In this document: positions 1-64,000 of the stretch, in pieces
How the letters are laid out: each line of letters opens with the position of its first letter
How positions within the stretch are numbered: the stretch's first letter is position 1
IMG/VR virus record: IMGVR_UViG_3300027749_002876
Coordinates: 434,001-498,000 of that record
Length of the DNA: 64,000 nt
Reading direction: 5' to 3' (one strand)
Translations under genes and position numbers: made by a program
Notes under the pieces: model-generated
Told to the model about the DNA's origin: nothing
Seen by the model: the letters and a program-made list of their open reading frames with translations, nothing else
Databases searched by the model: none

Positions 1-102
1 AAAGAATCAACTACAAGTATGCGTGTGTTTGATTTAGAAAAGAATGAGTGGCGCAGTTTCACTCTTAAAAAAGTAAAACAAGTTAATATCTCTATACCAT
101 GA
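1..102 (+). CDS. 3' end of a WYL-like/SH3-fold phage protein (DUF2693-like), partial
   Basis: Frame 1 reads KESTTSMRVFDLEKNEWRSFTLKKVKQVNISIP*; VFDLEKxxWRSF is typical of this family; stop overlaps the next ATG (ATGA). Confidence 0.55.
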   Translation, partial: KESTTSMRVFDLEKNEWRSFTLKKVKQVNISIP

Positions 103-1427
103 ATGACTTTGAGCAAGGTAACATTCACTATATGGCTAAAGAATATTATGAAGCCACAGAATGTTATAAAAGATTTTTACAACAAGAGCCAGAAAATTAT
201 GTAGCATTACATAATCTTGGTATCGCTCTTTGTCAACTAGGACAGGATCAAGAAGCATTAGAATGTTTTGAATTACCTTGTAAACATGATTATGCAGAGA
301 GTTGGCTTAGTCGCGGTACCGCCTTGCGTAATCTGGGTAGATACAAAGAAGCATTAATTACCTTTGCACATACATTTGCATTGGATCCTAAACATCCCAC
401 TGCATACAGTAACTACGGGAATACATTACGTGAGTTTGGATTACCTGAACTTGCTGTACCATTCTTAAAAATAGCACAAGAACTAAAACCAAATGATGTA
501 AACTATGAATTGAATGAATCAGTGTGTCATTTGATGAAAGGTGATTTAGTTGAAGGTTGGAAAAAATACAATGCTCGTTGGTATTATCAAAGTGATATCA
601 GTTTTAAACCTAATTTACCCGGTCCCGAATATGATGGTTCACAAGACATTGTGAATAAAAGAGTATTGGTATATTATGAACAAGGGTTTGGTGATAGCAT
701 ACAATTTATTCGTTTCATTAACGTATTAAAACAAAAAGGTGCTATCGTTTTATTGATAACTAAACCTCAATTGTATGATTTGTTTAAGTTTAATTTTCCT
801 GATTTGTTAGTATTAAATGCAGATGAACACTTACCTGTATATAATTTTCATGTAGCACTGATGGATCTTCCCAAATGCTTTGGTACTACAATTAATACTA
901 TACCTAGTCCATCTGCATATTTGGATGTAGATGAAGGAATGAAACAAACATGGAAACAACTATTAGGCCCTAAAACAAAGAAACGTATTGGGTTACTATC
1001 TAGTCCAAATAAGGTTGCATTCATATCTCGTTTTCGTAGGATAGAGTTAGAAAAGTTATTGTCAATTGTAAGTGATGAATATGAATTCGTTAGTCTATCA
1101 TATGAAGTAGATGAACAAATATTAGAATTGTTAGCAAAATACAATGTTAAAACATTCCATGAAAATATATCAGGCTTCTACAATACAGCAGGATTGATTA
1201 GCCAATTAGATTTAGTGATATCAATTGATACCGTTATACCACACTTATCCGGAGCACTTGGTATACCCACATGGGTGATGTTAACTGATTACGGTTGTGA
1301 TTGGCGATGGTTTATGAACCGAAATGATAGCCCATTCTACAGTTGTATGAGGTTGTTCCGTCAAACAAATGGTACATGGGATACTGTACTAGAATCTATA
1401 AAACTAGAACTACAAAATTTTAGTTGA
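99..1427 (+). CDS. TPR-repeat protein fused to a GT-B (GT9-like) glycosyltransferase domain
   Basis: N-terminal TPR helices (ALHNLGIAL, AYSNYGNTL); C-terminal EQGFGDSIQFIRF, DLVISIDT-HLSGALG-PTWVML, DWRW motifs. Confidence 0.85.
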   Translation: MNDFEQGNIHYMAKEYYEATECYKRFLQQEPENYVALHNLGIALCQLGQDQEALECFELPCKHDYAESWLSRGTALRNLGRYKEALITFAHTFALDPKHPTAYSNYGNTLREFGLPELAVPFLKIAQELKPNDVNYELNESVCHLMKGDLVEGWKKYNARWYYQSDISFKPNLPGPEYDGSQDIVNKRVLVYYEQGFGDSIQFIRFINVLKQKGAIVLLITKPQLYDLFKFNFPDLLVLNADEHLPVYNFHVALMDLPKCFGTTINTIPSPSAYLDVDEGMKQTWKQLLGPKTKKRIGLLSSPNKVAFISRFRRIELEKLLSIVSDEYEFVSLSYEVDEQILELLAKYNVKTFHENISGFYNTAGLISQLDLVISIDTVIPHLSGALGIPTWVMLTDYGCDWRWFMNRNDSPFYSCMRLFRQTNGTWDTVLESIKLELQNFS

Positions 1428-1453
1428 CATAAATACGTTTCCTATGCTATAAT
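1424..1453 (+). promoter_or_regulatory. sigma70-type promoter, probably giving a leaderless mRNA
   Basis: TTGACA 1424-1429, 18-nt spacer, TATAAT 1448-1453; ATG at 1461. Confidence 0.75.
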
Positions 1454-1460
1454 ATGCATT

Positions 1461-1619
1461 ATGAAACGAAAAATCTTATCTTTTACTGTTGAACAGCCCA
1501 AACATCGGGCCCACAAAGTGTTGTTTTCTAGCAACACTCCGTTCAAACCTAAGGTCGTACAGTCCAAAAAAGGTCTGTACATTCGTAAACCCAAACATCC
1601 AAAACTCAACGAAATTTGA
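1461..1619 (+). CDS. ArfA-like (alternative ribosome-rescue factor) small basic protein, 52 aa, not in the ORF track
   Basis: Hand translation MKRKILSFTVEQPKHRAHKVLFSSNTPFKPKVVQSKKGLYIRKPKHPKLNEI; resembles the ArfA core LF-R-V-KKGKGSY-RK-KH. Confidence 0.55.
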   Translation: MKRKILSFTVEQPKHRAHKVLFSSNTPFKPKVVQSKKGLYIRKPKHPKLNEI

Positions 1620-1659
1620 CAACAAATGGTGTTGGGTATATAATAGAGTCTTATTCAGT
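1616..1659 (+). promoter_or_regulatory. early promoter-leader repeat copy
   Basis: TTGACA 1616-1621, 17 nt, TATAAT 1639-1644, leader AGAGTCTTATTCAGT. Confidence 0.85.
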
Positions 1660-1673
1660 CAAAAGGAGTTCAA

Positions 1674-1949
1674 ATGAACATCAAGCAAATTAATACTGCT
1701 ATCATGCAGGGTGACTTCACTAACGAAGAATTGAATAGCATCGGTGATGCAATGCGTTTTGCCCGTGCCCAACTAGTAGTACGAAACAAATCGGCATTGA
1801 CGATCGGTTCCAATGTGAAATTCACAAGTTCAACCCGTGGTACAATCTCCGGTGTTGTAAAGAAAATCAATCGTAAATTTATTATTGTAGATCAGCCGGG
1901 TCAGTTCCGTAGTTGGAAAGTGCCCGCTAACATGTTGGAGGTATTGTAA
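1674..1949 (+). CDS. hypothetical early protein (possible SH3-like C-terminus)
   Basis: 91 aa; AAGGAG RBS; own promoter. Confidence 0.75.
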   Translation: MNIKQINTAIMQGDFTNEELNSIGDAMRFARAQLVVRNKSALTIGSNVKFTSSTRGTISGVVKKINRKFIIVDQPGQFRSWKVPANMLEVL

Positions 1950-2122
1950 TGAGCAAGATGGCTAATCTGTATATGGAGATTGAGGAAATGCTTGACAAAG
2001 GCACACATCCTGCAACTATCTCCGCGGTGCTTGATGTACCGGTGATTTTTATCTATGATGTAGTAGAATCTATTGAAGGTCAGACTGAAGAATTTAGTCC
2101 TTTTAGGACAATAAATTCTTAA
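1949..2122 (+). CDS. hypothetical protein, 57 aa
   Basis: TAATG overlap with upstream stop; MSKMANLYMEIEEMLDKG... fills the gap to the next promoter. Confidence 0.6.
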   Translation: MSKMANLYMEIEEMLDKGTHPATISAVLDVPVIFIYDVVESIEGQTEEFSPFRTINS

Positions 2123-2127
2123 AAAGG

Positions 2128-2171
2128 TTGACAATAAATCGGTTTGGGTATACAATAGAATCTTAGACAGT
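2128..2171 (+). promoter_or_regulatory. early promoter-leader repeat copy
   Basis: TTGACA 2128-2133, 17 nt, TACAAT 2151-2156, leader AGAATCTTAGACAGT. Confidence 0.85.
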
Positions 2172-2188
2172 AAAGAAAAGGAATAGAA

Positions 2189-2320
2189 ATGTACAAAGCA
2201 AATGGTTATTTGTTTAGAAGTGTTGAAGCACTAGGTGAATACTTAAAGATTCATTCTGGCAAAGATATTGTTGTCACCTATGTCACCGAGTATTTTCTTG
2301 GTGACCCGATGGAACAATAA
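2189..2320 (+). CDS. hypothetical protein, 43 aa
   Basis: AAAGGA RBS; MYKANGYLFRSVEALGEYL...; lies exactly between two promoter copies. Confidence 0.55.
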   Translation: MYKANGYLFRSVEALGEYLKIHSGKDIVVTYVTEYFLGDPMEQ

Positions 2321-2321
2321 C

Positions 2322-2365
2322 TTGACAATAAATGGATTTGGTGTTATAATAGAATCTTAGACAGT
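2322..2365 (+). promoter_or_regulatory. early promoter-leader repeat copy
   Basis: TTGACA 2322-2327, 17 nt, TATAAT 2345-2350, leader AGAATCTTAGACAGT. Confidence 0.9.
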
Positions 2366-2382
2366 AAAGAAAAGGAAACAAA

Positions 2383-2799
2383 ATGGCTTATATGAATCAG
2401 GAACGCAAAGCAAAGATTACTAAAATGCTTAAGCCCATAATGGCTAAGTACAAAGTTAAAGGCTCACTGAGTGTCCGCAATCATAGTACTATTGTATTAA
2501 CGCTCAAATCGGGTGCTATTGACTTTATTGGCAACAGTAATCGGGTTTGCGGTAATGACTTTTATCAGGTACAACGTGGCTTCAAACCTACTACAAATGG
2601 TTACGATCAGGTGAATCCTTACTGGTTTCAGGATCACTATGATGGCAAGGCTAAATCTTTCTTAACTGAAGCATTCAAAGCATTGAAGTCGGCCGATTGG
2701 TATGACGAATCCGATGCAATGATTGACTATTTCAACACTGCCTACTATGTCGATGTTAACATTGGCAAATGGGACAAGCCCTATAGTTTGGAAAAATAA
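2383..2799 (+). CDS. conserved phage hypothetical protein
   Basis: 138 aa; RBS and own promoter; DWYDESD-MIDYF-AYY-VNIGKW motif. Confidence 0.8.
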   Translation: MAYMNQERKAKITKMLKPIMAKYKVKGSLSVRNHSTIVLTLKSGAIDFIGNSNRVCGNDFYQVQRGFKPTTNGYDQVNPYWFQDHYDGKAKSFLTEAFKALKSADWYDESDAMIDYFNTAYYVDVNIGKWDKPYSLEK

Positions 2800-2901
2800 A
2801 TGTTAGAAAAAATCTTTACATTTATTGGTACCCACGCTGAATCAATCGGCTGGCTATCGCTAGTCTTAATAGGTCTTTCACTATTGTGGAAGAACAACTA
2901 A
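2800..2901 (+). CDS. small membrane peptide, 33 aa
   Basis: MLEKIFTFIGTHAESIGWLSLVLIGLSLLWKNN abuts upstream stop. Confidence 0.4.
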   Translation: MLEKIFTFIGTHAESIGWLSLVLIGLSLLWKNN

Positions 2902-2919
2902 TAATGGGTAACACAATGG

Positions 2920-2948
2920 TTGACAACAATGTCCGTTTGTGTTATCAT
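2920..2948 (+). promoter_or_regulatory. sigma70-type promoter
   Basis: TTGACA 2920-2925, 17 nt, TATCAT 2943-2948. Confidence 0.7.
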
Positions 2949-3012
2949 TATAACAGTGCTGAGAAGTTATCGGCACATTTTTTAAACTTAGCTTTTATTT
3001 AAAGGAAACACA

Positions 3013-3393
3013 ATGGCTAATTCTAATCAAACTTTCAAAATCGCTGGTATTACTATTCACAATGGTAACGCTAAAGTTCGTTTCACAGATGACATGGTCC
3101 GTCGTATCAAGCAGTTCACTAAAGGTGGTGCTTCACGTGTGGACTTTGTTGAGCTACCTTCAGAAATGACTAAGGTAGAAGCATTGAAGTATCTTGCTAC
3201 ATTACCTGAGTTTGCTAGCGCAAGCGATCAGGCAACTATCAGTGATACACTAGAAGATAAAACTAAAGAGGCAAGTAAAGGTGAAGTTAAAGTAAAAGCT
3301 TCCAAAACAAAGCCAAGCATTGATGCAATTAAAGCACGTGCTAAAAAATCACAAGTGTCCGCAGAAGATGTATTGTCTGCTATTGCTGAATAA
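3013..3393 (+). CDS. hypothetical protein
   Basis: 126 aa; AAAGGA RBS. Confidence 0.75.
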   Translation: MANSNQTFKIAGITIHNGNAKVRFTDDMVRRIKQFTKGGASRVDFVELPSEMTKVEALKYLATLPEFASASDQATISDTLEDKTKEASKGEVKVKASKTKPSIDAIKARAKKSQVSAEDVLSAIAE

Positions 3394-3418
3394 TTAATAG
3401 GGCTTAGGCCCTCTTACT

Positions 3419-3631
3419 ATGAACATGAATTTATCTACATTTCGCCGCTCATTTAATCCTCGTAGAGAATTTAATCCAGCAAATAAAAAAGATTTGCTAG
3501 AATTTAAATACTTTAAACAGAAAGGCAAATGGAAGAATGGTTGTCCATTCTATTTAGAGGATCCATTCGTTGAGATTCCGGCAATGTGTGAAAACAAATT
3601 CACAACTTATATGCTAGAGAAGATGAAATAA
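3419..3631 (+). CDS. hypothetical protein
   Basis: 70 aa ORF ending at a terminator. Confidence 0.65.
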   Translation: MNMNLSTFRRSFNPRREFNPANKKDLLEFKYFKQKGKWKNGCPFYLEDPFVEIPAMCENKFTTYMLEKMK

Positions 3632-3657
3632 AAATGCCCCTTAATTGGGGCATTTTT
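3630..3657. terminator. bidirectional intrinsic terminator between convergent genes
   Basis: AAAAATGCCCC-TTAATT-GGGGCATTTTT perfect inverted repeat. Confidence 0.85.
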
Positions 3658-4492
3658 ATGGGTTATTAACTGATTTGATAATCCAGTAATCATCGCTCAT
3701 TGATGGACTGATGATATCAAATGGCATATAGAAATATCCATTATCACCCCAATTAGTTCCCCAACTGTTTCTTGCAATCAATACTTTTTTACTTTTATTG
3801 TATCCAACAATCAATACAGCATGACCACCTAATAGTACTTCACGTTTTGTATTTGGATAAGGCATGACACCTGTTCTAGCAACATTATTTGACATAAAAC
3901 TTGTATAGACATTGAAACCCATAATGATTGGATATCCATTTGACAATGCATCTATAAAGCCTTCTAAATCGGCTATACGTTCATAGCGAGTTACCTTACG
4001 ATTTAGTGCATCATTTTTTGCTTCAATGATTGGTTCATACCTGTATTTCTTAATATCATACGGCCAATAACTTTCTAAGCTTGCTCCATATTTATTAGTT
4101 GCTTTGATACCATCACGTATATAAGCACCGCTATCATAATTAACTGTACCTAATATTAATCGTTCATAATAGTATATGAACAGTCTACTGATATCCCTAT
4201 AGTTGCCATTGCGTTTGTTTAATAATTCTATTGCGCCGGCAATTGCCTGTCCAGTACAGCTTCCAAGACTACCTTGATTTTCGATTGGACTACAATAATT
4301 TCTTAAATCAATACTATTAGGACTTGTCTTTGTTGTTAGTTGGTATTTGTAATCTCTACTATCTAATTTATCAGGTACCCATTGCAAATTGAGTTTGTTT
4401 GCAAGTGTCCTAACTTTGATTTTTTTAGTGACAGGCTTATTAAAGGTATGATCCTCGTCCGTGTTTATAATCGTGCGAGGATCTTGCTTCAT
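3656..4492 (-). CDS. papain-family (C1) cysteine protease
   Basis: QGSLGSCTG (catalytic Cys), GGHAVLIVGY (His), RNSWG (Asn). Confidence 0.9.
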   Translation of the reverse strand: MKQDPRTIINTDEDHTFNKPVTKKIKVRTLANKLNLQWVPDKLDSRDYKYQLTTKTSPNSIDLRNYCSPIENQGSLGSCTGQAIAGAIELLNKRNGNYRDISRLFIYYYERLILGTVNYDSGAYIRDGIKATNKYGASLESYWPYDIKKYRYEPIIEAKNDALNRKVTRYERIADLEGFIDALSNGYPIIMGFNVYTSFMSNNVARTGVMPYPNTKREVLLGGHAVLIVGYNKSKKVLIARNSWGTNWGDNGYFYMPFDIISPSMSDDYWIIKSVNNP

Positions 4493-4495
4493 ATT

Positions 4496-5233
4496 TTATA
4501 AACCAAATCTTGCTTTGTTAGCATTCCAGCTGGTAGTAACTCCTGACTGACCAATAGCATTATCATATACTTTGACAATGGCCAATCGGCCGCCCCAGAA
4601 CCCACCTGAATCCCAACGAGTCATCAATCCATACCCGATTCCAGGGTTGGCAGCGGCACCGGGTGGAGCATTGGCCGTCTGTACCAGGGTGTTGTTTACA
4701 TACAAGTTGAGAGTAGTGCCATTAAATGTGCCCACAATCTGATACCAGGCACCGGGTGTTAGTGAGTACCCAGACGGAGTAGTTTGAAATCCCGCACTAT
4801 AATACCATGCCTGTAAATCAGTATCAGCACCGTTGGCACCCAGTCCAAGATTGATAGTGCCGCCGCCGTATGGGTATTCTGTGAATATGTTGGGGCCAGC
4901 AGAAGTATTAGTACCATCATAGTAATGCCACGCTTCAATACTCCAGTTAGCAAGTGTACCTAAGTTTGTAGGGCTGGCTGCATACTGTCCTGAACCAGGA
5001 TCGAACTGTATGTATCCACCGTTGGCACTGTTGTATGTGGGACCATTAACAAGAGTAAATGTCATTGATCCAATGGTGTCAGTCCAGGTAGAGTAGCCCC
5101 CTGCTCCAGGATAACTTGCAGGGTTGCCTGCATCTAAACTCAACAATAAGTTCGCAACAGGGCCTGCGCTACCTATGTCGATACCGCCCCCGATATCTAT
5201 TCCTTCGCCTATTCTTATTCCCGGTGCTACCAT
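4496..5233 (-). CDS. LamG/concanavalin-A-like domain protein with Gly-patterned N-terminal leader
   Basis: LLLSLDAGNPASYPG, WSIEAW, WYQIVGTFNGTTLNLYVNN, WNANKARFGL; N-term GIRIGEGIDIGGGIDIG. Confidence 0.85.
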   Translation of the reverse strand: MVAPGIRIGEGIDIGGGIDIGSAGPVANLLLSLDAGNPASYPGAGGYSTWTDTIGSMTFTLVNGPTYNSANGGYIQFDPGSGQYAASPTNLGTLANWSIEAWHYYDGTNTSAGPNIFTEYPYGGGTINLGLGANGADTDLQAWYYSAGFQTTPSGYSLTPGAWYQIVGTFNGTTLNLYVNNTLVQTANAPPGAAANPGIGYGLMTRWDSGGFWGGRLAIVKVYDNAIGQSGVTTSWNANKARFGL

Positions 5234-5270
5234 GTTATACCCTTTTGTCTATTTAACTTATAACTAACTT

Positions 5271-6776
5271 TTATAGTTTTGTATAACCATAACTAACAAC
5301 AGCGTTAGCACCGCTGTTGTTAGTGATACCAAATGTAAATACATTGGCTGTGTTGCCTGAGTAAGGTGCCGCATTGCTAATTACACCCTGTGTTCCAACA
5401 AACTGATTTGGTATTGATGTAAGTACTAATGCATTTCCTGCTAAATAATACCAACCATATTGTTCACCTAGCACTGGTACATTTGTATTTGTAACGACCG
5501 CAGTAGCAGTATATGTTATAATACCGTTTGGAATATTACCGTTAATCCAAATTGAGTAAGTGCCACTTGTTGGAACATTAATATTCGCTGTGTTAACTCC
5601 AGGTGTAAGTGTCCAATTACCTGTTGTTTGTGTAGGAATACCAGTAAGTTGACTTCCATTACCAATAAAGTTGTTAGCAGTCACATTCCCTGCAACGCTT
5701 ATTGTGTTACCGTATGTAACTTCTTTGCTAGTAGCATTGTAGAACATAACTTCAGCAATATTTGAAGTATCATTGCGGACTGGTGATACTGTGAATGTAT
5801 TGGCTGTTGTTTGATCCAACGGATTACCAGTAGCATTCAATATGATTGAATTGTTGCCTTGATTAACGTTACCAGCTTTTGCACCAATTGCTATAGATTG
5901 CTGACCTTGGCCTTGATTACCGGCCTTAAAGCCAATAGCTATTGCTTCAATACCTTGTATATTAGCTCCAGTGTCTGTACCAATGGCCACTGCGGCTTGG
6001 CCTTGACCATTACCACCAGCACCTGCTCCAATTGCTATTGAAATAAAACCCTGGTTGTTTTCGCCTGCGTCAATTCCAATTGCTACTGCACTATTGCCTT
6101 GCGTGTTTGAGCCAGCATTTTGACCTATAGCTAGTTTTGTAGGCCCATTAGTATTGTTAATATTACCAATATTAGCCCAGTCCGTGTTACCACCAAAGCC
6201 ACCTGTATAAGCAGTGGTTTGAACTGAACTATCAGGGAATGATATACTACCGTTAGCATTAAAGTCCCATAGATTAGGACCACTGTTGCCACCATTTTGT
6301 CCTACTGCTATTCTAACAATACCTGACCCTACTGTAGGATTGGTATATACTGCCGCTATGTTACTACTGCCGATACCGCCGATATTTTCTACCCAGAGAC
6401 TTGATGTACCACCGTTACTACCACTTGATATTGATAGTAATGGTAGATCAGGATTCGATTGTAATAATGCAACATTTGATCCAAATACACTAGTGTTGCC
6501 TGTTATTACAAGATTACCCGGGATAGTTAAGTTACCAGTATTGTCAAAACTCCAAGTGCTTGTATTAGCAGTAATTTGAGTTGTATTAGGAGAAGTAATA
6601 CTTACCGAAACATTACCTTGGAGCACGAGGCTAGTATCTTCATAAACTGATGAATCACCGGACCAAGTAATACTTTGAGATATGTTCATAGCATATACAT
6701 TTGCGATATTACCCGTAATGTTTCCTGCTGTAGTAAATCCACCGTCTGATGTGATTGGTATTAAATTTGCTGACAT
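5271..6776 (-). CDS. tail-fibre/adhesin-like protein with YadA-head-like 14-aa repeats
   Basis: G/N/T-rich; tandem AIAIG-xAG-xxQG repeats; WSFDNTGNLTIP motif shared with the next gene. Confidence 0.7.
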   Translation of the reverse strand: MSANLIPITSDGGFTTAGNITGNIANVYAMNISQSITWSGDSSVYEDTSLVLQGNVSVSITSPNTTQITANTSTWSFDNTGNLTIPGNLVITGNTSVFGSNVALLQSNPDLPLLSISSGSNGGTSSLWVENIGGIGSSNIAAVYTNPTVGSGIVRIAVGQNGGNSGPNLWDFNANGSISFPDSSVQTTAYTGGFGGNTDWANIGNINNTNGPTKLAIGQNAGSNTQGNSAVAIGIDAGENNQGFISIAIGAGAGGNGQGQAAVAIGTDTGANIQGIEAIAIGFKAGNQGQGQQSIAIGAKAGNVNQGNNSIILNATGNPLDQTTANTFTVSPVRNDTSNIAEVMFYNATSKEVTYGNTISVAGNVTANNFIGNGSQLTGIPTQTTGNWTLTPGVNTANINVPTSGTYSIWINGNIPNGIITYTATAVVTNTNVPVLGEQYGWYYLAGNALVLTSIPNQFVGTQGVISNAAPYSGNTANVFTFGITNNSGANAVVSYGYTKL

Positions 6777-6797
6777 TTTTATTTTTCCTTATTCTTA

Positions 6798-9700
6798 TTA
6801 ATCTTGTGGTATACCAAACTCTGTTGCATCGTATGTTATATAAGCTGGTTTAGAGCCTGAGTTAATTGTTAATGTAATCTGCATAACACCTGAACCATTC
6901 AAGTTAACCAACACAGTAGTATCTGTGATTGTAGGTGGCTTAAGTCTATTACTTACTGAGTAATAAGTATCACTACCTGTATAGGTCGCTGACACATCAA
7001 ACATCTCAATTCTGAATCCTGAGTGTTGAACTTGAACCGTTACTTTCATTGAAGTTATTGCACTACTAGTTGCAGTGTACACTACAGTTGGGTCCGGGAA
7101 AGCACTATTAATAATTGCGCTCCAATGGTATGGTGGAATAATCTTACGCTGACTACGGATTGTAGTCTGCTCGGTCAATCCAACATCTAATACAGTAACT
7201 GGTAAGGTCAAGTTACCATCTGCACCAAATGTCCAACCTTGAGTTGTTCCACCAGTATTAGCACTAATATACACATCTGTATTAGCATACAGTTGTATCG
7301 TGTCTTTCTGAAGGTACAAGGCTGTTGTATCATTATTAGTAGTACCAAGATATGCTGTGTTAGGGCCATCAGTAACCATATCAAGTCGAGAATACCCTGC
7401 TCCAACTATAGCTTTTGGTACAGTCAAGTTACCATCAGAAACAAAGTTCCATATATGGAATGTAGACGGGCTAACTGAAGTAATAGCTACATTAGCCGGT
7501 ATAGTAGTACCTACTACTGAAGGGAATACCCAATCACCTACTACAGTATTTCCATTACTATCACATGGTCGAAGTGAAAATGTATTTGGACTACCTGGGA
7601 ATTGTACATATACATAAGTGTTAAGTTGCGTGGTGCTACCATTAGACCATGTTGTAGCAACTATTGTTTCTGGCGCTATGCCGGCTGTAACTAATGCATT
7701 ATATAAAGTACTATCAGTAAATATAATTTTTGTAAATCCAGTATTGTTATATGTATTACCAACTATTGATCCAGGACTTGCTACCACTGCATTAGCTAAG
7801 TCACTAACTTGTATAGTAACTCCACCGTCGTAACTTACTTCTGCATTATTTTTTATAGTGCTGTTAGCTGGTAATGTTAAGTTACCATCCACACCAAATG
7901 TCCACTGTGCTGAGTTGCTGATGAAATCAGAAGTACCAATTTTTACGTTGCCGTCAGCTTCCAGTTTTACAAACTTGCTGTCGTCGCCAAAGTATTGATC
8001 GTAATAACGGTTGTTGCCCGTATCTAAATGTATGTGTGAAGCAACATCACCACCACGAACTCTTAAGTATTGTAGATTTGCTGTGCTGTCTAGTCCAGGA
8101 GCTAGATACAATCCGCCACTGCCATCATTGCTTCCGGTGCCTACTACCACTTGGTCGTCAAATGTCACATTACCTGTGTTAGCACCACCGCCTCCACCAT
8201 ATGGGCTACCATTAGCATAGTTGATGCTAGGAGTTCCTGTGGGTAATGTTAGATTACCATCTATGCCAAATTTCCACTCATTATCGGTTGATGTGTTATT
8301 ATTAAAATGCCGTATCGTAAATCCTACATTACTGGTATATGCCCAAGTATAATAATCACTACCATCGTAGGGATTACCATTTCCTATGTTGCCATTCCAA
8401 TATAATTGTGCAAATCTGGTGTTCCCACCGGCATTCAAACTTGCGACATTACTAGAGTCCGAAATAGTGGCATCATTTGGTAATGTTAAGTTACCATCTC
8501 CGCCAAATGTCCAAACACCACCTTGAGTATTAGTATTAACATCCCAAGACTGTATATAAACATTGCCGTCCCAACTTGTCATTACATTAGATTGCTCGTC
8601 TTTACCTAATATAAGATTTGCACTTGCGCTAGCAACAAGGTGAATGTCTGGACCAGATGATATGAAGATATCTAAATATGAACCAGCGTTAGCAGGATCT
8701 GGTTGTAAGTTTAAGTTACCTGTGCCAATGATATTAATGTCATTGAATGTGATATTACCTGTGTTAGCATTGCCACCACCGCCATATGGACTACCATTAG
8801 CGTAATTGATACTTGATGTATTACTTGGTAATGTTAGATTGCCGTCACCGCCAAATGTCCAAGCATTACCGTTTGAAATAATAGATGAATTGTTTGCTAT
8901 GGTTCCAATATAAAGTGCTTCAGCAAGTGTACCTGAATTTGCAACTTGTAGCAACAACTCTGTGCCCGGAATTAAAGTTAGTGGATCAGTACTTGGTGTA
9001 AAGTTACCAGTGTAAACTGCTGTACCAACAACATAACGCATATTTGTTATTAAACCAACGTACTGCGAATTTATACTTTCAGTACCTGTTGTACCATCTA
9101 CTGTTGGGCTACCGATGCTTAGGAAATAACCGTTTGCAGGATCGTAAGCAATATCATCTGGTATGGAAACAGAATTAAATGCTACACCGTCCTGATAGAT
9201 AGTTACTGTACCTGATGAACGAACTACAGCAATATGTTGCCAAACGTTTAATGTATTATTCCAACCAGAGAAGGGATTATAACCAGATTGTGTCTGTATT
9301 GCTATATTGTTAGAGCCACCTTCAAATAACCCCACTAACAAACTATTAATGTTACCACAGCAAATACCAAGACTGAATGGTCTTGGATATCCATGACCAT
9401 CGCTAGTTACATATTGATACCATTCAATGGTAAAGTCACCTGTGCCAGGAGCAAATCTTGCTTCATTGGGTACTACTAAGAAATGATTTAATTCGTCACC
9501 TGCGAATTCTAAACTACCACCACTACTTAATGGAGAAGCACTATTATAGGCAACGTTGCCTATATTGTTCATTGTGACAGATATATTTCCTGTAGTACTA
9601 GAATAAGGTAATGTTAGGTTACCATCTGTGCCAAATGCCCATTGATTGCTGTTAGTTCTGTCACTGACAACAAAATTATTATCACCATTTCCAAGAATAC

Positions 9701-11294
9701 CAAAATCCCATTGTTGGGTAGCATTGGATTGATCTTGCACTGACAAGTAAGCACTGCGTGGTGTGTTATAAAAAACGTTGTCTGCATATCCAGTTATTTG
9801 AATAGCGGGCCCAGCAACAATTCCAAAGTCAGTGCTTTCTACTCTAGGTGCAAGTATTTGCATGTAAGGTGAGTAATCAACCCGTTGTTGATATGCGTTA
9901 GTTCCATTCAATGTTGGCATTCCATTGCTGTCAAACTGTAGTGTACTATAGGTATCTCCGGGTGTGCCGCCTTGATTAGAGAAATTTCCTTGCCAGTTGA
10001 ACTGTGCTGCACCAGAACTTCCAGCCGGAGTACCTAATGGTACTTGTGTACCGTTGGCATAGTTAACAGCAAATGTATTAGCAGGTAATGTTAAGTTACC
10101 ATCAGCATCAAATGTCCATGTATGTGAGTTAGCACTATAATTTGTACCAATATATGCATTGCTAGCATCTACCCACATCCAAGTGTTTTCGGGGTTACCA
10201 CTGTTTGGACCAATTGTGATACCAGTATAATTTAACTCACCGGTACCAGGTACACCCCGTAGAGTTGATCCATTGATAATACTTTGATCGGGGAGATGAA
10301 GAACACCGTTTGTATCTAAGTTTAAGGTATAGTGTTGAGTAGGTTGAGTAAGATTTGTACTGTACAAGTTACTTGTACTGACTTGATTGTTGCTGTTAAG
10401 TACAAAACCATTGCCCAAAGCCATAATACCCGGTGTTGAGTTATTTGCAATGGGAACATTTTCACCTAATTGTACAGGATCACCGTTAGCATAATTGACA
10501 GCAAATGTATTGCTTGGCAATGTTAAATTACCACTAGCACTAAAATTCCATGTCTGTACATTTTGACTATTGCCAATATTACCTGCTAATAAAGTGATAT
10601 CGCCATATGTATTATATAATGATACTGCGTTACCGTCACCTTGTATAGGAATACTCATCCCTGCAGTTTGACCATTACCTAAATCTGAATTGTTTACAAC
10701 AACACCGCCGTTAGAATAAATGACATTGTTATCAAATCCTATGTTACCTAGACCAGGGCCACTTGAGACATTAGACCAAACTAATGCTCCTGAACCATTA
10801 GTACTTAACACTTGTCCATTTGTACCACCTTCAATGTGAACATTGGAAACATCACCTAAATTAGTAGCACCTATTACATTTAAATTGCCTGCACTTAAAT
10901 CACCATCATATGATGTTAAAAAGTCTGCAACATTACTATTACCATATGAATTATTATTTGTAACTTTGTAATTGTTAATTGTTTGATTGACAGCACTAAC
11001 AGAAATTTGTTTTTCAGTATTATATACTGTTACAATGTCATTGGAATCATTATTATTTGAAGATACAATAAACAGTTCAGTACCTGAACTAGCTTGTGTA
11101 GCTTGATTGTATGTTGTTGTATCTCCGGACGTTTTGGGAGCAATACCCCTAGTTACCGTACCACCAGTACTTGTTGCTGTACCATTAGCAGAAACTGTAG
11201 GGGGAGATGTTCTTGCTACTGAAGGTGTTTGATTTTCAAATGATTTTGCTAGTGCCGGATCAGCAGGTCCAACTAGTTTTGGTGATGTAGCCAT
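6798..11294 (-). CDS. large modular tail-fibre-like protein with embedded LamG domain
   Basis: 1498 aa; nine W-x-F-x-x-(D/S)-GNLT(L/V)P motifs separate unrelated modules; LamG segment FAPGTGDFTIEW...WQHIAVVRSSG. Confidence 0.8.
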   Translation of the reverse strand: MATSPKLVGPADPALAKSFENQTPSVARTSPPTVSANGTATSTGGTVTRGIAPKTSGDTTTYNQATQASSGTELFIVSSNNNDSNDIVTVYNTEKQISVSAVNQTINNYKVTNNNSYGNSNVADFLTSYDGDLSAGNLNVIGATNLGDVSNVHIEGGTNGQVLSTNGSGALVWSNVSSGPGLGNIGFDNNVIYSNGGVVVNNSDLGNGQTAGMSIPIQGDGNAVSLYNTYGDITLLAGNIGNSQNVQTWNFSASGNLTLPSNTFAVNYANGDPVQLGENVPIANNSTPGIMALGNGFVLNSNNQVSTSNLYSTNLTQPTQHYTLNLDTNGVLHLPDQSIINGSTLRGVPGTGELNYTGITIGPNSGNPENTWMWVDASNAYIGTNYSANSHTWTFDADGNLTLPANTFAVNYANGTQVPLGTPAGSSGAAQFNWQGNFSNQGGTPGDTYSTLQFDSNGMPTLNGTNAYQQRVDYSPYMQILAPRVESTDFGIVAGPAIQITGYADNVFYNTPRSAYLSVQDQSNATQQWDFGILGNGDNNFVVSDRTNSNQWAFGTDGNLTLPYSSTTGNISVTMNNIGNVAYNSASPLSSGGSLEFAGDELNHFLVVPNEARFAPGTGDFTIEWYQYVTSDGHGYPRPFSLGICCGNINSLLVGLFEGGSNNIAIQTQSGYNPFSGWNNTLNVWQHIAVVRSSGTVTIYQDGVAFNSVSIPDDIAYDPANGYFLSIGSPTVDGTTGTESINSQYVGLITNMRYVVGTAVYTGNFTPSTDPLTLIPGTELLLQVANSGTLAEALYIGTIANNSSIISNGNAWTFGGDGNLTLPSNTSSINYANGSPYGGGGNANTGNITFNDINIIGTGNLNLQPDPANAGSYLDIFISSGPDIHLVASASANLILGKDEQSNVMTSWDGNVYIQSWDVNTNTQGGVWTFGGDGNLTLPNDATISDSSNVASLNAGGNTRFAQLYWNGNIGNGNPYDGSDYYTWAYTSNVGFTIRHFNNNTSTDNEWKFGIDGNLTLPTGTPSINYANGSPYGGGGGANTGNVTFDDQVVVGTGSNDGSGGLYLAPGLDSTANLQYLRVRGGDVASHIHLDTGNNRYYDQYFGDDSKFVKLEADGNVKIGTSDFISNSAQWTFGVDGNLTLPANSTIKNNAEVSYDGGVTIQVSDLANAVVASPGSIVGNTYNNTGFTKIIFTDSTLYNALVTAGIAPETIVATTWSNGSTTQLNTYVYVQFPGSPNTFSLRPCDSNGNTVVGDWVFPSVVGTTIPANVAITSVSPSTFHIWNFVSDGNLTVPKAIVGAGYSRLDMVTDGPNTAYLGTTNNDTTALYLQKDTIQLYANTDVYISANTGGTTQGWTFGADGNLTLPVTVLDVGLTEQTTIRSQRKIIPPYHWSAIINSAFPDPTVVYTATSSAITSMKVTVQVQHSGFRIEMFDVSATYTGSDTYYSVSNRLKPPTITDTTVLVNLNGSGVMQITLTINSGSKPAYITYDATEFGIPQD

Positions 11295-11373
11295 TGAAGG
11301 GTCCTTTGTTATTATAGTAGTATTTAGTCTAACTATAATAAAGTTAGTCTGCTAATACTATAATAAAGACGGT

Positions 11374-13146
11374 TTATGCGAACACTGTGCCGTTATTTCC
11401 TATGCAGAACCATTTGCTATTTACATATTGTAGTGTACATGCACTACCCACAACACTGAAAGTCATTGTGCCAGCGCCACCCCATCCTGGATTGGTAACT
11501 GTAATAACCATATCCCCACCGTAGCCGTTCATCATAAATGTTTTAATTTGACCCGGTGCACCGGCAGCGAGTGTAGCGGTTTCAGCGGCTACTGTTGTAA
11601 AATAACTAGCTGTAACTAATAGATTTGCGGCTGCGGCATTTGCTAAATCTTCACCGCTGTTTAATAATAATATACCTGTAGTATTTAAATTACCACCGGT
11701 GATGTTACCAGTAGCAGTAATTACACCTGTACCAATGTTACCAACATTAGCATTACCTGATACACTTAAACTAGTTAATGTACCTGTACTTGTTATATTT
11801 GATTGTGCGGCTGTTGTTAATGAACCGGCTACTGTTGTAAACACACCTGCTGTTGCACCAATATTACCCACAGATATATTACCTGTAGTTGTAATTGTGT
11901 TACTTCCATAACTATTTAAAAATGTAGCAACTTGACTATTACCATACGCACCTGTAATATTACCGGCATTGATATTAGTTAACCCAGCACCGTTACCAAC
12001 AAATACACCACTAGTGGATGTAATGTTACCAGTAGCAACAATTAATCCACCGGTACCAATGTTACCTACGTTTGCATTACCAGTTACACTTAAACTGGTT
12101 AGTGTACCAACTGACGTTATATTAGCTTGAGCCGCTGTAGTTAATAAACCTGCAATATTGGTAGCACTTAGTGTATTGGTAGTTGTGTTAAATGTTAAAT
12201 TAGCACTAGCACCAAAATCATTTGCACTGTTAAATTGAATCTGTGTATTGGATCCTGCAGGTTGTTGCATATCTAATGGCGTACCATTAGCATAATAATA
12301 ATTATTAGTTTTGATTCCACCAACAACTGCATTGCCTGTAGTGATTAAATTACCACCAGTAATATTACCTGTTACTGATACAGTATTTGCTAAATCAACT
12401 GTTATAACACCAGACGATGTAATAGTTCCGCCCGTAACTGTTAATGTATTACTTGTAATTGTAATTCCAGTAACAGTACCGCCTGATGCTGTAGTAGAAA
12501 CAGTAACGTTGCCGTTACTACCGCTGACACTTATACCTGTACCGGCTGCAATTCTAGTAACACCCGTATTGGTAACAGTAATAGAACCTGCACTGGTAAT
12601 TGGACTATTGGTAACTAATATACCAGATCCAGGAGTAATACCTACACTTGTAACAGTTCCGGCAACTGTATTATTCGACACAGTAGTTACTCTACCGTAT
12701 GAATCTAATGTAACTGTGGGGTTAGTATAAGTACCAGGAGTGATTCCAGTTGCAGTAAGATTAAGAACAATATTACCTGCGCTTAATATAGGACTATTAC
12801 TAACTGTTAATGTGCTAGAAGAAACACCTACACTGCTTACTCCGCCCCCATTTCCACCACCGGTTGCAGTAATTAATATATTACCATTTGAACCAGTTAA
12901 GTTAATACTGCTATCACCTGCAGTTAAACTTAGTACACCGGTATTGGTAATAGTTATTGTATTAGTATTTGAATTGGTATTTGCGTCAATACCAGCATTG
13001 CCAATAAATGTGTTGTACGGGCTGGCACATGCAAATAATGTTGCAAAATTGTCTACTGTTTTATTGAATGCGGTGTATAATGAATCGCTGTTAGCGGATT
13101 CGTTTTGCAATCCCACCGCTATTATTTGTTGTCCGGAAATTGCCAT
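11374..13146 (-). CDS. fibre/baseplate-associated structural protein
   Basis: N-term QIIAVG-NESANSDSLYTAFNK--DNFATLF resembles the T4 gp9/gp10-type N-terminal motif; G/T/V-rich VTSVG repeats. Confidence 0.7.
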   Translation of the reverse strand: MAISGQQIIAVGLQNESANSDSLYTAFNKTVDNFATLFACASPYNTFIGNAGIDANTNSNTNTITITNTGVLSLTAGDSSINLTGSNGNILITATGGGNGGGVSSVGVSSSTLTVSNSPILSAGNIVLNLTATGITPGTYTNPTVTLDSYGRVTTVSNNTVAGTVTSVGITPGSGILVTNSPITSAGSITVTNTGVTRIAAGTGISVSGSNGNVTVSTTASGGTVTGITITSNTLTVTGGTITSSGVITVDLANTVSVTGNITGGNLITTGNAVVGGIKTNNYYYANGTPLDMQQPAGSNTQIQFNSANDFGASANLTFNTTTNTLSATNIAGLLTTAAQANITSVGTLTSLSVTGNANVGNIGTGGLIVATGNITSTSGVFVGNGAGLTNINAGNITGAYGNSQVATFLNSYGSNTITTTGNISVGNIGATAGVFTTVAGSLTTAAQSNITSTGTLTSLSVSGNANVGNIGTGVITATGNITGGNLNTTGILLLNSGEDLANAAAANLLVTASYFTTVAAETATLAAGAPGQIKTFMMNGYGGDMVITVTNPGWGGAGTMTFSVVGSACTLQYVNSKWFCIGNNGTVFA

Positions 13147-13170
13147 TTTTTAATCCTTATTGTGTATTTA

Positions 13171-13497
13171 TCAATTAGGACTAAAGGAACTCCCGCAACC
13201 ACAGGTTGTTGCCGCATTTGGGTTAGATATTTTAAACTGTGATCCAGATAAATCTTCAACATAATCAATATTTGCATTAGTTAAATATTGTGCGGAAATA
13301 CTATCAACTAGTACGCTCATTGAGCCAGCTGGTATTTCAAAATCATCTTCGTTCTGTTCTTCATCAATAGTGAAACCATATTGCATTCCACTACATCCAC
13401 CACCTTGAACAAATACACGTATTTTAGCTTTAGGATTGTTCTCCTCAGCTAAGATATCGGATATTTTTGTTGTTGCGTTTTCAGTTATTGTTATCAT
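13171..13497 (-). CDS. erpA: A-type Fe-S carrier protein (ErpA/IscA family)
   Basis: [16 protein letters not shown] and CGCGSSF motifs. Confidence 0.92.
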
Positions 13498-13502
13498 GTA
13501 GA

Positions 13503-13533
13503 TATTTATGCGTTTTCACAAAAAACATAAATA
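13503..13533. promoter_or_regulatory. divergent pair of late-promoter-like TAAATA motifs
   Basis: TATTTA 13503-13508 (minus strand, 5 nt from erpA ATG) and TAAATA 13528-13533 (plus strand, before endonuclease). Confidence 0.6.
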
Positions 13534-13560
13534 AATTATAAGGAGTAAAGTCTAACTATT

Positions 13561-14331
13561 ATGGATAAAAAGTATAAATTTAGGGGTGAAAGAATTTCTG
13601 AAGCCAAAAGAATGAAACAATCAGAATTTTTAGACAGAGCCATTGCAGTGCATGGAAGTATATATGATTATTCTAACTCATTTTATGTGAATGCACATAC
13701 CAAAATAAAAATTGGTTGTTCATACCACGGAATATTTGAACAACGTCCGCACGATCATGTTAAGGGTAAAAATGGATGTCCGGCATGCGGTACAATTAAT
13801 AGAAGAAAAAACCATTCAAAACAAGCATTTGATAAATTTTTAATATTGGCAAAAAAAATACATCAAAACAAATATCAATACATTACTGAATCATATACCG
13901 GAATAAAAGATTTGATGGAAATAGTTTGTCCAATACATGGCGTATTTAAACAAAGTGCGGATGTTCATAAAAGAGGAAATGGTTGCCAAAGATGTGGCTC
14001 TGGTCCTATTTCAAATATGTCACGCCGGTGGCTTGATTCTTTGAATGTAATAGATCGAGAATACTGGATAATAATTAATGGAAAAAGATATAAAGTGGAT
14101 GGGTATGATATTAATTCAAATACTATTTACGAATTTTTAGGTGATTATTGGCATGGAAATCCAAAAGTACATCATCCGGAAAAAATTAATTCTCATAATA
14201 AACATACCTTTAAGGAACTTTATGAAGGTACTATTCTAAGATTAGAAACTTTTAAAAAAGCAGGATATAATTTAATTTTTGTATGGGAGAATGATTATTT
14301 AAACCCGCCTAACAATTCTTCCCTTGGATAA
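13561..14331 (+). CDS. free-standing putative homing endonuclease (two Cys/His Zn-ribbon repeats plus Vsr/PD-(D/E)xK-like domain)
   Basis: Two HG-F-Q---H--G-GC--C repeats; C-term [20 protein letters not shown]; opposite strand to neighbours. Confidence 0.7.
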
Positions 14332-14514
14332 ATCATACGGTGAAAATTCTATTGAAACTGTATCACCTAATAGAATTTTAATGTCGTGCTGTCGCATTTT
14401 ACCCGAAATATAACCAGTGACTGTGGATCCACTATTTAATTTAACTCTAAAAACAGCATTAGGTAATACGTCTATTACCTTGCCATCTATTCTAATACCT
14501 TCTTCTTTTGCCAT
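14299..14514 (-). CDS. infA: translation initiation factor IF-1
   Basis: MAKEEGI---G-V---LPNA-FRV-L...[27 protein letters not shown]. Confidence 0.95.
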
Positions 14515-14515
14515 T

Positions 14516-14908
14516 CTACCTTCTCATTTTTGATATATCAATCGCTTCTTCTCTACTAAATACCGGAACTGCATTACTTTTATGTAATGTAGAAATCCCA
14601 ACAATGGCATTGCCTGTATATTGTGGAATATCTTTTGTGCGAACAGCACCTGAGTGACCTGTGTCACGGCTGGCAATACGTACAGCCTCACGACCTGCAG
14701 GTGCGGACAATGTATATTGTAATGGCTCAGCCGCTAGTGCCCGTTTACGCTTTTTGTCATCAGCGTCAACTTCCCATTTTTTCTGTAGTTCTTTCCAGTC
14801 AGCTTCAAGTTGCCTAGCTTTTTGTGCCTCTGCGCTATTGCGAAACTTAACTTTACCTTTGCGTTTGCCGCCAGTACTGAGCCAGGGGCCTTCTAAGTGC
14901 ATGGTCAT
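14516..14908 (-). CDS. conserved T4-like phage hypothetical protein
   Basis: C-term [30 protein letters not shown]. Confidence 0.75.
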
Positions 14909-14940
14909 AATGTGTATGTCATAGTTATTAAACAGTTTCT

Positions 14941-14969
14941 ATTATAGCAGAGTATCTATTATTTGTCAA
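14941..14969 (-). promoter_or_regulatory. sigma70-type promoter driving the 130-aa gene and infA
   Basis: Minus strand TTGACA 14969-14964, 17 nt, TATAAT 14946-14941. Confidence 0.85.
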
Positions 14970-14972
14970 ATT

Positions 14973-15449
14973 TTACTTCTTTAGTATTGACCAAACCTTC
15001 TCTTTTTCAATGATTTCTTGTTCTAATTCTTTATAGCGTTTGCCCAATTCTTTTAACTCATCCCACTTATCTTCTAGTTTAGGATTTGGGTGAAGAATTG
15101 CTAATCGTTCTTCAATCTTATCTAACATGTCAGTAAGGCTTTTGCCCTTGATAGTTACATCACCTTCAAAATCAGCATCACCTTTAACACTAAGTGTGCT
15201 TCCCTGTAAATCAGGATCAGCTAATGATATATTAGACCAACTGCCACCTGTTGTATTTGTAGTATATACTTGCCCAGAACTGCCGCTATTTACTCCCCAA
15301 TATATACCACTTGAACCGGTTGAAGTGCCGGATATATTACTAACAGTATATGTAGGTGAACTACTCGAACCGGTTAAGGTAATCGTATCTATGGAGTCGC
15401 TAGACATTATTGCGCTAGCCATCATTGTATCATTACTAGGAATTGTCAT
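14973..15449 (-). CDS. hypothetical protein, Ser/Thr-rich N-terminus and coiled-coil C-terminus
   Basis: 158 aa; ATGA-coupled to the AbrB-like gene. Confidence 0.7.
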   Translation of the reverse strand: MTIPSNDTMMASAIMSSDSIDTITLTGSSSSPTYTVSNISGTSTGSSGIYWGVNSGSSGQVYTTNTTGGSWSNISLADPDLQGSTLSVKGDADFEGDVTIKGKSLTDMLDKIEERLAILHPNPKLEDKWDELKELGKRYKELEQEIIEKEKVWSILKK

Positions 15450-15631
15450 AGTTTTTTAAGTATAATTCTGCCTTTATCATCAATTGAAAAGTCAATATCA
15501 TCTCCCTCTTTCCAACCCAATTGTTTTAATAAACTTGGTGGAATAGGTATAAGCATGTCGCCAGTGTCTGGATCTTCTTGTGTGATAACTTCATAGCTAT
15601 CATAACTCTGTGCTGGATTTTTTTTAGGCAT
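15446..15631 (-). CDS. AbrB/MazE/SpoVT-like DNA-binding protein
   Basis: IPIP--LLKQLGWKEGD-I-F-----RIILKK. Confidence 0.8.
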   Translation of the reverse strand: MPKKNPAQSYDSYEVITQEDPDTGDMLIPIPPSLLKQLGWKEGDDIDFSIDDKGRIILKKL

Positions 15632-15634
15632 ATA

Positions 15635-16195
15635 TTACTTATTCTGTAGATAGGGTCTGTAAATCTTTTCTAATTCATTAATGGTATGTTGCGTATTGCC
15701 ATCTTCATGTTTAACTGCAATACCACCTGCGTTACTCCAAAGATTCAAATACTTACCATAGTCATCTACCAATACATTTGGCTCACCATTACTCAATGCG
15801 TATTTGTGTTTATGTTGTGTAAAGATAGCATCACGTGTAGCACTAGGATTGTGTTCATCTAACCAGTCTTTTTTAGCCTCTACACTGGCTTTGGCATATG
15901 GTCCACGTAATGGTGCACTTAATACTGTATACGGAATGTTATTTTGATTTAACCATTGTACTACTTTGTTTCCACCTTCTAGAGGTTTAAGTTCTCTAAA
16001 AAACTTATATACTTCTTCAGGGCTACTCGTAGCTAACTCATTGATTGATGTTTCAGTATCAGGAATCTCTTTGTAATTACCAACATTATGTTTTGCCGCC
16101 CAAGCTCCAAAAAAGTCAGCCTGTACTCCATCCATATCTAAGTATAGATGTGGCATTTTTTTGTTTGTATCTTCCATCAATTCATTAAGTTTCAT
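15635..16195 (-). CDS. HAD-family 5'(3')-deoxyribonucleotidase
   Basis: LYLDMDGVQADF, VLSAP, LVDDYGKYL--W---GG-A. Confidence 0.85.
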   Translation of the reverse strand: MKLNELMEDTNKKMPHLYLDMDGVQADFFGAWAAKHNVGNYKEIPDTETSINELATSSPEEVYKFFRELKPLEGGNKVVQWLNQNNIPYTVLSAPLRGPYAKASVEAKKDWLDEHNPSATRDAIFTQHKHKYALSNGEPNVLVDDYGKYLNLWSNAGGIAVKHEDGNTQHTINELEKIYRPYLQNK

Positions 16196-16202
16196 TTAGT
16201 TA

Positions 16203-16739
16203 TTATATCACAAATGGTAGAATAAGCCAAATGCCTTGGGTCAATAGTATTGTTCCAAAAATACTAACACCAATGCTTCCCCAAAACATACGCTTACTCA
16301 CAGCCAGTATACTAGCGGAAAGTAATACAATAGCTAACTGAAATGCCATACCAGCAAATGTTAACCATGGTGTATGTTTTTTGGCATCATCACGTTCACT
16401 TTCAATCTGTAATGCTTTAGCCATTAATTCTTTCTTACCTTCACCTTTAGCAGGGTCACTTTCATAGCGGTCAATTTTAGCTTGTAATTGTTCTCTACGC
16501 TTTGAGTCTTTAGCATCTTCTAATTGCCCTTCAGCAATACTTTGCTTGATACTTTTAGCTTGATAAAAGTTCCAAGTGTCATTTGCTTTGATAGTATTGG
16601 TTAGTATCTTGCTACTATATCCATTGGCTACATATGTTGTTACTGCTAATAATAATGCTATGACAGTAATGACCCATCCTGCTCTATCTTTGATTTGTGC
16701 CTCACGTTCACTGCGTGACAGTGGTTTTACTTCTACCAT
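16203..16739 (-). CDS. DUF4337-like membrane protein
   Basis: Three hydrophobic segments; ANDTWNFYQAKSIKQ; FQLAIVLLSASIL. Confidence 0.75.
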   Translation of the reverse strand: MVEVKPLSRSEREAQIKDRAGWVITVIALLLAVTTYVANGYSSKILTNTIKANDTWNFYQAKSIKQSIAEGQLEDAKDSKRREQLQAKIDRYESDPAKGEGKKELMAKALQIESERDDAKKHTPWLTFAGMAFQLAIVLLSASILAVSKRMFWGSIGVSIFGTILLTQGIWLILPFVI

Positions 16740-16765
16740 TTTATTTCCTTTTGAATATTTATAGT

Positions 16766-17518
16766 TTATGGGTGCAAGGTGCTATAGGTAACTGCACCAG
16801 CGTTTGTAACTGTGAGAGCATTATTACTCGTATCAGTTATATAAGTACCAGCAGATGCAACTGCTAACAATAATTGAGTTGAAGTGCCTGTGATTGTCGC
16901 ACTAGGTGAACCGTTGATATTGGCGCTTTGTGTAGCAGTTAGAGGCGTAGTTGACGGTGTAAAGTTTGAAGTATAAACTGCCAGCCCCTTAACAATTCTC
17001 ATGCTGGTCATGTAACCATTGAATGGGTTATTGTTTTGATTGGCACTCCATCCAATTTCTAAACTTCTATTGGTGTTGGAATTATACACACTGGTAGAAG
17101 TCAATACCGAGATGCCACCCACATACACTGTGACTGTGCCACTGGCCCTAACCAAAGCAACATGTTGCCATATTCCTGCTGTGACAACTCCATCGGAACT
17201 ACCAGGGTATGCACTGCCACTATAATAATTGAGTTTGCCATTATTGTTGAGATCAAGATTGTCACTATTGGATCCAAACCACCATAATCTTTGACTTACA
17301 GTGACTGACGTAGGATTTATCCAAGTTTCTACGGTATAATCACCGGTGCCAAAAGCAAATGCAGACCCTGCTGTAACAGAAGAAATTACTAATTCATTAT
17401 TGGCACCTGCGTTAGTTCCATTAAAAAATAAACTGCCGGTAAATGAAGAAATACTATCAGTAGTTAATGAAATGCCTGGTCCAATGTTAATTCCTCCACC
17501 AATTTGTATTCCTGCCAT
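16766..17518 (-). CDS. stand-alone LamG-domain protein with Gly-patterned N-terminal leader
   Basis: FGTGDYTVETW, WQHVALVRASG, GLAVYTSNFTPSTTPLT; N-term GIQIGGGINIGPGISL. Confidence 0.85.
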   Translation of the reverse strand: MAGIQIGGGINIGPGISLTTDSISSFTGSLFFNGTNAGANNELVISSVTAGSAFAFGTGDYTVETWINPTSVTVSQRLWWFGSNSDNLDLNNNGKLNYYSGSAYPGSSDGVVTAGIWQHVALVRASGTVTVYVGGISVLTSTSVYNSNTNRSLEIGWSANQNNNPFNGYMTSMRIVKGLAVYTSNFTPSTTPLTATQSANINGSPSATITGTSTQLLLAVASAGTYITDTSNNALTVTNAGAVTYSTLHP

Positions 17519-17604
17519 TTTATTTCCTTTGTTATGACTTATGCTATTTGATTAAACTTAATCAATTAAATATATATTTATACACAATCAAAAGGAGCAT
17601 ACCA

Positions 17605-17766
17605 ATGAGTTGGTTCAAGCACAAACCCAGAACAAAAACACCCCCAAAATTACATGTATATCATACAAGTCCTATAGCAGAAAAACTATTAAAAGAGACA
17701 AAACTTGAAGTCACTGGTGTAAAAGCCAAGTTAGCAGAAGTAGAGAAAAAGAAAAATGAACGGTAG
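17605..17766 (+). CDS. small basic hypothetical protein, 53 aa
   Basis: AAAGGAG RBS before ATG 17605 (track start 17548 is likely too long). Confidence 0.55.
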   Translation: MSWFKHKPRTKTPPKLHVYHTSPIAEKLLKETKLEVTGVKAKLAEVEKKKNER

Positions 17767-17929
17767 AGAACTACAACAAATGTATCAACAATGGTGTCAA
17801 GGAAATGATGATTACAATTTTCGTTGGTTAGATTTTGTTGAGATGGCCGCAAGACAGTTTCAGCAACCTGAAAGTGAAGTCATTAGAGAGTTACAGAAAC
17901 ATTATTGGTTTGTAAAAAACAATAAGTAG
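17756..17929 (+). CDS. hypothetical protein, 57 aa, not in the ORF track
   Basis: MNGRELQQMYQQWCQGNDDYNFRWLDFVEMAARQF...; fills the gap. Confidence 0.55.
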   Translation: MNGRELQQMYQQWCQGNDDYNFRWLDFVEMAARQFQQPESEVIRELQKHYWFVKNNK

Positions 17930-17938
17930 ATTTATTGA

Positions 17939-17944
17939 TAAATA
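17939..17944 (+). promoter_or_regulatory. late-promoter-like TAAATA; further copies at 18904, 20136 and 20887 precede other genes of this cluster
   Basis: TAAATA in four successive intergenic gaps; resembles the T4 late promoter TATAAATA. Confidence 0.6.
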
Positions 17945-17968
17945 CTACTATATTATAGGATTAACATT

Positions 17969-18874
17969 ATGGAATTCAGTGGAATGACAATAAGTGGTGG
18001 GGTTTCTATTGTGCCTCCCCCTCCCTCAAATAAGGCTATATTTGGTTATGGTTATCCCACCTATTCAATAACTAACTTAGTATCAATCACAGGTGTAGTT
18101 GCTACTAATACAACTGGTGTTGGTACCGGTAGACATGGTTTAGCAGCCGCAACTTATGGTACTGATAAAGCTATATTTGGTTATGGTAATGACACTAATA
18201 TCAGGCTATCAATGACCAATCTTGTATCAAATACAGGTGTAGTTGCTACAGATACAACAGGTGTTGGTACTGCTAGAAATAATTTAGCAGCCACAGGTTA
18301 TGGCACTGATAAAGCTATTTTTGGTTATGGATATATTGGCTCAGCTACATCAATAACTAATCTAGTAAGTAATGCAGGTGTAGTAGCAACTGATACTGCA
18401 GGTGTTGGCACTGCTAGGTACGCAAGAGCAGCCACAACTTATGGCAGTTCTGGACAAGCTATATTTGGATATGGTAATGGTCCTGTATCAGTAACCAATC
18501 TAGTATCAAGTACAGGTATAGTAGCTACTGATACAACCGGTGTTGGTACCGCTAGATCCGACCTTGCTGCCGCAGGGTATGGTACCGATAAAGCTATTTT
18601 TGGATATGGCGCCACTAGCAGTAATACTGCAATAACTAATCTAGTAAGTAACACCGGCGTAGTCGCAACTGACACAACAGGTGTAGGCACTGCTAGGAGT
18701 AGTCTAGCAGCCGCGGGGTATAGTAGTGATAAAGCTATTTTTGGATATGGTGATAATTCAGGTGCTTTATCAATGACCAATCTAGTAAGTAATACCGGTG
18801 TTGTTGCTACTGATACTGCAGGTGTCGGTACTGCTAGATTGGCGTTAGCAGCCGCAAGTTACGGCCTCAGTTAA
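17969..18874 (+). CDS. six-blade Kelch-like beta-propeller repeat protein (paralog A)
   Basis: Six copies of (K/Q)AIFGYG-loop-xxTNLVSxxGxVATxTxGVGTxR-xx-xAAxxYG; ends with the closing strand LAAASYGLS. Confidence 0.75.
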   Translation: MEFSGMTISGGVSIVPPPPSNKAIFGYGYPTYSITNLVSITGVVATNTTGVGTGRHGLAAATYGTDKAIFGYGNDTNIRLSMTNLVSNTGVVATDTTGVGTARNNLAATGYGTDKAIFGYGYIGSATSITNLVSNAGVVATDTAGVGTARYARAATTYGSSGQAIFGYGNGPVSVTNLVSSTGIVATDTTGVGTARSDLAAAGYGTDKAIFGYGATSSNTAITNLVSNTGVVATDTTGVGTARSSLAAAGYSSDKAIFGYGDNSGALSMTNLVSNTGVVATDTAGVGTARLALAAASYGLS

Positions 18875-18931
18875 AAATACAATTAACTTATTAGAGTTAG
18901 AGATAAATACATTATCATAAAGGAGAATATA

Positions 18932-19147
18932 ATGATAGACTTAGAAAACATGCCTGCTCCAACACAAGAGCAAATCGCAGAAGCAAGAGAAAACGCATTC
19001 AATGCAGAGCATCCAGCATCATGGACATGGAATGAAGAAGCAACTTCATATGTTGCTCCAGTAAGTGTTCCAAATGATGGCTATCCTTATTTATGGGATG
19101 AAGCTACAACTAATTGGACACCATTTCCAGATTATCCTAGAGAGTAA
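18932..19147 (+). CDS. small Trp/Pro-rich protein (possible fibre-assembly accessory)
   Basis: HPASWTWNEE----VAP--VP-DG-PYLWDEATTNW; strong AAGGAG RBS. Confidence 0.7.
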   Translation: MIDLENMPAPTQEQIAEARENAFNAEHPASWTWNEEATSYVAPVSVPNDGYPYLWDEATTNWTPFPDYPRE

Positions 19148-19153
19148 TCTTTA

Positions 19154-20101
19154 ATGCAATTCAGTGGAATGACAATATCGGGTGGGATAACGGTAGTTTA
19201 TATCCCTCCTCCCTCAAACAAGGCTATATTTGGATACGGCGTCAATAATGCCGATAGTATGGTTTCAATTACAAACCTAGTATCAAACACTGGTGTTGTT
19301 GCGACTGATACTGCAGGTGTCGGTACTGGTAGGCGAAACCTAGGCGGTGCAGGTTATGGTACTGATAAAGCTATCTTTGGATATGGGCAAACTAGTAGTT
19401 TATTATTCTCACTGACCAATCTTGTAAGTAATACAGGAGTAGTTGCCACAGATACAGCAGGTGTTGGTACTGCTAGAAGTAATCTTGCGGCTGCTGGGTA
19501 TGGTGGTGATAAAGCTATATTTGGATATGGGGCAAATCTCAATCAAGATGTGATGTATTCATTAACTAATTTGGTATCAAACACTGGTGTAGTTGCTACA
19601 GATACTACAGGCGTTGGTACTAGTAGATTCCAACTGGCAGCCGCAGGTTATGGTACTGATAAAGCTATCTTTGGATATGGGTACAATAGTAGTTTTACTC
19701 CACTTTCAATTACTAACCTAATAAGTAATACCGGTGTAGTTGGTAATGATGTTACTGGTGTTGGAACTGCTAGAACTGCACTAGCGGCTACTGGATATGG
19801 CACTGATAAAGCTATTTTTGGATACGGATACGCAGGAGGCGTTCAATCAATAACTAACCTAGTATCAAATACAGGCGTAGTGGCCAGTAATACAACAGGT
19901 GTAGGTACTGCTAGATATAACCTTGCGGCCGCAGGTTATGGTGTTGATACTGCTATTTTTGGATATGGAGTTGGTCCTGCAAGTCCACCGTATCTATCAA
20001 TGACCAACCTAGTATCAAACACAGGGATAGTCGCAACAGATACCACAGGTGTAGGTACTGCTAGATACGGATTGGCAGCCGCTAGTTACGGGTTATCATA
20101 A
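19154..20101 (+). CDS. six-blade Kelch-like beta-propeller repeat protein (paralog B)
   Basis: Six copies of the same repeat; same N-terminal leader FSGMTISGG. Confidence 0.75.
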   Translation: MQFSGMTISGGITVVYIPPPSNKAIFGYGVNNADSMVSITNLVSNTGVVATDTAGVGTGRRNLGGAGYGTDKAIFGYGQTSSLLFSLTNLVSNTGVVATDTAGVGTARSNLAAAGYGGDKAIFGYGANLNQDVMYSLTNLVSNTGVVATDTTGVGTSRFQLAAAGYGTDKAIFGYGYNSSFTPLSITNLISNTGVVGNDVTGVGTARTALAATGYGTDKAIFGYGYAGGVQSITNLVSNTGVVASNTTGVGTARYNLAAAGYGVDTAIFGYGVGPASPPYLSMTNLVSNTGIVATDTTGVGTARYGLAAASYGLS

Positions 20102-20170
20102 ACCCTAAAAATTTTTACTCACACAAATTAGCTAATAAATATCTCTATACACAACCTATAGAGAGAAAAA

Positions 20171-20839
20171 ATGGCATCAAATCTAAATTCAGAATTTAAC
20201 TACCGTTACCAGGTGATCGGTTCAACACCCTGGGAAAAAATCAAAACACTTCAAGGCTTCTATGTAGGTCGCAAACGAGCGGCCGTACTAGAAGAAGTGG
20301 CTGAATTAAAATATCAAGCTAAACTTGAAGAACTAAAACATCTAAAAACAGTTCCAGCACTACCGCATATTATGCTTAATCTACAAGCAGAAATCATTGA
20401 GTTGGAATCACACTTGGATGACCAAAAACATGCTTTCGAACTTAATCGCAAAGAGATTAAAATATTAGAAAAATACATGGCTGAACTTTATGCTGAAGTT
20501 GAACCAACAAGACTTAAGCATCCAGATGGTACACCGTATACCGATGATGAGATGTTTGAAGCTAATGCTAACTATGAATTCACAGTCACAGTTGGTCGTG
20601 AGATTCAATCGGAAATCATTGCAATGGGTAGACCTAGTCCAGCTAAACTACTCAATGCTATGAGTAATCCACAAACATTAAATTCATTAATGCAAATTGG
20701 TCTTGTACCACAAGGTACTATATTACTAGAGCAGAAAGATATTATGTTAGAATTAACTAATCAATCAACTACAACAGTAATGGATGCACCAAAAGAATTA
20801 GAAAGTAACACTTCTAAGAAGAAAACAAAGAAAAAGTAA
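20171..20839 (+). CDS. coiled-coil hypothetical protein
   Basis: 222 aa, helical heptad pattern, basic C-terminal tail. Confidence 0.75.
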   Translation: MASNLNSEFNYRYQVIGSTPWEKIKTLQGFYVGRKRAAVLEEVAELKYQAKLEELKHLKTVPALPHIMLNLQAEIIELESHLDDQKHAFELNRKEIKILEKYMAELYAEVEPTRLKHPDGTPYTDDEMFEANANYEFTVTVGREIQSEIIAMGRPSPAKLLNAMSNPQTLNSLMQIGLVPQGTILLEQKDIMLELTNQSTTTVMDAPKELESNTSKKKTKKK

Positions 20840-20861
20840 TAGTATAATACTTACAGAAAAG

Positions 20862-20884
20862 AGGCTCACTATGAGCCTTTTTTT
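20862..20884 (+). terminator. intrinsic terminator
   Basis: AGGCTCA-CTA-TGAGCCT followed by a T run. Confidence 0.8.
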
Positions 20885-20911
20885 GATAAATAAGTTGAAG
20901 GAAGATATATT

Positions 20912-21283
20912 ATGTCAATAACGATAACAGGTGGTTTTACATTGGCTGGTGGTGGATGGACTGTTGCTCCCGCACCACCTACAGGTAATAAAGCTATCTT
21001 TGGATACGGTAGCAATGGATCTAATGTGTCAATGACTAACCTAGTAAGTAATGCAGGTATTGTTGCTGCTGACACTACTGGAGTAGGTACTGCTAGACGT
21101 TATCTAGCAGCCGCAGGTTATGGTACTGATAAAGCTATATTTGGTTATGGAACTATTGCTGGTAATCTTGGGGATACCTATTCACTAACTAACCTAGTAT
21201 CAAACACGGGTGTAGTAGCTACAAATACTGCTGGTGTAGGTACTGCCAGATACAGCCCTTCGGCTGCAGCCTACAGCTCATAA
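20912..21283 (+). CDS. two-blade Kelch-like repeat protein (paralog C)
   Basis: Two KAIFGYG repeats plus closing strand PSAAAYSS; own TAAATA upstream. Confidence 0.7.
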   Translation: MSITITGGFTLAGGGWTVAPAPPTGNKAIFGYGSNGSNVSMTNLVSNAGIVAADTTGVGTARRYLAAAGYGTDKAIFGYGTIAGNLGDTYSLTNLVSNTGVVATNTAGVGTARYSPSAAAYSS

Positions 21284-21357
21284 CCTAACAAACCAAAGGG
21301 TAAATCAAACTAGCATTTACCTACACATTCTGTTATAATCAAACGAATAGGATAAAA

Positions 21358-21672
21358 ATGAAATATCTACTACTCGCCGTATCCTTAGGAATAACAAACA
21401 TCTCCTATTCGCAAAAACTAGAACAAACAATAAAAGCTGAATTACCTTGTTATGATACAACAGAACTCTTTAAAAGTCTTAGAGAGAAATTCAAAGAACT
21501 ACCTTTACTAACAGGCAAAGCAGATGATGAAGCAAACTCAACAATGAGTCTTTGGTTGAATCCTGTTGATAACAATTGGACAATAATCGCAACTAAGAAA
21601 GAACTAAGTTGTGTTGTTGGAGCTGGAACTGATATGAAAATTATCTCAACCAGAAAAGGAACAAATGTATGA
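21358..21672 (+). CDS. secreted hypothetical protein
   Basis: Signal-peptide-like N-term; two Cys; extended -10 TGTTATAAT at 21331-21339; ATGA-coupled to the peptidase. Confidence 0.7.
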   Translation: MKYLLLAVSLGITNISYSQKLEQTIKAELPCYDTTELFKSLREKFKELPLLTGKADDEANSTMSLWLNPVDNNWTIIATKKELSCVVGAGTDMKIISTRKGTNV

Positions 21673-22406
21673 TTAAAAAACTGTTAGTAATATTAACACT
21701 GGTAACAAGTTCTGTATATGCTGACCAAACATTAACAGCACAAGCTTGGCTAGTAGCCGATCACAATGGAAAAATACTTGAAGGTTCCAACACAACAGAA
21801 ATTCGTAGTATAGCAAGTATCACTAAACTAATGACTTCAATGGTTGTACTAGATGCAGGACAATCACTCACAGAAATCATTCCAAAAAAATTATACAACA
21901 AGCAACTAACCAGAGAAACACTAATTGATTTGGCAATTGTAAAATCAGACAACAATGCTGCCAAACTATTATGTGATTACTATCCGGGAGGATATGACAG
22001 TTGTATCATAGCAATGAATAACAAAGCACATTCATTACAAATGAATCAATCAACATTTACTGATCCAACTGGCAGGATGCATACAAATGTAAGTACTGCG
22101 GAAGATTTGATTAAGTTAGTATTTGCGGCAAGTACATACCCACTCATAGTTCAAGCAAGTAATATGGATGCAGTACGTTGGAACGTCAATAAGAAGAAAA
22201 ATGTTGAGTTAAGAAACACTAACACTTTAGTAGGACATGGTTATAAATTCCTAGTCAGTAAGACAGGATTTATCAACAAAGCAGGTGGATGTATCGTTAT
22301 GATGATTGATACTGTATATGGTATCAGAACAGTTGTATTGTTAGGAAGTAAAAATACAAAGACCCGTATCCCTGAAGCACAGATGCTATCGCAGGTTATT
22401 CGATAA
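21669..22406 (+). CDS. D-alanyl-D-alanine carboxy/endopeptidase, S11 family (PBP7-like)
   Basis: Signal peptide; SITK (SxxK), SDN (SxN), KTG motifs. Confidence 0.9.
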   Translation: MIKKLLVILTLVTSSVYADQTLTAQAWLVADHNGKILEGSNTTEIRSIASITKLMTSMVVLDAGQSLTEIIPKKLYNKQLTRETLIDLAIVKSDNNAAKLLCDYYPGGYDSCIIAMNNKAHSLQMNQSTFTDPTGRMHTNVSTAEDLIKLVFAASTYPLIVQASNMDAVRWNVNKKKNVELRNTNTLVGHGYKFLVSKTGFINKAGGCIVMMIDTVYGIRTVVLLGSKNTKTRIPEAQMLSQVIR

Positions 22407-22665
22407 TCTTTTTGTATTGACTAGCATCACGCTTTGGGATGTAATCAACTCCGGGTACAGGACTGAAATCTCTCACAAGTTCTTGCTTCATCTCATCACC
22501 ATACTTCAATGTAATATAGCTGAATGACTGTTCATGCTTATCATTCATACCAATAATTAAATATTGATACCAACGGAATCTTTCATCAATTATTTTTTTG
22601 ACAATGGTATCATTGAGTATATCATCAAAGTTATTGTTTTCACGGTAAAAGGTATAGTATTTCAT
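22396..22665 (-). CDS. hypothetical protein
   Basis: ATGA-coupled start MKYYTF at 22665. Confidence 0.7.
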   Translation of the reverse strand: MKYYTFYRENNNFDDILNDTIVKKIIDERFRWYQYLIIGMNDKHEQSFSYITLKYGDEMKQELVRDFSPVPGVDYIPKRDASQYKKIIE

Positions 22666-22862
22666 TTTTTCCAAAGTATAAAGTTTATGTAATCGGATTC
22701 AGTTTCAAAATAGAAATCATATAATCCACCATCACGTCCAGCTGGTACTACACAATCATAGCCCCAATCATTAACACAGTTTCGCTGACACCAATCGATG
22801 ACGGGTTTTAGTTCCCCATAACCAATTGTGATTCTAGTCTTGTATTGAGTATTTGGTGACAT
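22662..22862 (-). CDS. small hypothetical protein (DWC...F-FETE-DY--F-L family)
   Basis: 66 aa; similar pattern in 63020-63271. Confidence 0.7.
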   Translation of the reverse strand: MSPNTQYKTRITIGYGELKPVIDWCQRNCVNDWGYDCVVPAGRDGGLYDFYFETESDYINFILWKK

Positions 22863-23334
22863 TCACACCGCCTTGTTCTAAAAATTCTAATCCTCTACTA
22901 TCTCTATATGCATCACGATAATAAATCTGTTTGATACCAGATTGATATATAGCTTTTGCACAATGGATACAAGGAGCATGTGTCACAAATAATGTAGCAC
23001 CATCACTAGATTCAGTACTTGCGGACACTTTTGAAATTACATTCATTTCTGCGTGGAGTACCTCATCCTTAGTAACTAGTCGATATCTACGATTACTTTC
23101 TACAGTAATATCATATTCTTCAAATGGATATAGTTGTCCGTCCCAATTATCACCGGGCATGTATTCTTTATATTCACATTCGTTAGTCCATCCAGTTGGC
23201 ATACCATTGTATCCTGTACCTAGAATTTTGTTACCTTTAACAATAACAGCACCGACATTTAATCTAATAGCACTACTTAACTTACTAGTTAGTTCAGCTA
23301 TATCCATGTAATAATTTATAAATTTTTGTTTCAT
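22834..23334 (-). CDS. dCMP deaminase
   Basis: [24 protein letters not shown] zinc motifs. Confidence 0.92.
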
Positions 23335-23660
23335 TCAATAATTTCAATGCGTTTGTTTGGTATACCATCATATTCACTTGCATCAGGTAATGGTGATTTC
23401 TTTTTAGTAATGACTGACCATTTATTACTAAGTCGTACATTAACATCGAACCAATATTGATTTTCAACTGGATCTTTAATATCTTCCTGTGCTACAATAG
23501 CATTGACCGGACATTCAGGGATGCATACTGCACAATCAATGCACTCATCAGGATTAATTACAAGGAAGTTAGGTCCTTCATAAAAACAATCTACTGGGCA
23601 AACATCAACACAGTCTGTGTGTTTACATTTGATACAATTCTCTGTAACTAAGTGTGTCAT
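23331..23660 (-). CDS. fdxA: 7Fe ferredoxin (FdxA-like)
   Basis: [47 protein letters not shown]. Confidence 0.93.
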
Positions 23661-23890
23661 TCTAAATACTGTTCCTCTATTAATTCTCTTGCTAAATCTT
23701 CATCAAATAAACATTTTAATACTGTGTCGTTGATATCAAATTTTTTACAAAAAGCTTTTCCAAATTTCACACCTCTGATATGTTCGAAAATATACTCTTT
23801 GCAAAAGATTTCATAATCAGTTTTACTTATTTTGTATTTAGGTGAATTCAAATTCTCTAACGTGTTAATCATACTGCTAAAACAATTCAT
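23657..23890 (-). CDS. hypothetical protein
   Basis: Likely start MNCFSS at 23890, abutting upstream stop; G--FG-AFC-KF motif. Confidence 0.6.
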
Positions 23891-23891
23891 C

Positions 23892-24431
23892 TTAATCCCA
23901 CAAACTTCTATAATACTTACCAAACAATTCGAGTCCTTCTTGAATTCGATCTTCATGTAGTTGATGCCCTTCACTATCATACCAATGTTTATCAGGGTTT
24001 TTATCAACCATTTTATATGTTGATTCTACTTTACCTGTTATAGGGTTGGGGAATGTTTTATCACTTTTAACCCAATCATACTCACTAGTACCATGATGAT
24101 ATTTGTTACTATAATCATCTACTGTAAGTTGTTGGAAACTCCAAATCATTTTATCTAGTATTTCATCCCACTTTTTTGATGCTATCTCCCAAGCTTCATC
24201 ATGTGTTTCTTTATAGAAATCAAAACTCTGCTGATCCACATAATCTTCACCACCTACATTTTCTACTATTCCACCTGGCACGCCATTCTTTGAAGCTTTA
24301 AGCTGTAGTAATCCTGGGTAAATGATATGAGCAAGAGTGTGGTCAAAACTCCATGTATCAAACTTATCAATTTGTATATCAATTTTTCTTCTATTGCCCT
24401 TTTTAGGAAAGGGCCCAATTTTAACTTTCAT
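23892..24431 (-). CDS. conserved phage hypothetical protein
   Basis: Likely start MKVKIG; DTWSFDHTLA-II-PGL-QLK, W--ILDKMIWSF, GLELFGKYY--LWD. Confidence 0.8.
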   Translation of the reverse strand: MKVKIGPFPKKGNRRKIDIQIDKFDTWSFDHTLAHIIYPGLLQLKASKNGVPGGIVENVGGEDYVDQQSFDFYKETHDEAWEIASKKWDEILDKMIWSFQQLTVDDYSNKYHHGTSEYDWVKSDKTFPNPITGKVESTYKMVDKNPDKHWYDSEGHQLHEDRIQEGLELFGKYYRSLWD

Positions 24432-24777
24432 TTTTTTCCTTAACACTACCATCAACAAATACTAACATTTCTTTATTATGTTCTACTATGGCGTATTGTA
24501 TGTTCTTATATTTTTGTGCCAATTTTGCCAACTCACCTAATGTTTTACCCTGACATATAAACGTATTTTTTTCATATTCATATAGATACATTATATCATT
24601 ATTATATTCAACAAACAGTTTATCAATAGTTGGCTTAGCTTCTTCATCTAAATCAATAAGAATACCTTGCAATTTAGCTTCCTTATAAATCAAATGACGT
24701 ATACGATATGCAAATATCGACTCACCTACATAAAAGCCAATAGCAAACACGACCAACAGTATAATAATTTCGAACAT
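24421..24777 (-). CDS. membrane-anchored hypothetical protein
   Basis: N-terminal transmembrane segment. Confidence 0.7.
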   Translation of the reverse strand: MFEIIILLVVFAIGFYVGESIFAYRIRHLIYKEAKLQGILIDLDEEAKPTIDKLFVEYNNDIMYLYEYEKNTFICQGKTLGELAKLAQKYKNIQYAIVEHNKEMLVFVDGSVKEKNES

Positions 24778-24780
24778 AGC

Positions 24781-25062
24781 TTATTTAGTAATAGTTAGAT
24801 TAGACCATTGTTTCAGTTTTTTAAACTTTGCTTTTTTGGCTTCTTTAAGACCCTGTGTAGTGACACCTACCTTATTATCAATAAGTAACTCAATCATTGC
24901 TTGCAAGTCTCCTATTTCTTTTTGTAATCGTTCCATATTAGTAACGTTCATGCCTTCCATCATTTGGTCTGGACCAAATCTAAAACATTTGCTAACCTCT
25001 ACAATAACCTCAGCACATTCTTCTTGTAGAATGGTTAGTATTTCTTTTGTGTCATCATTCAT
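24781..25062 (-). CDS. MazG-like NTP pyrophosphohydrolase
   Basis: LQEECAEVI and L-KEIGDL motifs. Confidence 0.8.
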   Translation of the reverse strand: MNDDTKEILTILQEECAEVIVEVSKCFRFGPDQMMEGMNVTNMERLQKEIGDLQAMIELLIDNKVGVTTQGLKEAKKAKFKKLKQWSNLTITK

Positions 25063-25063
25063 A

Positions 25064-25225
25064 TTAAACTCCTAACTTATCGGTTATATATAAAAAAACA
25101 ATTGCAAAATTAACTGCAAACACAATTCCGTCCATGTAATACATCCATTTTGGATTAAGTGTGTAATCTTTGGTAGCAAGTAAACGACCAAAAAATAACA
25201 CAACACCTATATTTATTAATATCAT
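25064..25225 (-). CDS. small two-TM membrane protein, 53 aa, not in the ORF track
   Basis: MILINIGVVLFFGRLL...GIVFAVNFAIVFLYI; ATGA-coupled. Confidence 0.55.
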   Translation of the reverse strand: MILINIGVVLFFGRLLATKDYTLNPKWMYYMDGIVFAVNFAIVFLYITDKLGV

Positions 25226-25737
25226 TTTTCTTTCCTAGTTGCTTTACTCATAACATATTTTTCGTGATAGGGTTTCCAATCAGTTAAGTAATGTTCGCTT
25301 TTAACCCAACGATCTCGTCCTGTTCTTGTTTTAGTCAAGAAACCCCATTCACGTTGTTGAGGTCCCATAAAAAACAATGTAGTAGCAGTAGTACCTTCTT
25401 CTAATTCAAGCCAATGATACTCACCTGCACTACGCTTGATGATACTACCAGGACCACGCCATGTTTGAAATTCAGTAATCATTTTACCATCATTGTCAAA
25501 CACTGGGGTATGCTCCCAATAACCACCACTCAATATAATTGTCATATAAGCCCAAGGATGATCGTGCATGATTGGATCATCACTGCGTACAATTTTATGT
25601 AGTGTGACATTGAATGGGAACCAAGTACGGTCTTTGAGAAATAAGTAGTATCGATGCATGTAATCTAGACCTGTTCTACGGTCGGGAATCAAACGATAAC
25701 GACCTAATTTATTCATAATTTTGTGAAATAAACTCAT
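25222..25737 (-). CDS. cupin-fold protein
   Basis: LHKI-RSD----HDHPW-Y-TIILSGGYWE. Confidence 0.75.
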   Translation of the reverse strand: MSLFHKIMNKLGRYRLIPDRRTGLDYMHRYYLFLKDRTWFPFNVTLHKIVRSDDPIMHDHPWAYMTIILSGGYWEHTPVFDNDGKMITEFQTWRGPGSIIKRSAGEYHWLELEEGTTATTLFFMGPQQREWGFLTKTRTGRDRWVKSEHYLTDWKPYHEKYVMSKATRKEK

Positions 25738-25804
25738 TGGAAACTCCTATTGCGATGTATCATTATAGCATACTATTGAATTAAATGCAAGATATAGATG
25801 TGGT

Positions 25805-25828
25805 AAAAGGGTGACGAATCACCCTTTT
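25805..25828 (-). terminator. intrinsic terminator (UUCG loop on the minus strand)
   Basis: AAAAGGGTGA-CGAA-TCACCCTTTT. Confidence 0.85.
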
Positions 25829-25849
25829 TGTTTTATCTCAATACAGAGA

Positions 25850-26110
25850 TTAAACTAGACCAAGTGCCATTGCACGATAGCCTGCGGCTACCACTGCACG
25901 TGCTGGTGTACCCAAACGATACTTAGTGAATGTCTCACCACGCTTGTTTGTACGCTTGTTAGCGTAAACAGCAAAACCACCGCGGATGCGAAGGTCGCTT
26001 ACGGTTGCTGTTGGATTAGCAATACCGAATCGTGCGGTGATTTGCTTTGCAGTGAGTTCTTCACCGTTCTTTAGTGCCTCGAGTAAGGCTGTTTGCTTAG
26101 TTACGTTCAT
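25850..26110 (-). CDS. helix-turn-helix DNA-binding protein
   Basis: Start MNVTKQ with AAGGA RBS; LLEAL--GEELTAKQI---FGI-NP-A-VSDLR. Confidence 0.75.
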   Translation of the reverse strand: MNVTKQTALLEALKNGEELTAKQITARFGIANPTATVSDLRIRGGFAVYANKRTNKRGETFTKYRLGTPARAVVAAGYRAMALGLV

Positions 26111-26206
26111 TTTATTTTCCTTAAAAATTTCGTTGTTCTCACAACGTGTATAGATTATACGATATATTCTACTATCGTACAAGATATTCTGGACACCTTG
26201 TTTCAT

Positions 26207-27049
26207 TTAGATGTCCAAAAACTTTAACTCAAACACATCGGCTTGAGGATCATGGCCCTTATAACCACGAGGATTACATACCACTCTGGTTGAGCCAATA
26301 GTATAATCAAATGGATCATGCATATGACCATGAGTCCATAATACAATCTCTGGATGATCCATAATAAATTCATCTAAGTCACTGCGATAACCACCATTCA
26401 TGTGTGTCTCGTATTGATATCTAGGATGTGTACTCTTTGCAGAAGGACCGTGATGGCCTACAAACACAACCTTCTTATCCTTCATGTCGGGCAATACTGC
26501 TTTGAGATAACTCATTGTTTGATGATGACGTTTTATTGTACTATCAGGATGCAATCTAGCAAACTCATGTTCATCGTTGCGAATAACACGATAATCATTC
26601 ATCATGCCATTCAATGTCAATATGGTTAATCTATCGTTTCTATTACAGTCAGTCCATAGTGTAGCACCAATAAAGGACACTTCATTGATAACCTTGATAT
26701 CACGTTCTAAAAAGTAAATATTTGGATATCTGTCACATTCAGTGCGTAGATGGTCTAAACTTTGGTTCCATCTGCCGTGATAGAATTCATGGTTACCCGC
26801 AACATAAACAACATGAGGAAACTCGTTACTTACTCTATTTAAAAAAGCACGGAACTTTTGTGCGGTTTTTTGTCGTTTACTCAATTCAGCATATGGAGCA
26901 TACGGATTTGTTACAGTAGGAGGATGACTATGTAAATCTGCCGCCAACATAATATCACCCGATAATATAAGGACCTCAGCACCTTCTGTATTTTTGAGGT
27001 TAATATCTTCAAATTCTAAATGCAGGTCACTACATAATGCTATTTTCAT
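26207..27049 (-). CDS. calcineurin-like metallophosphoesterase
   Basis: SDLH, GDI, GNHE, GHH, WTHGHMH all intact. Confidence 0.92.
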   Translation of the reverse strand: MKIALCSDLHLEFEDINLKNTEGAEVLILSGDIMLAADLHSHPPTVTNPYAPYAELSKRQKTAQKFRAFLNRVSNEFPHVVYVAGNHEFYHGRWNQSLDHLRTECDRYPNIYFLERDIKVINEVSFIGATLWTDCNRNDRLTILTLNGMMNDYRVIRNDEHEFARLHPDSTIKRHHQTMSYLKAVLPDMKDKKVVFVGHHGPSAKSTHPRYQYETHMNGGYRSDLDEFIMDHPEIVLWTHGHMHDPFDYTIGSTRVVCNPRGYKGHDPQADVFELKFLDI

Positions 27050-27054
27050 TTTAT

Positions 27055-27297
27055 TTAACTATGTTTCAAAACAAAGAATACCTCATCTGTATTGATTTGT
27101 ATTCTACTCAAAGAACCTTTTTTATCCAATATATATTCAATATCGTAATTGTATTTGTTCTTTAGTAAATTTTTTACTAGGGGTCTAAACTCTCCCTGAA
27201 TATACCTAGTATCTTTTGTTGCTTCTCCAATTAAATTACAAACAGCAATTGCAACATTTCCGTGTTTCCAAGGATCAGTCATGTCAATGTCAATCAT
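27055..27297 (-). CDS. hypothetical protein
   Basis: 80 aa, ATGA-coupled. Confidence 0.6.
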   Translation of the reverse strand: MIDIDMTDPWKHGNVAIAVCNLIGEATKDTRYIQGEFRPLVKNLLKNKYNYDIEYILDKKGSLSRIQINTDEVFFVLKHS

Positions 27298-27623
27298 ACT
27301 AACTCCGCAATATGTTTACATGTACCACGATACATGTAGCCGGGGCATGTACATGTTTTGTCTTCGGTATCGATGGAATAGACATTACCTTTACTACCGG
27401 ACACTTTAACGATTGTACTCTTTTCCTTAACTGCCTTGAAAGGATTGGGTTTTACTGTAGTAAACTTACGACCACGCTTGTCAATTGTGATCGGGGTTTT
27501 GAAATAGACAGGAGTAGTAGAACCAACCTTGATGTATGCAACCATTTTGGTTCCATCAAGTAAGTATGTGTGATTAGCAAGGTTGCTATCATTCCAAACA
27601 GTTGTTTCTACTACTGCTTCCAT
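27294..27623 (-). CDS. SWIM zinc-finger protein
   Basis: GSKGNVY-I------CTCPGY-YRG-CKHI. Confidence 0.8.
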   Translation of the reverse strand: MEAVVETTVWNDSNLANHTYLLDGTKMVAYIKVGSTTPVYFKTPITIDKRGRKFTTVKPNPFKAVKEKSTIVKVSGSKGNVYSIDTEDKTCTCPGYMYRGTCKHIAELV

Positions 27624-27624
27624 A

Positions 27625-28095
27625 TTAAGCTACCTCTAATTCTGCTTCTTTGGCAATTGCCTCTGTCAACAACTTAAAGTCTCCACCATGATCGGATACG
27701 AACCAAGTAGCAACACCATCGATGTTTCGCAAAAGATAATCGTATTCTTCTTCTTGACCATCAACTAAAAAATGTAGATAATCGTTATAGTATGTTGCAT
27801 CGGATTGGCCTTCACCACGATCACGACCATAGAATGTACACATGTCACGATACAGGTTAACGTATTCATCCTGTGTCATGTTTGCTTCAAACATACTGAA
27901 GGGATGTTTTGTACCAATTGTTGGGTGCAAGCTAGACAAGCTACCGAGGTCGATCAAATCACGCAAGATAAAGGGATTAGAATAATACTCTTGCAACATT
28001 TTACCGTTGTGAGACAAGTAACCATCCCAGTGACAATACACTTGACCGATAGTACCATCTGCAAATTCGAGAGCGATTGTTGAACGTGTAGCCAT
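27625..28095 (-). CDS. conserved phage hypothetical protein
   Basis: MATRS-I...VYCHWDGYL---G--L-E-Y; EEYDYL. Confidence 0.8.
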   Translation of the reverse strand: MATRSTIALEFADGTIGQVYCHWDGYLSHNGKMLQEYYSNPFILRDLIDLGSLSSLHPTIGTKHPFSMFEANMTQDEYVNLYRDMCTFYGRDRGEGQSDATYYNDYLHFLVDGQEEEYDYLLRNIDGVATWFVSDHGGDFKLLTEAIAKEAELEVA

Positions 28096-28110
28096 TTTGT
28101 TTATCCTATA

Positions 28111-28356
28111 TTAGAAAAAAATTACTTCTGTGGTAACAACAACTGTTAAGTCTGTTCTGGAAGTTTGATATGATGACATATGCCCGGGGGTACCGTATAC
28201 GTTCATGTATGAAGATTGGTGCTTTGCACGATTTTCTGTTGACAGTGATTTGACAATCTCAGGTACCTGAGATTTAATGTCAACACCATCAACCCATTTG
28301 TAAACTTCCCAACGATTGTCAGTCTTGCTAAGACCATAAGTGAAAAAATTGCTCAT
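28111..28356 (-). CDS. hypothetical early protein
   Basis: 81 aa; AGGAG RBS; own promoter copy. Confidence 0.7.
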   Translation of the reverse strand: MSNFFTYGLSKTDNRWEVYKWVDGVDIKSQVPEIVKSLSTENRAKHQSSYMNVYGTPGHMSSYQTSRTDLTVVVTTEVIFF

Positions 28357-28375
28357 TTATTTCTCCTGTTGTTTA

Positions 28376-28419
28376 ACTGTTTAAGATTCTATTATATACT
28401 CAAATCCATTTATTGTCAA
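28376..28419 (-). promoter_or_regulatory. early promoter-leader repeat copy
   Basis: TTGACA 28419-28414, 17 nt, TATAAT 28396-28391, leader AGAATCTTAAACAGT. Confidence 0.9.
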
Positions 28420-28422
28420 ATT

Positions 28423-28695
28423 TTACACCAAGTCAACTTGGACTTGTTTACCACGGATTGTATGACCTAGGCCTGTAGGAACTTCCTCATTTTTACGTTT
28501 TGCTTCATAACGCAAATAAGACAATTTAATTAGTGCATCCCAGCAAGTAGCACGGGCGTTTACCGTAGCAAACATTTCCGTCATTTGCTGGACCGTCATA
28601 TACATACCGATATCGTTTTCGGATCCGTCACCCTTGAAAATTACACGGAATTTTTGTGAGTTATTAAATCCGTCAATGATAGTTTTTGTACGCAT
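28423..28695 (-). CDS. hypothetical early protein
   Basis: 90 aa between two promoter copies. Confidence 0.75.
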   Translation of the reverse strand: MRTKTIIDGFNNSQKFRVIFKGDGSENDIGMYMTVQQMTEMFATVNARATCWDALIKLSYLRYEAKRKNEEVPTGLGHTIRGKQVQVDLV

Positions 28696-28711
28696 TTTCT
28701 AGTCCTTTTCT

Positions 28712-28933
28712 TTATTGTCTAGATTCTATTGTAACAGAAACACCATTTATTGTCAAGTTTTGGTCAAGTTTAAAGTCCTCAAAATCTATCTCATTTTCCA
28801 CATCGGAGATAACATTGCTAAGGTTGATGGACATGTCAAAAGCCTCGTCCGCATCACCAAATATTTCCTCAATGAGATCCTGAGCCTCGTTGAGCAAACT
28901 CAACAATTCCTGGAGGTTTTCAAATTTAGTCAT
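28712..28933 (-). CDS. acidic hypothetical protein
   Basis: 73 aa; AAGG RBS. Confidence 0.6.
   Translation of the reverse strand: MTKFENLQELLSLLNEAQDLIEEIFGDADEAFDMSINLSNVISDVENEIDFEDFKLDQNLTINGVSVTIESRQ
28714..28756 (-). promoter_or_regulatory. early promoter-leader repeat copy
   Basis: TTGACA 28756-28751, 17 nt, TACAAT 28733-28728; overlaps the 3' end of the upstream ORF. Confidence 0.85.
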
Positions 28934-28946
28934 TTAGTATTACCTT

Positions 28947-29168
28947 TTAGATATAGAATTCAGTATCAAAATTCAAAGCGGTATAGACACATTCACGGAC
29001 TTCTGTATCCATTGCTTCACCGAACAATTCATAGTCGCTGTCGGCCAAGTCACGCAAATTTTGATAGACAACGGGCCAAGTGCTTTTCTGCATTTTGTGG
29101 AATTCAATAATATCGGCAATTTGTTTGTTACCGTTTTCGCTAAACATTCCGTATGATACTGTAGTCAT
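28947..29168 (-). CDS. hypothetical early protein
   Basis: 73 aa; own promoter copy. Confidence 0.75.
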   Translation of the reverse strand: MTTVSYGMFSENGNKQIADIIEFHKMQKSTWPVVYQNLRDLADSDYELFGEAMDTEVRECVYTALNFDTEFYI

Positions 29169-29186
29169 TTCTAAGTCCTTTTCTTT

Positions 29187-29230
29187 ACTGTCTAAGATTC
29201 TATTATATACCCAAACCCATTTATTGTCAA
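29187..29230 (-). promoter_or_regulatory. early promoter-leader repeat copy
   Basis: TTGACA 29230-29225, 17 nt, TATAAT 29207-29202, leader AGAATCTTAGACAGT. Confidence 0.9.
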
Positions 29231-29234
29231 ATTT

Positions 29235-29495
29235 TTACATTGACCAATAAGTCTCTGTTGCAGGATTACAACAGTGTGGGGTGTCGGCATCAATTTCTAT
29301 TTCCTTACCGGACATGAGATTTTTAACTGTTTTCTTGGGGAAAACGAATCCAGGGTTAAGAACCTTGAAAGCTTCCAAAGTCTTAGCAGTTTGTGCTAAC
29401 GGGTTAGTTTCAATGAATTTAATCATTGACAGAAAAGTCATACCCAAAAATTCTGCGTCTTTTTGAATAACTTTGATTGCTGTAACTTGTTTCAT
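29235..29495 (-). CDS. hypothetical early protein
   Basis: 86 aa; C-term KNLMSGKE-EI--DTP-CC-PATETYWSM. Confidence 0.75.
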   Translation of the reverse strand: MKQVTAIKVIQKDAEFLGMTFLSMIKFIETNPLAQTAKTLEAFKVLNPGFVFPKKTVKNLMSGKEIEIDADTPHCCNPATETYWSM

Positions 29496-29511
29496 TTGTG
29501 TCCTTTAGTTG

Positions 29512-29555
29512 ACTGTCTAAGATTCTATTATATACCCAAAACCATTTATTGTCAA
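29512..29555 (-). promoter_or_regulatory. early promoter-leader repeat copy
   Basis: TTGACA 29555-29550, 17 nt, TATAAT 29532-29527; 29512-29562 matches 48952-49002 at 50 of 51 nt. Confidence 0.9.
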
Positions 29556-29559
29556 CCTT

Positions 29560-29850
29560 TTATCGTTTGTCGCAATACTCAAAAAGTATCCATTTTGCAC
29601 GATTGAGGGCTTGACGGGCATCTTCGGCTCGCATATAGTCAATTTCACCATATTCGGTGTTAATCATCTCTTGGGCATCACTCATCAAACTAGCGGCCAT
29701 CATTGCAGGACCCGAATGACGAAAAGTAATACTTTGTTCTACAGCCTCACGCATTTGGGCTTCTGTGCAACCATACATGCGGATCTCACGTTTTTCTTGC
29801 ATATCACGGTTAACAGCATTGACGATAGAAGAACGAAAATCAACTGTCAT
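29560..29850 (-). CDS. hypothetical early protein
   Basis: 96 aa; AAGGAG RBS; own promoter copy. Confidence 0.75.
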   Translation of the reverse strand: MTVDFRSSIVNAVNRDMQEKREIRMYGCTEAQMREAVEQSITFRHSGPAMMAASLMSDAQEMINTEYGEIDYMRAEDARQALNRAKWILFEYCDKR

Positions 29851-29867
29851 AAAAACTCCTTTAATTA

Positions 29868-29911
29868 ACTTACTAAGACTCTATTATATACCCAAAACTA
29901 TTTATTGTCAA
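29868..29911 (-). promoter_or_regulatory. early promoter-leader repeat copy
   Basis: TTGACA 29911-29906, 17 nt, TATAAT 29888-29883. Confidence 0.85.
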
Positions 29912-29925
29912 ATTTTGGTAACCGT

Positions 29926-29947
29926 AAAAAAGCCCCGTTTCCAGGGC
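29926..29947 (-). terminator. intrinsic terminator after clpP
   Basis: Minus strand GCCCU-GGAAAC-GGGGC then UUUUUU. Confidence 0.7.
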
Positions 29948-29962
29948 AAAACGTAATATTTT

Positions 29963-30550
29963 TTATTCTCGTTTTTCGATAATTTTATCAATCAATCCAT
30001 AGTCTAATGCTTGTTTGGCTGACATAAAGTTATCACGTTCCATATCAAGTGTAAGTTGTTCAAACGTTTTACCTGCACTGTTATGTTTGACATATATTTC
30101 AGTAAGGTTCTTTTTCATTGCTAGAATTTCTTCTACTTGAATCAACATATCAGTTGCCTGACCACGTGCGCCACCACTAGGTTGATGAATCATATGTCGT
30201 GCATTTGGCAACATAAAACGTTTGTCTTTGGCACCTGCTGTTGCCAATAGACTGCCCATACTACAAGCCTGACCCATAACGATTGTTTGCACATCAGGTT
30301 TGATGAATTGCATACAATCATAGATGGCCATACCAGCAGTTACGCTACCACCTGGACTATTGATATACATTGAGATATCTTTCTCACCCTCTGATTCTAA
30401 AAATAATAGCTGGGCAACGATTAGATTTGCCATTTGGTCGTGTACTTCACCTTCAAGCAAAATAACACGGTCACGCAATAGACGGCTGTAGATATCGTAA
30501 CTACGCTCGCCTTTAGCGGTTTGTTCAATAACGATTGGGACTAGACTCAT
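29963..30550 (-). CDS. clpP: ATP-dependent Clp protease proteolytic subunit
   Basis: [24 protein letters not shown] (Ser), MIHQP (His), ERDNF (Asp). Confidence 0.97.
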
Positions 30551-30578
30551 AAACTTCCTTTATAAAAATATTTCTATT

Positions 30579-30607
30579 ATTATAACAAGAGTTTATGCTG
30601 TTGTCAA
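30579..30607 (-). promoter_or_regulatory. sigma70-type promoter of clpP
   Basis: TTGACA 30607-30602, 17 nt, TATAAT 30584-30579. Confidence 0.85.
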
Positions 30608-30620
30608 ATGTTTTTGGTAA

Positions 30621-32189
30621 TTAACGTGTCTTACGTTTTTTACGACCTGCACCACCCGTATCAGTATCAACGGGTTCAATTGTTCTAGGTTCTTTCCTAC
30701 GTTTTGGATCAACAATATCAGCCGCCGCAACAGTTACGTCATCGCCGTATTCATCAGATTGAACTACATCACCTGTAGCACCATCTGGACCTGGATCTTC
30801 ATAGTCTTGTGCATTTCTACCCAATTTGAAACTGAACCCTGCACTACTTGGTTGTTTTGCACTAGATTTGTTTTCTAATGTAACAACACCTTCTAGCTTA
30901 GATGGCCATTGGGTTGCAAAGGTCAATTCACCGTTAGCATGATAATCAGTGTATTGTTGAATGAAGTTCATTTCCAAAACTTGTAAGATAGTATCAGCAA
31001 ACTCAGGTATTGCATTATCTTCATTCACCGCACGTGATATTGTTTTCTTAATTAGATATACTAATTTACCACCTTCTGTAGCAACCTCACTATTAACAGT
31101 TGCAAGTAAAGGTTGATATGATGCTGGTAATCTAGAGCCATTGTTTATACTATCAATACTTTGTTGTAATACTTTAGGTGATGTGGTTTCAAATGGTAAA
31201 AACTTATGCCATACTTTAGGAATGCTATTCGGATTTACTTTGAATAAAAAATCCATAATCTTAAATGCTTGAACGATAGTACTTGGCCCGGTTTCGTCTT
31301 TTCCTGCCTGACACAACTCAATAAGTTTAACTGCGTTTTTTAGTTTACCATTACGCTTGATATCATCACTAACCTTTAAGCCTGATACAGCAGGAGCCGC
31401 TCCTCCTCCGGTGCCTTTACTTGAAATGTTTAAGCTATGACTTGTTCCTGGATTAGTAATAGTAGCATAACTATCAGCAATATTATTGTTAGCCGCACTC
31501 GGAAAGTTTAATACTAGTGAACCCATATCACCGCCTAGCCATTCTAGGAATTGACGTTTTCTAGGGAAGCGAGTACGGTCATATAATAATGCTAGTACAC
31601 CTAAGTATTCACCGGCATAATCAACAATGGCCTTACGTTCTTTTTCTTTTTCTTTTGTTACGTAGTTTTCAGGTAGTTGAACATATTCACCTGACACAAT
31701 ATAAGTAGCAAGTTGTTGTACTACTTGTCCGTAATCTGTACTAGCTAATACTTGATTGTTCTCAATAGTATCGTATAAGTCTGATGCTGGGATATTTCTA
31801 TCTGTGATTTTAATCAATGATGGTTTTAATAAAACAGATTCTTTTGTACTACCACCAAATTCTTCATTCTTAGCTAACTGTGCCATTGGGATTTCTCTAC
31901 CATCTTTGGTTATAATAGTAATCTTTTCACCGATAAAATCACCTGAATCTTTAAGTTGAGTTAACCGATTTACTTCGCTAGCTTTGATATAAATATCTTC
32001 ACCGGTATAGTTATCAACAAATGGTTTATTAGTTTTTATTTTATTGATTAACAAATTCCATCTTTCAGGTTTTTTATTAATCTGTGTTGGAGTTAAACCG
32101 TTAGCAAACAAAGTAGAAGGAGCGTTAGGATCCTTCTTTTTAGCTTCATCCATAGCTAAGTTTTCAAGTAATGTTAATAAATCACGCAT
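30621..32189 (-). CDS. large hypothetical protein, possibly virion-internal with a nuclease-like segment
   Basis: 522 aa; TAAATA 6 nt before ATG; N-term MRDLLTLLE; ADSY...ISSKG segment. Confidence 0.7.
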   Translation of the reverse strand: MRDLLTLLENLAMDEAKKKDPNAPSTLFANGLTPTQINKKPERWNLLINKIKTNKPFVDNYTGEDIYIKASEVNRLTQLKDSGDFIGEKITIITKDGREIPMAQLAKNEEFGGSTKESVLLKPSLIKITDRNIPASDLYDTIENNQVLASTDYGQVVQQLATYIVSGEYVQLPENYVTKEKEKERKAIVDYAGEYLGVLALLYDRTRFPRKRQFLEWLGGDMGSLVLNFPSAANNNIADSYATITNPGTSHSLNISSKGTGGGAAPAVSGLKVSDDIKRNGKLKNAVKLIELCQAGKDETGPSTIVQAFKIMDFLFKVNPNSIPKVWHKFLPFETTSPKVLQQSIDSINNGSRLPASYQPLLATVNSEVATEGGKLVYLIKKTISRAVNEDNAIPEFADTILQVLEMNFIQQYTDYHANGELTFATQWPSKLEGVVTLENKSSAKQPSSAGFSFKLGRNAQDYEDPGPDGATGDVVQSDEYGDDVTVAAADIVDPKRRKEPRTIEPVDTDTGGAGRKKRKTR

Positions 32190-32250
32190 AATGAGTATTT
32201 ATGCTTTTAAACAGATTTTGATATTTAAACCATTGCCTAATAGGCAAGTG

Positions 32251-33390
32251 TTAACTCAACATGAGGTTAGCCTCACGGCTAACATAATTGTCATAGTCTT
32301 TTGCAAGTAATAACACCGTATCATGTGGTGTGTTAATATTCCTTGCTACACGGGCTCTAACATACTTGCTTACATTTTTTGCAAGTAACATCAATGTTTC
32401 AGGTGGAGTGCTTCGATTTGATGCTACATTCATTTGAACATCTACGACTGGGTCTTTTGCAAGTAACATCAATGTTTTAGGTGGGGTGCTTGGATTTGAT
32501 GCTACTAACTCTCTAACATCTATATCCTTATCTTTTGCTAGCAACATCAATTGTTCGGATGGAACTTCTTCCCGATCGGCAATTAATTTTTTTGTTTTTA
32601 ATGGCATTTTAGATACATCAATTTTAGAGAAGTCGTAATGTGCTCTAATAGCTGATTGTGTATCCAAATAACTGCTACTACGTAGACGATAGTTGCCTTC
32701 AGGACTATTAGAATTTGCAAACTTACAAAATTTATCAACTACTTCTCTAAAGCCAGCTACATTAGTTCCGTACGCATTATCTGGAAAAAGTACCATATGA
32801 TTTTTGTAATAATATGGCTTTATCAATATTCGAGCCAATGGGTTATCAATATTTTTATCATTTTCTCTAATCAAGTATGCAATGATTGCTCCGTTTTTAA
32901 TGTCTGCTGGTATATATTTATTATTAACAGTCGGACCGTCATCTAAATCCATACATGAAACCCAACCACGGTCTGTACTCATACCTGCAATATCAATCGG
33001 ATCTCTTGAAAACACCACCTCAAGTGGAGAAGCCTGCCGTGTCGCGGCCCTAATTGGGTCATTTGCAAATTTATTTAATAACTTTTTATCCTTGATTAAT
33101 TTTCCAATTTTTATTTTTTTACTTGGATCACTAGATTTTTTTGCCAATCCATGCTTATAGTCATCAATTTCATACCCAAGATTAGAAATTGCATTTTGTA
33201 GTTCTTTTTGAGTGGATGAAATTTCTTTACCTGAATCGGAAGATTGTACTTCTAGAGGTGCATAAATCCGAGATTTTCCATTAAACACATTATCGTGTAT
33301 ATTAGCATCGTACTCTGACCCTAAATCTTTGTATAATTTTGCAATTTGTTCAGGTGTTAGTGCTTCAATTAAAAATTCTGTGGCTCTCAT
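32251..33390 (-). CDS. protein with C-terminal leucine-rich-variant (LRV/HEAT-like) repeats
   Basis: About four 24-aa repeats L-LLAKD----VR--VA-N--TP; N-term MRATEFLIE; TAAGTA 5 nt before ATG. Confidence 0.8.
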   Translation of the reverse strand: MRATEFLIEALTPEQIAKLYKDLGSEYDANIHDNVFNGKSRIYAPLEVQSSDSGKEISSTQKELQNAISNLGYEIDDYKHGLAKKSSDPSKKIKIGKLIKDKKLLNKFANDPIRAATRQASPLEVVFSRDPIDIAGMSTDRGWVSCMDLDDGPTVNNKYIPADIKNGAIIAYLIRENDKNIDNPLARILIKPYYYKNHMVLFPDNAYGTNVAGFREVVDKFCKFANSNSPEGNYRLRSSSYLDTQSAIRAHYDFSKIDVSKMPLKTKKLIADREEVPSEQLMLLAKDKDIDVRELVASNPSTPPKTLMLLAKDPVVDVQMNVASNRSTPPETLMLLAKNVSKYVRARVARNINTPHDTVLLLAKDYDNYVSREANLMLS

Positions 33391-33398
33391 ATTAGTAC

Positions 33399-33890
33399 TT
33401 ATGCTTTAAACAAATCCTGGTGCTTAAACCACTTGCGCTTACTGTGAGCACCTTTTAATGAAATTCTATGTTTCTTTAATTTATCTCGGAATACAAAGAA
33501 GCTAGGACCATGACTCATTAGAGGTTGTTTACCTCGTTGAAGTCTTTCCATTCCTTGAATATCCCATTGATATTGATGGCACATTTCGTGTGCTAATACT
33601 GTGATAAGCCACTGCTTACAGTACCACTTGTCCATCACTCTTATTTTACAGTAGCTCTTAGTCCTACTAGGCATTTCTAATGAACCGTAACACATGCCCC
33701 AATATTTTCTACAACGTGGCATAACTTCAATCTCAGGCATTATTAGCTTGTTATTAAATATTGTTTTATTCAGCATCCTATAAAGTGATATAACTTCATC
33801 ACGGTTGGTTCTATAACAAAGACGTTTTTGATATGTGATTGGTGGCAATTCCTCACGCATAAGGTCGATAATAGAAGTTTTTTTGAACAT
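33399..33890 (-). CDS. SprT-like zinc metalloprotease
   Basis: VLAHEMCHQY (HExxH) and SHG-F motif. Confidence 0.85.
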   Translation of the reverse strand: MFKKTSIIDLMREELPPITYQKRLCYRTNRDEVISLYRMLNKTIFNNKLIMPEIEVMPRCRKYWGMCYGSLEMPSRTKSYCKIRVMDKWYCKQWLITVLAHEMCHQYQWDIQGMERLQRGKQPLMSHGPSFFVFRDKLKKHRISLKGAHSKRKWFKHQDLFKA

Positions 33891-33989
33891 AATGTATTTA
33901 TGATACTATTTAAATACGAATAATACACATATTACGGAAAAAATATATAACTTCTCTATCCGATTAAATATATGTTTAGGAGAAATCAA

Positions 33990-34310
33990 ATGGAAATTAT
34001 TATAGGATTGGTCATTTTGGCCGGAGTAGCTTGGTTCTTTTTCATGCGTAATGATAAGAAATCAGATGAGGTAGTCACATCTGCTACAGATAACGTCACT
34101 GCCCCGTACAAAGTACCAGAACCATCCGCTACTACACCAATACCGTTGGTCGCAGAAGTTATCCCAGCTGGTACGGAAGCTACAATGGCTGCACCAACTA
34201 AAGCTAAAGCACCAGCAAAGCCAAAGGCGCCGGCTAAGCCAAAAGCAACAACTGCTAAAGTTTCGGCAAAAGCTAAAGCACCTGCAAAGCCAAAAGCACC
34301 AAAAGCTTAA
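33990..34310 (+). CDS. membrane-anchored protein with histone-like AKAPAKPK repeats
   Basis: AGGAG RBS before ATG 33990; N-terminal TM; PAKPKA repeats. Confidence 0.7.
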   Translation: MEIIIGLVILAGVAWFFFMRNDKKSDEVVTSATDNVTAPYKVPEPSATTPIPLVAEVIPAGTEATMAAPTKAKAPAKPKAPAKPKATTAKVSAKAKAPAKPKAPKA

Positions 34311-35011
34311 TGAATATAGGGTTTGATGTTATTAGCGACCTTAATCTGGCCGCTGAAGATAGCTTTGATTGGGAAGATAAGGCAACAAGCCTATACCTAA
34401 TTATAGCAGGAAATATAAGCAATGATTTGCGAGTAATACATCAAACACTGGTTCATCTATCAAAATTTTATCAGGGTATCTTTTATATGCCCGGATCGTT
34501 AGAACACGATTCAATGCACCTTATAAAAAACAGATACAGAGAAATAGTAGAACTCTGTAGACCATTGAAAAAAGTAGCATGTCTATATAGATATGTAGTT
34601 ATCATCAATGGTGTTGCCGTTCTAGGAGCAAATGGATGGTACGGTAATAAAAATGATTTGACCGACTCTTTAGAGAAGCTACATCTACATTCACAGCAAG
34701 TAGAAGATGTAACTTATCTGGGTGCTAGTTTAGAAAGACTTCAACTACATCTGGACGTTAAGAAAATAATTGTAGTTACACATAGTTCCCCTAGTCCCGA
34801 GTTGTTCTTTAAAGAAAATCCACCCGATCTTGATGTTCAAATTCCAATGATGCAAGTATTAGGAAATGATTCAGAAAATAAAGTAGTTACTTGGGTTTAT
34901 GGTAGCTACAACAAAAATGTTGAAACTACTATCAATAACATAAATTATGTAAACAATTCATGTTATGATAAAAATCCTTATTGGCCTAAAAGAATTGATG
35001 TAGAAGTTTAA
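34310..35011 (+). CDS. degenerate calcineurin-like phosphoesterase fold protein
   Basis: SDLN, AGNI, GSLEH, VTHS, WVYGSYN occupy the positions of SDLH, GD, GNHE, H, HGH-H. Confidence 0.7.
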   Translation: MNIGFDVISDLNLAAEDSFDWEDKATSLYLIIAGNISNDLRVIHQTLVHLSKFYQGIFYMPGSLEHDSMHLIKNRYREIVELCRPLKKVACLYRYVVIINGVAVLGANGWYGNKNDLTDSLEKLHLHSQQVEDVTYLGASLERLQLHLDVKKIIVVTHSSPSPELFFKENPPDLDVQIPMMQVLGNDSENKVVTWVYGSYNKNVETTINNINYVNNSCYDKNPYWPKRIDVEV

Positions 35012-35316
35012 TTAACATCAGCTTCAACTTTAACCTGTAGAGGGAATCCCTGACTACGTGCATCAAGTGTAACTTCAATCCCGCGCTGTTCTGCAATCTC
35101 ATATGGTAATACAGCAACTATAGCACTACCCTGTTGATGAATATTTTCAGTTAGTGATGTAGCAGTATCTTGATTATAATTAAAATACCCGATTAAACTG
35201 TTAACCACAAAATTCATACTGGTAACTTCATCGTTCATATAAATGACTCTATAGAGTGGTGGTTCAGCAAGATTTATGTTTGGGCTGATTTTAATTTTAA
35301 TATCTGTTTTGGACAT
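35008..35316 (-). CDS. clpS: N-end-rule adaptor ClpS
   Basis: EPPLYRVI-MND--T-MNFVV; IH--G-AIV----YEIAE; FPLQV. Confidence 0.92.
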   Translation of the reverse strand: MSKTDIKIKISPNINLAEPPLYRVIYMNDEVTSMNFVVNSLIGYFNYNQDTATSLTENIHQQGSAIVAVLPYEIAEQRGIEVTLDARSQGFPLQVKVEADVN

Positions 35317-35333
35317 AGTGTTAAGTTAGTTAT

Positions 35334-35357
35334 ATGTGCGAGTGTTACCCCGCACAT
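35334..35357 (-). other. hairpin immediately downstream of a TAAATA motif (35364-35359) in the clpS leader
   Basis: ATGTGCG...CGCACAT inverted repeat. Confidence 0.5.
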
Positions 35358-35380
35358 TTATTTATATAAAATTTATTATA

Positions 35381-35830
35381 TTACTTAGTGTAATTTATTG
35401 CAATAGATTTCGGCTTCTTTTCTTCAGGAACTTTACGTTCTAAAAAGATAGAAAGAATTCCATTCTTTACTTCAGCATGTATAACCTCCACATGTTCAGC
35501 TAATGGGAATGTCTGTGTGAAATCTCTACTGCTTAGTCCTCGATGTAAATATTCATAATTAATTACTTCTTCACGTACCCTAGATCCAGATACAATTAGT
35601 GCATTGTTATCTAATTTAACATCTAATTCATCTTCACCAAACCCGGCTACTGCAATTTCAATGGTTACAGTTTCCTCACCTGTTTTAATTACATTGTGTG
35701 GTGGATAATTAGTATTAGTTTGTCCAGCTGTTAAACGCATTAGTTCGTCTAACATAGAATCAAATCCGATTCCAAATTTGTGTATAGATGGAATATCTAT
35801 AGCACGAAGGGTTAAAGTTTTTGTTGTCAT
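35381..35830 (-). CDS. ibpA: small heat-shock protein (Hsp20/IbpA family)
   Basis: IGFD, YPPHNVIK, IEIAVAGF, YLHRGLS-R-F---F-LAEHVEV--A---NGILSI-L. Confidence 0.95.
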   Translation of the reverse strand: MTTKTLTLRAIDIPSIHKFGIGFDSMLDELMRLTAGQTNTNYPPHNVIKTGEETVTIEIAVAGFGEDELDVKLDNNALIVSGSRVREEVINYEYLHRGLSSRDFTQTFPLAEHVEVIHAEVKNGILSIFLERKVPEEKKPKSIAINYTK

Positions 35831-35888
35831 GTTTTTCTCCTATTAAGCAAGTTTATGACTATCGGGCCCGCAGAATGCGGCACCCGAT
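35831..35888 (-). promoter_or_regulatory. ROSE-like RNA thermometer leader of hsp20
   Basis: mRNA: AUCGGGU-G-CCGCA-UUC-UGCGG-GCCCGAU hairpin, then CUU(G)CU-UAAU-AGGAG hairpin sequestering the SD. Confidence 0.7.
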
Positions 35889-35900
35889 TTTTTATCTAAT

Positions 35901-37796
35901 TTAATTAGATTCTTTTACTTCCGCATCAACTACATTGTCATTAGCATTCTTTGCTTCTGTAGCTTCTTTGGCTTTTTGTTCCTCATCATATTTGATTTTT
36001 GTGATGGGACTAATTGCTTCGTATAAGTCTTTGATTTTGTTTTCAATTTCTTCTACGTCTGTTCCAGCTAATGCAACTTCCAATGCATCAATGCTATTAG
36101 ATGCTTTTTCTTTTTCTTCTGCTGTAACACTATCTCCGTGCTTCTCGTAGTCTTTACGGAAACTGTTCAATGTTGATTCGCCGTTATTTTTTGCTTGAAT
36201 AAATTTAACTTGTTTGGCATCAGATTCAGCATTTGCTTCAGCATCATTAACCATTTGTTGAATTTCTCTTTCAGTTAGTCCTGAATCAGATTTGATAGTA
36301 ATCTTATTCTCTTTGCCTGTACCTTTATCTTTGGCACTTACATTAAGAATACCATTTGCATCAATATCTAACGTGACTTCAATTTGAGGAACACCACGCA
36401 TTGATGGAGGAATGCCCTCTAAATTAAATTCACCTAATATCTTATTGTATGTAAACAAATCACGTTCACCTTGTGCAACCTTAATAGTTACTGCAGGTTG
36501 ATTGTCTTCCGCTGTACTAAACACTTGACTATGCTTAGTTGGGATAGTTGTATTCTTCTTAATCAATTTAGTGAATACACCGCCACTTGTTTCAATACCC
36601 AAACTCAGTGGTGTCACATCCAATAACAATACGTCAGTGCGTTCACCGGCTAATACACTACCTTGAAGTGCCGCACCTGCCGCCACTGCTTCATCAGGAT
36701 TAACATCTTTGCGTGGTGCCTGACCAAACAACTTCTCAACTGTTTCTTGTACTTTGGGCATACGTGTCATACCACCAACAAGAATAACCTCATCAATGTC
36801 AGCAATTTTAACACCGGCATCTTGTATAGCTTGTTGACATGGTTTGATACTACGTTGAATCAATTCATCAACTAACAATTCTAATTTAGCACGACTTAAT
36901 TTAACATTTAAGTGTTTAGGTCCACTAACATCGGCTGTGATATATGGCAAGTTAACATCTGTTTGAGCACTACTACTTAACTCAATCTTTGCTTTCTCAG
37001 CCGCATCTTTCATCCGTTGCAATGCCAATACATCTTTGGTTAAGTCAATACCGTTGTCTTTCTTAAACTCATCAACTAAGAAGTCCATGATACGTTGGTC
37101 AAAGTCTTCGCCACCTAAGAACGTATCACCATTTGTTGATAATACTTCAATTTGTGTTTCACCATCAACATCTGCTAATTCAATAATACTTACATCAAAT
37201 GTACCACCACCTAAGTCATAAACAGCAATCTTACGGTCCGTTTTATCTTTTTTATCTACACCATATGCTAGTGCAGCCGCAGTAGGTTCGTTGATAATAC
37301 GCAATACTTCTAGTCCTGCAATACGTCCTGCGTCTTTAGTTGCTTGACGTTGGCTATCATTGAAGTAAGCTGGAACTGTAATAACTGCTTGAGTAACTGT
37401 TGTACCCAAATAGTCTTCAGCAGTCTTTTTCATCTTACGTAATACTTCAGCACTGATTTGCGGTGGTGCTAATTTTTGCCCATTAGACTCAACCCATGCA
37501 TCGCCATTGTCTGCCTTAATGATTTTGTATGGCATCAAGTCAATATCTTTTTGAACCGCTTGTTCTGTGAACTTACGACCAATCAATCGCTTGGCAGCAT
37601 AGATTGTATTCTTTGGGTTTGTAACTGATTGACGTTTGGCACTTGCACCTACTAATATCTCATCATTGGCATAGGCAACGATTGAGGGTGTAGTTCTTGC
37701 ACCTTCACTGTTTTCAATTATTTTGGGGATTCCGTTTTCAATAACGGCTACGCAGGAATTTGTGGTTCCGAGGTCTATTCCAATTACTTTGCTCAT
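35901..37796 (-). CDS. dnaK: chaperone DnaK (Hsp70)
   Basis: [41 protein letters not shown]; AAGGAG RBS supports the start at 37796 (631 aa). Confidence 0.98.
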
Positions 37797-37862
37797 TTTT
37801 TCTCCTTTATAAAGCAAGATTCTAATTTCAGACCCGATAATCGGCATCTGAGTACATATTTA
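37797..37862 (-). promoter_or_regulatory. TAAATA promoter plus ROSE-like RNA thermometer leader of dnaK
   Basis: TAAATA 37862-37857; mRNA UCAGAU-G-CCGA-UUA-UCGG-GUCUGA hairpin, then CUU(G)CUU-UAUA-AAGGAG. Confidence 0.7.
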
Positions 37863-37894
37863 TCATATTGATAATACGTAAAAAATTCTATTAT

Positions 37895-38110
37895 TTAAAA
37901 GTCTTTCTTAGGAAGACTTTGGTCTCTTAAAAATTTCTGCCACCTACGTTTAGCTTGACTTTTTGCTAGTTTACGTTTGATAGTAGGTTTTACGAATTCT
38001 TGACGGTCACGTACCTCTTGTAAGGTGCCGTAGTCTGCGATAACTTTTTTAAATTTCCGCAATGCTTTGTCTACGTTTCCATCCTGAACTAAAACTTTCC
38101 TACCTCTCAT
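37895..38110 (-). CDS. rpsU: 30S ribosomal protein bS21
   Basis: V-V---NVDKALRKFKK-----G-L-E-R-RQ-F-KPT-KRK; LPKKDF tail; ATGA-coupled to clpX. Confidence 0.9.
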   Translation of the reverse strand: MRGRKVLVQDGNVDKALRKFKKVIADYGTLQEVRDRQEFVKPTIKRKLAKSQAKRRWQKFLRDQSLPKKDF

Positions 38111-39309
38111 ACTATAACTGTTGGCTCCAAAATTTGTTTTCTATCTATATTTATGTTTAGTACATTATTATCACGGTACTTTTTAGTGTAGAACATGTGA
38201 GGCATCAATACACGCTCAATTTCAGTATGCAATCCACGTGCCCCTGTCTTAAGTGACAATGTATTCTCTGCTAATTGGTCTAGTGCATCTACCGTAAAGC
38301 TTAAATCAATGTTGTCCAAGCTTAACAAGTACTTGTATTGGTCAATATAGTTATTTTTGATTCCGGTCAATACTGTGATTAACTCATCTTTTGTCAAATC
38401 TTCCACATTGACTGTTGTAGTAAAACGACCAATGAACTCGGGAATCATACCAAATTTAACTAAGTCATCTGGACTAACATTACTTAAATTACCATCAGTG
38501 TTGGCGTTTTTAATTTGAGCGCCAAATCCAATACTTGTACCGTTTTCACGATTGCTAACAATACCCTTTAATCCAACAAATGCACCGCCAGCAATGAATA
38601 AGATATTCTTAGTATTGATTTCAATCATATCTCCACCGGGATGTTTACGTCCACCACCAGCTGGAATACGACAAACAGTACCTTCAACCAGTTTAAGTAA
38701 TGCTTGTTGAACACCTTCACCTGACACATCACGTGTGATATTAGCACTTTCACCTTTACGGGCAATCTTGTCAATCTCGTCAATGAATACAATGCCACGC
38801 TCGGCTAGTTTAACGTCACCACCTGCGGCATTGAGTAGCATACTAATCATTGATTCAACATCATCACCTACATAACCTGCTTCTGTAATACTTGTTGCAT
38901 CTGCTACGATGAAGGGCACTTTAAGATATTTTGCTACTGTTTTAGCAAGTAAGGTTTTACCTGAACCAGTTGGTCCTACTAGTAATACATTACCTTTAGA
39001 AATCTCTAAGTCTTTAGGTGGTTTGTTGATACGTTTATAGTGATTAGCAATAGCCACACTTAATACTTTTTTAGCATTGTGTTGACCAACTACATGAGTA
39101 TCAAGGAAATCTTTAATAGACTCTGGATCATATGATACTGCATCTTCTATTACAAATTCGTTCTTGGATTCATCGTCTACCATTAATGTATTGCATAATT
39201 CTACGCAATCACTACAGATAGCTACTTCTTCACTTACAATCAATTTTTTTACATTGTCTTTGTGGTTATCACAAAAGGAACAACGGTTGAGTTTATTTTC
39301 TGTTGACAT
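38107..39309 (-). CDS. clpX: ATP-dependent Clp protease ATPase subunit ClpX
   Basis: CSFC...CSDC zinc domain, [31 protein letters not shown] loop. Confidence 0.97.
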
Positions 39310-39346
39310 ATTAATACTTATCTACAATTTATTGTTTAAATGATTT

Positions 39347-40315
39347 TTATGGACAACTACTGTCATCTACTACTGACAACTCAATATTGTGAATATATTT
39401 TATTGCCTCTTCCATATTGGTTAGTCTTAATTCTATTAAGTTTTTTTCTGTTTGATTTCCGTATACTACTAGTGTAGAACCCAAATCATAAAAAGCTGGC
39501 TTCTTACCTACAACAGAATCTGGCACATAACATTGCTTAAACGTTATAGTATTCTTAAAATCTTTAATAGTTAACAAAATGTTAGGTTTATTTCTTTGCA
39601 TTTTATCTCTAATAGTCGATGTAATAATCATATCGTTAAACTTATATTGATTTTTACTACCAATAACCCAATCTTTAGGATCCTTTGCCATTACAGTAAC
39701 ATTGCTCGGGCTGGGTGTTAACAATCCATTACTGCCATCCTCTAATATCTTCAATGCTTCATTAAATGAAACAATGTAGTTATAGTTCCATTTCAATTCT
39801 AATGGAATTTCAATGATACCATTGCGATAGCTATCCACTTTAAATTGATGAACCCCTTGAGTAACAGTAAATGCTTTTTTGGGATAGTCATTTAATACTT
39901 GGTTTAACAATCTATCTGCGTTAGCTTTTACTTGTAGAAATGTTTTATATTGGTTAGAGTGTTTATCAGTATCAAAGTTTTTAACTTCTTTACCCACTCC
40001 TAATATTCTATCGGATAACTTACTACTGGCTACTTGAACATCAACAATAACTTGAATATGATTTCCCAATTTAAATGTGTTAATGATTTTGTAATCAGTT
40101 ACATAACCGGCACTATAAACTAAAATTTCATCTTTAACTAGTTTATAGTTGACAGATTCACGTTCTGTGGTTACGACTGAGCCAGCAACAATCTCAATCG
40201 CTGTTCTAAAAGCATTTAGTTTAGCTTCCTCGAACGTAGATCCTTGACCACTAACCTGCAATGCGTTAGCAAAAGGTGCTACCAGACATAATAACACTAA
40301 TAATAGTCTTTTCAT
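39347..40315 (-). CDS. secreted protein (LPP20/FlgT-N-like N-terminal domain)
   Basis: Signal peptide; G-G----EA--NA-R-AIE---GS-V. Confidence 0.65.
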   Translation of the reverse strand: MKRLLLVLLCLVAPFANALQVSGQGSTFEEAKLNAFRTAIEIVAGSVVTTERESVNYKLVKDEILVYSAGYVTDYKIINTFKLGNHIQVIVDVQVASSKLSDRILGVGKEVKNFDTDKHSNQYKTFLQVKANADRLLNQVLNDYPKKAFTVTQGVHQFKVDSYRNGIIEIPLELKWNYNYIVSFNEALKILEDGSNGLLTPSPSNVTVMAKDPKDWVIGSKNQYKFNDMIITSTIRDKMQRNKPNILLTIKDFKNTITFKQCYVPDSVVGKKPAFYDLGSTLVVYGNQTEKNLIELRLTNMEEAIKYIHNIELSVVDDSSCP

Positions 40316-40983
40316 TATTGACCAAAGCGTTTACGCATATACATTGCGGCACGTTCAGTATCATGGTCCCAACGAATAACTGCCTTAACAGTTTGTCTAT
40401 CTACGATTTCAGCATCTTTAAGTAATGCACCACGTAGTTTACCTTCAGCATTGTTACGAATGCTTTCACTCAGTGTACGAACAACCTCGTTATTGTTTTC
40501 ACGTACAGCAAAGTTTGTGTCTTTGCTTGCATCTTGGTCACTCATTTCAACTGCTTCATCGGCACTGATACGATTTTTAATACGATCCTGAGCCTTCTCT
40601 ACATTCTTTGTAACAGTATTAGAAAAGTTGTTTGAACTAACACCCTCATTCATAAAACGAATTAGTCTTGCCTTCGCATCCATCTCTGCGGCAATAAATG
40701 CACGTTCACGTAATGCTTCACTATTGCCAAAACTATTTGCATAGCCGGTAACTTCAATAGATTGGATTTCACCCTTGACACACAATGCATCAGTAACACC
40801 AAACATACCTGTGCCAAATGCACAAGACCATTCAATCTTGATACCCTGTCGTTTAAAACTAGAGGTAAGTTTTTGTGTATTAATTGCAGTAATGGGCGCA
40901 GATTCTACACTTGCTTTTTTACTGGTTGACGAACATCCAGCTAGCACCAATGCTACTGAAATTGCTACTAGTTTGAGTTTCAT
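40315..40983 (-). CDS. lipoprotein (LPP20-like)
   Basis: Lipobox LAGC in MKLKLVAISVALVLAGCSS; likely start 40983; upstream TTGACG-17-TATAAT at 41042-41014. Confidence 0.75.
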   Translation of the reverse strand: MKLKLVAISVALVLAGCSSTSKKASVESAPITAINTQKLTSSFKRQGIKIEWSCAFGTGMFGVTDALCVKGEIQSIEVTGYANSFGNSEALRERAFIAAEMDAKARLIRFMNEGVSSNNFSNTVTKNVEKAQDRIKNRISADEAVEMSDQDASKDTNFAVRENNNEVVRTLSESIRNNAEGKLRGALLKDAEIVDRQTVKAVIRWDHDTERAAMYMRKRFGQ

Positions 40984-41038
40984 ATATACTCCGATTTTGT
41001 TAAAGATGTGTTTATTATACACTACTTTTAACTAAACG

Positions 41039-42574
41039 TCAACTATTTTGGTTACCCTTTTGAATTTTAATGTAATCTTCAATTTGGTAACGCTCATTGT
41101 CTGACAACAATTCTGGGTCATACTCGCCCTTTGCAATCATATCAATAAGGTAATCAATGTATTTGGTATTGTACAAGTATGTATTGCTAGAAGTTTTGGC
41201 AATTTCAATCCAATTTTGTCCATCAAATTTGTAAACTTTATTGGGTAATACATCTACACGGGTGAACACATCACCTTTATCCGAGGAATCAGGAAACTTT
41301 GGTCCAAACCCACTGGTAATCTGTTTACCCGAATCTACTGAGATTTTTAAGAATTCCGGATGCATACTGAATAATGCTTCTTTTTGCATATGTTTACCTT
41401 CGTATGCAACATATCCGCCTGGTAATTCTTTAAACGGTAAATCCTGTTTTACCAACATAGTGTGATCCTCATCTGCTGTGAGTTCAACATCAGGTTCTTT
41501 TGTAGCAACCATTGGCTTAGTATCAAAATGAACGAATGGTTTATTCAAATATGGATGTTGTTTTAGTATTGATTCTTCTTCAAAAGGACCATCACTAACG
41601 TCACATAATTTATTTGGGCAAAATAGACCGATGCCAGTAGCATTTATCAATTCAGTACCACACATATAACAGTTGATTGGTTCATTAACCGATTCTTTAA
41701 TCTGTACAATTTGGCCATCTGTTAATGGCCCATCATCAGGTTCATATGCTGGTTCTGTGACAGTGGGAGTTGATACTGGTTCAGTCCCTAGAGGGCTGTC
41801 ACCCTCCTCATCCCATTCTTTACTTGCATTGGCAGCTAATACTAAAGCAATAGCTAAAGGATCAAATACAATAACAAGTAAAATAATAACCCAACGCACT
41901 GATGCCTCTAACATATTGGTATCAGCGTTGTCACCATATATCAACGCGGCAATGTATTTTATCGGACCGACTTCTGCCTCAACCTTGCGTACCTCGGAAG
42001 CAATAGGGGCTCGTTCTTCATTAAGTATTGTAATTTTTTTCTGTTCGGCTTCAATCTCAGCAAGGAGACGCCCACGTTCCTTTTGTTGACCCCTACGTAC
42101 AGCCACGGCCTTATCTGCACCCGTTTCTGTTGTACTTCGACCCATAATTTGGTCCACTGCCTCATCCATTTGTTTGAGAGCTTTGCGATTAACATCTATA
42201 TTTTCCTTTGATATTTTAATCTTCTCATCGTATAATGCAATCTTAGATTGTACATCACCTGAGGTAACACCTTGTTCCATGTGTGCTTTGCTTAAGAAGC
42301 CAAAGATACCCATGCTTGTTAATAGTGCAAGTGCAATAACAGCAGGTACAAGATATAGTTTAAGTAAGAAGCCGGCACGATTCCAATACTTACGTAGCCA
42401 AACAGTTGTGGTAATCTTACCTATTTCAAGGATACCGCCCATGATGATAACAGGAACAACCGCACCTGCAAAGATGGCGGTTAATCCAATGATACTATAC
42501 CAGGCTGCGACTGAGCTAAGTGCAAGAGCAACCAATAGTGTAAGATTTGAGAATGATAGAAATTTTAAGCGCAT
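41039..42574 (-). CDS. membrane protein with TM helices, coiled coil and C-terminal soluble domain
   Basis: Three N-terminal TMs, coiled coil, IILLVIVFDPLAIAL TM; TAAATA 4 nt before ATG. Confidence 0.75.
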   Translation of the reverse strand: MRLKFLSFSNLTLLVALALSSVAAWYSIIGLTAIFAGAVVPVIIMGGILEIGKITTTVWLRKYWNRAGFLLKLYLVPAVIALALLTSMGIFGFLSKAHMEQGVTSGDVQSKIALYDEKIKISKENIDVNRKALKQMDEAVDQIMGRSTTETGADKAVAVRRGQQKERGRLLAEIEAEQKKITILNEERAPIASEVRKVEAEVGPIKYIAALIYGDNADTNMLEASVRWVIILLVIVFDPLAIALVLAANASKEWDEEGDSPLGTEPVSTPTVTEPAYEPDDGPLTDGQIVQIKESVNEPINCYMCGTELINATGIGLFCPNKLCDVSDGPFEEESILKQHPYLNKPFVHFDTKPMVATKEPDVELTADEDHTMLVKQDLPFKELPGGYVAYEGKHMQKEALFSMHPEFLKISVDSGKQITSGFGPKFPDSSDKGDVFTRVDVLPNKVYKFDGQNWIEIAKTSSNTYLYNTKYIDYLIDMIAKGEYDPELLSDNERYQIEDYIKIQKGNQNS

Positions 42575-42581
42575 CTAATAT

Positions 42582-42788
42582 TTAGTCTTTAAATAGGTAG
42601 CCATAAGTGTTGATAAATTCCTCTACTCCCATTACATATCTGACAGGTATACCAGGTCCTGTTTTAGTCATATAAGTGACCCAGTATATCCCTTCATCAC
42701 GTAATTTAATTTGTGTGACAGTGATTGTAGCACCATCTTCAAATACAAAAGATTTACCAACTAGCTTTTCTAGTTCTGGTGGAATCAT
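42582..42788 (-). CDS. hypothetical protein
   Basis: 68 aa, ATGA-coupled. Confidence 0.65.
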   Translation of the reverse strand: MIPPELEKLVGKSFVFEDGATITVTQIKLRDEGIYWVTYMTKTGPGIPVRYVMGVEEFINTYGYLFKD

Positions 42789-44110
42789 TTTGCATTATGA
42801 TACACATCAAACTGTGACCACTGACCTCGCCAGTTTTCATGTTCACTATCCATACCTTCATCACCAAGTTCTTCACCATCATATACTAATCGTGTGACTA
42901 CGCTTGTGCCTTGAATATCCCAGTTGAATACTTTCAGTTTCTTAGGTTCAAATGCACCTTCAATACTTGTTTGAATACAACTGCCCTTACCACCTTGTGT
43001 CCACATCAACCAGTAACCTTTACCTAGATGTTCTGGATAGAGTTCTTCTACTTCTTCTGATGCTTCCCAACGGCTATCTTCTTCTCCGTGTGCGTCACTA
43101 AAGAATGATTCAATGTCGCCGTCATAGATTGTCTCGCCTGCACTATTTTCAATGGTCATACGGGTATCGTCTTGGTCAAAGCCCCAGAATGAATGTTTAC
43201 CTTGATACTCATAATAAGGCAAATCAAATCGTGCCGCCTTAGGAGTTTTGTTCTCATCGTAGTCATAATTCTCGTTAAGTGCATCACTCAAGTCATCTTC
43301 GTGATCCTCATTACTCCAGTAATCATATTGTTGTTTCTTAATCTTATGTACGCCAATCTCACGTGTACGACCCCAGATACGAATTGTATATGTATCTTCA
43401 GGATAAATTTCTTTTAATGAATCATCATCCTCAACTACAATATTTTCAAAGGGCCATTCAGCAGTTTCTACGAAATTACTATCTGGAGTGGGCCATTGTG
43501 TAGTAGGAGTATCCACTATTAATTTTTCAAACTCCAGTTTGAGTTCTTCTAATCCTGCTTCTAACTCAGCAGTATCTACATGTTCTTCTTCCTCTTCATC
43601 AAGGGCTTCTTTAGCCCAACGTGCTTCACGTTCTGCTTTTTCTTGTTCTTCTTTAACACCGGCTTCTGTTAATACGAGATTGCTATCACACATTGGACAA
43701 ATCTTAACAGCCTCATCTAATTGTTTGCCACCTTTATATACCCAAGACATTTCAGCATCATAACTTTGACCAACCCATTTACAATTACTACATTTGTGCG
43801 TGGGTTTTGGTGGCTCGGGTTCAACATGCCAACTAGATTTGTCACCTAATTCATATGTAACTTCGTAACCACCTTTGCGGTCAGTCCAACAGTCATCATA
43901 TTGAAATTCCCATTCAATGTCAACATCATTTTCGTTGGCATCGTCAAGCACTTCTTCATAATCAATTTCACCTGCCTCGAGGTCTGCGAGTTTTTGTGCA
44001 ATCTCATCTTCATCTAAGTCAGGATAGATTTCACTTAATAGTGCTTCATCAATTTCAATAGCATATTGTCTATCGTGTTGATGCCATTCATGTTTTACGA
44101 CTGTTACCAT
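42785..44110 (-). CDS. highly acidic hypothetical protein with a CxxC...CxxC motif
   Basis: 441 aa; CSNC and CPMC; AGGAGG RBS. Confidence 0.75.
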   Translation of the reverse strand: MVTVVKHEWHQHDRQYAIEIDEALLSEIYPDLDEDEIAQKLADLEAGEIDYEEVLDDANENDVDIEWEFQYDDCWTDRKGGYEVTYELGDKSSWHVEPEPPKPTHKCSNCKWVGQSYDAEMSWVYKGGKQLDEAVKICPMCDSNLVLTEAGVKEEQEKAEREARWAKEALDEEEEEHVDTAELEAGLEELKLEFEKLIVDTPTTQWPTPDSNFVETAEWPFENIVVEDDDSLKEIYPEDTYTIRIWGRTREIGVHKIKKQQYDYWSNEDHEDDLSDALNENYDYDENKTPKAARFDLPYYEYQGKHSFWGFDQDDTRMTIENSAGETIYDGDIESFFSDAHGEEDSRWEASEEVEELYPEHLGKGYWLMWTQGGKGSCIQTSIEGAFEPKKLKVFNWDIQGTSVVTRLVYDGEELGDEGMDSEHENWRGQWSQFDVYHNAK

Positions 44111-44237
44111 TTTGTGCCTCCTTAGCGTTCTGGTAAATTTTCTTTAATATATCTACTATTGGACGAACTATCCATCCACCCCAAACTATACCACAAATAA
44201 AATAAATCCATTCATTGAAAGTCATAATGTCATTGTA

Positions 44238-45572
44238 TCACTTATCGTCACGGAAACGAACAAATCTGGGGAAACGCAAACTATATGTACCATCTTGGTT
44301 CTGTGTAATTACATCACATAAGACTTCACAAGTGCGACCAATGACCAAATTACGGTTAGTGTAATAATCATCTCTATCAACATCACTAAAGCCACTACCC
44401 ACATTGACTGTAATTTCTTTCCCGTCGTCAACTCCATGACAAACCAGTGCTCCAAGTCTTCCCAAGTTTCTACCAGTACCTTCTTCAACACCTACGACCT
44501 CCAAATCTACAGTTAATGTTGGCTTCCATTTCATCCAATCAGTGCTACGTTTACAGATATATGGAGCTTCTAATTCTTTAATCATAATGCCTTCAAACCC
44601 TGCATTGACATTGTCCTTAGCATAACGCATCAATTGATCCTTACCTGCGGCTGTATCTAAGTCAACCATGATGTGTGGTAATAGTTCAACATTGGGCATA
44701 GTGTCAACCACGTGCCGAATGTGTTCAAGGATATCGATACGTTTACGCAGTTGACTATTCCAATGTCCTTCACGGAAATCACTCAATGGAATAATATCAA
44801 AGATATTAAACACACTGTCATCAGCCTGCACGTTGTCTTTTCTACGTGCTTGTCGCATCAGTTCTTGGAATGTATTACCGATCACTTCACCGTCTAATAC
44901 GAACCCGTTAATCAATGCGTTCTGATGTCCTCTAGCAATTTTAATCCAGTTCTCACGCACCTGTTCTTCAATGTGACCAAAGTTGTCAAACTGTTTGCCG
45001 TTACGACTGAAACAGATAGTAGTCACATCACCAAAGTCACTTGGGATAACCATTAGTAACACACGAACACCATCAAGCTTTGGCTCAAGACGTTTAACAC
45101 CTTTCATCTCAGGACGACCCTCGCTATTAGTTGCTAGTTGACAACCAAAGATTGGGATCTCGTAATCAGTTTTTTTACAGATTTTATTAACTGTCTTATC
45201 GCTGATACCTGCACGTAAGTCTCTACGCAATACAGGTGCTAAGAATGTATTCCATTCACTACTATCAAAACGCTCTGCCATTTCCTGAATAGCATCACGT
45301 GCGGCATGACCTGTCAATCTACGTTGGCTAAGTTGTAACATCAATTCATTAAACTCTTCCCAGGGATTTTCTGCATCACTAATACCTACTGTGTCTGGTA
45401 CTTGGCGAACACCAAACGTAACGTAAGGATTGTAACACGCTTTTACAAAAGACAAGAAATTGATAGCGTTTGTACTACCTAGGACACTTGCCTCTAATGC
45501 TTGTTTGATAACGTCTTCCTTGTGTAGGCGACTATCTGATTCGTTTAGTTTATTAATCCAACTTGCACTCAT
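44238..45572 (-). CDS. lig: ATP-dependent DNA ligase
   Basis: EPKLDGVR (KxDG), LDGEV, FEGIMIK, WMKWK, OB-fold VGSGF, LRFPRF---R-DK. Confidence 0.95.
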   Translation of the reverse strand: MSASWINKLNESDSRLHKEDVIKQALEASVLGSTNAINFLSFVKACYNPYVTFGVRQVPDTVGISDAENPWEEFNELMLQLSQRRLTGHAARDAIQEMAERFDSSEWNTFLAPVLRRDLRAGISDKTVNKICKKTDYEIPIFGCQLATNSEGRPEMKGVKRLEPKLDGVRVLLMVIPSDFGDVTTICFSRNGKQFDNFGHIEEQVRENWIKIARGHQNALINGFVLDGEVIGNTFQELMRQARRKDNVQADDSVFNIFDIIPLSDFREGHWNSQLRKRIDILEHIRHVVDTMPNVELLPHIMVDLDTAAGKDQLMRYAKDNVNAGFEGIMIKELEAPYICKRSTDWMKWKPTLTVDLEVVGVEEGTGRNLGRLGALVCHGVDDGKEITVNVGSGFSDVDRDDYYTNRNLVIGRTCEVLCDVITQNQDGTYSLRFPRFVRFRDDK

Positions 45573-45718
45573 TTTTCACTCCATTCACAGGTACAGTATT
45601 GAAACTCATGTCGGGTTTCATCTATAGGTAGATAATCAAACTCAGGGCAATAGTGTGCCTTCTCACCAGTCAATATCTTACCGTGTATTTGTAAGCAATC
45701 TTTTTCAAACTCGGTCAT
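45569..45718 (-). CDS. small Cys-containing protein, 49 aa, not in the ORF track
   Basis: MTEFEKDCLQIHGKILTG--AHYCPEFDYLPIDET...CTC; ATGA overlaps at both ends. Confidence 0.6.
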   Translation of the reverse strand: MTEFEKDCLQIHGKILTGEKAHYCPEFDYLPIDETRHEFQYCTCEWSEK

Positions 45719-46002
45719 TCTGTAACTCCAAAATGTTGTTTAATCAAATTCGAAGCAAGGAATGGTTCCGCAGTATCAGCAATCTCGGCGCATTTAAGAA
45801 CAATCAACTCAGCGAACTTTTCATATACTGTGTCGTCGGGCATTGTTACATATTTTACGCCCGCCTGTTCAAGTAGTTCTCTAATTCGTTCGTTCTTTTT
45901 AAGTTTTAGTTTAGGAGCATACGGACCTCTACTACAAACGTGTGCAACATCAAAGTCTGGGTAAGTGCCTGCACAATGCTGGCAAACAAATCGCTTATTC
46001 AT
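45715..46002 (-). CDS. FAELIV-family small protein with N-terminal Zn-ribbon-like motif
   Basis: CQHC...HVC; EKFAELIVLKCAEIA...IKQHFG. Confidence 0.7.
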   Translation of the reverse strand: MNKRFVCQHCAGTYPDFDVAHVCSRGPYAPKLKLKKNERIRELLEQAGVKYVTMPDDTVYEKFAELIVLKCAEIADTAEPFLASNLIKQHFGVTE

Positions 46003-46005
46003 ATA

Positions 46006-46491
46006 TTATCCTGAGAATGGCCACGCTGTCGTTGCGACAAAAGGTGGACGGGGTTTAAGTTCTATTGTTTCAATAGTCTCATTATACACGTCCTCGTCAA
46101 TTTTGTCAACAGTAAACGGACCCAAAATAGTAATAGTATCCTCTTCAACTTCCCAATTATGTTCACCATCATAGAGCCAACCTGCACCACCGTCTGCCCA
46201 AAGTTGTTCAATTTCTTCTTTTTCTTCTTCGGTGAAACTGTCATCAAACTCAAAATCTACTGCACAAAGGTCCTCAAGTTCACAGCCCCAACCAATAGTA
46301 GGATCGACACAATGGTATCTGTCATCACTAAAGGGTAGTTCATCTTCATCTTCTACAAATCCTTGACCCCAACGATATAGTTCAGTAACACTCCAACCAC
46401 GGATATTACCTTGTTCATCTTTGCTGTAAACATCATAGTATGCCTCAACGGATTTTTTATCTTGTGGTTTAATTCTGTATAGTATATTCAT
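46006..46491 (-). CDS. acidic hypothetical protein
   Basis: AAGGAG RBS before ATG 46491. Confidence 0.7.
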   Translation of the reverse strand: MNILYRIKPQDKKSVEAYYDVYSKDEQGNIRGWSVTELYRWGQGFVEDEDELPFSDDRYHCVDPTIGWGCELEDLCAVDFEFDDSFTEEEKEEIEQLWADGGAGWLYDGEHNWEVEEDTITILGPFTVDKIDEDVYNETIETIELKPRPPFVATTAWPFSG

Positions 46492-46909
46492 TATATTCTC
46501 CTTGTAAAAGCATATCAATATGCGCTGTTAAATTATCTACATCCAAACCATGTGCCAGATAACCTTCATATAAACAGTTATCATAACCCACACTTGGTGC
46601 AATTTCTGGACCTTTACTATTCATAATATAAGCCATAGCAACTGAACCATCAAGTAATACTACATCAATCTTATTATAATAATAAGGATAACCTTCTAAT
46701 CTATCTAATGATTTTTCACACTCAGGTGTAATCTCCCACAATACACCTTCCATTGCACTACCGGGAACAAGGTCAATATCGGCGTGGTGTCTAAACTTTA
46801 ACTCAAAGTTAGGCAATACACAACGACCGAGACTAACCGCTTTTGGACAACGATTATTCATCTCGGCAATATTTGTATTCATACCATATGCAAAATAATA
46901 TCTGTTCAT
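46469..46909 (-). CDS. gamma-glutamylcyclotransferase-like (AIG2) protein
   Basis: YFAYGMN, GVLWEI, LDRLEGYP--Y. Confidence 0.88.
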   Translation of the reverse strand: MNRYYFAYGMNTNIAEMNNRCPKAVSLGRCVLPNFELKFRHHADIDLVPGSAMEGVLWEITPECEKSLDRLEGYPYYYNKIDVVLLDGSVAMAYIMNSKGPEIAPSVGYDNCLYEGYLAHGLDVDNLTAHIDMLLQGEYNEYTIQN

Positions 46910-47337
46910 TACCAGCTACTGTTATAAAATACTTTCAATCCTAAGAACACTTCTGCCTTAGCGTTATTTACAAACTCAAGGTCTTGTTCATAGTAATGAC
47001 TGTCAGCGGGATTACCAAAGAAGAAACCTTGTGTATCTGGAAGTTGACTATGCCGAATCGCTCGTTCAAGTTCATCCAAATCATCCCAAGTTAGTTCAAG
47101 TTCAATGCCATTGAATGTAGCATCACTATTACCTGTACCGGGCATACCCTTGCTTCGCCAAAGACGTTCCATCCAACCATGCAAGTTAGGATGTTTACGC
47201 CAATAAGCAATTTCGTATGGCTTAGTAACAGTTGTACTTACAAATTCATTAACTGTTTTATCAAACTCGGCAGTTTCATAATAATCATTGTATTGCCCTT
47301 TCTTGTTGGCAACATATGCATACATATCTAGTCCCAT
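46909..47337 (-). CDS. conserved phage hypothetical protein
   Basis: MGLDMYAY, YWRKHPNLHGWM, LP-TQGFFFG. Confidence 0.8.
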   Translation of the reverse strand: MGLDMYAYVANKKGQYNDYYETAEFDKTVNEFVSTTVTKPYEIAYWRKHPNLHGWMERLWRSKGMPGTGNSDATFNGIELELTWDDLDELERAIRHSQLPDTQGFFFGNPADSHYYEQDLEFVNNAKAEVFLGLKVFYNSSW

Positions 47338-47366
47338 AATCTCCTCCACCTTTTTACGTTTATATT

Positions 47367-47495
47367 TCACTTTGTTTGTTCAATAGTCACTTCTTTAACC
47401 TTGTCTATGCTTTTATCAGCCATCTTAGCAATACCACTAAAGCCAACTGTTGAGACAACGATACCAAGAACAAAGCCTACTAATAAATTTATCAT
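47367..47495 (-). CDS. small membrane protein, 42 aa
   Basis: MINLLVGFVLGIVVSTVGFSGIA... Confidence 0.6.
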   Translation of the reverse strand: MINLLVGFVLGIVVSTVGFSGIAKMADKSIDKVKEVTIEQTK

Positions 47496-47497
47496 TT

Positions 47498-47731
47498 TCA
47501 AATCTCCGGAAATTCTAATTTTTGCCAATCTTCGGCATACTCTGTTTTTAACACAGTTGCCGCATCTGTATAGCCATGATTGACTAATGTTTGAATACAC
47601 TTTTCTACAATCAAACTAGCAAAAGCATCAGGATCAAAATCATATGTATATGTAGAACGATTACCTTCACCGTCTACTTCAACATAACCTTTGGCTTCTT
47701 TAAAAAGTTTTTCGATATCTTTATTCATCAT
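47498..47731 (-). CDS. FAELIV-family small protein
   Basis: I--LFKEA...DAFASLIVEKC. Confidence 0.65.
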   Translation of the reverse strand: MMNKDIEKLFKEAKGYVEVDGEGNRSTYTYDFDPDAFASLIVEKCIQTLVNHGYTDAATVLKTEYAEDWQKLEFPEI

Positions 47732-47927
47732 TCAACTCCACCATTCCAAAATGTATAAGTAAATCTCTACCCAATAACGGACCATGTTCCCATGCACTAC
47801 ATGCATAACGATTACATTCCTGAACAATCAACTCGGCAAACTTTTCCATATTATTCGGCAATCCAATTTCCAAAAAGTCTTTTGAGTAACCAGCCTGTTC
47901 AGCAAATTCTTTAAATAGAATGTTCAT
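47721..47927 (-). CDS. FAELIV-family small protein
   Basis: EKFAELIVQEC...LIHFG. Confidence 0.65.
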   Translation of the reverse strand: MNILFKEFAEQAGYSKDFLEIGLPNNMEKFAELIVQECNRYACSAWEHGPLLGRDLLIHFGMVELNDE

Positions 47928-48664
47928 ACAATAACCTTCACACGATTAAGTTGGGTACTATTGTCTCTATAACCTTTAACAGTACCATAAATGTCATACA
48001 TCTTTCCTACGTCTAATTCACTCTTGTAAGCAAAGAATACAACTTGGTCATCACTAGTGATACCAGTAATAAAATTTACATTGTAAGTTTGCGAATATGC
48101 CGATCTTAATACTTCAACACTCGTTGATATTTTATTACCAACTTGACCAATAAAACCACCAGTAGAAAAGTTAATACGCTGGTCTACTGTTTGACGTTTT
48201 ACACCACGCTCATAGCAACTTGGCAAACTTGCAATTACTGCCAAATCATAAGTACCAGTGATAACCTCACGATTGGCAATCAACATAGCATTGTTATCAA
48301 ACTCACTTAGTTGTTTACCTTGTAGTATTTTGAAAGTAAATGCCTGATAGAAAGCACGAACCTTTTTACCCTGTTCACGGTCTTCGTCAGTAATCAATGT
48401 AGTATCAACCAACAAACTTTCAACAATCTGACGATTGGATAGTTTGTTTTGGCTCTTGTCGTCCTCGGTCAATACACTCAGTTTAACATACGCACCATTT
48501 GTACGTTGTGCCTGACAGGCCGCGGCCCATACATCATCGGCATTAAGATTCAACACAACTTTTTTAGTGTTAGACCTTGCACGATATGGAGTAGTGTCAT
48601 CAGCATGACCCATGCGTTGGATCTGACGACTAGTCATATTTGATACGTTAGCAAATCCGTACAT
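47924..48664 (-). CDS. hypothetical protein with possible C-terminal OB fold
   Basis: 246 aa; AAGGAG RBS; ends TQLNRVKV. Confidence 0.7.
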   Translation of the reverse strand: MYGFANVSNMTSRQIQRMGHADDTTPYRARSNTKKVVLNLNADDVWAAACQAQRTNGAYVKLSVLTEDDKSQNKLSNRQIVESLLVDTTLITDEDREQGKKVRAFYQAFTFKILQGKQLSEFDNNAMLIANREVITGTYDLAVIASLPSCYERGVKRQTVDQRINFSTGGFIGQVGNKISTSVEVLRSAYSQTYNVNFITGITSDDQVVFFAYKSELDVGKMYDIYGTVKGYRDNSTQLNRVKVIV

Positions 48665-48674
48665 AATTGTCTCC

Positions 48675-48932
48675 TTAAACGAATTCGTAAAACTTAACAG
48701 ATGGGTCTAACTTTTGCAATTCTTTAGCCGCCATTGTCAATTCCTTGTAGCGTTTCTGAACCAGACTACGGGGCAGTTCACCATCACAAGTCAAATTCTC
48801 GGGACTCAAATCACTATCGATTGAATCGGCAATCTTTTGACGGTCAGTAGCATTGTCTAATGTAAGTTCTTTGGCACCAAAGATTGTAGCGTAAGCGTTC
48901 TTGCGAACCAGATATGTTTTTAATGCTGACAT
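48675..48932 (-). CDS. hypothetical early protein
   Basis: 85 aa; LSPENLTCDGEL; own promoter copy. Confidence 0.75.
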   Translation of the reverse strand: MSALKTYLVRKNAYATIFGAKELTLDNATDRQKIADSIDSDLSPENLTCDGELPRSLVQKRYKELTMAAKELQKLDPSVKFYEFV

Positions 48933-48951
48933 TTTTAACTCCTGTTGTTTA

Positions 48952-48995
48952 ACTGTTTAAGATTCTATTATATACCCAAAACCATTTATTGTCAA
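48952..48995 (-). promoter_or_regulatory. early promoter-leader repeat copy
   Basis: TTGACA 48995-48990, 17 nt, TATAAT 48972-48967. Confidence 0.9.
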
Positions 48996-48999
48996 CCTT

Positions 49000-49224
49000 T
49001 TAGCCACGAATTTCAAATGCAAATTCAGTGCCGGATCTAGTGACATAAATCTTACGGCCATAGACCGTGATATAACCCCACTCACCGTCTTGGTAAATGT
49101 CGTGCGGGTCCTTTTCAATAGTGACATTACGGACTATTTCACAGAAACCATTGCGCCATGTAGGCAGTTTCTGCTTAAAATACTTATCGTTGTCACGTTG
49201 AACAATGAAGATTTTTGATTTCAT
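49000..49224 (-). CDS. hypothetical early protein, probably leaderless
   Basis: ATG 49224 lies 6 nt after TATAAT 49236-49231 (TTGACA 49259-49254). Confidence 0.7.
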   Translation of the reverse strand: MKSKIFIVQRDNDKYFKQKLPTWRNGFCEIVRNVTIEKDPHDIYQDGEWGYITVYGRKIYVTRSGTEFAFEIRG

Positions 49225-49255
49225 AAATGTATTATACACCCAAATCCATTTATTG

Positions 49256-49522
49256 TCAAATTTTGTATGAGCAATAACCACGGATTTTGCTTTGCTTATT
49301 GGTAAAACTCTCATTGAATTTTACTTCATAACCCTTGGATTTAAGAGCCGTCATCAGTGTTGACAGGTCACAGTCTTCCTCAAGGAAAGCATTAGTACCA
49401 TTTTGGTAACTGTAAGGGGTGATTTTATCAGCGATACCAAGACTGACCAACTTAGCTTTGGGGAAGCGAGCCCAGGCGTGTCCGGGGTCACCAAATACTT
49501 TGATAGAGATTTTCTTTGTCAT
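49256..49522 (-). CDS. conserved hypothetical early protein
   Basis: DPGHAW, I---I--YSY-----AFLEEDCD. Confidence 0.8.
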   Translation of the reverse strand: MTKKISIKVFGDPGHAWARFPKAKLVSLGIADKITPYSYQNGTNAFLEEDCDLSTLMTALKSKGYEVKFNESFTNKQSKIRGYCSYKI

Positions 49523-49540
49523 TTCATAGTCCTTTATTTA

Positions 49541-49584
49541 ACTGTCTAAGACTCTATTATAGCACAGTGTCCATTTAATGTCAA
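49541..49584 (-). promoter_or_regulatory. early promoter-leader repeat copy
   Basis: TTGACA 49584-49579, 17 nt, TATAAT 49561-49556, leader AGAGTCTTAGACAGT. Confidence 0.85.
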
Positions 49585-49593
49585 ATTTTAGGT

Positions 49594-49617
49594 AAAAAAA
49601 GCCCCAAAAACAGGGGC
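49594..49617 (-). terminator. intrinsic terminator
   Basis: Minus strand GCCCC-7-GGGGC then UUUUUUU. Confidence 0.75.
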
Positions 49618-49637
49618 ATTTTTATGAACTAAAAGTA

Positions 49638-49907
49638 TTACTTTTTAGTAGTACCTTGGTTTACAAAACCGTACATCTTTTCAGCAGTTTCAAGGATCTT
49701 GTCTAGACCAGGAAACTCTGGCATGTTTACTTTGTTAACAATTTGTCCGGTCTTCTCATCACGTTCGGCACTGACTTCCCAGCCCATGTATTTGGCATGA
49801 TACTCTTGACCTACTAAGTCTTTAGCCATTGATAAAATATCGGTACGAATTTCGTAGCCATTTTTATTGAATTTAACTTCTGGTAGTTTTGGTGTAAAGT
49901 CTGTCAT
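49638..49907 (-). CDS. conserved hypothetical protein
   Basis: NGYEIRTDIL-MAKD; I---AEKMY-FV. Confidence 0.75.
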   Translation of the reverse strand: MTDFTPKLPEVKFNKNGYEIRTDILSMAKDLVGQEYHAKYMGWEVSAERDEKTGQIVNKVNMPEFPGLDKILETAEKMYGFVNQGTTKK

Positions 49908-49930
49908 TTTATTTCCTTAAAAAGTGTGTG

Positions 49931-50032
49931 TTAATTGTAGTTTGTTTTGACTGGAATGTCAACGGGTTTTGGTAATGTACCATGATTAACCCACTCCCAG
50001 TCTTCGTCAGTCATAGGTTGCCATTGATTCAT
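49931..50032 (-). CDS. micro-ORF, 33 aa
   Basis: MNQWQPMTDEDWEWVNHG...; ATGA-coupled. Confidence 0.55.
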   Translation of the reverse strand: MNQWQPMTDEDWEWVNHGTLPKPVDIPVKTNYN

Positions 50033-50127
50033 ATCCAACCTTTAAATTCATTGTCAATGATTGGATGTACTTCCCAACCTTCATTAGCCCATTTGAATAG
50101 CATGATTAGGTCGTTGATACATCTCAT
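50029..50127 (-). CDS. micro-ORF, 32 aa
   Basis: MRCINDLIMLFKWANEGWEVHPII...; ATGA overlaps at both ends. Confidence 0.55.
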   Translation of the reverse strand: MRCINDLIMLFKWANEGWEVHPIIDNEFKGWI

Positions 50128-50207
50128 TTTACTTTGCCCGCTTTGTATACTTTAAAGTCTCGGACTGTTTGTACTATTGATAATAGTAGTTGTTTGATTT
50201 TGTTCAT
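50124..50207 (-). CDS. micro-ORF, 27 aa
   Basis: MNKIKQLLLSIVQTVRDFKVYKAGKVK; ATGA overlaps at both ends. Confidence 0.55.
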   Translation of the reverse strand: MNKIKQLLLSIVQTVRDFKVYKAGKVK

Positions 50208-50398
50208 AGATACCTCTGTTGTGATTTTCTTTCAAATTCATTAGTCAACCGTTCAATATCACCAATATCCTTGGGATTTTTACTATTGATATATTGCTCC
50301 AATTGACTACCATATGATTGGTTAGATAGCAATCCCAATAAAGGAATTGCTATGCCAATCACAGTCATTGTAATGATTGTGAGTAATACTGATATCAT
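50204..50398 (-). CDS. small membrane-anchored protein
   Basis: Start MISVLL 1 nt after the upstream stop; LEQYI-SKNP----DIE. Confidence 0.65.
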   Translation of the reverse strand: MISVLLTIITMTVIGIAIPLLGLLSNQSYGSQLEQYINSKNPKDIGDIERLTNEFERKSQQRYL

Positions 50399-50399
50399 A

Positions 50400-50669
50400 T
50401 TACTTAGATTTTTTTGTATTGAAAGCAGGAACCATTGCTTTGAATTGGTCACTCATTTCTGTGTAGAAATCTTTGCTTGTGAAAATCATACCCAAAGCCA
50501 TCATAGATTGCATTCCTGCATCTGCGGCTTGTTTTGTATATTTTGATTGTGCATCAACAAATGTAATCATTGCTGATTTGATGCCGTCGTGTTGAACTGT
50601 TTGTTCTACGAATTTCTTTTTAAAGTCTGAAACGCCGTCAATAAAGGCGTAAGTTGCTGTGTTAAACAT
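50400..50669 (-). CDS. phasin-like amphipathic helical protein
   Basis: FID-V---KKKFVEQ-V----IK-AM--FVDAQ--YTK pattern; AGGAG RBS; product call tentative. Confidence 0.55.
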   Translation of the reverse strand: MFNTATYAFIDGVSDFKKKFVEQTVQHDGIKSAMITFVDAQSKYTKQAADAGMQSMMALGMIFTSKDFYTEMSDQFKAMVPAFNTKKSK

Positions 50670-50740
50670 TTTATATCTCCTATGTGTGTGTTTAAAATTG
50701 AGTTTTTATGAAGAACTCGTAACTTCATATATATTTATGC

Positions 50741-51046
50741 CTAGTCATATATTTCTCTATATTTCGACATAGCCATTTCTCTAGCCAGAAACAATCTTAA
50801 TTGTACATAATCACTTAATTCCTCATCGTCATGTAAAGACGTTTCAATCTTTAATATGATACGACGGGAATTAACTAATATGTCCTCATCATCAATTAGA
50901 ACCTGATTTGGATCAAGTCCCCAAGTCCTAATTGCTATGAGTCTATATGGATTACTTCTTAGGAGCTTCGGCTTTTTTATCTTCGGCTTTTGCTGGGGCT
51001 GGACTAGCAGGCTTTGCGTCACTTTTAGTGTCTGCCTTGGGAGCAT
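50741..51046 (-). CDS. hypothetical protein (start uncertain)
   Basis: Open frame fills 50741-50950; 5' part overlaps the next gene. Confidence 0.4.
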   Translation of the reverse strand: MLPRQTLKVTQSLLVQPQQKPKIKKPKLLRSNPYRLIAIRTWGLDPNQVLIDDEDILVNSRRIILKIETSLHDDEELSDYVQLRLFLAREMAMSKYREIYD

Positions 51047-51221
51047 CCTTTTTCTTAGCTAATTTCATTTCAGCTTTTGGAGCTTCTGTTTTAGCAGGTG
51101 CAGCCGGTGCTACTGCTGCCGGAGTAGTAGTTGCTGGGGCTGTAGTTGCTTTTGCTGGCTCAGCGGCAAAAGCTGTTGCTACTGATAATGTTGTGATTAG
51201 GGCGATTGCTAATGTTTTCAT
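50952..51221 (-). CDS. secreted Ala/Pro/Lys-rich low-complexity protein
   Basis: Signal peptide ending AFA; PA/AK repeats; AAAGGA RBS. Confidence 0.75.
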   Translation of the reverse strand: MKTLAIALITTLSVATAFAAEPAKATTAPATTTPAAVAPAAPAKTEAPKAEMKLAKKKDAPKADTKSDAKPASPAPAKAEDKKAEAPKK

Positions 51222-51312
51222 TTTAAGTTTCCTTTAAGTTAATGAAGTAGATTTATGTGTCTACATATATATAACGCAGTAGCTATTGATTCCGTTGACA
51301 TAAATACATATT

Positions 51313-51804
51313 ATGTTATATATATCTTATCAAGGAATCTACGATGGCCAAGACTATGAAAGTGCCAATACTCCCAAACAAATAAACAAAGCATTGGGTA
51401 AAGGCTATAGTTGTTTAATAGACGTTTGGAGAGTAGACAACAAATTGTATGTAGGAAATGGTCAACCGTTAATTGAAGTAACCGAGAAATATATACAGGG
51501 TAATAGATTTTGGATTAATGCTGTAAACACTGATATGCAAGATTGGATAGCTACACAATCAAGTACATTGTATCCAAACTACTTTAATTTTGCGGCAAGT
51601 ACCCCGCCCCCACCATATGCTACTGCTAGTAATGGGAAACTGATTACTCCCGGAACTGTACCTATCAATAGTAATAGTGTTATGTTTTTACCAGAGATAA
51701 ACGACCGTAGCTTATATACTATGGTTAAGGTAAAAAGCTACGGAATATGTAGCGGATTTTTAACCCTTATTAAACGTATGCGTAATGAAGGTGTTTGGTA
51801 TTAA
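51313..51804 (+). CDS. degenerate PLC/GDPD-like phosphodiesterase-fold protein
   Basis: ISYQG in place of IAHRG; N-P--I-KAL-KGY---IDVW; TAAATA 6 nt before ATG. Confidence 0.55.
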   Translation: MLYISYQGIYDGQDYESANTPKQINKALGKGYSCLIDVWRVDNKLYVGNGQPLIEVTEKYIQGNRFWINAVNTDMQDWIATQSSTLYPNYFNFAASTPPPPYATASNGKLITPGTVPINSNSVMFLPEINDRSLYTMVKVKSYGICSGFLTLIKRMRNEGVWY

Positions 51805-51965
51805 CCACCACGCCCAGTACGTCTAACTACGCTAGCACCACCAAATCCTTTGCTAGGTTTGGGTGATTTTTGTTCTGTTTTCTTTCCATTAATCATTGGT
51901 GCATTTTTCTTTTTAGCTTCATTGGCTAAATTAATGAATGGATTTGGGTTTTTCTTTTCTGTCAT
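51801..51965 (-). CDS. small basic protein, 54 aa, not in the ORF track
   Basis: MTEKKNPNPF...VRRTGRGG; ATGA-coupled; TTAA stop overlap with the convergent gene. Confidence 0.6.
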   Translation of the reverse strand: MTEKKNPNPFINLANEAKKKNAPMINGKKTEQKSPKPSKGFGGASVVRRTGRGG

Positions 51966-52366
51966 TTTCTTACCTTTATTGAATCTAAGTAACTTACTAT
52001 ATCACCATATAGTTCAATCATCATAGCAATTTTGCTATCATATAATCTTATGTATGGTTTCTTTTTCTTACCTTCAATCTTATTTACACCCAAGTAGAAG
52101 GGGCATTTGATTTTTTTATTAATCTCCATAACATAAGCATGTTCACTAGTTCCCTCTCTAAGTTTAAAATCAGATTGATAATATTCAATCTCTGCCATTC
52201 TAAAAATGAAATCTCCATATTCTGTTAGTCGTAATCCATCTTGTCTACCACTGATCCATATACGCATCATTAAATTATCCGCAGTGGAATCAATGCTTTT
52301 ATTAGCAGGTAGTTCGGCCAATACGGCTTCGGTTATAATTTGTTTGATTGACTTACGATTAGTCAT
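51962..52366 (-). CDS. conserved hypothetical protein
   Basis: GLRLTE-G...IKCPFYL...LY-SK-AM--ELYGD. Confidence 0.75.
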   Translation of the reverse strand: MTNRKSIKQIITEAVLAELPANKSIDSTADNLMMRIWISGRQDGLRLTEYGDFIFRMAEIEYYQSDFKLREGTSEHAYVMEINKKIKCPFYLGVNKIEGKKKKPYIRLYDSKIAMMIELYGDIVSYLDSIKVRK

Positions 52367-52652
52367 CTGGATAAACTTTTTGGCCGTTGTTCATAAAAAC
52401 GACACTAAATTTATCAGTTTTGAATTGTGCGTTTAATTTACGACACAGGTTCCTAGCGTGACCAGGATTGCTGAAGCTAGTTTTTTTATATTTTGGAGTT
52501 GCATCCGGATCTTGATAATGTTGGCTTTTTAAATTGATAGGTTGGTTATCATAGAAGACAGCCCAAATTCCTGCAGCCTCAACAATTTGATCGCACTTGT
52601 ATGTATTCTTATCTACGATTTCTAACAAAATCTTTGGTTGTGTCCTAGACAT
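52359..52652 (-). CDS. conserved hypothetical protein
   Basis: MSRTQPKILLE, KYKKTSFSNPGHA-NL. Confidence 0.8.
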   Translation of the reverse strand: MSRTQPKILLEIVDKNTYKCDQIVEAAGIWAVFYDNQPINLKSQHYQDPDATPKYKKTSFSNPGHARNLCRKLNAQFKTDKFSVVFMNNGQKVYPDD

Positions 52653-52846
52653 TAAAATCTACCGCCGTTAATTTCTAGTTGAATAACATTATCATCGGTT
52701 GCTTTTTTGGTATTAAGTAACTCATAATTTTCTGCTATTAACTTAGCTATCTCATCACGCAATGTTCTAGCCTCATCTATGGGCAAAACTAAATTAGTCC
52801 CCTTAGTGGCTGAAACCTTGTCAATGAAACGCTTTATAATAATCAT
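52652..52846 (-). CDS. hypothetical protein
   Basis: 64 aa; TAAATA 4 nt before ATG. Confidence 0.7.
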   Translation of the reverse strand: MIIIKRFIDKVSATKGTNLVLPIDEARTLRDEIAKLIAENYELLNTKKATDDNVIQLEINGGRF

Positions 52847-53310
52847 ACATTATTTATCAAGGCCTCAGCTTCTTCTTCAGTTTTAAACGGACCTTGATAC
52901 TGATAACGCTGGATAAAGATGTATTTAGGGCAAAAAATTGATTTTTCTTCACTACCTTGCTTAAATGTGTACCATCCTGCGGCATGATAGCACTTACTTT
53001 TGGGAGTTTTAGTAAACAAATGTAATTTGCGTTTGATATCTAATACTGAATTATATACCTTATTTGTTGTGGGATATTCATTGAATGGTACTTCTTTCTT
53101 ATCACTACTAAATTTACTGAAGGTTAGAAATTCAATATTTGCTATTTTTTTAATAGTTTTTGTATTTTTGTAATGTGTTTTATTTCCGTTAAGTTTTACC
53201 TCAAATCCAGATCCATCAGCAAGTACATTGCCGACTTTCTCTGTACCATCAGTAACAATCCAGAATTGATTTTTAACTACAGGTTTTGCAATTAATGTTT
53301 TATTAGTCAT
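52843..53310 (-). CDS. conserved hypothetical protein
   Basis: AKPVVKNQFWI, FCPKYIFIQRY-Y-GPFKT. Confidence 0.75.
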   Translation of the reverse strand: MTNKTLIAKPVVKNQFWIVTDGTEKVGNVLADGSGFEVKLNGNKTHYKNTKTIKKIANIEFLTFSKFSSDKKEVPFNEYPTTNKVYNSVLDIKRKLHLFTKTPKSKCYHAAGWYTFKQGSEEKSIFCPKYIFIQRYQYQGPFKTEEEAEALINNV

Positions 53311-53585
53311 TTTTTTCTTTTCTTTGTTTCAGGTTCATCGTCAAAATTTGTTAATCGTGTGACACCCTTATGCGTACATATTAACACATTTGTATATCTA
53401 TTGTCAACCTTTAAAGGTAAATCTAAATGAATATGTAATTCAGGACCTCGAACTTCACTAATTACAGTATCATTGCCCACACTACCTATCCAACGTATTT
53501 TACCATACATCCCGGTCACTCTAGCCATAAATTCATATTTAGGCTTATATCTATGTTGTTCGAAATATTCAGCTAGACTTGCCAT
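53307..53585 (-). CDS. hypothetical protein
   Basis: 92 aa in a coupled run. Confidence 0.7.
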   Translation of the reverse strand: MASLAEYFEQHRYKPKYEFMARVTGMYGKIRWIGSVGNDTVISEVRGPELHIHLDLPLKVDNRYTNVLICTHKGVTRLTNFDDEPETKKRKK

Positions 53586-53769
53586 TTTTTAATTCCATAA
53601 CAGGTGCAATATTATTATCAAAAATCTGAGCCATTGTCTTATACAATCCTTTACGCTCGTCCGGCGTCATTCCTGCTACCCAGGGAGGACCATTTGGATC
53701 TTTATCTAATCCATAATCATGTCGATATGTATAACACATATCAGTAATGACTTCTTCCCGTGATTTCAT
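53569..53769 (-). CDS. hypothetical protein
   Basis: 66 aa in a coupled run. Confidence 0.7.
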   Translation of the reverse strand: MKSREEVITDMCYTYRHDYGLDKDPNGPPWVAGMTPDERKGLYKTMAQIFDNNIAPVMELKNGKSS

Positions 53770-53966
53770 TATAGTTGAAACTTTTTCAAGTACTCTTTAG
53801 CCAAATTATAATCTTCTACAACTGGCTCATCTAACATTTTTCTGTATTCAATAATGATTTCCATAGCATAGGCCTGATCCTCATCTTCTAATGAGTACCA
53901 CCACTCTTGTAATTCTTCCGGTGTTTTGTTTAAAATATATTGTAAGTTGTTGTAATCTCTACTCAT
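53769..53966 (-). CDS. hypothetical protein
   Basis: 65 aa; AGGAG RBS. Confidence 0.7.
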   Translation of the reverse strand: MSRDYNNLQYILNKTPEELQEWWYSLEDEDQAYAMEIIIEYRKMLDEPVVEDYNLAKEYLKKFQL

Positions 53967-53975
53967 ATTATTCTC

Positions 53976-54170
53976 CTAGTTTTCCCAAGTTTCAAATCCA
54001 AAATGTTTTTTAATCAAATCATTAGCCTTGTACGGTTCTGCATTATCAGCAATATCAGCACATTCCTTGACAATTAACTCGGCTAACTTTCCTACATTGT
54101 CAACATTCATCCATTTGCCACTAACGTCGGTTCCCACTTGTGTAATCAATTCTTTAATTCGTTCACTCAT
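53976..54170 (-). CDS. FAELIV-family small protein
   Basis: ERIKEL...KLAELIVKECADIA...IKKHFG. Confidence 0.7.
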   Translation of the reverse strand: MSERIKELITQVGTDVSGKWMNVDNVGKLAELIVKECADIADNAEPYKANDLIKKHFGFETWEN

Positions 54171-55168
54171 ACTAAACTTCCCTTATATGGACTGTTCAAC
54201 CATTTCGAATATATTTCCGCTTGTGCGCTAATTTTTTGTAAATCATACTTGCCACAGAATTTTAGAAAGTGTAGACCCACTTGAGGAATAGTCTCAACTC
54301 GGACACTTTCACGAATACGTTGATCCACAGCATCTTTAATTTCTTGGGGCTGTGCAGTCAAGTCAATGAGGGTTTTGTTGCGCTCAAATGCATCTTTAAC
54401 TCGCACCTCAACATTATTGTGATCGACAAAACGTTGCAACATAAAATTATTATAATTAAAGCCCATTTTATTTCGATCCTCAAATGCTTCACGAATACCA
54501 ACTTTATTCTTAGTGCCTTTTTCTCTGGCCCCGGGGTACGCCGCAAATACGTTGTCGCTTGAATCACCTCTGACCAATTTTTTAAATAATCCGTACTCGG
54601 GATCTTCTAAGAGTTTTGGTTCTTTAGTTTTCTTATCAATGACTGGTTTACCATTTTCTTTGAGATATCCATTAGTAGTTACAAGTTCATTGCCTACGCC
54701 ATTATATCTAGAAACTTTGTCTGTAATGAGTTGGTCGTAATCCGTGTCTGTGGAAATTATGTAGTGCCGATCTGATGGATGCAATGCGATGAAGCGGGCA
54801 ATCATGTCATCTGCCTCAGCACGTTCGTGTCGCAGGACACTTACGTTGGTCTTGGATTGAATGTATTCTGTAAATTTTGAATACGTGTCCCAAAACATTT
54901 TTGATTCTTCAGCCTCTTCCTCAGTAATAGACATAGCATCTACTACACGATTTTTTTTATATGGAGCATATAAATCTTTGCGAAAGCTACGGCCTTCGAG
55001 ACAGAAAACGCAGTGGTCAATTCCAAAACGTTTTACTGCTTGATTCACACTTGCTAGTGTAAGGTGCAAGGCCATGCCTATCTTCTCTTCCAAGGTACTA
55101 GAACGTGATGCCACGTGTCTAGCACGGAAGAAAGTATTTGCAGTATCGATGAGAGCGTATTTTGTCAT
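54167..55168 (-). CDS. rnh: T4 RNase H-like 5'-3' exonuclease (FEN family)
   Basis: LIDTAN-FFR, EADDMIA, ISTDTDYDQL, GDSSDNV; TTGACA-17-TATAAT (55203-55175) ends 6 nt before ATG. Confidence 0.9.
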   Translation of the reverse strand: MTKYALIDTANTFFRARHVASRSSTLEEKIGMALHLTLASVNQAVKRFGIDHCVFCLEGRSFRKDLYAPYKKNRVVDAMSITEEEAEESKMFWDTYSKFTEYIQSKTNVSVLRHERAEADDMIARFIALHPSDRHYIISTDTDYDQLITDKVSRYNGVGNELVTTNGYLKENGKPVIDKKTKEPKLLEDPEYGLFKKLVRGDSSDNVFAAYPGAREKGTKNKVGIREAFEDRNKMGFNYNNFMLQRFVDHNNVEVRVKDAFERNKTLIDLTAQPQEIKDAVDQRIRESVRVETIPQVGLHFLKFCGKYDLQKISAQAEIYSKWLNSPYKGSLV

Positions 55169-55206
55169 GTGTCTATTATATACTACTATTTAGATGTTGT
55201 CAAGAT

Positions 55207-55638
55207 TTAAAACCCTTCAAGATACTTTTCTGGGTGCTTTAATGCGGTCTTCATAAAATCTTTAAGATTTGGTGTCTCTCTGGTTAATGGTAAATGTTTC
55301 TTTTTAACAATGAAGATACCAGGAATACGTGCGATTTTAGAACGATAATATTCTTCTAAAATATCCACTGTAATTCCAGTGTCCTTTATGCTAATGTATT
55401 CTGTGCGGTTGTAACCATTGAATTTAGAAAAGTGTTTTTTGAAGTAAGCTTTTCCATCTTCTTCTAGAGTACGAATCTTACCCTCAAGCCCGGGCCGTGC
55501 GATACATGCAAAGTGAATGATAACTTGATTACCTCCTTTTGAATATCCACCGATACGAGAACCAAAATCCTCTGTAATCCCGGGCTTTGAGTACAATTCT
55601 TTACCCTGCACTTCAGCAATGTAAAGTCCCTGTGTCAT
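55207..55638 (-). CDS. GIY-YIG-like nuclease-fold protein
   Basis: GLYIAE-----YSKPGIT-DF-SRI--Y; LEE later; TAATG-coupled to upstream gene. Confidence 0.55.
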   Translation of the reverse strand: MTQGLYIAEVQGKELYSKPGITEDFGSRIGGYSKGGNQVIIHFACIARPGLEGKIRTLEEDGKAYFKKHFSKFNGYNRTEYISIKDTGITVDILEEYYRSKIARIPGIFIVKKKHLPLTRETPNLKDFMKTALKHPEKYLEGF

Positions 55639-56939
55639 TATCCCACCAAATCTTGTGTTTCTTGGGGTAATGCATCAAACAATGTATAATCATTATCATC
55701 GTAGTCTTCCAAGAATGTCCTAGATATATTCTTAAATGTACCACCGTGTTTGTAATATATTTGCAATAACAGTGCTAAAGATGCATCAGCAGGTGTACTT
55801 GGTATCTTCTCATCTGGATTAGATTCCTTGTGCCAAGTTCTGAACGTGCCTTCAGCAAGTCGACGGAACTCTGCCGGAGAACCTGAAATGTTACGAATGA
55901 TATTACCTAATGACATTACAAATTCTTTAATATCTTTTGATTTCAAAGACTTGTTACCTTTGATTTTATTACGCAAGTTAATCATAGGAATAACTTCAAT
56001 AGAGTCAACACTCCGATAGTCCCAATTCCACTGATGAATTTGACACCACCAGTGTACTTCTTCGTCTGTCAAGTCTTTTAACAAGTCAACACGAACAAAC
56101 GCACCCGGCAAATCTTTATTGTCATCATCTTCTTCATGTACCGGGACAATGCCATATGATTCCATGATAATCTGTTTAGCAAATGCTTCTTCGTATAATT
56201 CCTTAGTAACAGTATTTGGATTGTCTTGTCGCTTACACAAAACATAGTTCTTCCATTTATCAAAGTAAACCAGTCTACGCTTGTCCTCGCCGTTAATACC
56301 CAAGAAGTGTTCACGTGCAAAAGTAAAATTGTGAAACTCAATCACTTGACATTTGATTTCAACATCAAGCCAATTGTCAGCAGAAATACCATCATCAGCA
56401 AAGTGACCCCATTTAGACAATACACCATATGATACTGCGGTATGTTGACCGTCAATGATGTAGTAATGATATTTGTTTTTAACTTTGATTTTAAGAATGT
56501 TAACGTATTGCACTTTCTTGGGATCAAAGTTCTCTACGATTTTCTTAATGTGACCATGAATTAATGGACGTTGAACAGCAAGTGCGCTCAACAACTCACG
56601 CAATGGTATTGCTTCATAGTACGGTAAATTCTTGTAAGAAACTACCTTCTTACTTGTATTACGTTTTGCAATACCTGAAAGTTTATCATTCATAAATCCT
56701 TCAACCAATGCTTCAACAGTTTTAGCATCATGTTCATTGGGCTTCTTATCTAAAACGTTTACAGCACGTTCAGATGGGCTAATTGTATGGATATCTGCAT
56801 CATCAAATGCAAACAAATCAATCGGTGTAGTGAGAATAGCCTTCATAAGTGCCTTTTTTACTTTCTTTGCGCTAGGTTTTCTTACTGGATCTTCTTTCGA
56901 AAGTTTTGCAGATTGTGTTTTTTTAGCTATAGTTACCAT
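55638..56939 (-). CDS. ParB/Srx-like domain protein (DGQH motif)
   Basis: VQRPL---HIKKI--NFD...YIIDGQHT. Confidence 0.7.
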   Translation of the reverse strand: MVTIAKKTQSAKLSKEDPVRKPSAKKVKKALMKAILTTPIDLFAFDDADIHTISPSERAVNVLDKKPNEHDAKTVEALVEGFMNDKLSGIAKRNTSKKVVSYKNLPYYEAIPLRELLSALAVQRPLIHGHIKKIVENFDPKKVQYVNILKIKVKNKYHYYIIDGQHTAVSYGVLSKWGHFADDGISADNWLDVEIKCQVIEFHNFTFAREHFLGINGEDKRRLVYFDKWKNYVLCKRQDNPNTVTKELYEEAFAKQIIMESYGIVPVHEEDDDNKDLPGAFVRVDLLKDLTDEEVHWWCQIHQWNWDYRSVDSIEVIPMINLRNKIKGNKSLKSKDIKEFVMSLGNIIRNISGSPAEFRRLAEGTFRTWHKESNPDEKIPSTPADASLALLLQIYYKHGGTFKNISRTFLEDYDDNDYTLFDALPQETQDLVG

Positions 56940-56958
56940 GAAAAATTCCTATGAGTCA

Positions 56959-57002
56959 AGTTGATAAGTCTCTATTATAGACCCAAACGGATTAATTGTC
57001 AA
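56959..57002 (-). promoter_or_regulatory. early promoter with variant leader
   Basis: TTGACA 57002-56997, 17 nt, TATAAT 56979-56974, leader AGAGACTTATCAACT. Confidence 0.8.
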
Positions 57003-58060
57003 GTTTTATCTAATTTGTATCCGGTTACAATAAGCCCATATTGTGAAAATTCACGGTAAAATGCATCGATATCATTACCATAATATAGGAAACATTGTCC
57101 TCGGGTATTTACACTACTTTTTTTACCATCTACTGCAATAAAACTAATTCTATGGTCAGTGAAGCAAAGAGCATTAGCTGTATCTGCTAGTTTTTTAAAC
57201 CAACCTGTGTCGGTTGAATTGTTACACAAAATGATAGCTTGTTCAAAATTAGATTTTTCTAGCTCGGTCAAAAACTTATTTACTGCTACTTTCATAAGAG
57301 GACCATATGGTGGATTTAACCATACTGATTTGGCATTCCAATCCTTTGAACACCCATCATCTTTTTCTGTGAATATTCTTGAGGCTTTTACAGTTTCGTT
57401 TGCTTTGACACTACTAAACGGGTCCAAATCAATAGTTCCACCAAATACGTTACGTGCAGAATTTGTGTATTTTTCAGGTGTGTACCAGCTATCGCTGTCT
57501 CTATCTTTAGTATATGCTACGGGTGAAGAACCTACATATGCAATATTAACTTTTTTAGTGACCTTTTTCATTTGATTATTTATCACTTGGTCAATTTTAG
57601 TACAAGTACCTTCATAATCAAGCGCAACAAATTTGTTGTTTTTTATGCGAGAGGCTTCTAAATTTATTGCTTCTATAATAAGTTTCCCTCGCTTTTCTTT
57701 CCAATGCTTACCCATAGTTGCACACAAGTATTCTTGAAATATGCTTTTATTAGCATGAAATAATACACCAAGCATTTTTTCATCAACACTACCCGGTACC
57801 TCTTGTGTTTTCACTTCAATCCCTAATAAGGGAACAGTACCTTTAAACAAACCAAAATCGATTCTTCCAGGAGCACCAAACCAATTAGTATATGGATATT
57901 GTTTAACTGCAACGATTTTATCTTTTGGAATTATAGAATTTTGAAATGCACTATATGATTCATAAATTGTAATTCCGCTTTTTATTAAATGAGCGGCAAC
58001 TAATGAATCCCCTGCTTTACCTGAATCCTGTGCCAATGTGCCCTGACTGTGTTTAATCAT
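56999..58060 (-). CDS. PD-(D/E)xK nuclease-like domain fused to phage Dam-type N6-adenine methyltransferase
   Basis: N-half RIDF-(12)-IEVKTQ---GSVDEK; C-half DSWYTP, IDLDPFSS, VWLNPPYG, TDTGWF. Confidence 0.8.
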   Translation of the reverse strand: MIKHSQGTLAQDSGKAGDSLVAAHLIKSGITIYESYSAFQNSIIPKDKIVAVKQYPYTNWFGAPGRIDFGLFKGTVPLLGIEVKTQEVPGSVDEKMLGVLFHANKSIFQEYLCATMGKHWKEKRGKLIIEAINLEASRIKNNKFVALDYEGTCTKIDQVINNQMKKVTKKVNIAYVGSSPVAYTKDRDSDSWYTPEKYTNSARNVFGGTIDLDPFSSVKANETVKASRIFTEKDDGCSKDWNAKSVWLNPPYGPLMKVAVNKFLTELEKSNFEQAIILCNNSTDTGWFKKLADTANALCFTDHRISFIAVDGKKSSVNTRGQCFLYYGNDIDAFYREFSQYGLIVTGYKLDKT

Positions 58061-58090
58061 TACTTGTGTCCTATAATATTTTTGAATAAA

Positions 58091-58510
58091 TTAACTAACC
58101 TCAGTACGGCCTTCGCCTAAGTTTTTAGTGCGTACCATTCGTAAGTCACGGTTCGTTGGATCGGCCTGTTGTTGTTCATAGACCTCGAGTGCAATATTTC
58201 TACAAATTGTTTGAAACCAACGATCTACTAACACGTTATCTGTATCAGTATCTTTTTGTTTATAACCTGCACGAATTAAATTTACAATAAACTTCTCATT
58301 CCAGTCAAGTTCAAATGCACCATTGTTAACATCATTGGGGTCAAGCTCCAAACTTAGAATGTTAATATACGGCTCACCTGCTGCCGTTGCTTTTTCTTTA
58401 GCAGTAAGTTCAGGTACTACTGGTGCAATTTTCTTTTCCTTAACTTTTTTAGGTTCGGGTTCAGATTTAACTTCTGGCTTTTTAAATAAATTCTTTATTT
58501 TTTCAAACAT
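58091..58510 (-). CDS. conserved hypothetical protein
   Basis: KEKATAAGEPY, GAFELDWNE-F, VDRWFQ-ICRN. Confidence 0.75.
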   Translation of the reverse strand: MFEKIKNLFKKPEVKSEPEPKKVKEKKIAPVVPELTAKEKATAAGEPYINILSLELDPNDVNNGAFELDWNEKFIVNLIRAGYKQKDTDTDNVLVDRWFQTICRNIALEVYEQQQADPTNRDLRMVRTKNLGEGRTEVS

Positions 58511-59520
58511 TTGTATCTCTCTAGTAATTTAAAGCTGGCTAAGTTTTTAGCTTTGCTTTCGCACATCATATCAAAATTATCAATGAATGTCAATGCCCAA
58601 TCGTTCACCGCTTCGTTCCAATAGTAATCACTATGTGCCCTAAGCTTCTGTTTACTGTATCCCGCTTCAATCAACGCACCATGAGAGGGTAATTGTGATC
58701 CGGAATGTCCGACAAGTACATCTTCACGGCTGACGGAGTAATGTAGAGTAGGCCTAACACCACGCCAGCTATCAATAACCATTTTAACACGGTCGTCAGT
58801 AGGTTGAATATATTCACCTTCCCTAATCCAATTATGGTGAATGTCCATGACCGTAGGTACGAGGTCAGATAATGATAAGCAGTCTGTAAGTCCATGTGTG
58901 TATTCCTCATTTTCTAGTGTTAGTGTGTTTCTTGCTTCGGGGCTGAGTCTTCCGTAGACTTCTCTGATTCCTTGGGGACCTCTTCGTCCTGAGATGTGGA
59001 CGTTGGTTTTAAAGTCCTGAAACTGTTTGCCGAAACCCATCCATCGAACCATGTCTGCATGATACTCAAACTCCTCTATACTCTTATTTACTACCTCATC
59101 ACGGTCACTTGCTAAAACTACAAACTGATCCGGATGAAATGATAACCGAACATCATTAGCTCTAGCTGTTTCACCGATAGGTGCAAACCATCGTTGTAAA
59201 CTATTTTGTACATCGGTTGATTGCCAAAATTCTTTGTAGCCATCCATAGTATAAAAACTAAGCATATCACTAGTAAGACGAACCATACGCAATTCGGGTT
59301 CTAATGTGGCAACACGCTTAACAAGTGCGTGAGTATTCATAATATTGCGTTTAGCAACATCCATAATCTTTTCTTCTACTACATTACGGTTATTACGCTT
59401 TGCCCACGCTTGTGTAGTACCACCTGTGTTAAGACCCTCGGCTGAAACAAGCTCACCTTTGTGATTGATTTCCGCCCATTTACAAGCAAAGCCGATGCGT
59501 TTGATAGATTGATTTGTCAA
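58495..59520 (-). CDS. uvsE: UV-damage endonuclease
   Basis: RIGFACK, RLSFHPDQFVVL-S, NVHI, TLENEE, MDIHH, HYS, AHSDY; TTG start. Confidence 0.92.
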   Translation of the reverse strand: MTNQSIKRIGFACKWAEINHKGELVSAEGLNTGGTTQAWAKRNNRNVVEEKIMDVAKRNIMNTHALVKRVATLEPELRMVRLTSDMLSFYTMDGYKEFWQSTDVQNSLQRWFAPIGETARANDVRLSFHPDQFVVLASDRDEVVNKSIEEFEYHADMVRWMGFGKQFQDFKTNVHISGRRGPQGIREVYGRLSPEARNTLTLENEEYTHGLTDCLSLSDLVPTVMDIHHNWIREGEYIQPTDDRVKMVIDSWRGVRPTLHYSVSREDVLVGHSGSQLPSHGALIEAGYSKQKLRAHSDYYWNEAVNDWALTFIDNFDMMCESKAKNLASFKLLERYKCLKK

Positions 59521-59600
59521 AGTAATAGTCCAAAGTGATAAATAATAAGATACAGTGTAACATATTTACGCAATAAAGTCAACTATTTACGGATACCACT

Positions 59601-60476
59601 ATGAGAATTAACGAATTTATAACAGAGTCTAGTAAGATTTGCCCACAATGTGGAATGAGAGGTTGCACGTGCAAACCTGGAAAATGTAATTGCAAACCAA
59701 AGCCTGGTTATCCAAAACAGGTTGATGAAGCCGCTAATCCAGCACAACAAGCCGCTATAGCTATTGCTATGAAAAAAGCTGGTAAAAAGCCAAAAAATAT
59801 GCATGAAGAAGATGAGGGTATGTTTGGTAGATCCAAAAACGATAAACGATATTTAGATAAATTTGATCCAACTGAAGTTATGAATATCAGTGATGATCCT
59901 AGTAAGGCACATAAAACAACGGGCAAGGGTTCATTAAGAACATCTAAGAAAGATTTAGAATTTGCATTTGGACCACCCGGAGAAGATGATACATGGGTTT
60001 TAGAATTTAAGAATGGTTTAATTGCCACTATATACCCACAATCTAACAGTGGTGGCATGGATTGGATCATAGGTGGTAATCATACAAACACTGAAGATTT
60101 TGTACATATGGCTTATTCAGCCGCACTTGATGAAAAACTTGAAGAGGATTGGAACAAGGTCAACCAGAAAGACAAAACATCTGGTATGAGCCGTAAGGCA
60201 GTAAAAGCATATCGTAGAGAAAATCCAGGTAGCAAATTACAAACAGCAGTTACTACTAAACCTAGTAAATTAAAGCCTGGATCAAAAGCTGCCAAACGCC
60301 GTAAGAGTTTTTGTGCTAGAATGAGTGGTAACAAAGGTCCTATGAAAAAGCCTAATGGTAAACCTACTCCCAAAGCATTAGCACTACGTAGATGGAATTG
60401 TGAGAGTGTAGAGCAAATGGAAGAATTGGTAATGTTAGCAGAACAATTTATCCGCAATCACAAGACTAAACTTTAA
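59601..60476 (+). CDS. modular basic protein, probable virion-internal (Cys-rich N-term; RKSFCARM...LRRWNC module)
   Basis: N-term MRINEFITE; CPQCGMRGCTCKPGKCNC; C-terminal module common in T4-like phages. Confidence 0.7.
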   Translation: MRINEFITESSKICPQCGMRGCTCKPGKCNCKPKPGYPKQVDEAANPAQQAAIAIAMKKAGKKPKNMHEEDEGMFGRSKNDKRYLDKFDPTEVMNISDDPSKAHKTTGKGSLRTSKKDLEFAFGPPGEDDTWVLEFKNGLIATIYPQSNSGGMDWIIGGNHTNTEDFVHMAYSAALDEKLEEDWNKVNQKDKTSGMSRKAVKAYRRENPGSKLQTAVTTKPSKLKPGSKAAKRRKSFCARMSGNKGPMKKPNGKPTPKALALRRWNCESVEQMEELVMLAEQFIRNHKTKL

Positions 60477-61293
60477 GTAGTTCTTCTAAAGTATATAAGT
60501 TCTTCATATAGGGTGATACATTTTCTAGTACACTACTAGCAATGTCGCCCTTCCTTCTTGGGCCGTATTTCACGTTGAAGCTAACATCATTGACTTTTTG
60601 AAACTCATCAACAATCTCACTAACAGTATATCCTACTCCGTGACCTAAACATTCTACACTATTGCTAGGTTTCTCAATAGCTTGTTTTAATGAATCACAT
60701 ATCTCATTTACGTGTACATAGTCACGTACACAAGTACCATCAGGTGATACATCATAATCATTACCAAAAATTGTAAACTCTTTTGATTGCATGGCCATTA
60801 TTAAATTATACATTAATCCATCGGGGTTAGTGGGAGCAAAGCCTTCGCTTCCAATAACATTATAAAATCTAAAGATTGTATATGGGGTTGCTCGATGGGT
60901 TGTACAATATTCTCTTACCACATCTTCTGCCGCACGTTTGCTGATACCATAAGCACTACAACAATCTTGTGCGGCACCGGTGCTTGCAAAGATAAAGTTC
61001 TTTGTCTTAATCTTATTCAATACATTCATTGTACCATTCAAGTTAGTTATATAATATTGAATAGGTTTCTGCTCACTTTCACCCACATTAACTAACGCGG
61101 CCAAATGAATAACACAATCAAACTCATCTTCTAAACTAAAAGGTCGATTGATATCACAATGATAGAATGTATGCGGCGACTCTTGTGGTTCTACTTTATC
61201 TAAACCATACACTTGATATTCACCCTTCAATATCTTAGTAAGATGTGAACCAATGTAACCGCTATTACCTGTTATTAAAACTTTTTTTACCAC
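60466..61293 (-). CDS. galE: UDP-glucose 4-epimerase-like NAD-dependent epimerase
   Basis: ITGNSGYIG, HLAA---VGES, YGISK (YxxxK), RFYNV, DGTCVRDYVHV; GTG start. Confidence 0.9.
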   Translation of the reverse strand: MVKKVLITGNSGYIGSHLTKILKGEYQVYGLDKVEPQESPHTFYHCDINRPFSLEDEFDCVIHLAALVNVGESEQKPIQYYITNLNGTMNVLNKIKTKNFIFASTGAAQDCCSAYGISKRAAEDVVREYCTTHRATPYTIFRFYNVIGSEGFAPTNPDGLMYNLIMAMQSKEFTIFGNDYDVSPDGTCVRDYVHVNEICDSLKQAIEKPSNSVECLGHGVGYTVSEIVDEFQKVNDVSFNVKYGPRRKGDIASSVLENVSPYMKNLYTLEELLKV

Positions 61294-62618
61294 TGAAATA
61301 ATTCCTCACTAGTTTCTAATGCTGGTTCAAAGATCGGATCTTTGGTTAAATATGTGTCATTGTCTGTATAGATAACTCTAAATTTATGTTTGTTAGTCAA
61401 CACACTGCGAACATCATCAATACAAATTACATTACGTCCTAAATTCTTAATGAAGTCAGTATGTGTAATAGTTGTTTCATTGCAAATTTTGGCTGTATTA
61501 GTGTTAGATTTTTTACTATCAAACTCATTAAAACAATTATTCCACTTATGAAACACAGTAGCTTCTTGTTCTTGTGCATGTTGTAATGATCCTAAGTTAT
61601 ACCATCTTTCTGCTTTTTCAAAAATATCATATAACTCTTTTGCTTTACTTGCCATGTCTTTCTTTGTGCATTTGTAAAAGAAATTATCATTGAAGTTTTT
61701 AGTCCAGCGTTGATTTTCTAATACCAGTGTGGGCAATTGAATATGTTGTTCATAGAAAGCCATACCATAACTCTCAACAACACTAGGATTAAACGCAATA
61801 CGACTAGACTTAATAAAATCTACTTTCTCTTGTCCAACAATACTAGCACGAACATCATACATGACTCCTAGTTTAGACAATCTATCTTCAAACTTCTTTA
61901 CACCATTAGGACTAGTCATAACCTTAACCGGTAGTTTAGTCTGCTCAATCAATTCAATAAACAACTCAGGATTCTTACCTTCTTCCCATCGACCAACAAA
62001 CAGTATCCCCTCACGTTCACCTGTGTACACAGTTAATAAGTCTGGTTCAGTAATAGGTATAGGAAGATGATAGGATGATTCATTTAAATGTAGTTGATTG
62101 AATTTACTTTGAGTTCCTATATCAATGTTTGTTGTGCTTAATTGTTGGCGCATCATCACATTGGTGTTGTGTAAGAATGGATTCTTAGTGTCTTTGAATA
62201 TCTGGCTTTCTAAGTGAGTGTAGGCAATGATTTGAATACAATCCTCAAGACCCATAGTACTAGCTACTTGCACAGTTTCATATGTATTACATACAAACGC
62301 ATCGTATAAGTTATTCTCTAACGCTTTGATAATACTATTACGGAAATTAGCCATGCGTTCATAACAGAATGTATCACCATACATAAAGATGTTGCTATGC
62401 TCAGTATAACGTAATGAATCAGCAGGCGATATGATATTAGCCGGAATAGATTTGATAAACTCATTATCTTGCGGTTCTTTGTCAGTAATGATATCAACTT
62501 TAACATTATGACTATCCATTAACTCACAAAAACTTTTTGTAAATTGTCCTATGCCACCATGTGGTATTAATGTTTGATAGCTTACTAAAAAGCCAATTCG
62601 TTTATCGTATGTTCTCAT
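61287..62618 (-). CDS. GT4-like (GT-B) glycosyltransferase
   Basis: HGGIGQF, LFVGRWEEGKNPE, FNPSVVESYGMAFYE. Confidence 0.85.
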   Translation of the reverse strand: MRTYDKRIGFLVSYQTLIPHGGIGQFTKSFCELMDSHNVKVDIITDKEPQDNEFIKSIPANIISPADSLRYTEHSNIFMYGDTFCYERMANFRNSIIKALENNLYDAFVCNTYETVQVASTMGLEDCIQIIAYTHLESQIFKDTKNPFLHNTNVMMRQQLSTTNIDIGTQSKFNQLHLNESSYHLPIPITEPDLLTVYTGEREGILFVGRWEEGKNPELFIELIEQTKLPVKVMTSPNGVKKFEDRLSKLGVMYDVRASIVGQEKVDFIKSSRIAFNPSVVESYGMAFYEQHIQLPTLVLENQRWTKNFNDNFFYKCTKKDMASKAKELYDIFEKAERWYNLGSLQHAQEQEATVFHKWNNCFNEFDSKKSNTNTAKICNETTITHTDFIKNLGRNVICIDDVRSVLTNKHKFRVIYTDNDTYLTKDPIFEPALETSEELFQW

Positions 62619-62788
62619 TTATCTTCTATAGTAGGTACATCTTGCCATTCAGTATATTCACGCTTTTTAGTAAAACTACCTTGAATAGTAGTTGTACTAT
62701 AATCAGTTACTTCAATTTGTGTTCTATATTGTAACACTTTTTCAGGTCCGTCCCAACCGCTTCGGACAAGATATCTTAATTCATACAT
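62615..62788 (-). CDS. hypothetical protein, 57 aa, not in the ORF track
   Basis: MYELRYLV...KVLQYR...EWQDVP; ATGA-coupled to the GT. Confidence 0.6.
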   Translation of the reverse strand: MYELRYLVRSGWDGPEKVLQYRTQIEVTDYSTTTIQGSFTKKREYTEWQDVPTIEDK

Positions 62789-62792
62789 ATAT

Positions 62793-63029
62793 TTACCTTT
62801 TTAACAACCACATAATATGGGCATTTTTATCGTGCCAACTGTGTTCTAAACTAATTTCACTTGGTCCAGCATAGATACTGGTTAGTCTATAAGCCCACTT
62901 TAACCAAATACATTTACCTGACAAATCACAAGTTTCAGGCAACCATGCAAACTTTAAATCTGCACCCAAGTATTTGTTACGATAGGAGTCATTGATACCC
63001 ATACTATCTAGTGGCATAACTATCTCCAT
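62793..63029 (-). CDS. hypothetical protein
   Basis: FAWLP--C-LSGK-IWLK-AY. Confidence 0.6.
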   Translation of the reverse strand: MEIVMPLDSMGINDSYRNKYLGADLKFAWLPETCDLSGKCIWLKWAYRLTSIYAGPSEISLEHSWHDKNAHIMWLLKR

Positions 63030-63271
63030 CGTAACATAAAATGAATATAATCTTTCTCATCTGTGAATTTGAACGTAGTTTCAAATCCATCATCTTGTGT
63101 ATCTTTATATTCATACGTCCACCTAGATTTTGTTCTACCAGGACCAAAAGTATCAACACACCAATCTAATGGATTATTTTTATCTCTTATAGAACCGTCT
63201 GGTCCCATATAGTGTTTCCAATAATCCCAAGATAATAAAGCAATGTGTTGATATTTTTTCATGTGCCCCAC
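63020..63271 (-). CDS. small hypothetical protein (DWC...F-FTDE-DY--F-LRW family)
   Basis: 83 aa; pattern shared with 22662-22862. Confidence 0.6.
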   Translation of the reverse strand: MGHMKKYQHIALLSWDYWKHYMGPDGSIRDKNNPLDWCVDTFGPGRTKSRWTYEYKDTQDDGFETTFKFTDEKDYIHFMLRWR

Positions 63272-64000
63272 TCGTTTTTGAAAAGAGGTACTTGAAGTCT
63301 ATCACTGTACCGATAACCACGATTCATTGCTTCAATAGCAACATTCTTAGCATTTAAGTTATACAATGATTCTACACCACCGCAAGGCATGAAGTATACA
63401 GGGCCTCTGAATCCACCATTACGAAATTCTAGTACAGCTTTGTCTGCTTCAATTGCATCTTCACTAGTAGCAATAACAAACTTAAGATACACAAAGCCAA
63501 TACTTTCATATTGACGAATGATGTTAGGACAAATTGCTTCACTCCACTTCTCGCCACTGATACTTAGTTTAGGACTAACACTAAATGTTAATGCATTCTT
63601 TTCTCTGTTAATCTTCCATTGTTGTAGATAGATTGATAGGTCTTGACTTAGTTCTTGTGTACCATTAGTTTCAAAAGTAATCTCTTTGAGACCTCTCATT
63701 TTTTCGTTTGAAAGTAATTCTGGATATGCTCTTTGCCATCCAAGAAGAGGTTCACCACCAGTGATAACAAGGTGCTCATCCATCCAGCGACCGTGAGGAA
63801 GGATAGTAAGAATAGAGTCAACAATAGAAACGGTACTGAGCATAGGACTAAGATGCTTAAATCTAGAGTCCCACGAGGCGTAGGAATCGCAACCTGTACT
63901 GACAAGCGGTAAGGATTTATAATCTGTATAATCTTGTGCTTTAATCGCAATAACATCTCTTTCACTACTCAATTCTCCTTTATTCATGCCGAAGCCACCA
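63259..64000 (-). CDS. queE: 7-carboxy-7-deazaguanine synthase (radical SAM), 5'-truncated by window edge
   Basis: GCDSYASW, HLVITGGEPLL, TFETNGT, SVSPKL, YLKFV, SDRLQV; frame stays open to the window end (GGFG before the track's Met). Confidence 0.88.
   Translation of the reverse strand, partial: GGFGMNKGELSSERDVIAIKAQDYTDYKSLPLVSTGCDSYASWDSRFKHLSPMLSTVSIVDSILTILPHGRWMDEHLVITGGEPLLGWQRAYPELLSNEKMRGLKEITFETNGTQELSQDLSIYLQQWKINREKNALTFSVSPKLSISGEKWSEAICPNIIRQYESIGFVYLKFVIATSEDAIEADKAVLEFRNGGFRGPVYFMPCGGVESLYNLNAKNVAIEAMNRGYRYSDRLQVPLFKNEWGT

What the first reader, a model, noticed from the sequence alone, without database searches (positions are those of the whole stretch)
17969..21283. Kelch-like propeller family with a constant scaffold and hypervariable binding-face loops
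Seen: 14 blades across three paralogs keep a nearly invariant scaffold. Variation concentrates at two sites: the loop after AIFGYG (YPTY, NDTNIRL, YIGSAT, NGPV, ATSSNT, DNSGAL, VNNADSMV, QTSSLLF, ANLNQDVMY, YNSSFTPL, YAGGVQ, VGPASPPYL, SNGSNV, TIAGNLGDTY) and the two residues after GTxR (HG, NN, YA, SD, SS, LA, RN, SN, FQ, TA, YN, YG, RY, YS). Known: in Kelch domains the R-x-x (d-a) loop and the loop after the Gly pair form the same ligand-binding face. Inference: a receptor repertoire in which recombination between about 130-bp homologous blades shuffles binding loops. The paralogs are interleaved with a Trp/Pro-rich 71-aa gene and a 222-aa coiled-coil gene, most with their own late motif, suggesting a co-assembled virion appendage.
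Basis: partly seen in the sequence, partly recalled or inferred. Interest (0 to 1): 0.8.

Follow-up and report, generated by a model that had tools for sequence, protein, structure and literature searches.

The report
Swappable phage propeller binding modules
Three neighbouring genes of an uncultured freshwater giant phage encode six-bladed (one only two-bladed) propeller proteins whose framework is almost frozen while the loops on one face differ in every copy and every strain, which is how a virus would be expected to build interchangeable host-recognition heads.

Summary
ORFs 17969-18874, 19154-20101 and 20912-21283 hold 6+6+2 repeats of 45-50 aa. Scaffold identity is 84%; identity at the two variable sites is 12%.

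A low-confidence AlphaFold model is a six-bladed propeller. Its best solved-structure matches are Keap1 Kelch domains (TM 0.67-0.72). No Kelch profile matches. The only sequence link is a weak one to Photorhabdus PLL/PHL propeller lectins.

The family is large, with 751 clusters at 50% identity, and is essentially viral. The propeller sits at the C-terminus, often behind fibre or adhesin modules. It lies in hypervariable islands next to tail-fibre and neck genes.

In closely related strains the promoters, the ~22-aa N-terminal tags, the 71-aa gene and the 222-aa gene are 94-100% identical. The propeller bodies drop to 54-74% with sharp breakpoints, so whole propellers are exchanged as cassettes. 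Whole-blade duplications or deletions occur between otherwise identical alleles. Loop shuffling inside this window is not seen. Loop dN/dS is about 0.9 against 0.25 for the scaffold, so positive selection is not shown.

Best reading: interchangeable receptor-binding (probably glycan-binding) heads that work with two conserved partner genes. Virion location and ligand are inferred. The 222-aa partner has no recognisable fold.

The parts
17938..17944 (+). late-promoter-like ATAAATA motif 25 nt upstream of propeller gene A
   Evidence: 15 of 26 occurrences in the window lie 1-45 nt upstream of a same-strand start (0.94 expected)
17969..18874 (+). propeller gene A, 301 aa: N-terminal tag (17969-18034) plus six blades (18035-18871)
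   Evidence: N-tag HMM E=1.9e-12
18903..18909 (+). ATAAATA motif 23 nt upstream of the 71-aa gene
18932..19147 (+). W71: conserved 71-aa Trp/Pro-rich partner gene
   Evidence: 83-90% identical in L001 and L093; 78% mean column identity over 20 homologues with invariant W/P/D/G; present in 37 of 64 loci; no PDB, Pfam or NCBIfam match
19154..20101 (+). propeller gene B, 315 aa: N-terminal tag (19154-19222) plus six blades; starts 6 nt after W71, so probably co-transcribed
20135..20141 (+). ATAAATA motif 30 nt upstream of the 222-aa gene
20171..20839 (+). T222: highly conserved 222-aa all-helical partner gene of unknown fold; the constant element of the island
   Evidence: 85% identical in L001, 60% in a podovirus-like contig; 76% mean column identity; at least 4693 clusters, none named; AF2 pLDDT 73.6, long helices 20-60 and 65-113; no structural match
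20862..20878 (+). G+C-rich hairpin followed on the + strand by a T-run: terminator-like site between T222 and gene C
   Evidence: the scan lists it on the - strand; the + strand sequence read shows the hairpin followed by seven T
20886..20892 (+). ATAAATA motif 20 nt upstream of gene C
20912..21283 (+). propeller gene C, 123 aa: N-terminal tag plus only two blades, with a normal C-terminal closing strand
   Evidence: positional counterparts in close strains have six blades (304 and 315 aa); an independent complete 2-blade gene exists at L057:9450-9830
16766..17518 (-). 250-aa concanavalin-A-like (Laminin_G_3) ORF at the left edge of the variable island; Gly-rich N-terminus resembling the tag
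   Evidence: Pfam 6.7e-18; replaced by a 201-aa or a YHYH-domain ORF, or absent, in close strains; N-tag HMM only marginal, E=0.023
17756..17929 (+). 57-aa ORF: conserved left border of the island
   Evidence: 95% aa identity to L093, present in L015
21358..21672 (+). 104-aa ORF: conserved right border of the island
   Evidence: 95% aa identity, 93-98% nt identity to L093

Best explanation
A, B and C are members of a large, phage-specific family of six-bladed beta-propeller modules. They most likely serve as exchangeable receptor-binding heads, probably glycan-binding, in a host-recognition island.

Each blade is a four-strand meander. Strand A is LAAAGY, B is AIFGYG, C is SxTNLV and D is VVATD. 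The chain starts with strand B of blade 1 and ends with a strand A that closes the ring.

One face carries the hypervariable B-C loops and the two residues that end the D-A loop, next to an invariant Arg. This face is proposed to contact the ligand. The opposite face (turns GTDK and SNTG) and the core are nearly invariant. They are proposed to dock on conserved partners, for which the always-adjacent T222 and W71 proteins are the candidates.

A short conserved N-terminal tag (Gly-rich strand-turn-strand, then a Pro run) is proposed to anchor the module. The same tag is used by lectin-like, fibronectin-type and Gly-rich proteins in sister islands.

Shown:
- anatomy of the repeats;
- propeller fold, at low model confidence;
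- a viral family with the propeller at the C-terminus;
- fusion to fibre and adhesin modules;
- position next to fibre and neck genes;
- cassette replacement with sharp breakpoints;
- whole-blade copy-number changes.

Inferred:
- presence in the virion;
- identity of the ligand;
- docking on T222 and W71;
- trimerisation of the two-blade protein C into a six-blade ring.
For: - Fold. AF2 model of B has four strands per repeat, pTM 0.58. The top 50 PDB matches are Kelch or Kelch-derived designed six-blade propellers, led by Keap1 at TM 0.67-0.72, probability 1.0. An independent BFVD model of a 64%-identical uncultured-phage protein matches at TM 0.79/0.80. The family profile weakly hits the PLL2 and PHL lectins, E 0.0045 and 0.007, and there are precomputed faint Beta-prop_PLL hits.
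- Family. More than 2370 proteins at 90% clustering and 751 clusters at 50%. There are only 6 loci in 185,579 species genomes, all MAG contigs.
- Architecture. The propeller ends the protein in proteins up to 1653 aa. N-terminal partners are Laminin_G_3 (16 of 60), fn3, SBBP, cadherin, He_PIG, Phage_min_tail, PTR, Mtd_N and collagen.
- Context. The genes lie after giant fibre-like genes. In L019 they lie between a tail-fibre protein and gp13/gp14/gp15-like neck genes. This matches the hypervariable host recognition cluster described for pelagimyophages (PMC7029224).
- Cassette exchange. Against strain L093, the N-tags, W71, T222 and flanks are 94-100% nt identical. Propeller bodies are 54-74%, with breakpoints at the tag/blade-1 junction and after the last blade. 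Scaffold dS is 0.8-1.1 against 0.13-0.34 in the flanks. Island content differs among strains whose T222 is 98-99% identical.
- Constraint. dN/dS is 0.25 in the scaffold and 0.87 at variable sites, Fisher p = 2.5e-7. There are 997 distinct loops in 1161 blades, and Tyr is 21% of residues at R+1.
- Linkage. 59 of 64 T222 loci have a propeller within two genes.
- Late motif.
Against: - There is no direct evidence that the proteins are in virions or bind anything.
- The propeller model is low confidence (pLDDT 58.7), and coordinates could not be inspected. The face assignment rests on strand order.
- Loop dN/dS is not above 1 (p = 0.74), so loop variability could be relaxed constraint rather than selection for new specificities.
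- Nothing was found in cultured phages, so no host or phenotype is known.
- T222 gave no structural or sequence clue, so the docking role is conjecture.
- Five-blade alleles exist. A strict six-fold docking model does not explain them.
- Two metagenome contigs from two data sets are identical to the window over 12.7 kb, so there is no rapid within-population hypervariation.
Confidence: 0.6

Rival explanations
1. Multivalent lectin with conserved sites. The ligand is bound by invariant scaffold residues repeated in every blade (the Arg of GTAR, Asp/Thr of DTTG, Asn of TNL, aromatic F/Y). This would give six equivalent sugar sites between blades, as in PLL/PHL or fucose-binding propeller lectins. 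The variable loops would be unconstrained surface, or would only tune binding of extended glycans.
For: - The scaffold is extremely conserved in every blade of every member. This includes polar and surface-turn residues, although synonymous sites are saturated.
- There is a weak profile link to PLL/PHL lectins, whose sites lie between blades and use residues conserved across repeats.
- Loop dN/dS is about 1, as expected for neutral loops.
- Two-blade and five-blade versions would still carry functional sites.
Against: - The Trp pairs that define PLL/PHL sugar sites are absent; the scaffold has no Trp (PMC5584973).
- If the loops did not matter, wholesale replacement of propeller bodies between strains with sharp breakpoints would not be expected.
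- The enrichment of Tyr/Ser/Arg/Asn at R+1, right beside the invariant Arg, would also not be expected.
- The two readings are not exclusive. A conserved pocket with a variable rim is possible.
Confidence: 0.2
2. Head or neck decoration adhesins rather than host-receptor binders. The propellers would hang on the capsid or collar, with T222 as a fibritin-like coiled-coil stalk. They would bind environmental polymers or cell-surface glycans loosely, without determining host range.
For: - In L014 the cassette follows the gp23-like major capsid gene.
- In L001 and L019 it occupies the slot between the fibre gene and the gp13/gp14 neck genes, where T4 carries fibritin (gene order of T4 from general knowledge).
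- T222 is predicted to be long helices.
- The 755-aa island protein of L015 has a weak Hoc-like hit.
Against: - The T222 model is a helical hairpin with no match to fibritin or anything else.
- Propellers also end very long fibre-like proteins and follow tail fibres in a podovirus-like contig.
- No data distinguish the two locations.
Confidence: 0.12
3. Targets of a diversity-generating retroelement or another programmed hypermutation system, with the loops rewritten at high rate within a population.
For: - The scaffold is constant and the positions on one face are hypervariable.
- Some relatives carry the Mtd N-terminal domain.
- The loops are rich in N, S, T, Y and G.
Against: - No reverse transcriptase was found among the window ORFs scanned.
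- No near-identical template/variable repeat pair exists. The best inter-blade identity is 86%, and loops differ in length.
- Two contigs from two data sets are identical over the three genes.
- Differences between strains extend over the whole propeller body, including synonymous scaffold sites.
Confidence: 0.02
4. Intracellular adaptors. Like eukaryotic and poxviral Kelch proteins, the propellers would bind host proteins inside the infected cell, for takeover or counter-defence, and would not be virion parts.
For: - The best fold matches are substrate-adaptor Kelch domains.
- A variable binding face would also suit an arms race with host defence proteins.
Against: - The late-type motif.
- Fusion to fibre, collagen, Mtd_N, phage-tail-repeat and extracellular adhesion domains.
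- Position within structural or host-recognition islands.
- No BTB or other adaptor domain.
Confidence: 0.05

Closest known systems
Kelch-repeat six-bladed propellers (e.g. Keap1 Kelch domain; Pfam Kelch_1-6)
   Same: - Six blades of about 47 aa.
- The same strand order: Arg, strand A, turn, strand B ending in a Gly pair, long B-C loop, strand C, turn, strand D, D-A loop.
- The ring is closed by the C-terminal strand.
- The ligand face is formed by the B-C and D-A loops.
- Best structural matches have TM 0.67-0.72.
   Different: - No Kelch profile hit at E<=1, and 12-16% identity in structural alignments.
- No conserved Trp in strand D.
- Blades are 80-85% identical to one another instead of weakly similar.
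- The family is viral and sits at the C-terminus behind fibre or adhesin modules, not a BTB adaptor.
PLL/PHL seven-bladed propeller lectins of Photorhabdus (Pfam Beta-prop_PLL, PF26607; PDB 6rfz, 5mxe)
   Same: - Repeat length is about 47 aa.
- The G-T-D-x-A-hydrophobic-aromatic turn-strand motif is shared.
- These are the only solved structures reached by the family profile (E 0.0045 and 0.007).
- Some family members have precomputed faint or weak Pfam hits.
- Lectin function would suit a phage adhesin.
   Different: - Six blades, not seven.
- The Trp residues that make the fucose and galactose sites between blades (PMC5584973) are absent.
- In PLL/PHL the binding residues are the conserved ones. 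Here one face is hypervariable.
Host recognition cluster of aquatic T4-like myophages (pelagimyophages and cyanomyophages; PMC7029224)
   Same: It is a hypervariable island in or beside the structural region, next to the neck genes. It is stocked with tail fibres and proteins carrying concanavalin-A-like, YHYH, collagen and Mtd domains. The same domain set surrounds the propellers here.
   Different: - The propeller family, the T222 and W71 partner genes and the shared N-terminal tag are not mentioned there.
- The same cassette also occurs in a podovirus-like contig and in this 524-kb contig.
Modular phage receptor-binding proteins with a conserved N-terminal anchor and exchanged C-terminal head, often followed by an assembly chaperone gene (general knowledge: T-even gp37/gp38, Mu S/U, lactococcal phage RBPs)
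   Same: - The N-terminus is conserved and the C-terminal domain is swapped, with sharp recombination breakpoints.
- A conserved small gene lies immediately downstream of the binding gene.
   Different: - The anchor here is only about 22 aa.
- The exchanged unit is a monomeric-looking propeller rather than a trimeric fibre tip.
- The downstream gene is far more conserved than known fibre chaperones and has no match to them.
Two-blade lectins that trimerise into a six-bladed propeller (RSL of Ralstonia, BambL of Burkholderia; from memory, not tested here)
   Same: Gene C and L057:9450-9830 encode exactly two blades with intact ends, beside six-blade paralogues.
   Different: - No sequence similarity was tested.
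- Oligomerisation is unknown.
- C may simply be a deletion product.
DGR-diversified binding proteins (Bordetella phage Mtd; tentaclins, PMC10743442)
   Same: The concept of a fixed scaffold with a diversified ligand-binding surface in phage receptor-binding proteins. The Mtd_N domain is fused to some relatives.
   Different: - The fold is different.
- No RT or template repeat was found.
- Diversity arises by cassette exchange and blade indels, not adenine mutagenesis.

Membership tests
Kelch repeat family (Pfam Kelch_1-6) | Significant match to a Kelch profile HMM | tested here: not met
   hmmscan of A, B and C against Pfam-A at E<=1 gave no family
Kelch repeat family (Pfam Kelch_1-6) | Signature residues per repeat: Gly doublet after strand B, conserved Tyr and Trp, Arg in the D-A loop (from general knowledge) | tested here: not met
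   G-Y-G and an invariant Arg are present, but no Trp occurs anywhere in the 14 blades
Kelch repeat family (Pfam Kelch_1-6) | Six four-stranded blades of 44-56 aa forming a closed propeller | tested here: met
   6 repeats of 45-50 aa, four strands each in the AF2 model. Keap1 Kelch TM 0.67-0.72. Model confidence is low (pLDDT 58.7), but an independent BFVD homologue model agrees
PLL/PHL propeller lectins (PF26607 Beta-prop_PLL) | Sequence-profile similarity | tested here: inconclusive
   The family profile hits 6rfz at E=0.0045 and 5mxe at E=0.007, with single-stretch E-values above 0.6. PF26607 is on record for some homologues, and the one place where its strength is marked calls it faint. 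The model is absent from the local Pfam copy
PLL/PHL propeller lectins (PF26607 Beta-prop_PLL) | Seven blades | tested here: not met
   Six repeats in 139 of 156 propeller ORFs in fetched loci and in 95 of 120 database hits
PLL/PHL propeller lectins (PF26607 Beta-prop_PLL) | Conserved Trp-based sugar sites between blades | tested here: not met
   PHL sites use Trp residues conserved across repeats (PMC5584973). The scaffold here has none
PLL/PHL propeller lectins (PF26607 Beta-prop_PLL) | Carbohydrate binding | not testable with these tools
   Needs glycan arrays or a co-crystal structure
Phage receptor-binding / tail-fibre distal modules in host-recognition islands | Location beside tail-fibre or other structural genes | tested here: met
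   In relatives: after Mtd_N, collagen and He_PIG giant proteins, and between a tail-fibre protein and gp13/14/15-like genes. In the window itself the island is flanked by non-structural genes, with LamG proteins nearby
Phage receptor-binding / tail-fibre distal modules in host-recognition islands | Conserved N-terminal attachment part with horizontally exchanged C-terminal binding part | tested here: met
   N-tags have dS 0.25-0.32 and 91-97% nt identity against propeller bodies at 54-74%, with sharp breakpoints
Phage receptor-binding / tail-fibre distal modules in host-recognition islands | Late expression | tested here: inconclusive
   A T4-late-like ATAAATA motif lies 20-30 nt upstream of four of the five genes and is enriched upstream of genes. 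There are no expression data
Phage receptor-binding / tail-fibre distal modules in host-recognition islands | Presence in the virion and effect on adsorption or host range | not testable with these tools
   No cultured relative
DGR variable proteins | Nearby reverse transcriptase and a template repeat differing from the variable repeat at adenines | tested here: not met
   No RT among the ORFs scanned (the scan was not exhaustive). The best inter-blade nt identity is 86%, with length differences. Two contigs are identical
Two-blade trimeric propeller lectins (RSL/BambL type), for gene C only | Two blades per chain assembling as a trimer into a six-blade ring | not testable with these tools
   The two blades are confirmed.

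The most novel reading that the evidence does not exclude
The island is a plug-and-play binder system. A pseudo-six-fold propeller scaffold is kept invariant because every blade must dock identically on a conserved symmetric partner, a T222 coiled-coil oligomer, perhaps with W71. This is why two-blade proteins can still assemble as trimers.

The top face would act as a composite paratope made of twelve variable segments.

The conserved tag, W71 and T222 would double as homology arms. They would let unrelated phages (T4-like, podovirus-like, 500-kb) trade ready-made specificities. The result would be a natural, retroelement-free counterpart of an antibody-like repertoire built on a repeat protein.
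Probability: 0.2. Interest if true: 0.85.

Novelty: new variant of a known kind. Interest (0 to 1): 0.6.

Why it matters
Host recognition is the least understood part of uncultured aquatic phages. This work defines a very abundant binding module found only in phages, with a clear separation of a fixed framework from a variable face. It also defines two conserved partner genes and a shared N-terminal tag that together mark host-recognition islands across unrelated phage types.

The module offers three things:
- a marker for finding such islands in metagenomes;
- a tractable case of specificity change by cassette exchange and blade copy-number change, which can be followed in lake time series;
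- a small, repeat-based natural scaffold that tolerates about a thousand different loop sets, which may interest protein engineers.

If the loops prove neutral, it is still a new lectin-like phage family.

Tried and rejected
- **Cultured phages:** megablast of the region and tblastn of B and of T222 against 50,697 GenBank phage records found nothing.
- **W71 in cultured phages:** the only hit is a weak one to the C-terminal part of CRP-207 gp53, in a structural module.
- **Family libraries:** Pfam, PHROGs and NCBIfam gave nothing meaningful for A, B, C, W71 or T222. The NCBIfam hit of B (23 bits against a cut-off of 500) is noise.
- **T222:** the profile against PDB gave only E>0.5. PHROGs gave nothing. 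The large protein database gave at least 4693 unnamed relatives and no Pfam family. The AF2 model (pLDDT 73.6) against PDB had best E=1.3, with only generic helical matches.
- **W71:** the profile against PDB gave nothing.
- **DGR idea:** rejected; see the rival explanations.
- **Gene C as a deletion derivative of the L093 six-blade allele:** BLAST gave two overlapping collinear matches offset by 564 nt, which is four blades. However, C's loops differ from that allele's first and last blades. The offset only reflects the repeats, so the origin of C by deletion is plausible but not shown.
- **Loop mobility:** identical loops of 6-8 aa recur at other blade positions. The blades carrying them are only 77-86% identical in DNA, close to the 78% background. 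This is not evidence of recent shuffling.
- **Positive selection:** pooled pN/pS at variable sites is 0.87, not above 1.

Full report
**1. What is in the sequence**

The region 17969-21283 carries five same-strand ORFs:
- A (17969-18874, 301 aa)
- a 71-aa ORF, here called W71 (18932-19147)
- B (19154-20101, 315 aa)
- a 222-aa ORF, here called T222 (20171-20839)
- C (20912-21283, 123 aa)

Splitting A, B and C at AIFGYG gives 6, 6 and 2 repeats of 45-50 aa. A blade HMM built from the 14 repeats finds only these three ORFs in the 64-kb window.

Entropy across the 14 blades exceeds 2 bits only in the loop after AIFGYG and at the two residues after GTxR. Scaffold identity is 84% at the protein level but 78% at the DNA level. 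Identical residues share a codon only 56% of the time. The longest exact DNA word shared by two blades is 27 nt, with a median of 12. The scaffold is therefore held by purifying selection, not by recent duplication or gene conversion.

**2. Fold**

No Pfam, PHROG or NCBIfam family matches, Kelch included.

An AlphaFold2 model of B, built from a 28-sequence alignment, is of low confidence (pLDDT 58.7, pTM 0.58). It is all-beta with four strands per repeat. Foldseek against the PDB returns Kelch or Kelch-derived designed six-bladed propellers for the top 50, led by Keap1 at TM 0.67-0.72. Against BFVD the best match is an independently modelled, 64%-identical 'uncharacterized protein' of an uncultured Caudovirales phage (TM 0.79/0.80). 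A Kelch-motif protein of Burkholderia phage BcepSaruman follows further down the list (rank 8, TM 0.72).

By sequence profile, the only solved relatives are the seven-bladed Photorhabdus lectins PLL2 and PHL, and the link is weak (E 0.0045 and 0.007). Pfam's Beta-prop_PLL model appears as a precomputed faint hit on some homologues.

The strand order read from the model is:
- B = AIFGYG
- variable loop
- C = SxTNLV
- turn SNTG
- D = VVATD
- loop DTTGVGTAR plus two variable residues
- A = LAAAGY
- turn GTDK

In a four-strand meander the B-C and D-A loops lie at one end of the sheet and the A-B and C-D turns at the other. Both variable sites therefore share a face, and the opposite face is conserved. 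This follows from topology, because coordinates could not be inspected. The protein begins with a strand B and ends with a strand A, the usual ring closure.

**3. The family**

- Size: more than 2370 relatives at 90% clustering, and 751 clusters at 50% identity, of which 358 are below 1e-30.
- Distribution: only six loci in 185,579 species genomes, all on MAG contigs, and none in 50,697 GenBank phage records. The family is viral and uncultured. Record titles suggest lake metagenomes.
- Blade number: six in 139 of 156 propeller ORFs in the fetched loci.
- Architecture: the propeller ends the protein, in proteins up to 1653 aa. N-terminal partners in 60 long representatives are Laminin_G_3 (16), fn3 (6) and SBBP (5), plus cadherin, He_PIG, Phage_min_tail, phage tail repeat, Mtd_N and collagen.
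- Variability: over 1161 blades, the entropy is 2.9-3.8 bits in the loop and 3.6-3.7 bits at R+1/R+2. All but two other columns are under 1.8 bits, and many are near zero. There are 997 distinct loops, and Tyr makes up 21% of R+1.
- Interchangeability: blades 1-5 are interchangeable in scaffold sequence, at 80-83% identity between proteins at any position. Only blade 6 is distinct. Blades within one protein are slightly more alike, at 85%.

**4. Context and partners**

T222 is 85% identical in a T4-like contig (L001). It is 60% identical in a podovirus-like contig (L004), which carries three tandem propeller genes. W71 is 83% identical in L001.

T222 has 189 relatives in IMG/VR. The window is identical to part of a 524,565-bp contig, which carries a second T222 island, and to part of a 78-kb contig.

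Among 64 distinct T222 loci:
- 59 have a propeller within two genes;
- the gene just upstream of T222 is a propeller in 34 and W71 in 15;
- 37 contain W71.

In L019 the cassette lies between a tail-fibre protein and gp13-, gp14- and gp15-like genes. In L014 it follows a gp23-like capsid gene. This matches the hypervariable 'host recognition cluster' of pelagimyophages and cyanomyophages. That cluster is described as holding ConA-like, YHYH, collagen and Mtd-domain proteins (PMC7029224).

T222 is very conserved, at 76% mean column identity, and abundant, with at least 4693 clusters, all unnamed. It is predicted to be helical: 20-60, 65-113, 125-152 and 157-175, at pLDDT 73.6. It has no sequence or structural relative.

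W71 is likewise conserved, with invariant Trp, Pro and Asp-Gly positions. Its only cultured relative is a weak match in the structural module of Roseobacter phage CRP-207.

A 20-25-aa N-terminal tag (Gly-rich strand-turn-strand, then a Pro run) is shared by A, B, C and many propellers. In sister islands it also heads ConA-like, Gly-rich and fn3 proteins, 30 distinct proteins in all.

**5. How it varies**

Strains with the same backbone and 98-99% identical T222 carry different islands:

| Source | Island content |
|---|---|
| Window | A - W71 - B - T222 - C |
| L093 / L095 | P307 - W71 - P308 - T222 - P304 |
| L096 | W71 - P306 - T222 - P315 - P313 |
| L097 / L098 | W71 - P311 - T222 - P315 - P309 |
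| L015 | T222 plus a 755-aa fn3/Gly-rich protein, no propellers |

Against L093, the promoters, N-tags, W71, T222 and border genes are 94-100% identical in DNA. The propeller bodies fall to 54-74%. The breakpoints lie at the tag/blade-1 junction and just after the last blade. Scaffold dS is 0.8-1.1 against 0.13-0.34 in the flanks. The propeller bodies are therefore exchanged as cassettes between conserved flanks.

In nine close allele pairs, pN/pS is 0.87 at variable sites and 0.25 in the scaffold (Fisher p = 2.5e-7). It is not above 1 (p = 0.74). Among alleles at least 99.5% identical, the loops carry five nonsynonymous changes and one indel, while the scaffold carries one nonsynonymous and four synonymous changes.

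Whole-blade copy-number changes do occur:
- L054:2728-3690 (six blades) and L058:2610-3431 (five blades) are identical except for one 47-aa blade. The two copies of that blade are 99% identical in DNA.
- L025 (six blades) and L058/L054 (five blades) differ by exactly one blade, and all the other loops are the same.
- A second complete two-blade gene exists at L057:9450-9830.

It is not supported as the source of loop diversity in this window.

**6. Expression signals**

ATAAATA lies 20-30 nt upstream of A, W71, T222 and C. Of its 26 occurrences in the window, 15 are 1-45 nt upstream of a same-strand start, against 0.94 expected. It resembles the T4-type late promoter (general knowledge). A hairpin with a T-run separates T222 from C.

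**7. Interpretation**

The best-supported reading is that these genes are interchangeable receptor-binding heads of a host-recognition island.
- The variable face, next to an invariant Arg, contacts the ligand.
- The ligand is probably a surface glycan, given the lectin-like relatives and lectin-type neighbours.
- The invariant face and the N-terminal tag serve assembly, with T222 and W71 as the candidate partners.

Virion location, ligand and partner contacts are inferred.

The main rival is a multivalent lectin whose sites are made by the invariant residues, with neutral loops. Loop dN/dS near 1 keeps this rival alive. A conserved pocket with a variable rim would reconcile the two readings. 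Readings based on a DGR or on an intracellular adaptor are poorly supported.

**8. Novelty**

The fold, the lectin-like character and hypervariable host-recognition islands are all known kinds. Four things are not described in the libraries and papers searched:
- this family itself;
- its unusually frozen scaffold, with about a thousand different loop sets;
- the two conserved partner genes and the shared tag;
- the cassette-plus-blade-indel mode of change.

I rate it a new variant of a known kind, of moderate to good interest.

Noticed in passing
window 17969-18034, 19154-19222, 20912-20992; L039:3911-5923 and 6736-7590; L014:8641-9489; L009:4784-5938 and 6739-8295; L015:6752-9019: A short N-terminal tag (M-x-F/I-S/T-G-G-I/M-T-F/L-S-G-G-hydrophobic-x-hydrophobic, then a Pro run) heads the propellers. 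In sister islands it also heads concanavalin-A-like, Gly-rich and fibronectin-type proteins. It occurs on 30 distinct proteins in the fetched loci. It looks like a common docking or targeting signal for swappable domains.
   Followed up: partly
window 20171-20839 and 51 distinct homologues in loci L001-L086: T222 is an orphan. It is very abundant (at least 4693 clusters at 90%) and strongly conserved, with 76% mean column identity across T4-like, podovirus-like and 500-kb contigs. No name, Pfam family or structural relative was found.
   Followed up: yes
L054:2728-3690 versus L058:2610-3431; L025:1743-3023 versus L058:1468-2598: Otherwise identical alleles differ by exactly one 141-nt blade. 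In L054 the two copies are 99% identical. This is population-level blade-number polymorphism by unequal recombination.
   Followed up: yes
L027:771-1890 and L075:1644-2563: Propeller genes are split into two overlapping or adjacent ORFs (2+4 and 3+3 blades). These are either frameshifted pseudogenes or assembly errors within the repeats.
   Followed up: no
whole window; IMG/VR contig of 524,565 bp (L008, L039): The window is identical over the 12.7 kb held for locus L008, a stretch of a 524,565-bp viral contig. That contig carries a second T222 island, with T222 83% identical and flanked by LamG and Gly-rich tagged proteins instead of propellers. Whether this is a true megaphage or a chimeric assembly was not checked.
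   Followed up: no
window 35901-37847 (-): A full-length DnaK/Hsp70 homologue is about 69% identical to bacterial DnaK carried in some phage records and about 53-55% identical to copies in huge uncultured phages.
   Followed up: partly
window 4496-5233 (-), 6798-11294 (-), 16766-17518 (-): Three concanavalin-A-like (Laminin_G_3) proteins, one of 1498 aa, lie within 14 kb upstream of the propellers, next to a papain-family peptidase (3656-4492). This suggests a wider adhesin-rich region.
   Followed up: partly
window, 26 sites (e.g. 13527, 13165, 16756, 17938, 18903, 20135, 20886): ATAAATA is slightly depleted overall (26 found against 35 expected). However, 15 of the 26 copies lie just upstream of same-strand gene starts. 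This is consistent with a T4-type late promoter in this phage.
   Followed up: partly
window 15446-15631 (-): A 61-aa ORF whose orthologue in L093 carries a MazE/AbrB-type (PF04014) hit lies between the 158-aa and NT5C genes. No toxin partner was seen.
   Followed up: no
window 21358-22406 (+): The right border of the island is a 104-aa ORF with a signal-peptide-like start. It is followed by an overlapping D-alanyl-D-alanine carboxypeptidase (Peptidase_S11) gene that also has a hydrophobic N-terminus. These may be cell-wall-acting late genes.
   Followed up: no
L001:10001-14400: Three neighbouring proteins share a different N-terminal motif (R-x-x-G-L-W-P-T). They are a propeller of 333 aa, an Lcl_C-like protein of 343 aa and a Gly-rich protein of 379 aa. 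This is a second anchor type with the same swap logic.
   Followed up: no
L004:7598-12196: In a podovirus-like contig, three tandem propeller genes each start with a ~60-aa module that also occurs towards the C-terminal end (about residues 250-290 of 392) of the upstream fibre protein. This suggests attachment by fibre-to-fibre homology rather than by the Gly-rich tag.
   Followed up: no

What the first reader, a model, noticed from the sequence alone, without database searches (positions are those of the whole stretch)
20912..21283. Intact two-blade gene that could trimerise into a six-blade propeller
Seen: paralog C has its own TAAATA motif, leader, exactly two blades and the terminal closing strand, while A and B have six. 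No frameshift or decay is visible. Known: the Ralstonia lectin RSL builds a six-bladed propeller from three two-blade chains, and propellers are thought to evolve by blade amplification. Inference: oligomeric and fused forms of the same propeller coexist 2 kb apart.
Basis: inference. Interest (0 to 1): 0.6.

Follow-up and report, generated by a model that had tools for sequence, protein, structure and literature searches.

The report
Two-blade phage propeller gene, probably trimeric
A giant freshwater phage carries, beside sixteen six-blade propeller genes, an intact and conserved 123-residue gene with only two blades; modelling says three copies close into one six-blade ring, a rare natural example of a propeller built from pieces.

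Summary
Window 20912-21283 (+) encodes 123 aa: a 26-aa leader, exactly two ~48-aa repeats and a closing strand. It has its own hairpin/T-run, GATAAATA motif and RBS, and no decayed repeats nearby.

The window lies in a 524,565-bp T4-type phage record with 16 six-repeat paralogs. With a deep alignment, a six-repeat paralog folds as a six-blade Kelch-type propeller: pLDDT 94, and Z 32.9 at rmsd 2.3 A over 267 residues against KLHL17, Keap1 and SAKe6. It shows weak sequence kinship to the seven-blade Photorhabdus PLL lectins (E 4e-6).

Three copies of the two-blade chain are predicted to form a ring. The ipSAE score is 0.90 against 0.01 for the best control, and each C-terminal strand pairs with the next chain's first strand.

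Three further two-blade orthologues, two of them syntenic, show scaffold dN/dS of 0.06-0.15 at dS about 1. So this is neither a recent deletion nor decay. Assembly collapse is unlikely but not excluded by reads.

The variable loops lie on one face, and relatives carry tail-fibre domains. This suggests a late-expressed binding module. Trimerisation and ligand remain untested experimentally.

The parts
20862..20884 (+). Hairpin (AGGCTCA-cta-TGAGCCT) followed by a T-run. It probably terminates the upstream 222-aa gene and insulates C as its own transcription unit.
   Evidence: Read in the sequence. The hairpin is also listed by the terminator scan.
20885..20892 (+). GATAAATA, a promoter-like motif resembling the T4 late promoter TATAAATA, 20 nt before the ATG.
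   Evidence: the same motif at -25 to -31 precedes 7 of 17 paralogs. The genome has a T4-type gp23 capsid gene. Promoter function is inferred.
20897..20904 (+). Ribosome-binding site GAAGGAAG.
   Evidence: Sequence. All paralogs carry AAAGGA-type sites at the same distance.
20912..20989 (+). 26-aa Gly/Pro-rich leader (MSITITGGFTLAGGGWTVAPAPPTGN). It is not part of the confident trimer interface and may be a docking peptide.
   Evidence: Leader dN/dS is 0.16-0.39. The leader of A has pLDDT 57-78 in the model.
20990..21130 (+). Blade unit 1: strand B KAIFGYG, variable B-C loop, strand C TNLVSN, strand D IVAADT, GVGTAR, then strand A of the next blade.
   Evidence: HMM unit 1-49, score 81.1.
21131..21280 (+). 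Blade unit 2, ending in the closing strand (about 21251-21274, SPSAAAYS). This strand is predicted to pair with residues 27-33 of the next chain.
   Evidence: HMM unit 1-48, score 67.0. Inter-chain contacts 116-121 with 27-33.
21281..21283 (+). Stop codon TAA. No repeat remnant lies beyond it.
17969..18874 (+). Paralog A, 301 aa: leader plus six blades, modelled as a six-blade Kelch-type propeller.
19154..20101 (+). Paralog B, 315 aa: leader plus six blades, in an operon behind the 71-aa gene.

Best explanation
C is a real, expressed-looking and selected gene of a T4-type jumbo phage. Its 123-aa product is one third of a propeller.

Each chain supplies strands B-C-D of one blade, one complete blade, and strand A of a further blade. 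Three chains associate head to tail. The C-terminal strand A of each chain completes the first blade of the next chain, giving three 'velcro' closures instead of one. The result is a C3-symmetric six-blade Kelch-type ring like the single-chain paralogs.

The hypervariable B-C loops, and the two variable residues after the invariant Arg, lie on one face. By analogy with Kelch domains this is the binding face. The trimer would therefore display two loop sets three times each.

The likely role is a late-expressed binding module (lectin or adhesin) that is virion- or tail-fibre-associated.

Shown: the gene anatomy, its conservation, the selection on it, and the fold of the six-blade form (as a model).

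Inferred: the trimer (a model with controls), the binding face, late expression and virion association.
For: - Intact anatomy with no remnants.
- Sixteen six-repeat paralogs in the same 524-kb genome.
- Six repeats is the family norm: 57 of 63 distinct complete genes in IMG/VR loci, and 128 complete six-repeat proteins in the word search, most with N-terminal domains of 60-240 aa.
- AF2 of A with 129 sequences gives pLDDT 94.4 and pTM 0.90. It matches six-blade Kelch domains at Z 32-33, rmsd 2.3-2.5 A over about 270 residues.
- The Atlas holds its own models of A (pTM 0.90) and C (pTM 0.75, pLDDT 0.84).
- The trimer scores ipSAE 0.90 in three runs against 0.01 for the best of 3 controls. Partner pLDDT is at least 82 and the runs share at least 76% of contacts. 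The tool's calibration: 20 of 30 true pairs and 1 of 23 single chains reach this mark, and it holds only roughly here. Contacts 116-121 with 27-33 and the inner-strand contacts fit a closed ring.
- Two-blade orthologues exist in L005 (same downstream genes), L006 (same upstream gene) and L001 (349-kb contig).
- Scaffold dN/dS is 0.06-0.15 at dS 0.8-1.2, against 0.5-1.7 in the loops.
- 77 further apparently complete two-blade genes were found, some on up to 10 contigs from 10 samples and some inside tail modules.
- Loop hypervariability exceeds 3 bits, against under 0.7 bit in the scaffold.
- Relatives carry Mtd_N and Laminin_G_3 N-terminal domains.
- A Kelch-like protein is a virion component of jumbo phage CBB (PMC5259590).
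- The profile matches PLL lectins at E 4.3e-6.
Against: - No experiment supports any of this.
- Only the three-copy state was modelled. Engineered two-blade WD40 fragments form tetramers with eight blades (PMC6805158), and the family also has 5- and 7-repeat members, so blade geometry is not rigid.
- The model may score high from general memory of propellers.
- In the samples laid, the k=31 contigs do not bridge the blade 1/blade 2 junction.
- No ligand is known. The Trp-based sugar sites of PLL are not conserved, since the repeat has no Trp.
- The window's gene neighbourhood is not a structural module.
Confidence: 0.6

Rival explanations
1. C is functional, but it assembles differently. Possibilities are a tetramer (eight blades), a dimer (four blades), an open or fibrous oligomer, or a complex with another protein rather than a homotrimeric six-blade ring.
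For: Engineered two-blade WD40 fragments form tetramers, and other fragment sizes give 8- or 9-blade rings (PMC6805158). The family tolerates 5 and 7 repeats. A relative genome has a 4-blade and a 2-blade gene in one cluster, which suggests mixed assemblies. Only three copies were modelled.
Against: Six is the overwhelming norm for closed single-chain members. The three-copy model is confident and ring-like, 0.90 against 0.01. This genome has no 4-blade partner.
Confidence: 0.2
2. C is an assembly artefact: a six-blade gene whose internal blades were skipped when the assembler joined conserved repeat segments in frame.
For: Repeats are in phase, so any collapse would look intact. Logan k=31 contigs from three other samples break at 21115-21136 and none bridges the junction. 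Short forms are common on short contigs but nearly absent from the IMG/VR loci, where 1 of 63 is short.
Against: - The break coincides with a 38-nt exact match to another paralog (21107-21144), which explains it.
- The same assembly resolved 16 six-blade genes with intragenic exact repeats of up to 63 nt, whereas C's two blades share at most 12 nt.
- C-specific contigs have the same depth as the flanks, 4.5-5.8.
- The identical protein lies on 9 contigs.
- Three diverged orthologues from other assemblers have the same two-blade layout, and one of them is an unbranched k=31 contig spanning the gene and its flanks.
Confidence: 0.06
3. C is a non-functional remnant of a six-blade gene after an internal in-frame deletion, on its way to decay.
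For: Six blades is the ancestral-looking norm. In-frame unequal recombination between repeats is easy. C's last strand (SPSAAAYSS) is slightly off consensus.
Against: - Scaffold dN/dS is 0.06-0.15 across four orthologues at dS about 1.
- The promoter-like motif, RBS, leader and closing strand are all kept.
- No resident paralog is more than 78% identical in DNA.
- In L005 the gene is a diverged allele (53-83% nt) in 97% identical flanks and still has two blades.
Confidence: 0.05

Closest known systems
RSL (Ralstonia solanacearum lectin) and BambL, versus the fungal AAL/AFL lectins
   Same: A roughly 90-aa chain of two blades trimerises into a six-blade propeller, while relatives (AAL, AFL) carry all six blades in one chain (PMC3858362, PMC11883740). 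C is the same in chain size, blade count and predicted C3 ring.
   Different: No sequence homology: Pfam finds nothing and a PDB profile search with the two-blade alignment finds nothing. The blade type differs, being Kelch-like. Here the fused and split forms sit in one genome, 16 to 1, rather than in different kingdoms. The ligand is unknown. C has an extra 26-aa leader.
Kelch-repeat six-blade propellers (Keap1, KLHL12/17/20) and the designed SAKe6 proteins
   Same: Best structural match of the six-blade paralog: Z 32-33, rmsd 2.3-2.5 A over about 270 residues. Shared features are a hydrophobic strand followed by G-x-G, a conserved Arg before strand A, and variable B-C and D-A loops on one face.
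   Different: Sequence identity is only 11-17%, and no Kelch Pfam hit appears at E <= 1. The repeat has no Trp. The scaffold is almost identical between blades. I know of no natural split Kelch propeller (my knowledge, not searched exhaustively).
PLL-family lectins of Photorhabdus (PLL, PLL2, PLL3, PHL)
   Same: These are the only solved proteins found by sequence profile: PLL2 6rfz at E 4.3e-6 and PHL 5mxe at 1.3e-5. They share the G-T-D-x-A-hydrophobic repeat signature. Some relatives carry precomputed PF26607 Beta-prop_PLL hits, and Atlas clusters are named PLL-like.
   Different: PLL lectins have seven blades (PMC6943638) and use Trp-rich sugar sites. This family has six blades and no Trp. 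The local Pfam scan gave no hit.
Engineered oligomeric propellers (WD40/WRAP fragments, tachylectin-2 fragments)
   Same: Fragments of 2-5 blades fold as homo-oligomeric propellers (PMC6805158). Natural repetitive propellers with too few blades are known, and oligomeric forms are 'a minute fraction' of natural propellers (PMC9218822).
   Different: Those are laboratory constructs or isolated oddities. Here a natural viral family shows 2-, 3-, 4-, 5-, 6- and 7-repeat genes, and the two-blade form is under purifying selection.
Kelch-like virion proteins of jumbo phages (e.g. CBB_552)
   Same: A Kelch-type propeller in a jumbo myovirus, found in the virion by mass spectrometry (PMC5259590). There is a weak structural match in BFVD.
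   Different: These are single-chain, with different sequences, and no split form has been described.

Membership tests
Split (oligomeric) six-blade propeller of the RSL/BambL kind | Chain with exactly two four-stranded blades and no further domain | tested here: met
   Two HMM units after a 26-aa leader, and nothing else.
Split (oligomeric) six-blade propeller of the RSL/BambL kind | Homotrimer closing a six-blade ring | tested here: inconclusive
   In silico only: ipSAE 0.90 against 0.01 for the best control, with ring-like contacts. Other stoichiometries were not modelled and no experiment was done.
Split (oligomeric) six-blade propeller of the RSL/BambL kind | Sequence homology to the AAL/RSL lectin family | tested here: not met
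   No Pfam family at E <= 1. The PDB profile search with the two-blade alignment returns no lectin. This is an analogue, not a member.
Split (oligomeric) six-blade propeller of the RSL/BambL kind | Fucose binding at inter-blade sites | not testable with these tools
   Needs a glycan array, ITC or co-crystals.
Kelch-type beta-propeller | Six four-stranded blades of about 44-56 aa in a closed ring | tested here: met
   For paralog A: model pLDDT 94.4, Z 32.9 and rmsd 2.3 A over 267 residues against Kelch domains. For C this holds only as the predicted trimer.
Kelch-type beta-propeller | Kelch sequence motif recognised by Pfam (PF01344 and relatives) | tested here: not met
   No hit at E <= 1 for A, B or C. 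One Atlas neighbour cluster has Kelch_1 in 18% of its members.
PLL-like beta-propeller lectins (PF26607) | Significant profile similarity to PLL/PHL | tested here: met
   The A1 profile against the PDB gives PLL2 at E 4.3e-6 and PHL at 1.3e-5, weaker for PLL and PLL3. The two-blade profile alone finds nothing.
PLL-like beta-propeller lectins (PF26607) | Seven blades | tested here: not met
   Six repeats is the norm here, and seven is rare.
PLL-like beta-propeller lectins (PF26607) | Sugar binding | not testable with these tools
The Trp residues of the PLL repeat are absent from this repeat (alignment).
T4-type (gp23 capsid) phage | Major capsid protein of the Gp23 family | tested here: met
   PF07068 at E 4.4e-99, located at G000 355608-356621.

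The most novel reading that the evidence does not exclude
This uncharacterised phage family may use blade number as an evolvable switch of quaternary structure. On this reading, 2-blade chains form trimers, 3-blade chains form dimers, perhaps 4+2 pairs form heteromers, and 6-blade chains stay monomers. All would build the same six-blade ring with hypervariable loops.

In-frame gain or loss of blades would then change the symmetry and valency of a receptor-binding face. A C3 ring, for example, would match trimeric tail fibres or trimeric host receptors. That would make the family a natural counterpart of designed self-assembling propellers and a living record of the oligomeric intermediates proposed for propeller evolution.
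Probability: 0.25. Interest if true: 0.8.

Novelty: new variant of a known kind. Interest (0 to 1): 0.6.

Why it matters
Propellers are thought to arise by amplification of blades through oligomeric intermediates. Yet natural oligomeric propellers are described as 'a minute fraction' of natural propellers (PMC9218822), and most evidence comes from engineered fragments (PMC6805158).

Here a natural two-blade chain sits in the same genome as 16 single-chain six-blade paralogs. It is under purifying selection and has diverged orthologues, and dozens of similar short forms occur in other phages. The question can therefore be tested directly with natural sequences: stoichiometry, stability, and what is gained by splitting.

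The work also brings to light a large unannotated phage family. It has an ultra-conserved scaffold and hypervariable loops, and is often fused to tail-fibre domains. This makes it a plausible receptor-binding repertoire of freshwater phages and a ready-made symmetric binding scaffold.

Tried and rejected
- Pfam and PHROGs scans of A, B and C found nothing useful.
- AF2 of A with only the 19 close paralogs failed at pLDDT 35. It succeeded with 129 diverse sequences.
- The PDB profile search with the two-blade alignment found nothing.
- Blade-by-blade identity was used to ask whether C equals blade 1 plus blade 6 of a six-blade gene. There was no positional signal, and the best match was 85% to blade 4 of another paralog.
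- A recent donor among resident paralogs is rejected, since DNA identity is at most 78%.
- Short forms as exact subsets of neighbouring six-blade genes are rejected.
- Logan contigs of four other samples do not bridge the blade junction, so they neither confirm nor refute collapse. The break is explained by a 38-nt match to a paralog. All runs offered were contigs, not raw reads.
- GATAAATA is not enriched in the window as a whole; only its position is telling.
- A literature search for the Pfam name or a description of this family found nothing.
- The big representative search was not used, because the word search already gave thousands of relatives.
- Not tested for lack of jobs: 2- or 4-copy models of C, the 4+2 pair of L001, and the role of the leader.

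Full report
**1. What is there**

The window is G000:C1:434001-498000 of a 524,565-bp IMG/VR virus record that CheckV rates 100% complete. The record encodes a T4-type major capsid protein (PF07068, E 4.4e-99).

The ORF at 20912-21283 (+) gives 123 aa. It consists of:
- a 26-aa leader, MSITITGGFTLAGGGWTVAPAPPTGN;
- two repeats of the form KAIFGYG - variable loop - S.TNLVSNTGVVATDTTGVGTAR - xx - LAAAGYGTD;
- an end in ...ARYSPSAAAYSS.

A repeat HMM built from the paralogs finds two full units in C, at 20990-21130 and 21131-21280. It finds six in A (17969-18874) and six in B (19154-20101). A six-frame scan of 17000-23000, with stops read through, finds no other unit or remnant.

Upstream of C are a hairpin plus T-run, GATAAATA at 20885-20892, and GAAGGAAG at 20897-20904. 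The same tGATAAATA at -25 to -31, followed by an AAAGGA site, precedes 7 of the 17 paralogs. The others sit directly behind another gene, in most cases another paralog, in operons. The motif resembles the T4 late promoter TATAAATA (my knowledge), so late expression is an inference.

**2. The family and its fold**

The genome has 16 six-repeat paralogs in six clusters, plus this single two-repeat gene. One cluster of four lies 1.2 kb after the capsid gene.

Pfam and PHROGs give nothing. Word searches find thousands of relatives in viral and freshwater metagenome data. Most longer relatives are an N-terminal domain of 60-240 aa followed by exactly six repeats. Those N-terminal domains include Mtd_N and Laminin_G_3. 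In 79 IMG/VR loci, 57 of 63 distinct complete genes have six repeats, five have five, and only C has two.

AF2 of A failed with 19 close paralogs, at pLDDT 35. With 129 diverse sequences it gave pLDDT 94.4 and pTM 0.90.

The model matches six-blade Kelch domains (KLHL17, KLHL20, Keap1, KLHL12) and the designed SAKe6 proteins. The scores are Z 32-33 and rmsd 2.3-2.5 A over about 270 residues, with Foldseek E down to 2e-13.

By sequence profile, the only solved relatives are the seven-blade Photorhabdus lectins: PLL2 at E 4.3e-6 and PHL at 1.3e-5 (PMC6943638). ESM Atlas neighbours are all Uroviricota, and some clusters are named PLL-like or Kelch.

**3. The two-blade chain as a trimer**

The repeat register starts with strand B of a blade and ends with strand A of a further blade. 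A single-chain six-blade protein therefore closes by one C-terminal 'velcro' strand. A two-blade chain can only complete its first blade with a strand from another chain.

The complex prediction with three copies gave ipSAE 0.90 in all three runs. The best of three controls, with unrelated partners, gave 0.01. Partner pLDDT was at least 82 and the runs shared at least 76% of contacts. The tool's calibration says 20 of 30 solved pairs and 1 of 23 single chains reach this mark, and that it holds only roughly here.

The confident contacts are residues 116-121 of one copy with 27-33 of the next, plus inner-strand contacts (67, 119). This is what a closed ring with three strand exchanges would give. 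The leader (residues 1-23) is not in the confident interface.

This supports trimerisation but does not show it. Engineered two-blade WD40 fragments do form tetramers (PMC6805158).

**4. Not a recent deletion, not decay**

No resident paralog is more than 78% identical to C in DNA. C's blades show no positional affinity to blades 1 or 6. Its leader is closest to the paralog at G000 512154-513107, not to A or B.

Two-blade orthologues with the same leader exist in three other assemblies:
- L005, with the same downstream 104-aa and Peptidase_S11 genes;
- L006, with the same upstream gene;
- L001, a 349-kb contig, where the gene ends a propeller cluster.

In L005 the flanks are about 97% identical to the window while the gene is only 53-83% identical. 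It is a diverged allele that kept two blades.

Among the four genes, the scaffold has dN/dS of 0.06-0.15 at dS 0.8-1.2. The leader has 0.16-0.39 and the loops 0.5-1.7, though loop counts are small and saturated.

**5. Assembly collapse**

All runs on offer were Logan contigs, not raw reads. Contigs from three other samples match C perfectly but end and restart at 21115-21136, so none bridges the junction between the two blades.

That spot carries a 38-nt exact match (21107-21144) to another paralog, which is enough to break a k=31 graph. C-specific contigs have the same depth as the flanks.

The window's assembly resolved 16 six-blade genes with intragenic exact repeats of up to 63 nt, whereas C's own blades share at most 12 nt. 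The identical protein lies on 9 contigs. L005 is a single unbranched k=31 contig across the whole orthologue.

I put collapse at about 6%. It is not excluded.

**6. How common are short forms**

A word search with a 77-aa piece of C lists 77 apparently complete two-blade genes, with more than ten leader types. The first search lists 55 complete three-blade genes and about 13 four-blade genes.

Some of these are well supported:
- P0251 occurs on 10 contigs from 10 samples, placed between a Gly_rich_2 gene and an M15 peptidase.
- P0261 lies on a 50.8-kb contig inside a tail module with DUF4376 genes and the tail sheath.
- The 4-blade P0001 occurs on 6 contigs from at least 4 assemblies.

Most of the others lie on contigs under 3 kb, and the IMG/VR loci show almost none. 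Part of this abundance may therefore be collapsed assemblies. Atlas clusters of 107-133-aa proteins with the same structure, of 65 and 195 members, point the same way as the word search.

**7. Likely function**

Over the 96 blades of this genome, entropy is below 0.7 bit at most scaffold positions. It exceeds 3 bits at most positions of the B-C loop (5-12 residues after FGYG) and at the two residues after the invariant Arg. In Kelch domains the B-C and D-A loops form the substrate-binding face (my knowledge).

Four further observations bear on function:
- relatives are fused to tail-fibre-type N-termini;
- some two-blade genes sit in tail modules;
- a Kelch-like protein is a virion component of jumbo phage CBB (PMC5259590);
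- the family has weak kinship to PLL lectins.

Taken together, the best reading is a repertoire of binding modules for host-surface structures. A C3 ring would suit the threefold symmetry of tail fibres or trimeric receptors. This is speculation.

The immediate neighbourhood of C is a mix of metabolic and small genes, not a structural module.

**8. Comparison and novelty**

RSL and BambL (two blades, trimer) against AAL and AFL (six blades in one chain) are the textbook precedent (PMC3858362). C works like RSL but is not a member of that family. There is no homology, and the blade type differs.

Natural oligomeric propellers are rare (PMC9218822). I found no description of this phage family. 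I rate the finding as a new variant of a known kind.

Noticed in passing
G000 218159-220108, 269735-272637, 276400-278317, 287533-288471, 357869-361735, 512154-513107, 518181-519131; window 17969-20101: Sixteen six-blade paralogs sit in clusters. Their scaffold is almost invariant, while the B-C loops and the two residues after the invariant Arg are hypervariable (over 3 bits). This looks like a repertoire of binding proteins. One cluster of four starts 1.2 kb after the T4-type capsid gene.
   Followed up: partly
L001:6001-6651 and L001:8830-9207: A related 349-kb phage contig carries a four-blade gene (216 aa, seen on 6 contigs) and a two-blade gene (125 aa, 7 contigs) in the same propeller cluster. 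A 4+2 heteromeric six-blade ring is conceivable but was not tested.
   Followed up: no
window 18932-19147; G000 272678-272776; L001:6696-6911: A small protein (71 aa in the window copy) with the motif SWTWNE...WDEATTNW lies immediately upstream of a six-blade propeller gene in three places. It has a weak hit to phrog_7759. It may be a partner or chaperone of the propellers.
   Followed up: partly
proteins P0007-P0120, P0249-P0351: The family shows 2, 3, 4, 5, 6 and 7 repeats behind the same leader types. Three-blade genes are common (55 apparently complete), which would fit dimers. Short forms are nearly absent from long IMG/VR contigs, so some may be collapsed assemblies.
   Followed up: partly
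window 21358-22406: Directly downstream of C are a 104-aa protein with a signal-peptide-like N-terminus and a 245-aa Peptidase_S11 (D-Ala-D-Ala carboxypeptidase, E 8e-35), also with a signal-peptide-like start. This is an unusual cell-wall enzyme for a phage. Both are about 97% conserved in L005.
   Followed up: partly
window 16766-17518 (-) and 14973-15449 (-): A 250-aa Laminin_G_3 (concanavalin-like) protein matches PHROGs named baseplate wedge or virion structural protein. Near it lies a 158-aa Ser/Thr/Gly-rich protein with a charged C-terminal tail. These are further candidate binding modules next to the propeller genes.
   Followed up: partly
L005 versus window 20803-22130: Identity jumps from 53-83% inside the two-blade gene to about 97% from 21334 onward. 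The gene behaves as an exchangeable or fast-evolving cassette in a conserved backbone.
   Followed up: partly
window 22834-23660 (-), 15635-16195 (-): Auxiliary genes nearby are a dCMP deaminase, a 4Fe-4S ferredoxin with DUF3470, and an NT5C-type 5' nucleotidase.
   Followed up: no

What the first reader, a model, noticed from the sequence alone, without database searches (positions are those of the whole stretch)
35828..37864. Two covarying ROSE-like RNA thermometers on phage dnaK and hsp20
Seen: both 5' leaders share one architecture with different stem sequences. Each has a hairpin with a U-G pair and single G bulge around a CCG/CGG core (hsp20 AUCGGGU-G-CCGCA-UUC-UGCGG-GCCCGAU; dnaK UCAGAU-G-CCGA-UUA-UCGG-GUCUGA), a 9-nt A/U-rich linker, then CUUGCUU pairing with the AGGAG Shine-Dalgarno with a bulged G. 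Known: U(U/C)GCU opposite the SD is the hallmark of ROSE thermometers on alpha/gamma-proteobacterial small-HSP genes. Inference: the phage makes a dnaK-hsp20 mRNA from a TAAATA promoter and gates both chaperones by temperature, without relying on host sigma32. ROSE on dnaK, and in a phage, is not something I know to be described. The first hairpin could alternatively be an operator for autorepression, as IbpA represses its own mRNA in E. coli.
Basis: partly seen in the sequence, partly recalled or inferred. Interest (0 to 1): 0.82.

Follow-up and report, generated by a model that had tools for sequence, protein, structure and literature searches.

The report
ROSE-like thermometer leaders on phage chaperone genes
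A giant freshwater phage carries, in front of its own dnaK and hsp20 chaperone genes, the same small two-hairpin RNA leader that bacteria use as a heat-sensing translation switch (ROSE-like RNA thermometer), and related leaders sit on hsp20, dnaK and groESL genes of many other phages, including cultured ones.

Summary
Both leaders (minus strand: dnaK 37851..37797, hsp20 35888..35831) have a stable hairpin I (stem, U·G pair, bulged G, CC/GG core), then CUUGCUU placed to pair with the AGGAG Shine-Dalgarno around a bulged G.

- **Chance:** the motif occurs 2 times in the window against 0.03 expected, and 3 times in the 524-kb record, each time before a chaperone gene.
- **Rfam:** ROSE_3 is the only plausible family hit, full length for both, at 27.7 and 24.8 bits. 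That is below the gathering score of 43.
- **Pseudomonas link:** ROSE_3 scores 69 bits on a P. aeruginosa ibpA leader, whose short two-hairpin thermometer is experimentally validated. My phage-built model finds that same leader.
- **Covariation:** across 65 leaders from related viral contigs, hairpin I covaries strongly (9 of 11 pairs). The anti-SD motif is almost invariant, and the few variants seen keep the pairing.
- **Spread:** the element also precedes groES-groEL in relatives, and hsp20 in all five isolated phages tested (a Methylophilales phage, two cyanophages, a Sinorhizobium jumbo phage, phage C48C1).
- **Transcription:** lake metatranscriptome contigs end inside hairpin I of both leaders.

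Temperature gating itself is inferred, not shown. Verdict: a new member of a known kind, in a context (viruses, dnaK, groESL) I found no report of.

The parts
37857..37885 (-). Promoter-like region of the dnaK leader: T-run plus ACG (37885-37877) and TGATAAATA (37865-37857), ending 5 nt before hairpin I.
   Evidence: Sequence read. The composite TTTT[AG]CG-N12-18-ATAAATA occurs only 3 times in the genome, and 2 of those are ROSE leaders. ATAAATA is strand-specifically enriched upstream of ORFs (81 sense against 27 antisense). The motif is conserved in relatives. The RNA contig ends at 37843, with no RNA depth upstream.
37828..37851 (-). dnaK leader hairpin I: 6-bp stem ending in U·G, bulged G 37845, CCGA/UCGG inner stem, UUA loop. 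Stable (dG37 about -10.8 kcal/mol).
   Evidence: Folding. In dnaK leaders alone, 7 of the 11 hairpin I pairs are paired in every sequence with a letter on both sides; two outer pairs have mismatches (8/11, 9/11) and the innermost pairs have gaps. Compensatory changes are present. Whole-set covariation.
37801..37819 (-). dnaK leader hairpin II, the proposed thermosensor. UCUU-G-CUU (37819-37812) pairs with AAGGAGA (37807-37801), with G37815 bulged and loop UAUA. The SD AGGAG is 37806-37802.
   Evidence: This is the MFE structure when the leader is folded without coding sequence. dG is -5.3 kcal/mol at 10 C, -3.1 at 25 C and -1.4 at 37 C. The motif is invariant in 11 dnaK leaders.
35901..37796 (-). 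dnaK (Hsp70), 631 aa.
   Evidence: Pfam HSP70, E 1.4e-255. It is the only copy in the record.
35861..35888 (-). hsp20 leader hairpin I: AUCGGGU stem ending in U·G, bulged G 35881, CCGCA/UGCGG inner stem, UUC loop. Very stable (dG37 about -18.5 kcal/mol). It starts 12 nt after the dnaK stop codon.
   Evidence: The RNA contig of run X8 ends at 35884, with no coverage of the dnaK 3' end.
35826..35859 (-). hsp20 leader hairpin II. The outer helix is GUCAU (35859-35855) with AUGAC (35830-35826), which sequesters the start codon. The inner helix is CUU-G-CU (35851-35846) with AGGAG (35841-35837), with G35848 bulged.
   Evidence: The outer helix is predicted by ViennaRNA. Outer plus inner dG is -8.5 kcal/mol at 10 C and -2.9 at 37 C. 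The outer helix is paired in 66-100% of hsp20 leaders depending on the pair, with variants such as UGACA/UGUCA.
35381..35830 (-). hsp20 (IbpA-like small heat-shock protein), 149 aa. The C-terminal I-A-I fits the IX(I/V) motif.
   Evidence: Pfam HSP20, E 3.5e-16. Translation.
37895..39309 (-). Upstream neighbours clpX (39309-38107) and ribosomal protein bS21 (38110-37895). Together with clpS downstream (35316-35008) they form a proteostasis gene cluster. They are not part of the element itself.
   Evidence: Pfam. The same order clpX-S21-[leader]-hsp20-clpS appears in the second copy and in relatives.

Best explanation
Both leaders are short, two-hairpin ROSE-like RNA thermometers, homologous to the ibpA leaders of proteobacteria.

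Proposed mechanism:
1. The phage transcribes dnaK-hsp20 from its own common ATAAATA-type promoter, so the mRNA starts at or just before hairpin I.
2. Hairpin I is a stable structure that does not respond to temperature. It sits at the 5' end and acts as a folding anchor and/or 5'-end protector.
3. Hairpin II is weak. CUUGCU pairs imperfectly, with a bulged G and a U·G pair, with the AGGAG Shine-Dalgarno. In hsp20, GUCAU additionally pairs with the AUGAC start region.
4. At low lake temperatures this limits 30S binding. Warming melts hairpin II and raises translation of DnaK and Hsp20, without needing a change in transcription.

What is shown: the sequence and architecture; homology to ROSE_3 at model level in both directions; covariation of hairpin I; near-invariance of the anti-SD motif; transcription in situ, with RNA contigs ending at hairpin I.

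What is inferred: that hairpin II forms in vivo; that it melts in the physiological range; that translation is temperature-dependent; and the role of hairpin I.
For: Family identity:
- Rfam ROSE_3 gives full-length hits of 27.7 bits (E 0.005) and 24.8 bits (E 0.026), and no other plausible family.
- ROSE_3 scores 69.2 bits, above its gathering score of 43, on a P. aeruginosa ibpA leader.
- That class is experimentally validated as a two-hairpin thermometer, with a GC-rich hairpin I that does not respond to temperature and a melting hairpin II (PMC3669281).
- Phage-built model R2 finds the Pseudomonas leader in return (23.9 bits, E 3.7e-4).

Structure and conservation:
- In 65 leaders, 95.1% of cells are paired and 15 of 21 pairs show double changes.
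- The covariation score is 0.422 against 0.136 in shuffles (0 of 500 reach it) and at most 0.09 with slid partners.
- RNAalifold predicts hairpin I de novo.
- U·G pairs (55 of 65) and the one-sided bulge indicate RNA on the sense strand rather than a DNA operator.
- CUUGCU opposite AGGAG is 99.7% paired. The natural variants are exactly the U(U/C)GCU alternatives: AUCGCU in L031, UCUCGCU in cyanophages.

Specificity and spread:
- There are only three hits in the 524-kb record, all before chaperone genes.
- The same module precedes dnaK in 16 related loci (11 distinct leader sequences), groES-groEL in three, and hsp20 in 5 of 5 isolated phages tested, each time ending at the start codon.

Thermodynamics:
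- Hairpin I dG37 is -10.8 and -18.5 kcal/mol.
- Hairpin II dG for dnaK and hsp20 is -5.3 and -8.5 at 10 C, and -1.4 and -2.9 at 37 C. The dnaK hairpin II is weaker than the validated Pa hairpin II (-6.5 at 25 C, -4.4 at 37 C).

Transcription and translation context:
- Exact metatranscriptome contigs cover 37078-37843 and 35814-36786, with zero RNA depth over 37980-38595.
- The phage uses SD-led initiation generally.
Against: - Both Rfam hits are below the gathering score (43).
- The SD/anti-SD helix shows almost no covariation, because both sides are constrained. RNAalifold does not predict it.
- Nearest-neighbour partition functions showed little temperature dependence of SD accessibility.
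- When coding sequence is included, they prefer a different partner for the dnaK anti-SD: UUGCUU with G-AGCAA of the start codon and codons 2-3.
- The inner hsp20 helix alone is marginal, with dG near 0 between roughly 20 and 35 C depending on the flanking bases included.
- No experiment links temperature to output.
- Contig ends are only rough proxies for 5' ends.
Confidence: 0.7

Rival explanations
1. Aggregation-sensing feedback rather than, or on top of, direct thermosensing. The phage's IbpA-like Hsp20 binds the shared leader (the conserved hairpin I core and/or hairpin II) and represses translation of hsp20 and dnaK. When Hsp20 is drawn onto misfolded proteins, the repression is lifted. 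This can coexist with the thermometer.
For: - E. coli IbpA represses its own mRNA and the ibpB and rpoH mRNAs through stem-loops in the 5' UTR, and needs its IX(I/V) motif to do so (PMC10410725).
- The phage Hsp20 ends in ...S-I-A-I-N-Y..., which fits that motif.
- Hairpin I keeps specific nucleotides, not just pairing. U·G, the bulged G and GCC/GGG are conserved from Pseudomonas to phages.
- The same leader is shared by the three chaperone operons.
Against: - No binding data exist for any phage sHsp.
- In E. coli the dnaK and groES UTRs are not IbpA targets.
- In Pseudomonas, hairpin II alone confers thermoregulation in vitro, without any protein.
Confidence: 0.3
2. The leader serves only as a 5' stabiliser plus a strong ribosome binding site. 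Hairpin I protects the mRNA 5' end, or marks a processing site between dnaK and hsp20. Hairpin II is too weak to matter, and CUUGCU is an inherited remnant.
For: - Hairpin II is marginal by nearest-neighbour energies and is not recovered by RNAalifold.
- RNA contigs end inside hairpin I in both leaders.
- Krajewski et al. also suggest a stabilising role for hairpin I.
Against: - A remnant would not stay invariant across leaders whose spacers, loops and stems have all diverged.
- The only variants seen keep the pairing with the SD.
- The hsp20 GUCAU/AUGAC helix shifts in a compensatory way (UGACA/UGUCA in L039, AGUCA/UGACU in L017 and L049).
Confidence: 0.15
3. The inverted repeat is a DNA operator for a heat-shock repressor (like CIRCE/HrcA or HAIR/HspR), or an intrinsic terminator or attenuator.
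For: - An inverted repeat lies directly downstream of a promoter on chaperone genes.
- The hsp20 hairpin lies just after the dnaK stop codon.
Against: - Arm sequences are not conserved, only their complementarity. Protein operators usually conserve sequence.
- U·G pairs and the one-sided bulge work only as RNA on the sense strand.
- No U-tract follows either hairpin on the sense strand, and the terminator scan finds nothing there.
- An RNA contig reads through the dnaK-hsp20 junction.
Confidence: 0.03

Closest known systems
Short two-hairpin ROSE-like RNA thermometers of Pseudomonas ibpA (Rfam ROSE_3, RF02523; Krajewski et al. 2013, PMC3669281)
   Same: - Similar length: 55-60 nt here, 61-62 nt in Pseudomonas.
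- Hairpin I has a stem, a U·G pair, a bulged G and a GCC...GGG core (the ROSE_3 consensus has GAUGCCGA...CGGGUC).
- A short single-stranded linker follows.
- Hairpin II has U(U/C)GCU opposite the SD, with a bulged G.
- It sits on an IbpA-type sHsp gene.
- Hairpin I is stable and hairpin II is labile.
   Different: - Scores are below ROSE_3's gathering score (24.8-34.1 against 43).
- Hairpin II is shorter and AU-rich and lacks the flanking G-C clamps stressed for Pseudomonas. It is weaker by about 3 kcal/mol at equal temperature.
- The hsp20 version adds a helix that sequesters the AUG, whereas the Pseudomonas AUG is unpaired.
- It is encoded by viruses, follows a phage ATAAATA-type promoter rather than a sigma-32 promoter, and also sits on dnaK and groESL.
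Classical ROSE elements of rhizobia and other alpha-proteobacteria (Rfam ROSE, RF00435) and the E. coli/Salmonella ibpA element
   Same: - The U(U/C)GCU anti-SD with a bulged G.
- The SD, and in some cases the AUG, lie in the 3' hairpin.
- They sit on sHsp genes.
- The closest bacterial Hsp20 relatives of the phage protein are alphaproteobacterial (35-46% identity). Several of those carry a similar two-hairpin leader (R2 23-33 bits).
   Different: - Those elements have 3-4 hairpins and are 70-120 nt long (PMC3669281).
- The classical ROSE model RF00435 (accession from memory), and every ROSE model other than ROSE_3, gave no hit at E up to 10 in the region.
IbpA self-repression through its 5' UTR (Miwa and Taguchi; PMC10410725)
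   Same: An IbpA-like protein with an IX(I/V) motif is encoded behind a structured ROSE-type leader.
   Different: It was not tested here. In E. coli the dnaK and groES UTRs are not targets, whereas in these phages dnaK and groESL carry the same leader as hsp20.
Phage lambda cIII mRNA thermosensor (from my own knowledge, not checked here)
   Same: A phage mRNA whose translation depends on temperature through alternative RNA structures.
   Different: It is unrelated in sequence and architecture, switches between two structures rather than melting like a zipper, and is not on a chaperone gene.

Membership tests
ROSE-like RNA thermometers (general definition) | Located in the 5' leader of a heat-shock gene (typically a small HSP gene). 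| tested here: met
   The leaders lie directly upstream of hsp20 (Pfam HSP20) and dnaK (Pfam HSP70). dnaK is not a typical ROSE target.
ROSE-like RNA thermometers (general definition) | U(U/C)GCU motif placed to pair imperfectly with the SD, with a bulged G, in the 3'-proximal hairpin. | tested here: met
   CUUGCUU and AGGAG are in both leaders. The ROSE-register hairpin is the MFE for the dnaK leader. The motif is near-invariant in 64 leaders, and the UCGCU variant occurs in L031 and in cyanophages.
ROSE-like RNA thermometers (general definition) | One or more 5' hairpins upstream of the SD hairpin (2-4 hairpins in total). | tested here: met
   Hairpin I is supported by covariation at 9 of 11 pairs and is predicted de novo by RNAalifold.
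ROSE-like RNA thermometers (general definition) | Temperature-dependent melting of the SD hairpin, and temperature-dependent translation. | not testable with these tools
   Only nearest-neighbour energies are available. Hairpin II dG goes from -5.3 and -8.5 kcal/mol at 10 C to -1.4 and -2.9 at 37 C. The partition-function test was uninformative.
Rfam ROSE_3 (RF02523) | Score at or above the curated gathering score (43 bits). | tested here: not met
   Scores are 27.7 bits (hsp20) and 24.8 bits (dnaK), both full length over model positions 1-69. The positive control, a P. aeruginosa ibpA leader, scores 69.2 bits.
Rfam ROSE_3 (RF02523) | Shared architecture and reciprocal recognition by an independent model. 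| tested here: met
   The alignment to the ROSE_3 consensus covers both hairpins, including the GAUGCCGA...CGGGUC core. Phage-built model R2 hits the Pseudomonas leader at 23.9 bits, E 3.7e-4; the next hit in that locus scores 5.2 bits.
CIRCE/HAIR-type DNA operators | Conserved arm sequence of the inverted repeat, which is symmetric at the DNA level. | tested here: not met
   The arms covary instead of being conserved. There are U·G pairs in 55 of 65 leaders and a one-sided bulge.
Intrinsic terminator | GC-rich hairpin followed by a U-tract on the transcribed strand. | tested here: not met
   There is no U-tract after either hairpin on the minus strand. The scan finds none there. An RNA contig spans the junction.

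The most novel reading that the evidence does not exclude
A virus-encoded, post-transcriptional heat-shock regulon. One portable module (a phage ATAAATA-type promoter plus a ROSE-like leader) has been placed on hsp20, dnaK and groESL in a large group of aquatic phages, and sits on hsp20 of T4-like cyanophages and Methylophilales phages. Chaperone output during infection would then follow temperature, and possibly protein aggregation through feedback by the phage's IbpA-like Hsp20 on the shared leader. This would work independently of the host's sigma-32 or HrcA circuits.
Probability: 0.3. Interest if true: 0.8.

Novelty: new member of a known kind. Interest (0 to 1): 0.62.

Why it matters
- **Scope of ROSE elements:** they are textbook regulators of small heat-shock genes in alpha- and gamma-proteobacteria. 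Here the same device is carried by viruses. In some lineages it has been copied onto dnaK and groESL, which are not classical ROSE targets.
- **Annotation gap:** none of these leaders passes Rfam's threshold, so standard annotation misses them.
- **Ecological relevance:** hsp20 was found in about 460 cyanophage records in the phage collection, and the leader was present in all five isolated phages I tested. The idea that infection-time chaperone supply is set by water temperature therefore becomes directly testable in cultured phage-host pairs (Melnitz/Methylophilales H5P1, S-WAM1 and S-CAM7/Synechococcus, Phosso/Sinorhizobium).
- **Thermometer design:** the phage hairpin II is predicted to be weaker than the Pseudomonas one. 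That would suit a lower temperature set-point and gives a natural series for studying how thermometers are tuned.

Tried and rejected
- **Rfam at gathering thresholds:** it found nothing in the window or in 20 bacterial hsp20 loci. Only the E-value mode revealed ROSE_3.
- **MAFFT alignment of 63 leaders:** it misaligned the SD region. I replaced it with a covariance-model alignment.
- **MAFFT alignment of dnaK leaders only:** it shifted one row. I used the dnaK rows of the model alignment instead.
- **Partition-function test of SD accessibility against temperature:** it was uninformative and dominated by alternative pairings. I report energies of fixed structures instead.
- **ROSE_3 search in 151 genomes of the class of a gammaproteobacterial locus:** it gave no hit above cut-off and no taxon names. 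The Pseudomonas link was established with L155 instead.
- **T4 MotA-box reading of TTGCTTTA:** rejected. A promoter there would start inside the gene and skip the SD and AUG.
- **Sigma-70 consensus promoter and terminator scans:** not above chance.
- **Model hit L061:3792-3855 (minus strand):** spurious, with no anti-SD or SD.
- **Literature searches:** I searched for ROSE-like elements in phages, on dnaK or groES, or on cyanophage hsp20, and found no report. That library is incomplete, so this is not proof of absence.
- **'Moraphage' paper (PMC12619734):** it concerns another lineage and does not mention thermometers.
Full report
**1. What is there**

All genes in the region are on the minus strand: clpX (39309-38107), ribosomal protein bS21 (38110-37895), dnaK (37796-35901), hsp20 (35830-35381) and clpS (35316-35008). 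These are confirmed by ORF listing and Pfam.

- dnaK: UCAGAU-G-CCGA-UUA-UCGG-GUCUGA (37851-37828), a 9-nt linker, CUUGCUU (37818-37812), AGGAG (37806-37802), ATG 37796.
- hsp20: AUCGGGU-G-CCGCA-UUC-UGCGG-GCCCGAU (35888-35861), AGUCAUAAA, CUUGCUU (35851-35845), AGGAG (35841-35837), ATG 35830.

CTTGCTT-N2-8-AGGAG occurs twice in the window against 0.03 expected.

The window lies at 434001-498000 of a 524,565-bp IMG/VR virus record with 36.7% GC. A third copy precedes a second hsp20 at about 64 kb of that record. It sits in a diverged syntenic block, clpX-S21-hsp20-clpS, that lacks dnaK. Its hairpin I (GUAGAU-G-CUCA-UGG-UGAG-GUCUAC) is again compensatory.

**2. What family it belongs to**

At gathering thresholds Rfam reports nothing. 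In E-value mode the only plausible family is ROSE_3 (RF02523), and it matches both leaders over the whole model. Scores are 27.7 bits (E 0.005) and 24.8 bits (E 0.026), against a gathering score of 43.

These are the U·G pair, the bulged G and the CCG/CGG core.

As a positive control I took a P. aeruginosa ibpA leader, L155:531-597, from an 'unverified' phage record. It scores 69.2 bits with ROSE_3. So ROSE_3 represents the short two-hairpin ibpA thermometers of Pseudomonas.

Those thermometers were validated by reporter assays, toeprinting and structure probing. Hairpin I is GC-rich and does not respond to temperature. Hairpin II melts, and it is sufficient on its own for thermoregulation (PMC3669281).

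**3. Comparative evidence**

The hsp20 protein has 320 relatives in IMG/VR. Almost every upstream region shows the same module: ATAAATA-type promoter motif, hairpin I, (GUCAU), CUUGCUU, AGGAG.

The two exceptions (L016, L082) have hsp20 following dnaK with no leader of its own, and there the dnaK leader carries the element. Sixteen loci, with 11 distinct sequences, carry the module in front of dnaK.

I built a covariance model from 16 leaders and realigned 65. The pair counts are as follows.

| Measure | Value |
|---|---|
| Cells paired | 95.1% |
| Pairs with changes on both sides | 15 of 21 |
| Covariation score | 0.422 |
| Same score in shuffles | 0.136 (0 of 500 reach the observed value) |
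| Same score with slid partners | at most 0.09 |
| Hairpin I pairs that covary | 9 of 11 |
| Hairpin I cells paired | 97.3% |

RNAalifold predicts hairpin I on its own. The dnaK leaders taken alone also keep hairpin I through compensatory changes.

The anti-SD/SD helix is 99.7% paired but almost invariant. It is therefore supported by conservation and homology, not by covariation, and RNAalifold does not call it. The variants that do occur are the textbook U(U/C)GCU alternatives.

In hsp20 leaders an outer helix, GUCAU/AUGAC, covers the start codon. It shifts in a compensatory way in a few lineages (UGACA/UGUCA, AGUCA/UGACU).

**4. Specificity and spread**

The refined model R2 finds only the three chaperone leaders in the whole record. 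In relatives where groES-groEL occupies the place of dnaK, the same promoter, hairpin I and CUUGCUU-SD module precedes a short ORF of 11-34 codons upstream of groES.

In isolated phages R2 hits exactly at the hsp20 start codon in 5 of 5 tested.

| Phage | R2 score (bits) |
|---|---|
| Methylophilales phage Melnitz-3 | 54.9 |
| Synechococcus phage S-CAM7 | 29.1 |
| Synechococcus phage S-WAM1 | 27.2 |
| Sinorhizobium jumbo phage Phosso | 25.7 |
| Phage C48C1 | 22.5 |

The next-best hits in those loci score at most 11.7 bits. ROSE_3 scores Melnitz at 34.1 bits and C48C1 at 26.8 bits, again below threshold.

The nearest bacterial Hsp20 relatives are alphaproteobacterial (35-46% identity). Several of them have the same two-hairpin leader. 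R2 also recognises the Pseudomonas leader (23.9 bits, E 3.7e-4).

**5. Transcription**

The dnaK hairpin is preceded by a T-run, ACG and TGATAAATA.
- The composite occurs only three times in the genome.
- The ATAAATA core is enriched in the sense orientation upstream of ORFs (81 against 27).
- TGATAAATA occurs 44 times against 22 expected.

It therefore looks like a general phage promoter. Its resemblance to the T4-type late promoter TATAAATA is my inference from textbook knowledge. No sigma-70 consensus or sigma-32-like promoter stands out.

In a lake metatranscriptome (run X2), exact contigs cover 37078-37843, 35814-36786 and 35176-35837. RNA depth is zero over 37980-38595, so the RNA starts at or just upstream of hairpin I and runs through the dnaK-hsp20 junction.

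In a second run (X8), an exact contig covers 35517-35884 while the dnaK 3' end has no coverage. This suggests hsp20 RNA whose 5' end lies at its own hairpin I, through a separate promoter or processing. These are assembled contigs, so the ends are approximate.

**6. Energetics**

The figures below are dG in kcal/mol for fixed structures.

| Structure | 10 C | 25 C | 37 C |
|---|---|---|---|
| Hairpin I, dnaK | -16.6 | -13.4 | -10.8 |
| Hairpin I, hsp20 | -26.8 | -22.2 | -18.5 |
| Hairpin II, dnaK | -5.3 | -3.1 | -1.4 |
| Hairpin II, hsp20 (outer plus inner) | -8.5 | -5.4 | -2.9 |
| Hairpin II, P. aeruginosa ibpA (validated) | -9.1 | -6.5 | -4.4 |

The design, a stable anchor plus a labile SD hairpin, is the same as in Pseudomonas. 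The lower stability would fit a lower set-point in lake water, but that is an inference.

A partition-function test gave no clear temperature dependence. With coding sequence included, the model prefers pairing of the dnaK UUGCUU with G-AGCAA (the G of the start codon plus codons 2-3). That pairing would also block initiation. Nearest-neighbour models do not capture the non-canonical pairs known from ROSE, so this test is inconclusive.

**7. Interpretation**

Best explanation (0.7): short ROSE-like RNA thermometers that gate translation of phage DnaK and Hsp20.

A compatible rival (0.3) is feedback by the IbpA-like phage Hsp20 on the shared leader, as shown for E. coli IbpA (PMC10410725). The conserved nucleotides in hairpin I and the C-terminal I-A-I motif make this worth testing.

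A purely stabilising role (0.15) and DNA-operator or terminator readings (0.03) are disfavoured, for the reasons given under the rivals.

**8. Novelty**

The kind is known. I found no report of ROSE-like elements in phages, or on dnaK or groESL, in the searchable library, and Rfam thresholds do not pick these leaders up. I file the element as a new member of a known kind, with an unreported host class and unreported target genes.

Noticed in passing
whole record G000 (window = 434001-498000); G000 172924-177012 and 520477-524565: The 524-kb record may be a chimera. G000 172924-177012 repeats at 520477-524565 at 99.6% identity (a direct repeat, like the terminal repeat of a genome of about 347.5 kb). 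In addition, 15-170 kb is colinear but inverted with 514-362 kb at about 70-90% identity. The 'second hsp20 locus' at about 64 kb may therefore belong to a related co-occurring phage rather than being a paralogue.
   Followed up: partly
window 35851 joined to 37895 (DNA run X1): In the probable source metagenome, one DNA contig (depth about 25 against about 41) skips 2,043 bp and joins the S21 stop directly to the hsp20 leader. This is a variant or relative without dnaK, like the 64-kb copy.
   Followed up: no
L017:803-902 with groES at 973-1260 and groEL at 1253-2896; also L080:822-917 and L049:817-970: In relatives, the same promoter plus ROSE-like leader is followed by a short ORF (14, 11 and 34 codons). 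In L017, groES-groEL follows it; the downstream genes in L080 and L049 were not checked. This may be a leader peptide or a remnant of an hsp20 start.
   Followed up: partly
window 37817-37812 with 37794-37789: The dnaK anti-SD UUGCUU is also complementary to G-AGCAA (the last base of the AUG plus codons 2-3). In the one lineage where the serine codon differs (AUGUCAAAGCA), AAGCA keeps complementarity to UGCUU. ViennaRNA prefers this pairing when coding sequence is included.
   Followed up: partly
window 35861-35894, plus strand: Read on the plus strand, the hsp20 hairpin I is followed by TTTTTT, which is the shape of an intrinsic terminator for transcription antisense to hsp20. An A-run before hairpin I recurs in several relatives whose hsp20 lies downstream of dnaK.
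   Followed up: no
window 37895-38110 (minus strand) and neighbours 35008-39309: A phage-encoded ribosomal protein bS21 sits between clpX and the dnaK leader, inside a conserved cluster clpX-S21-(dnaK or groESL)-hsp20-clpS. The record also has three J-domain genes.
   Followed up: partly
window about 29899-29929, minus strand (G000 463929): This is the third and only other copy of the composite promoter motif TTTTACG-N-ATAAATA in the genome. It lies upstream of an unexamined gene and has no ROSE-like leader.
   Followed up: no
L091 / G005 contigs C31, C57 and C110: A 'Haliscomenobacter sp.' MAG holds three contigs with strong hits to the phage leader model (up to 72.8 bits) and a 66%-identical hsp20. 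These are probably jumbo-phage contigs binned with the MAG, which makes them either a host hint or contamination.
   Followed up: partly
L144:1465-1552 (Synechococcus phage S-CAM7, KU686213.1): The annotated hsp20 start is probably 87 nt too far downstream. An in-frame ATG with AGGAG and the ROSE-like leader lies at locus position 1465.
   Followed up: partly
L155 (OQ572409.1, 'UNVERIFIED: Pseudomonas phage Y7'): This 22.6-kb record carries an ibpA-like gene with a canonical ROSE_3 leader at 69 bits. It may be P. aeruginosa chromosomal DNA rather than phage DNA.
   Followed up: no
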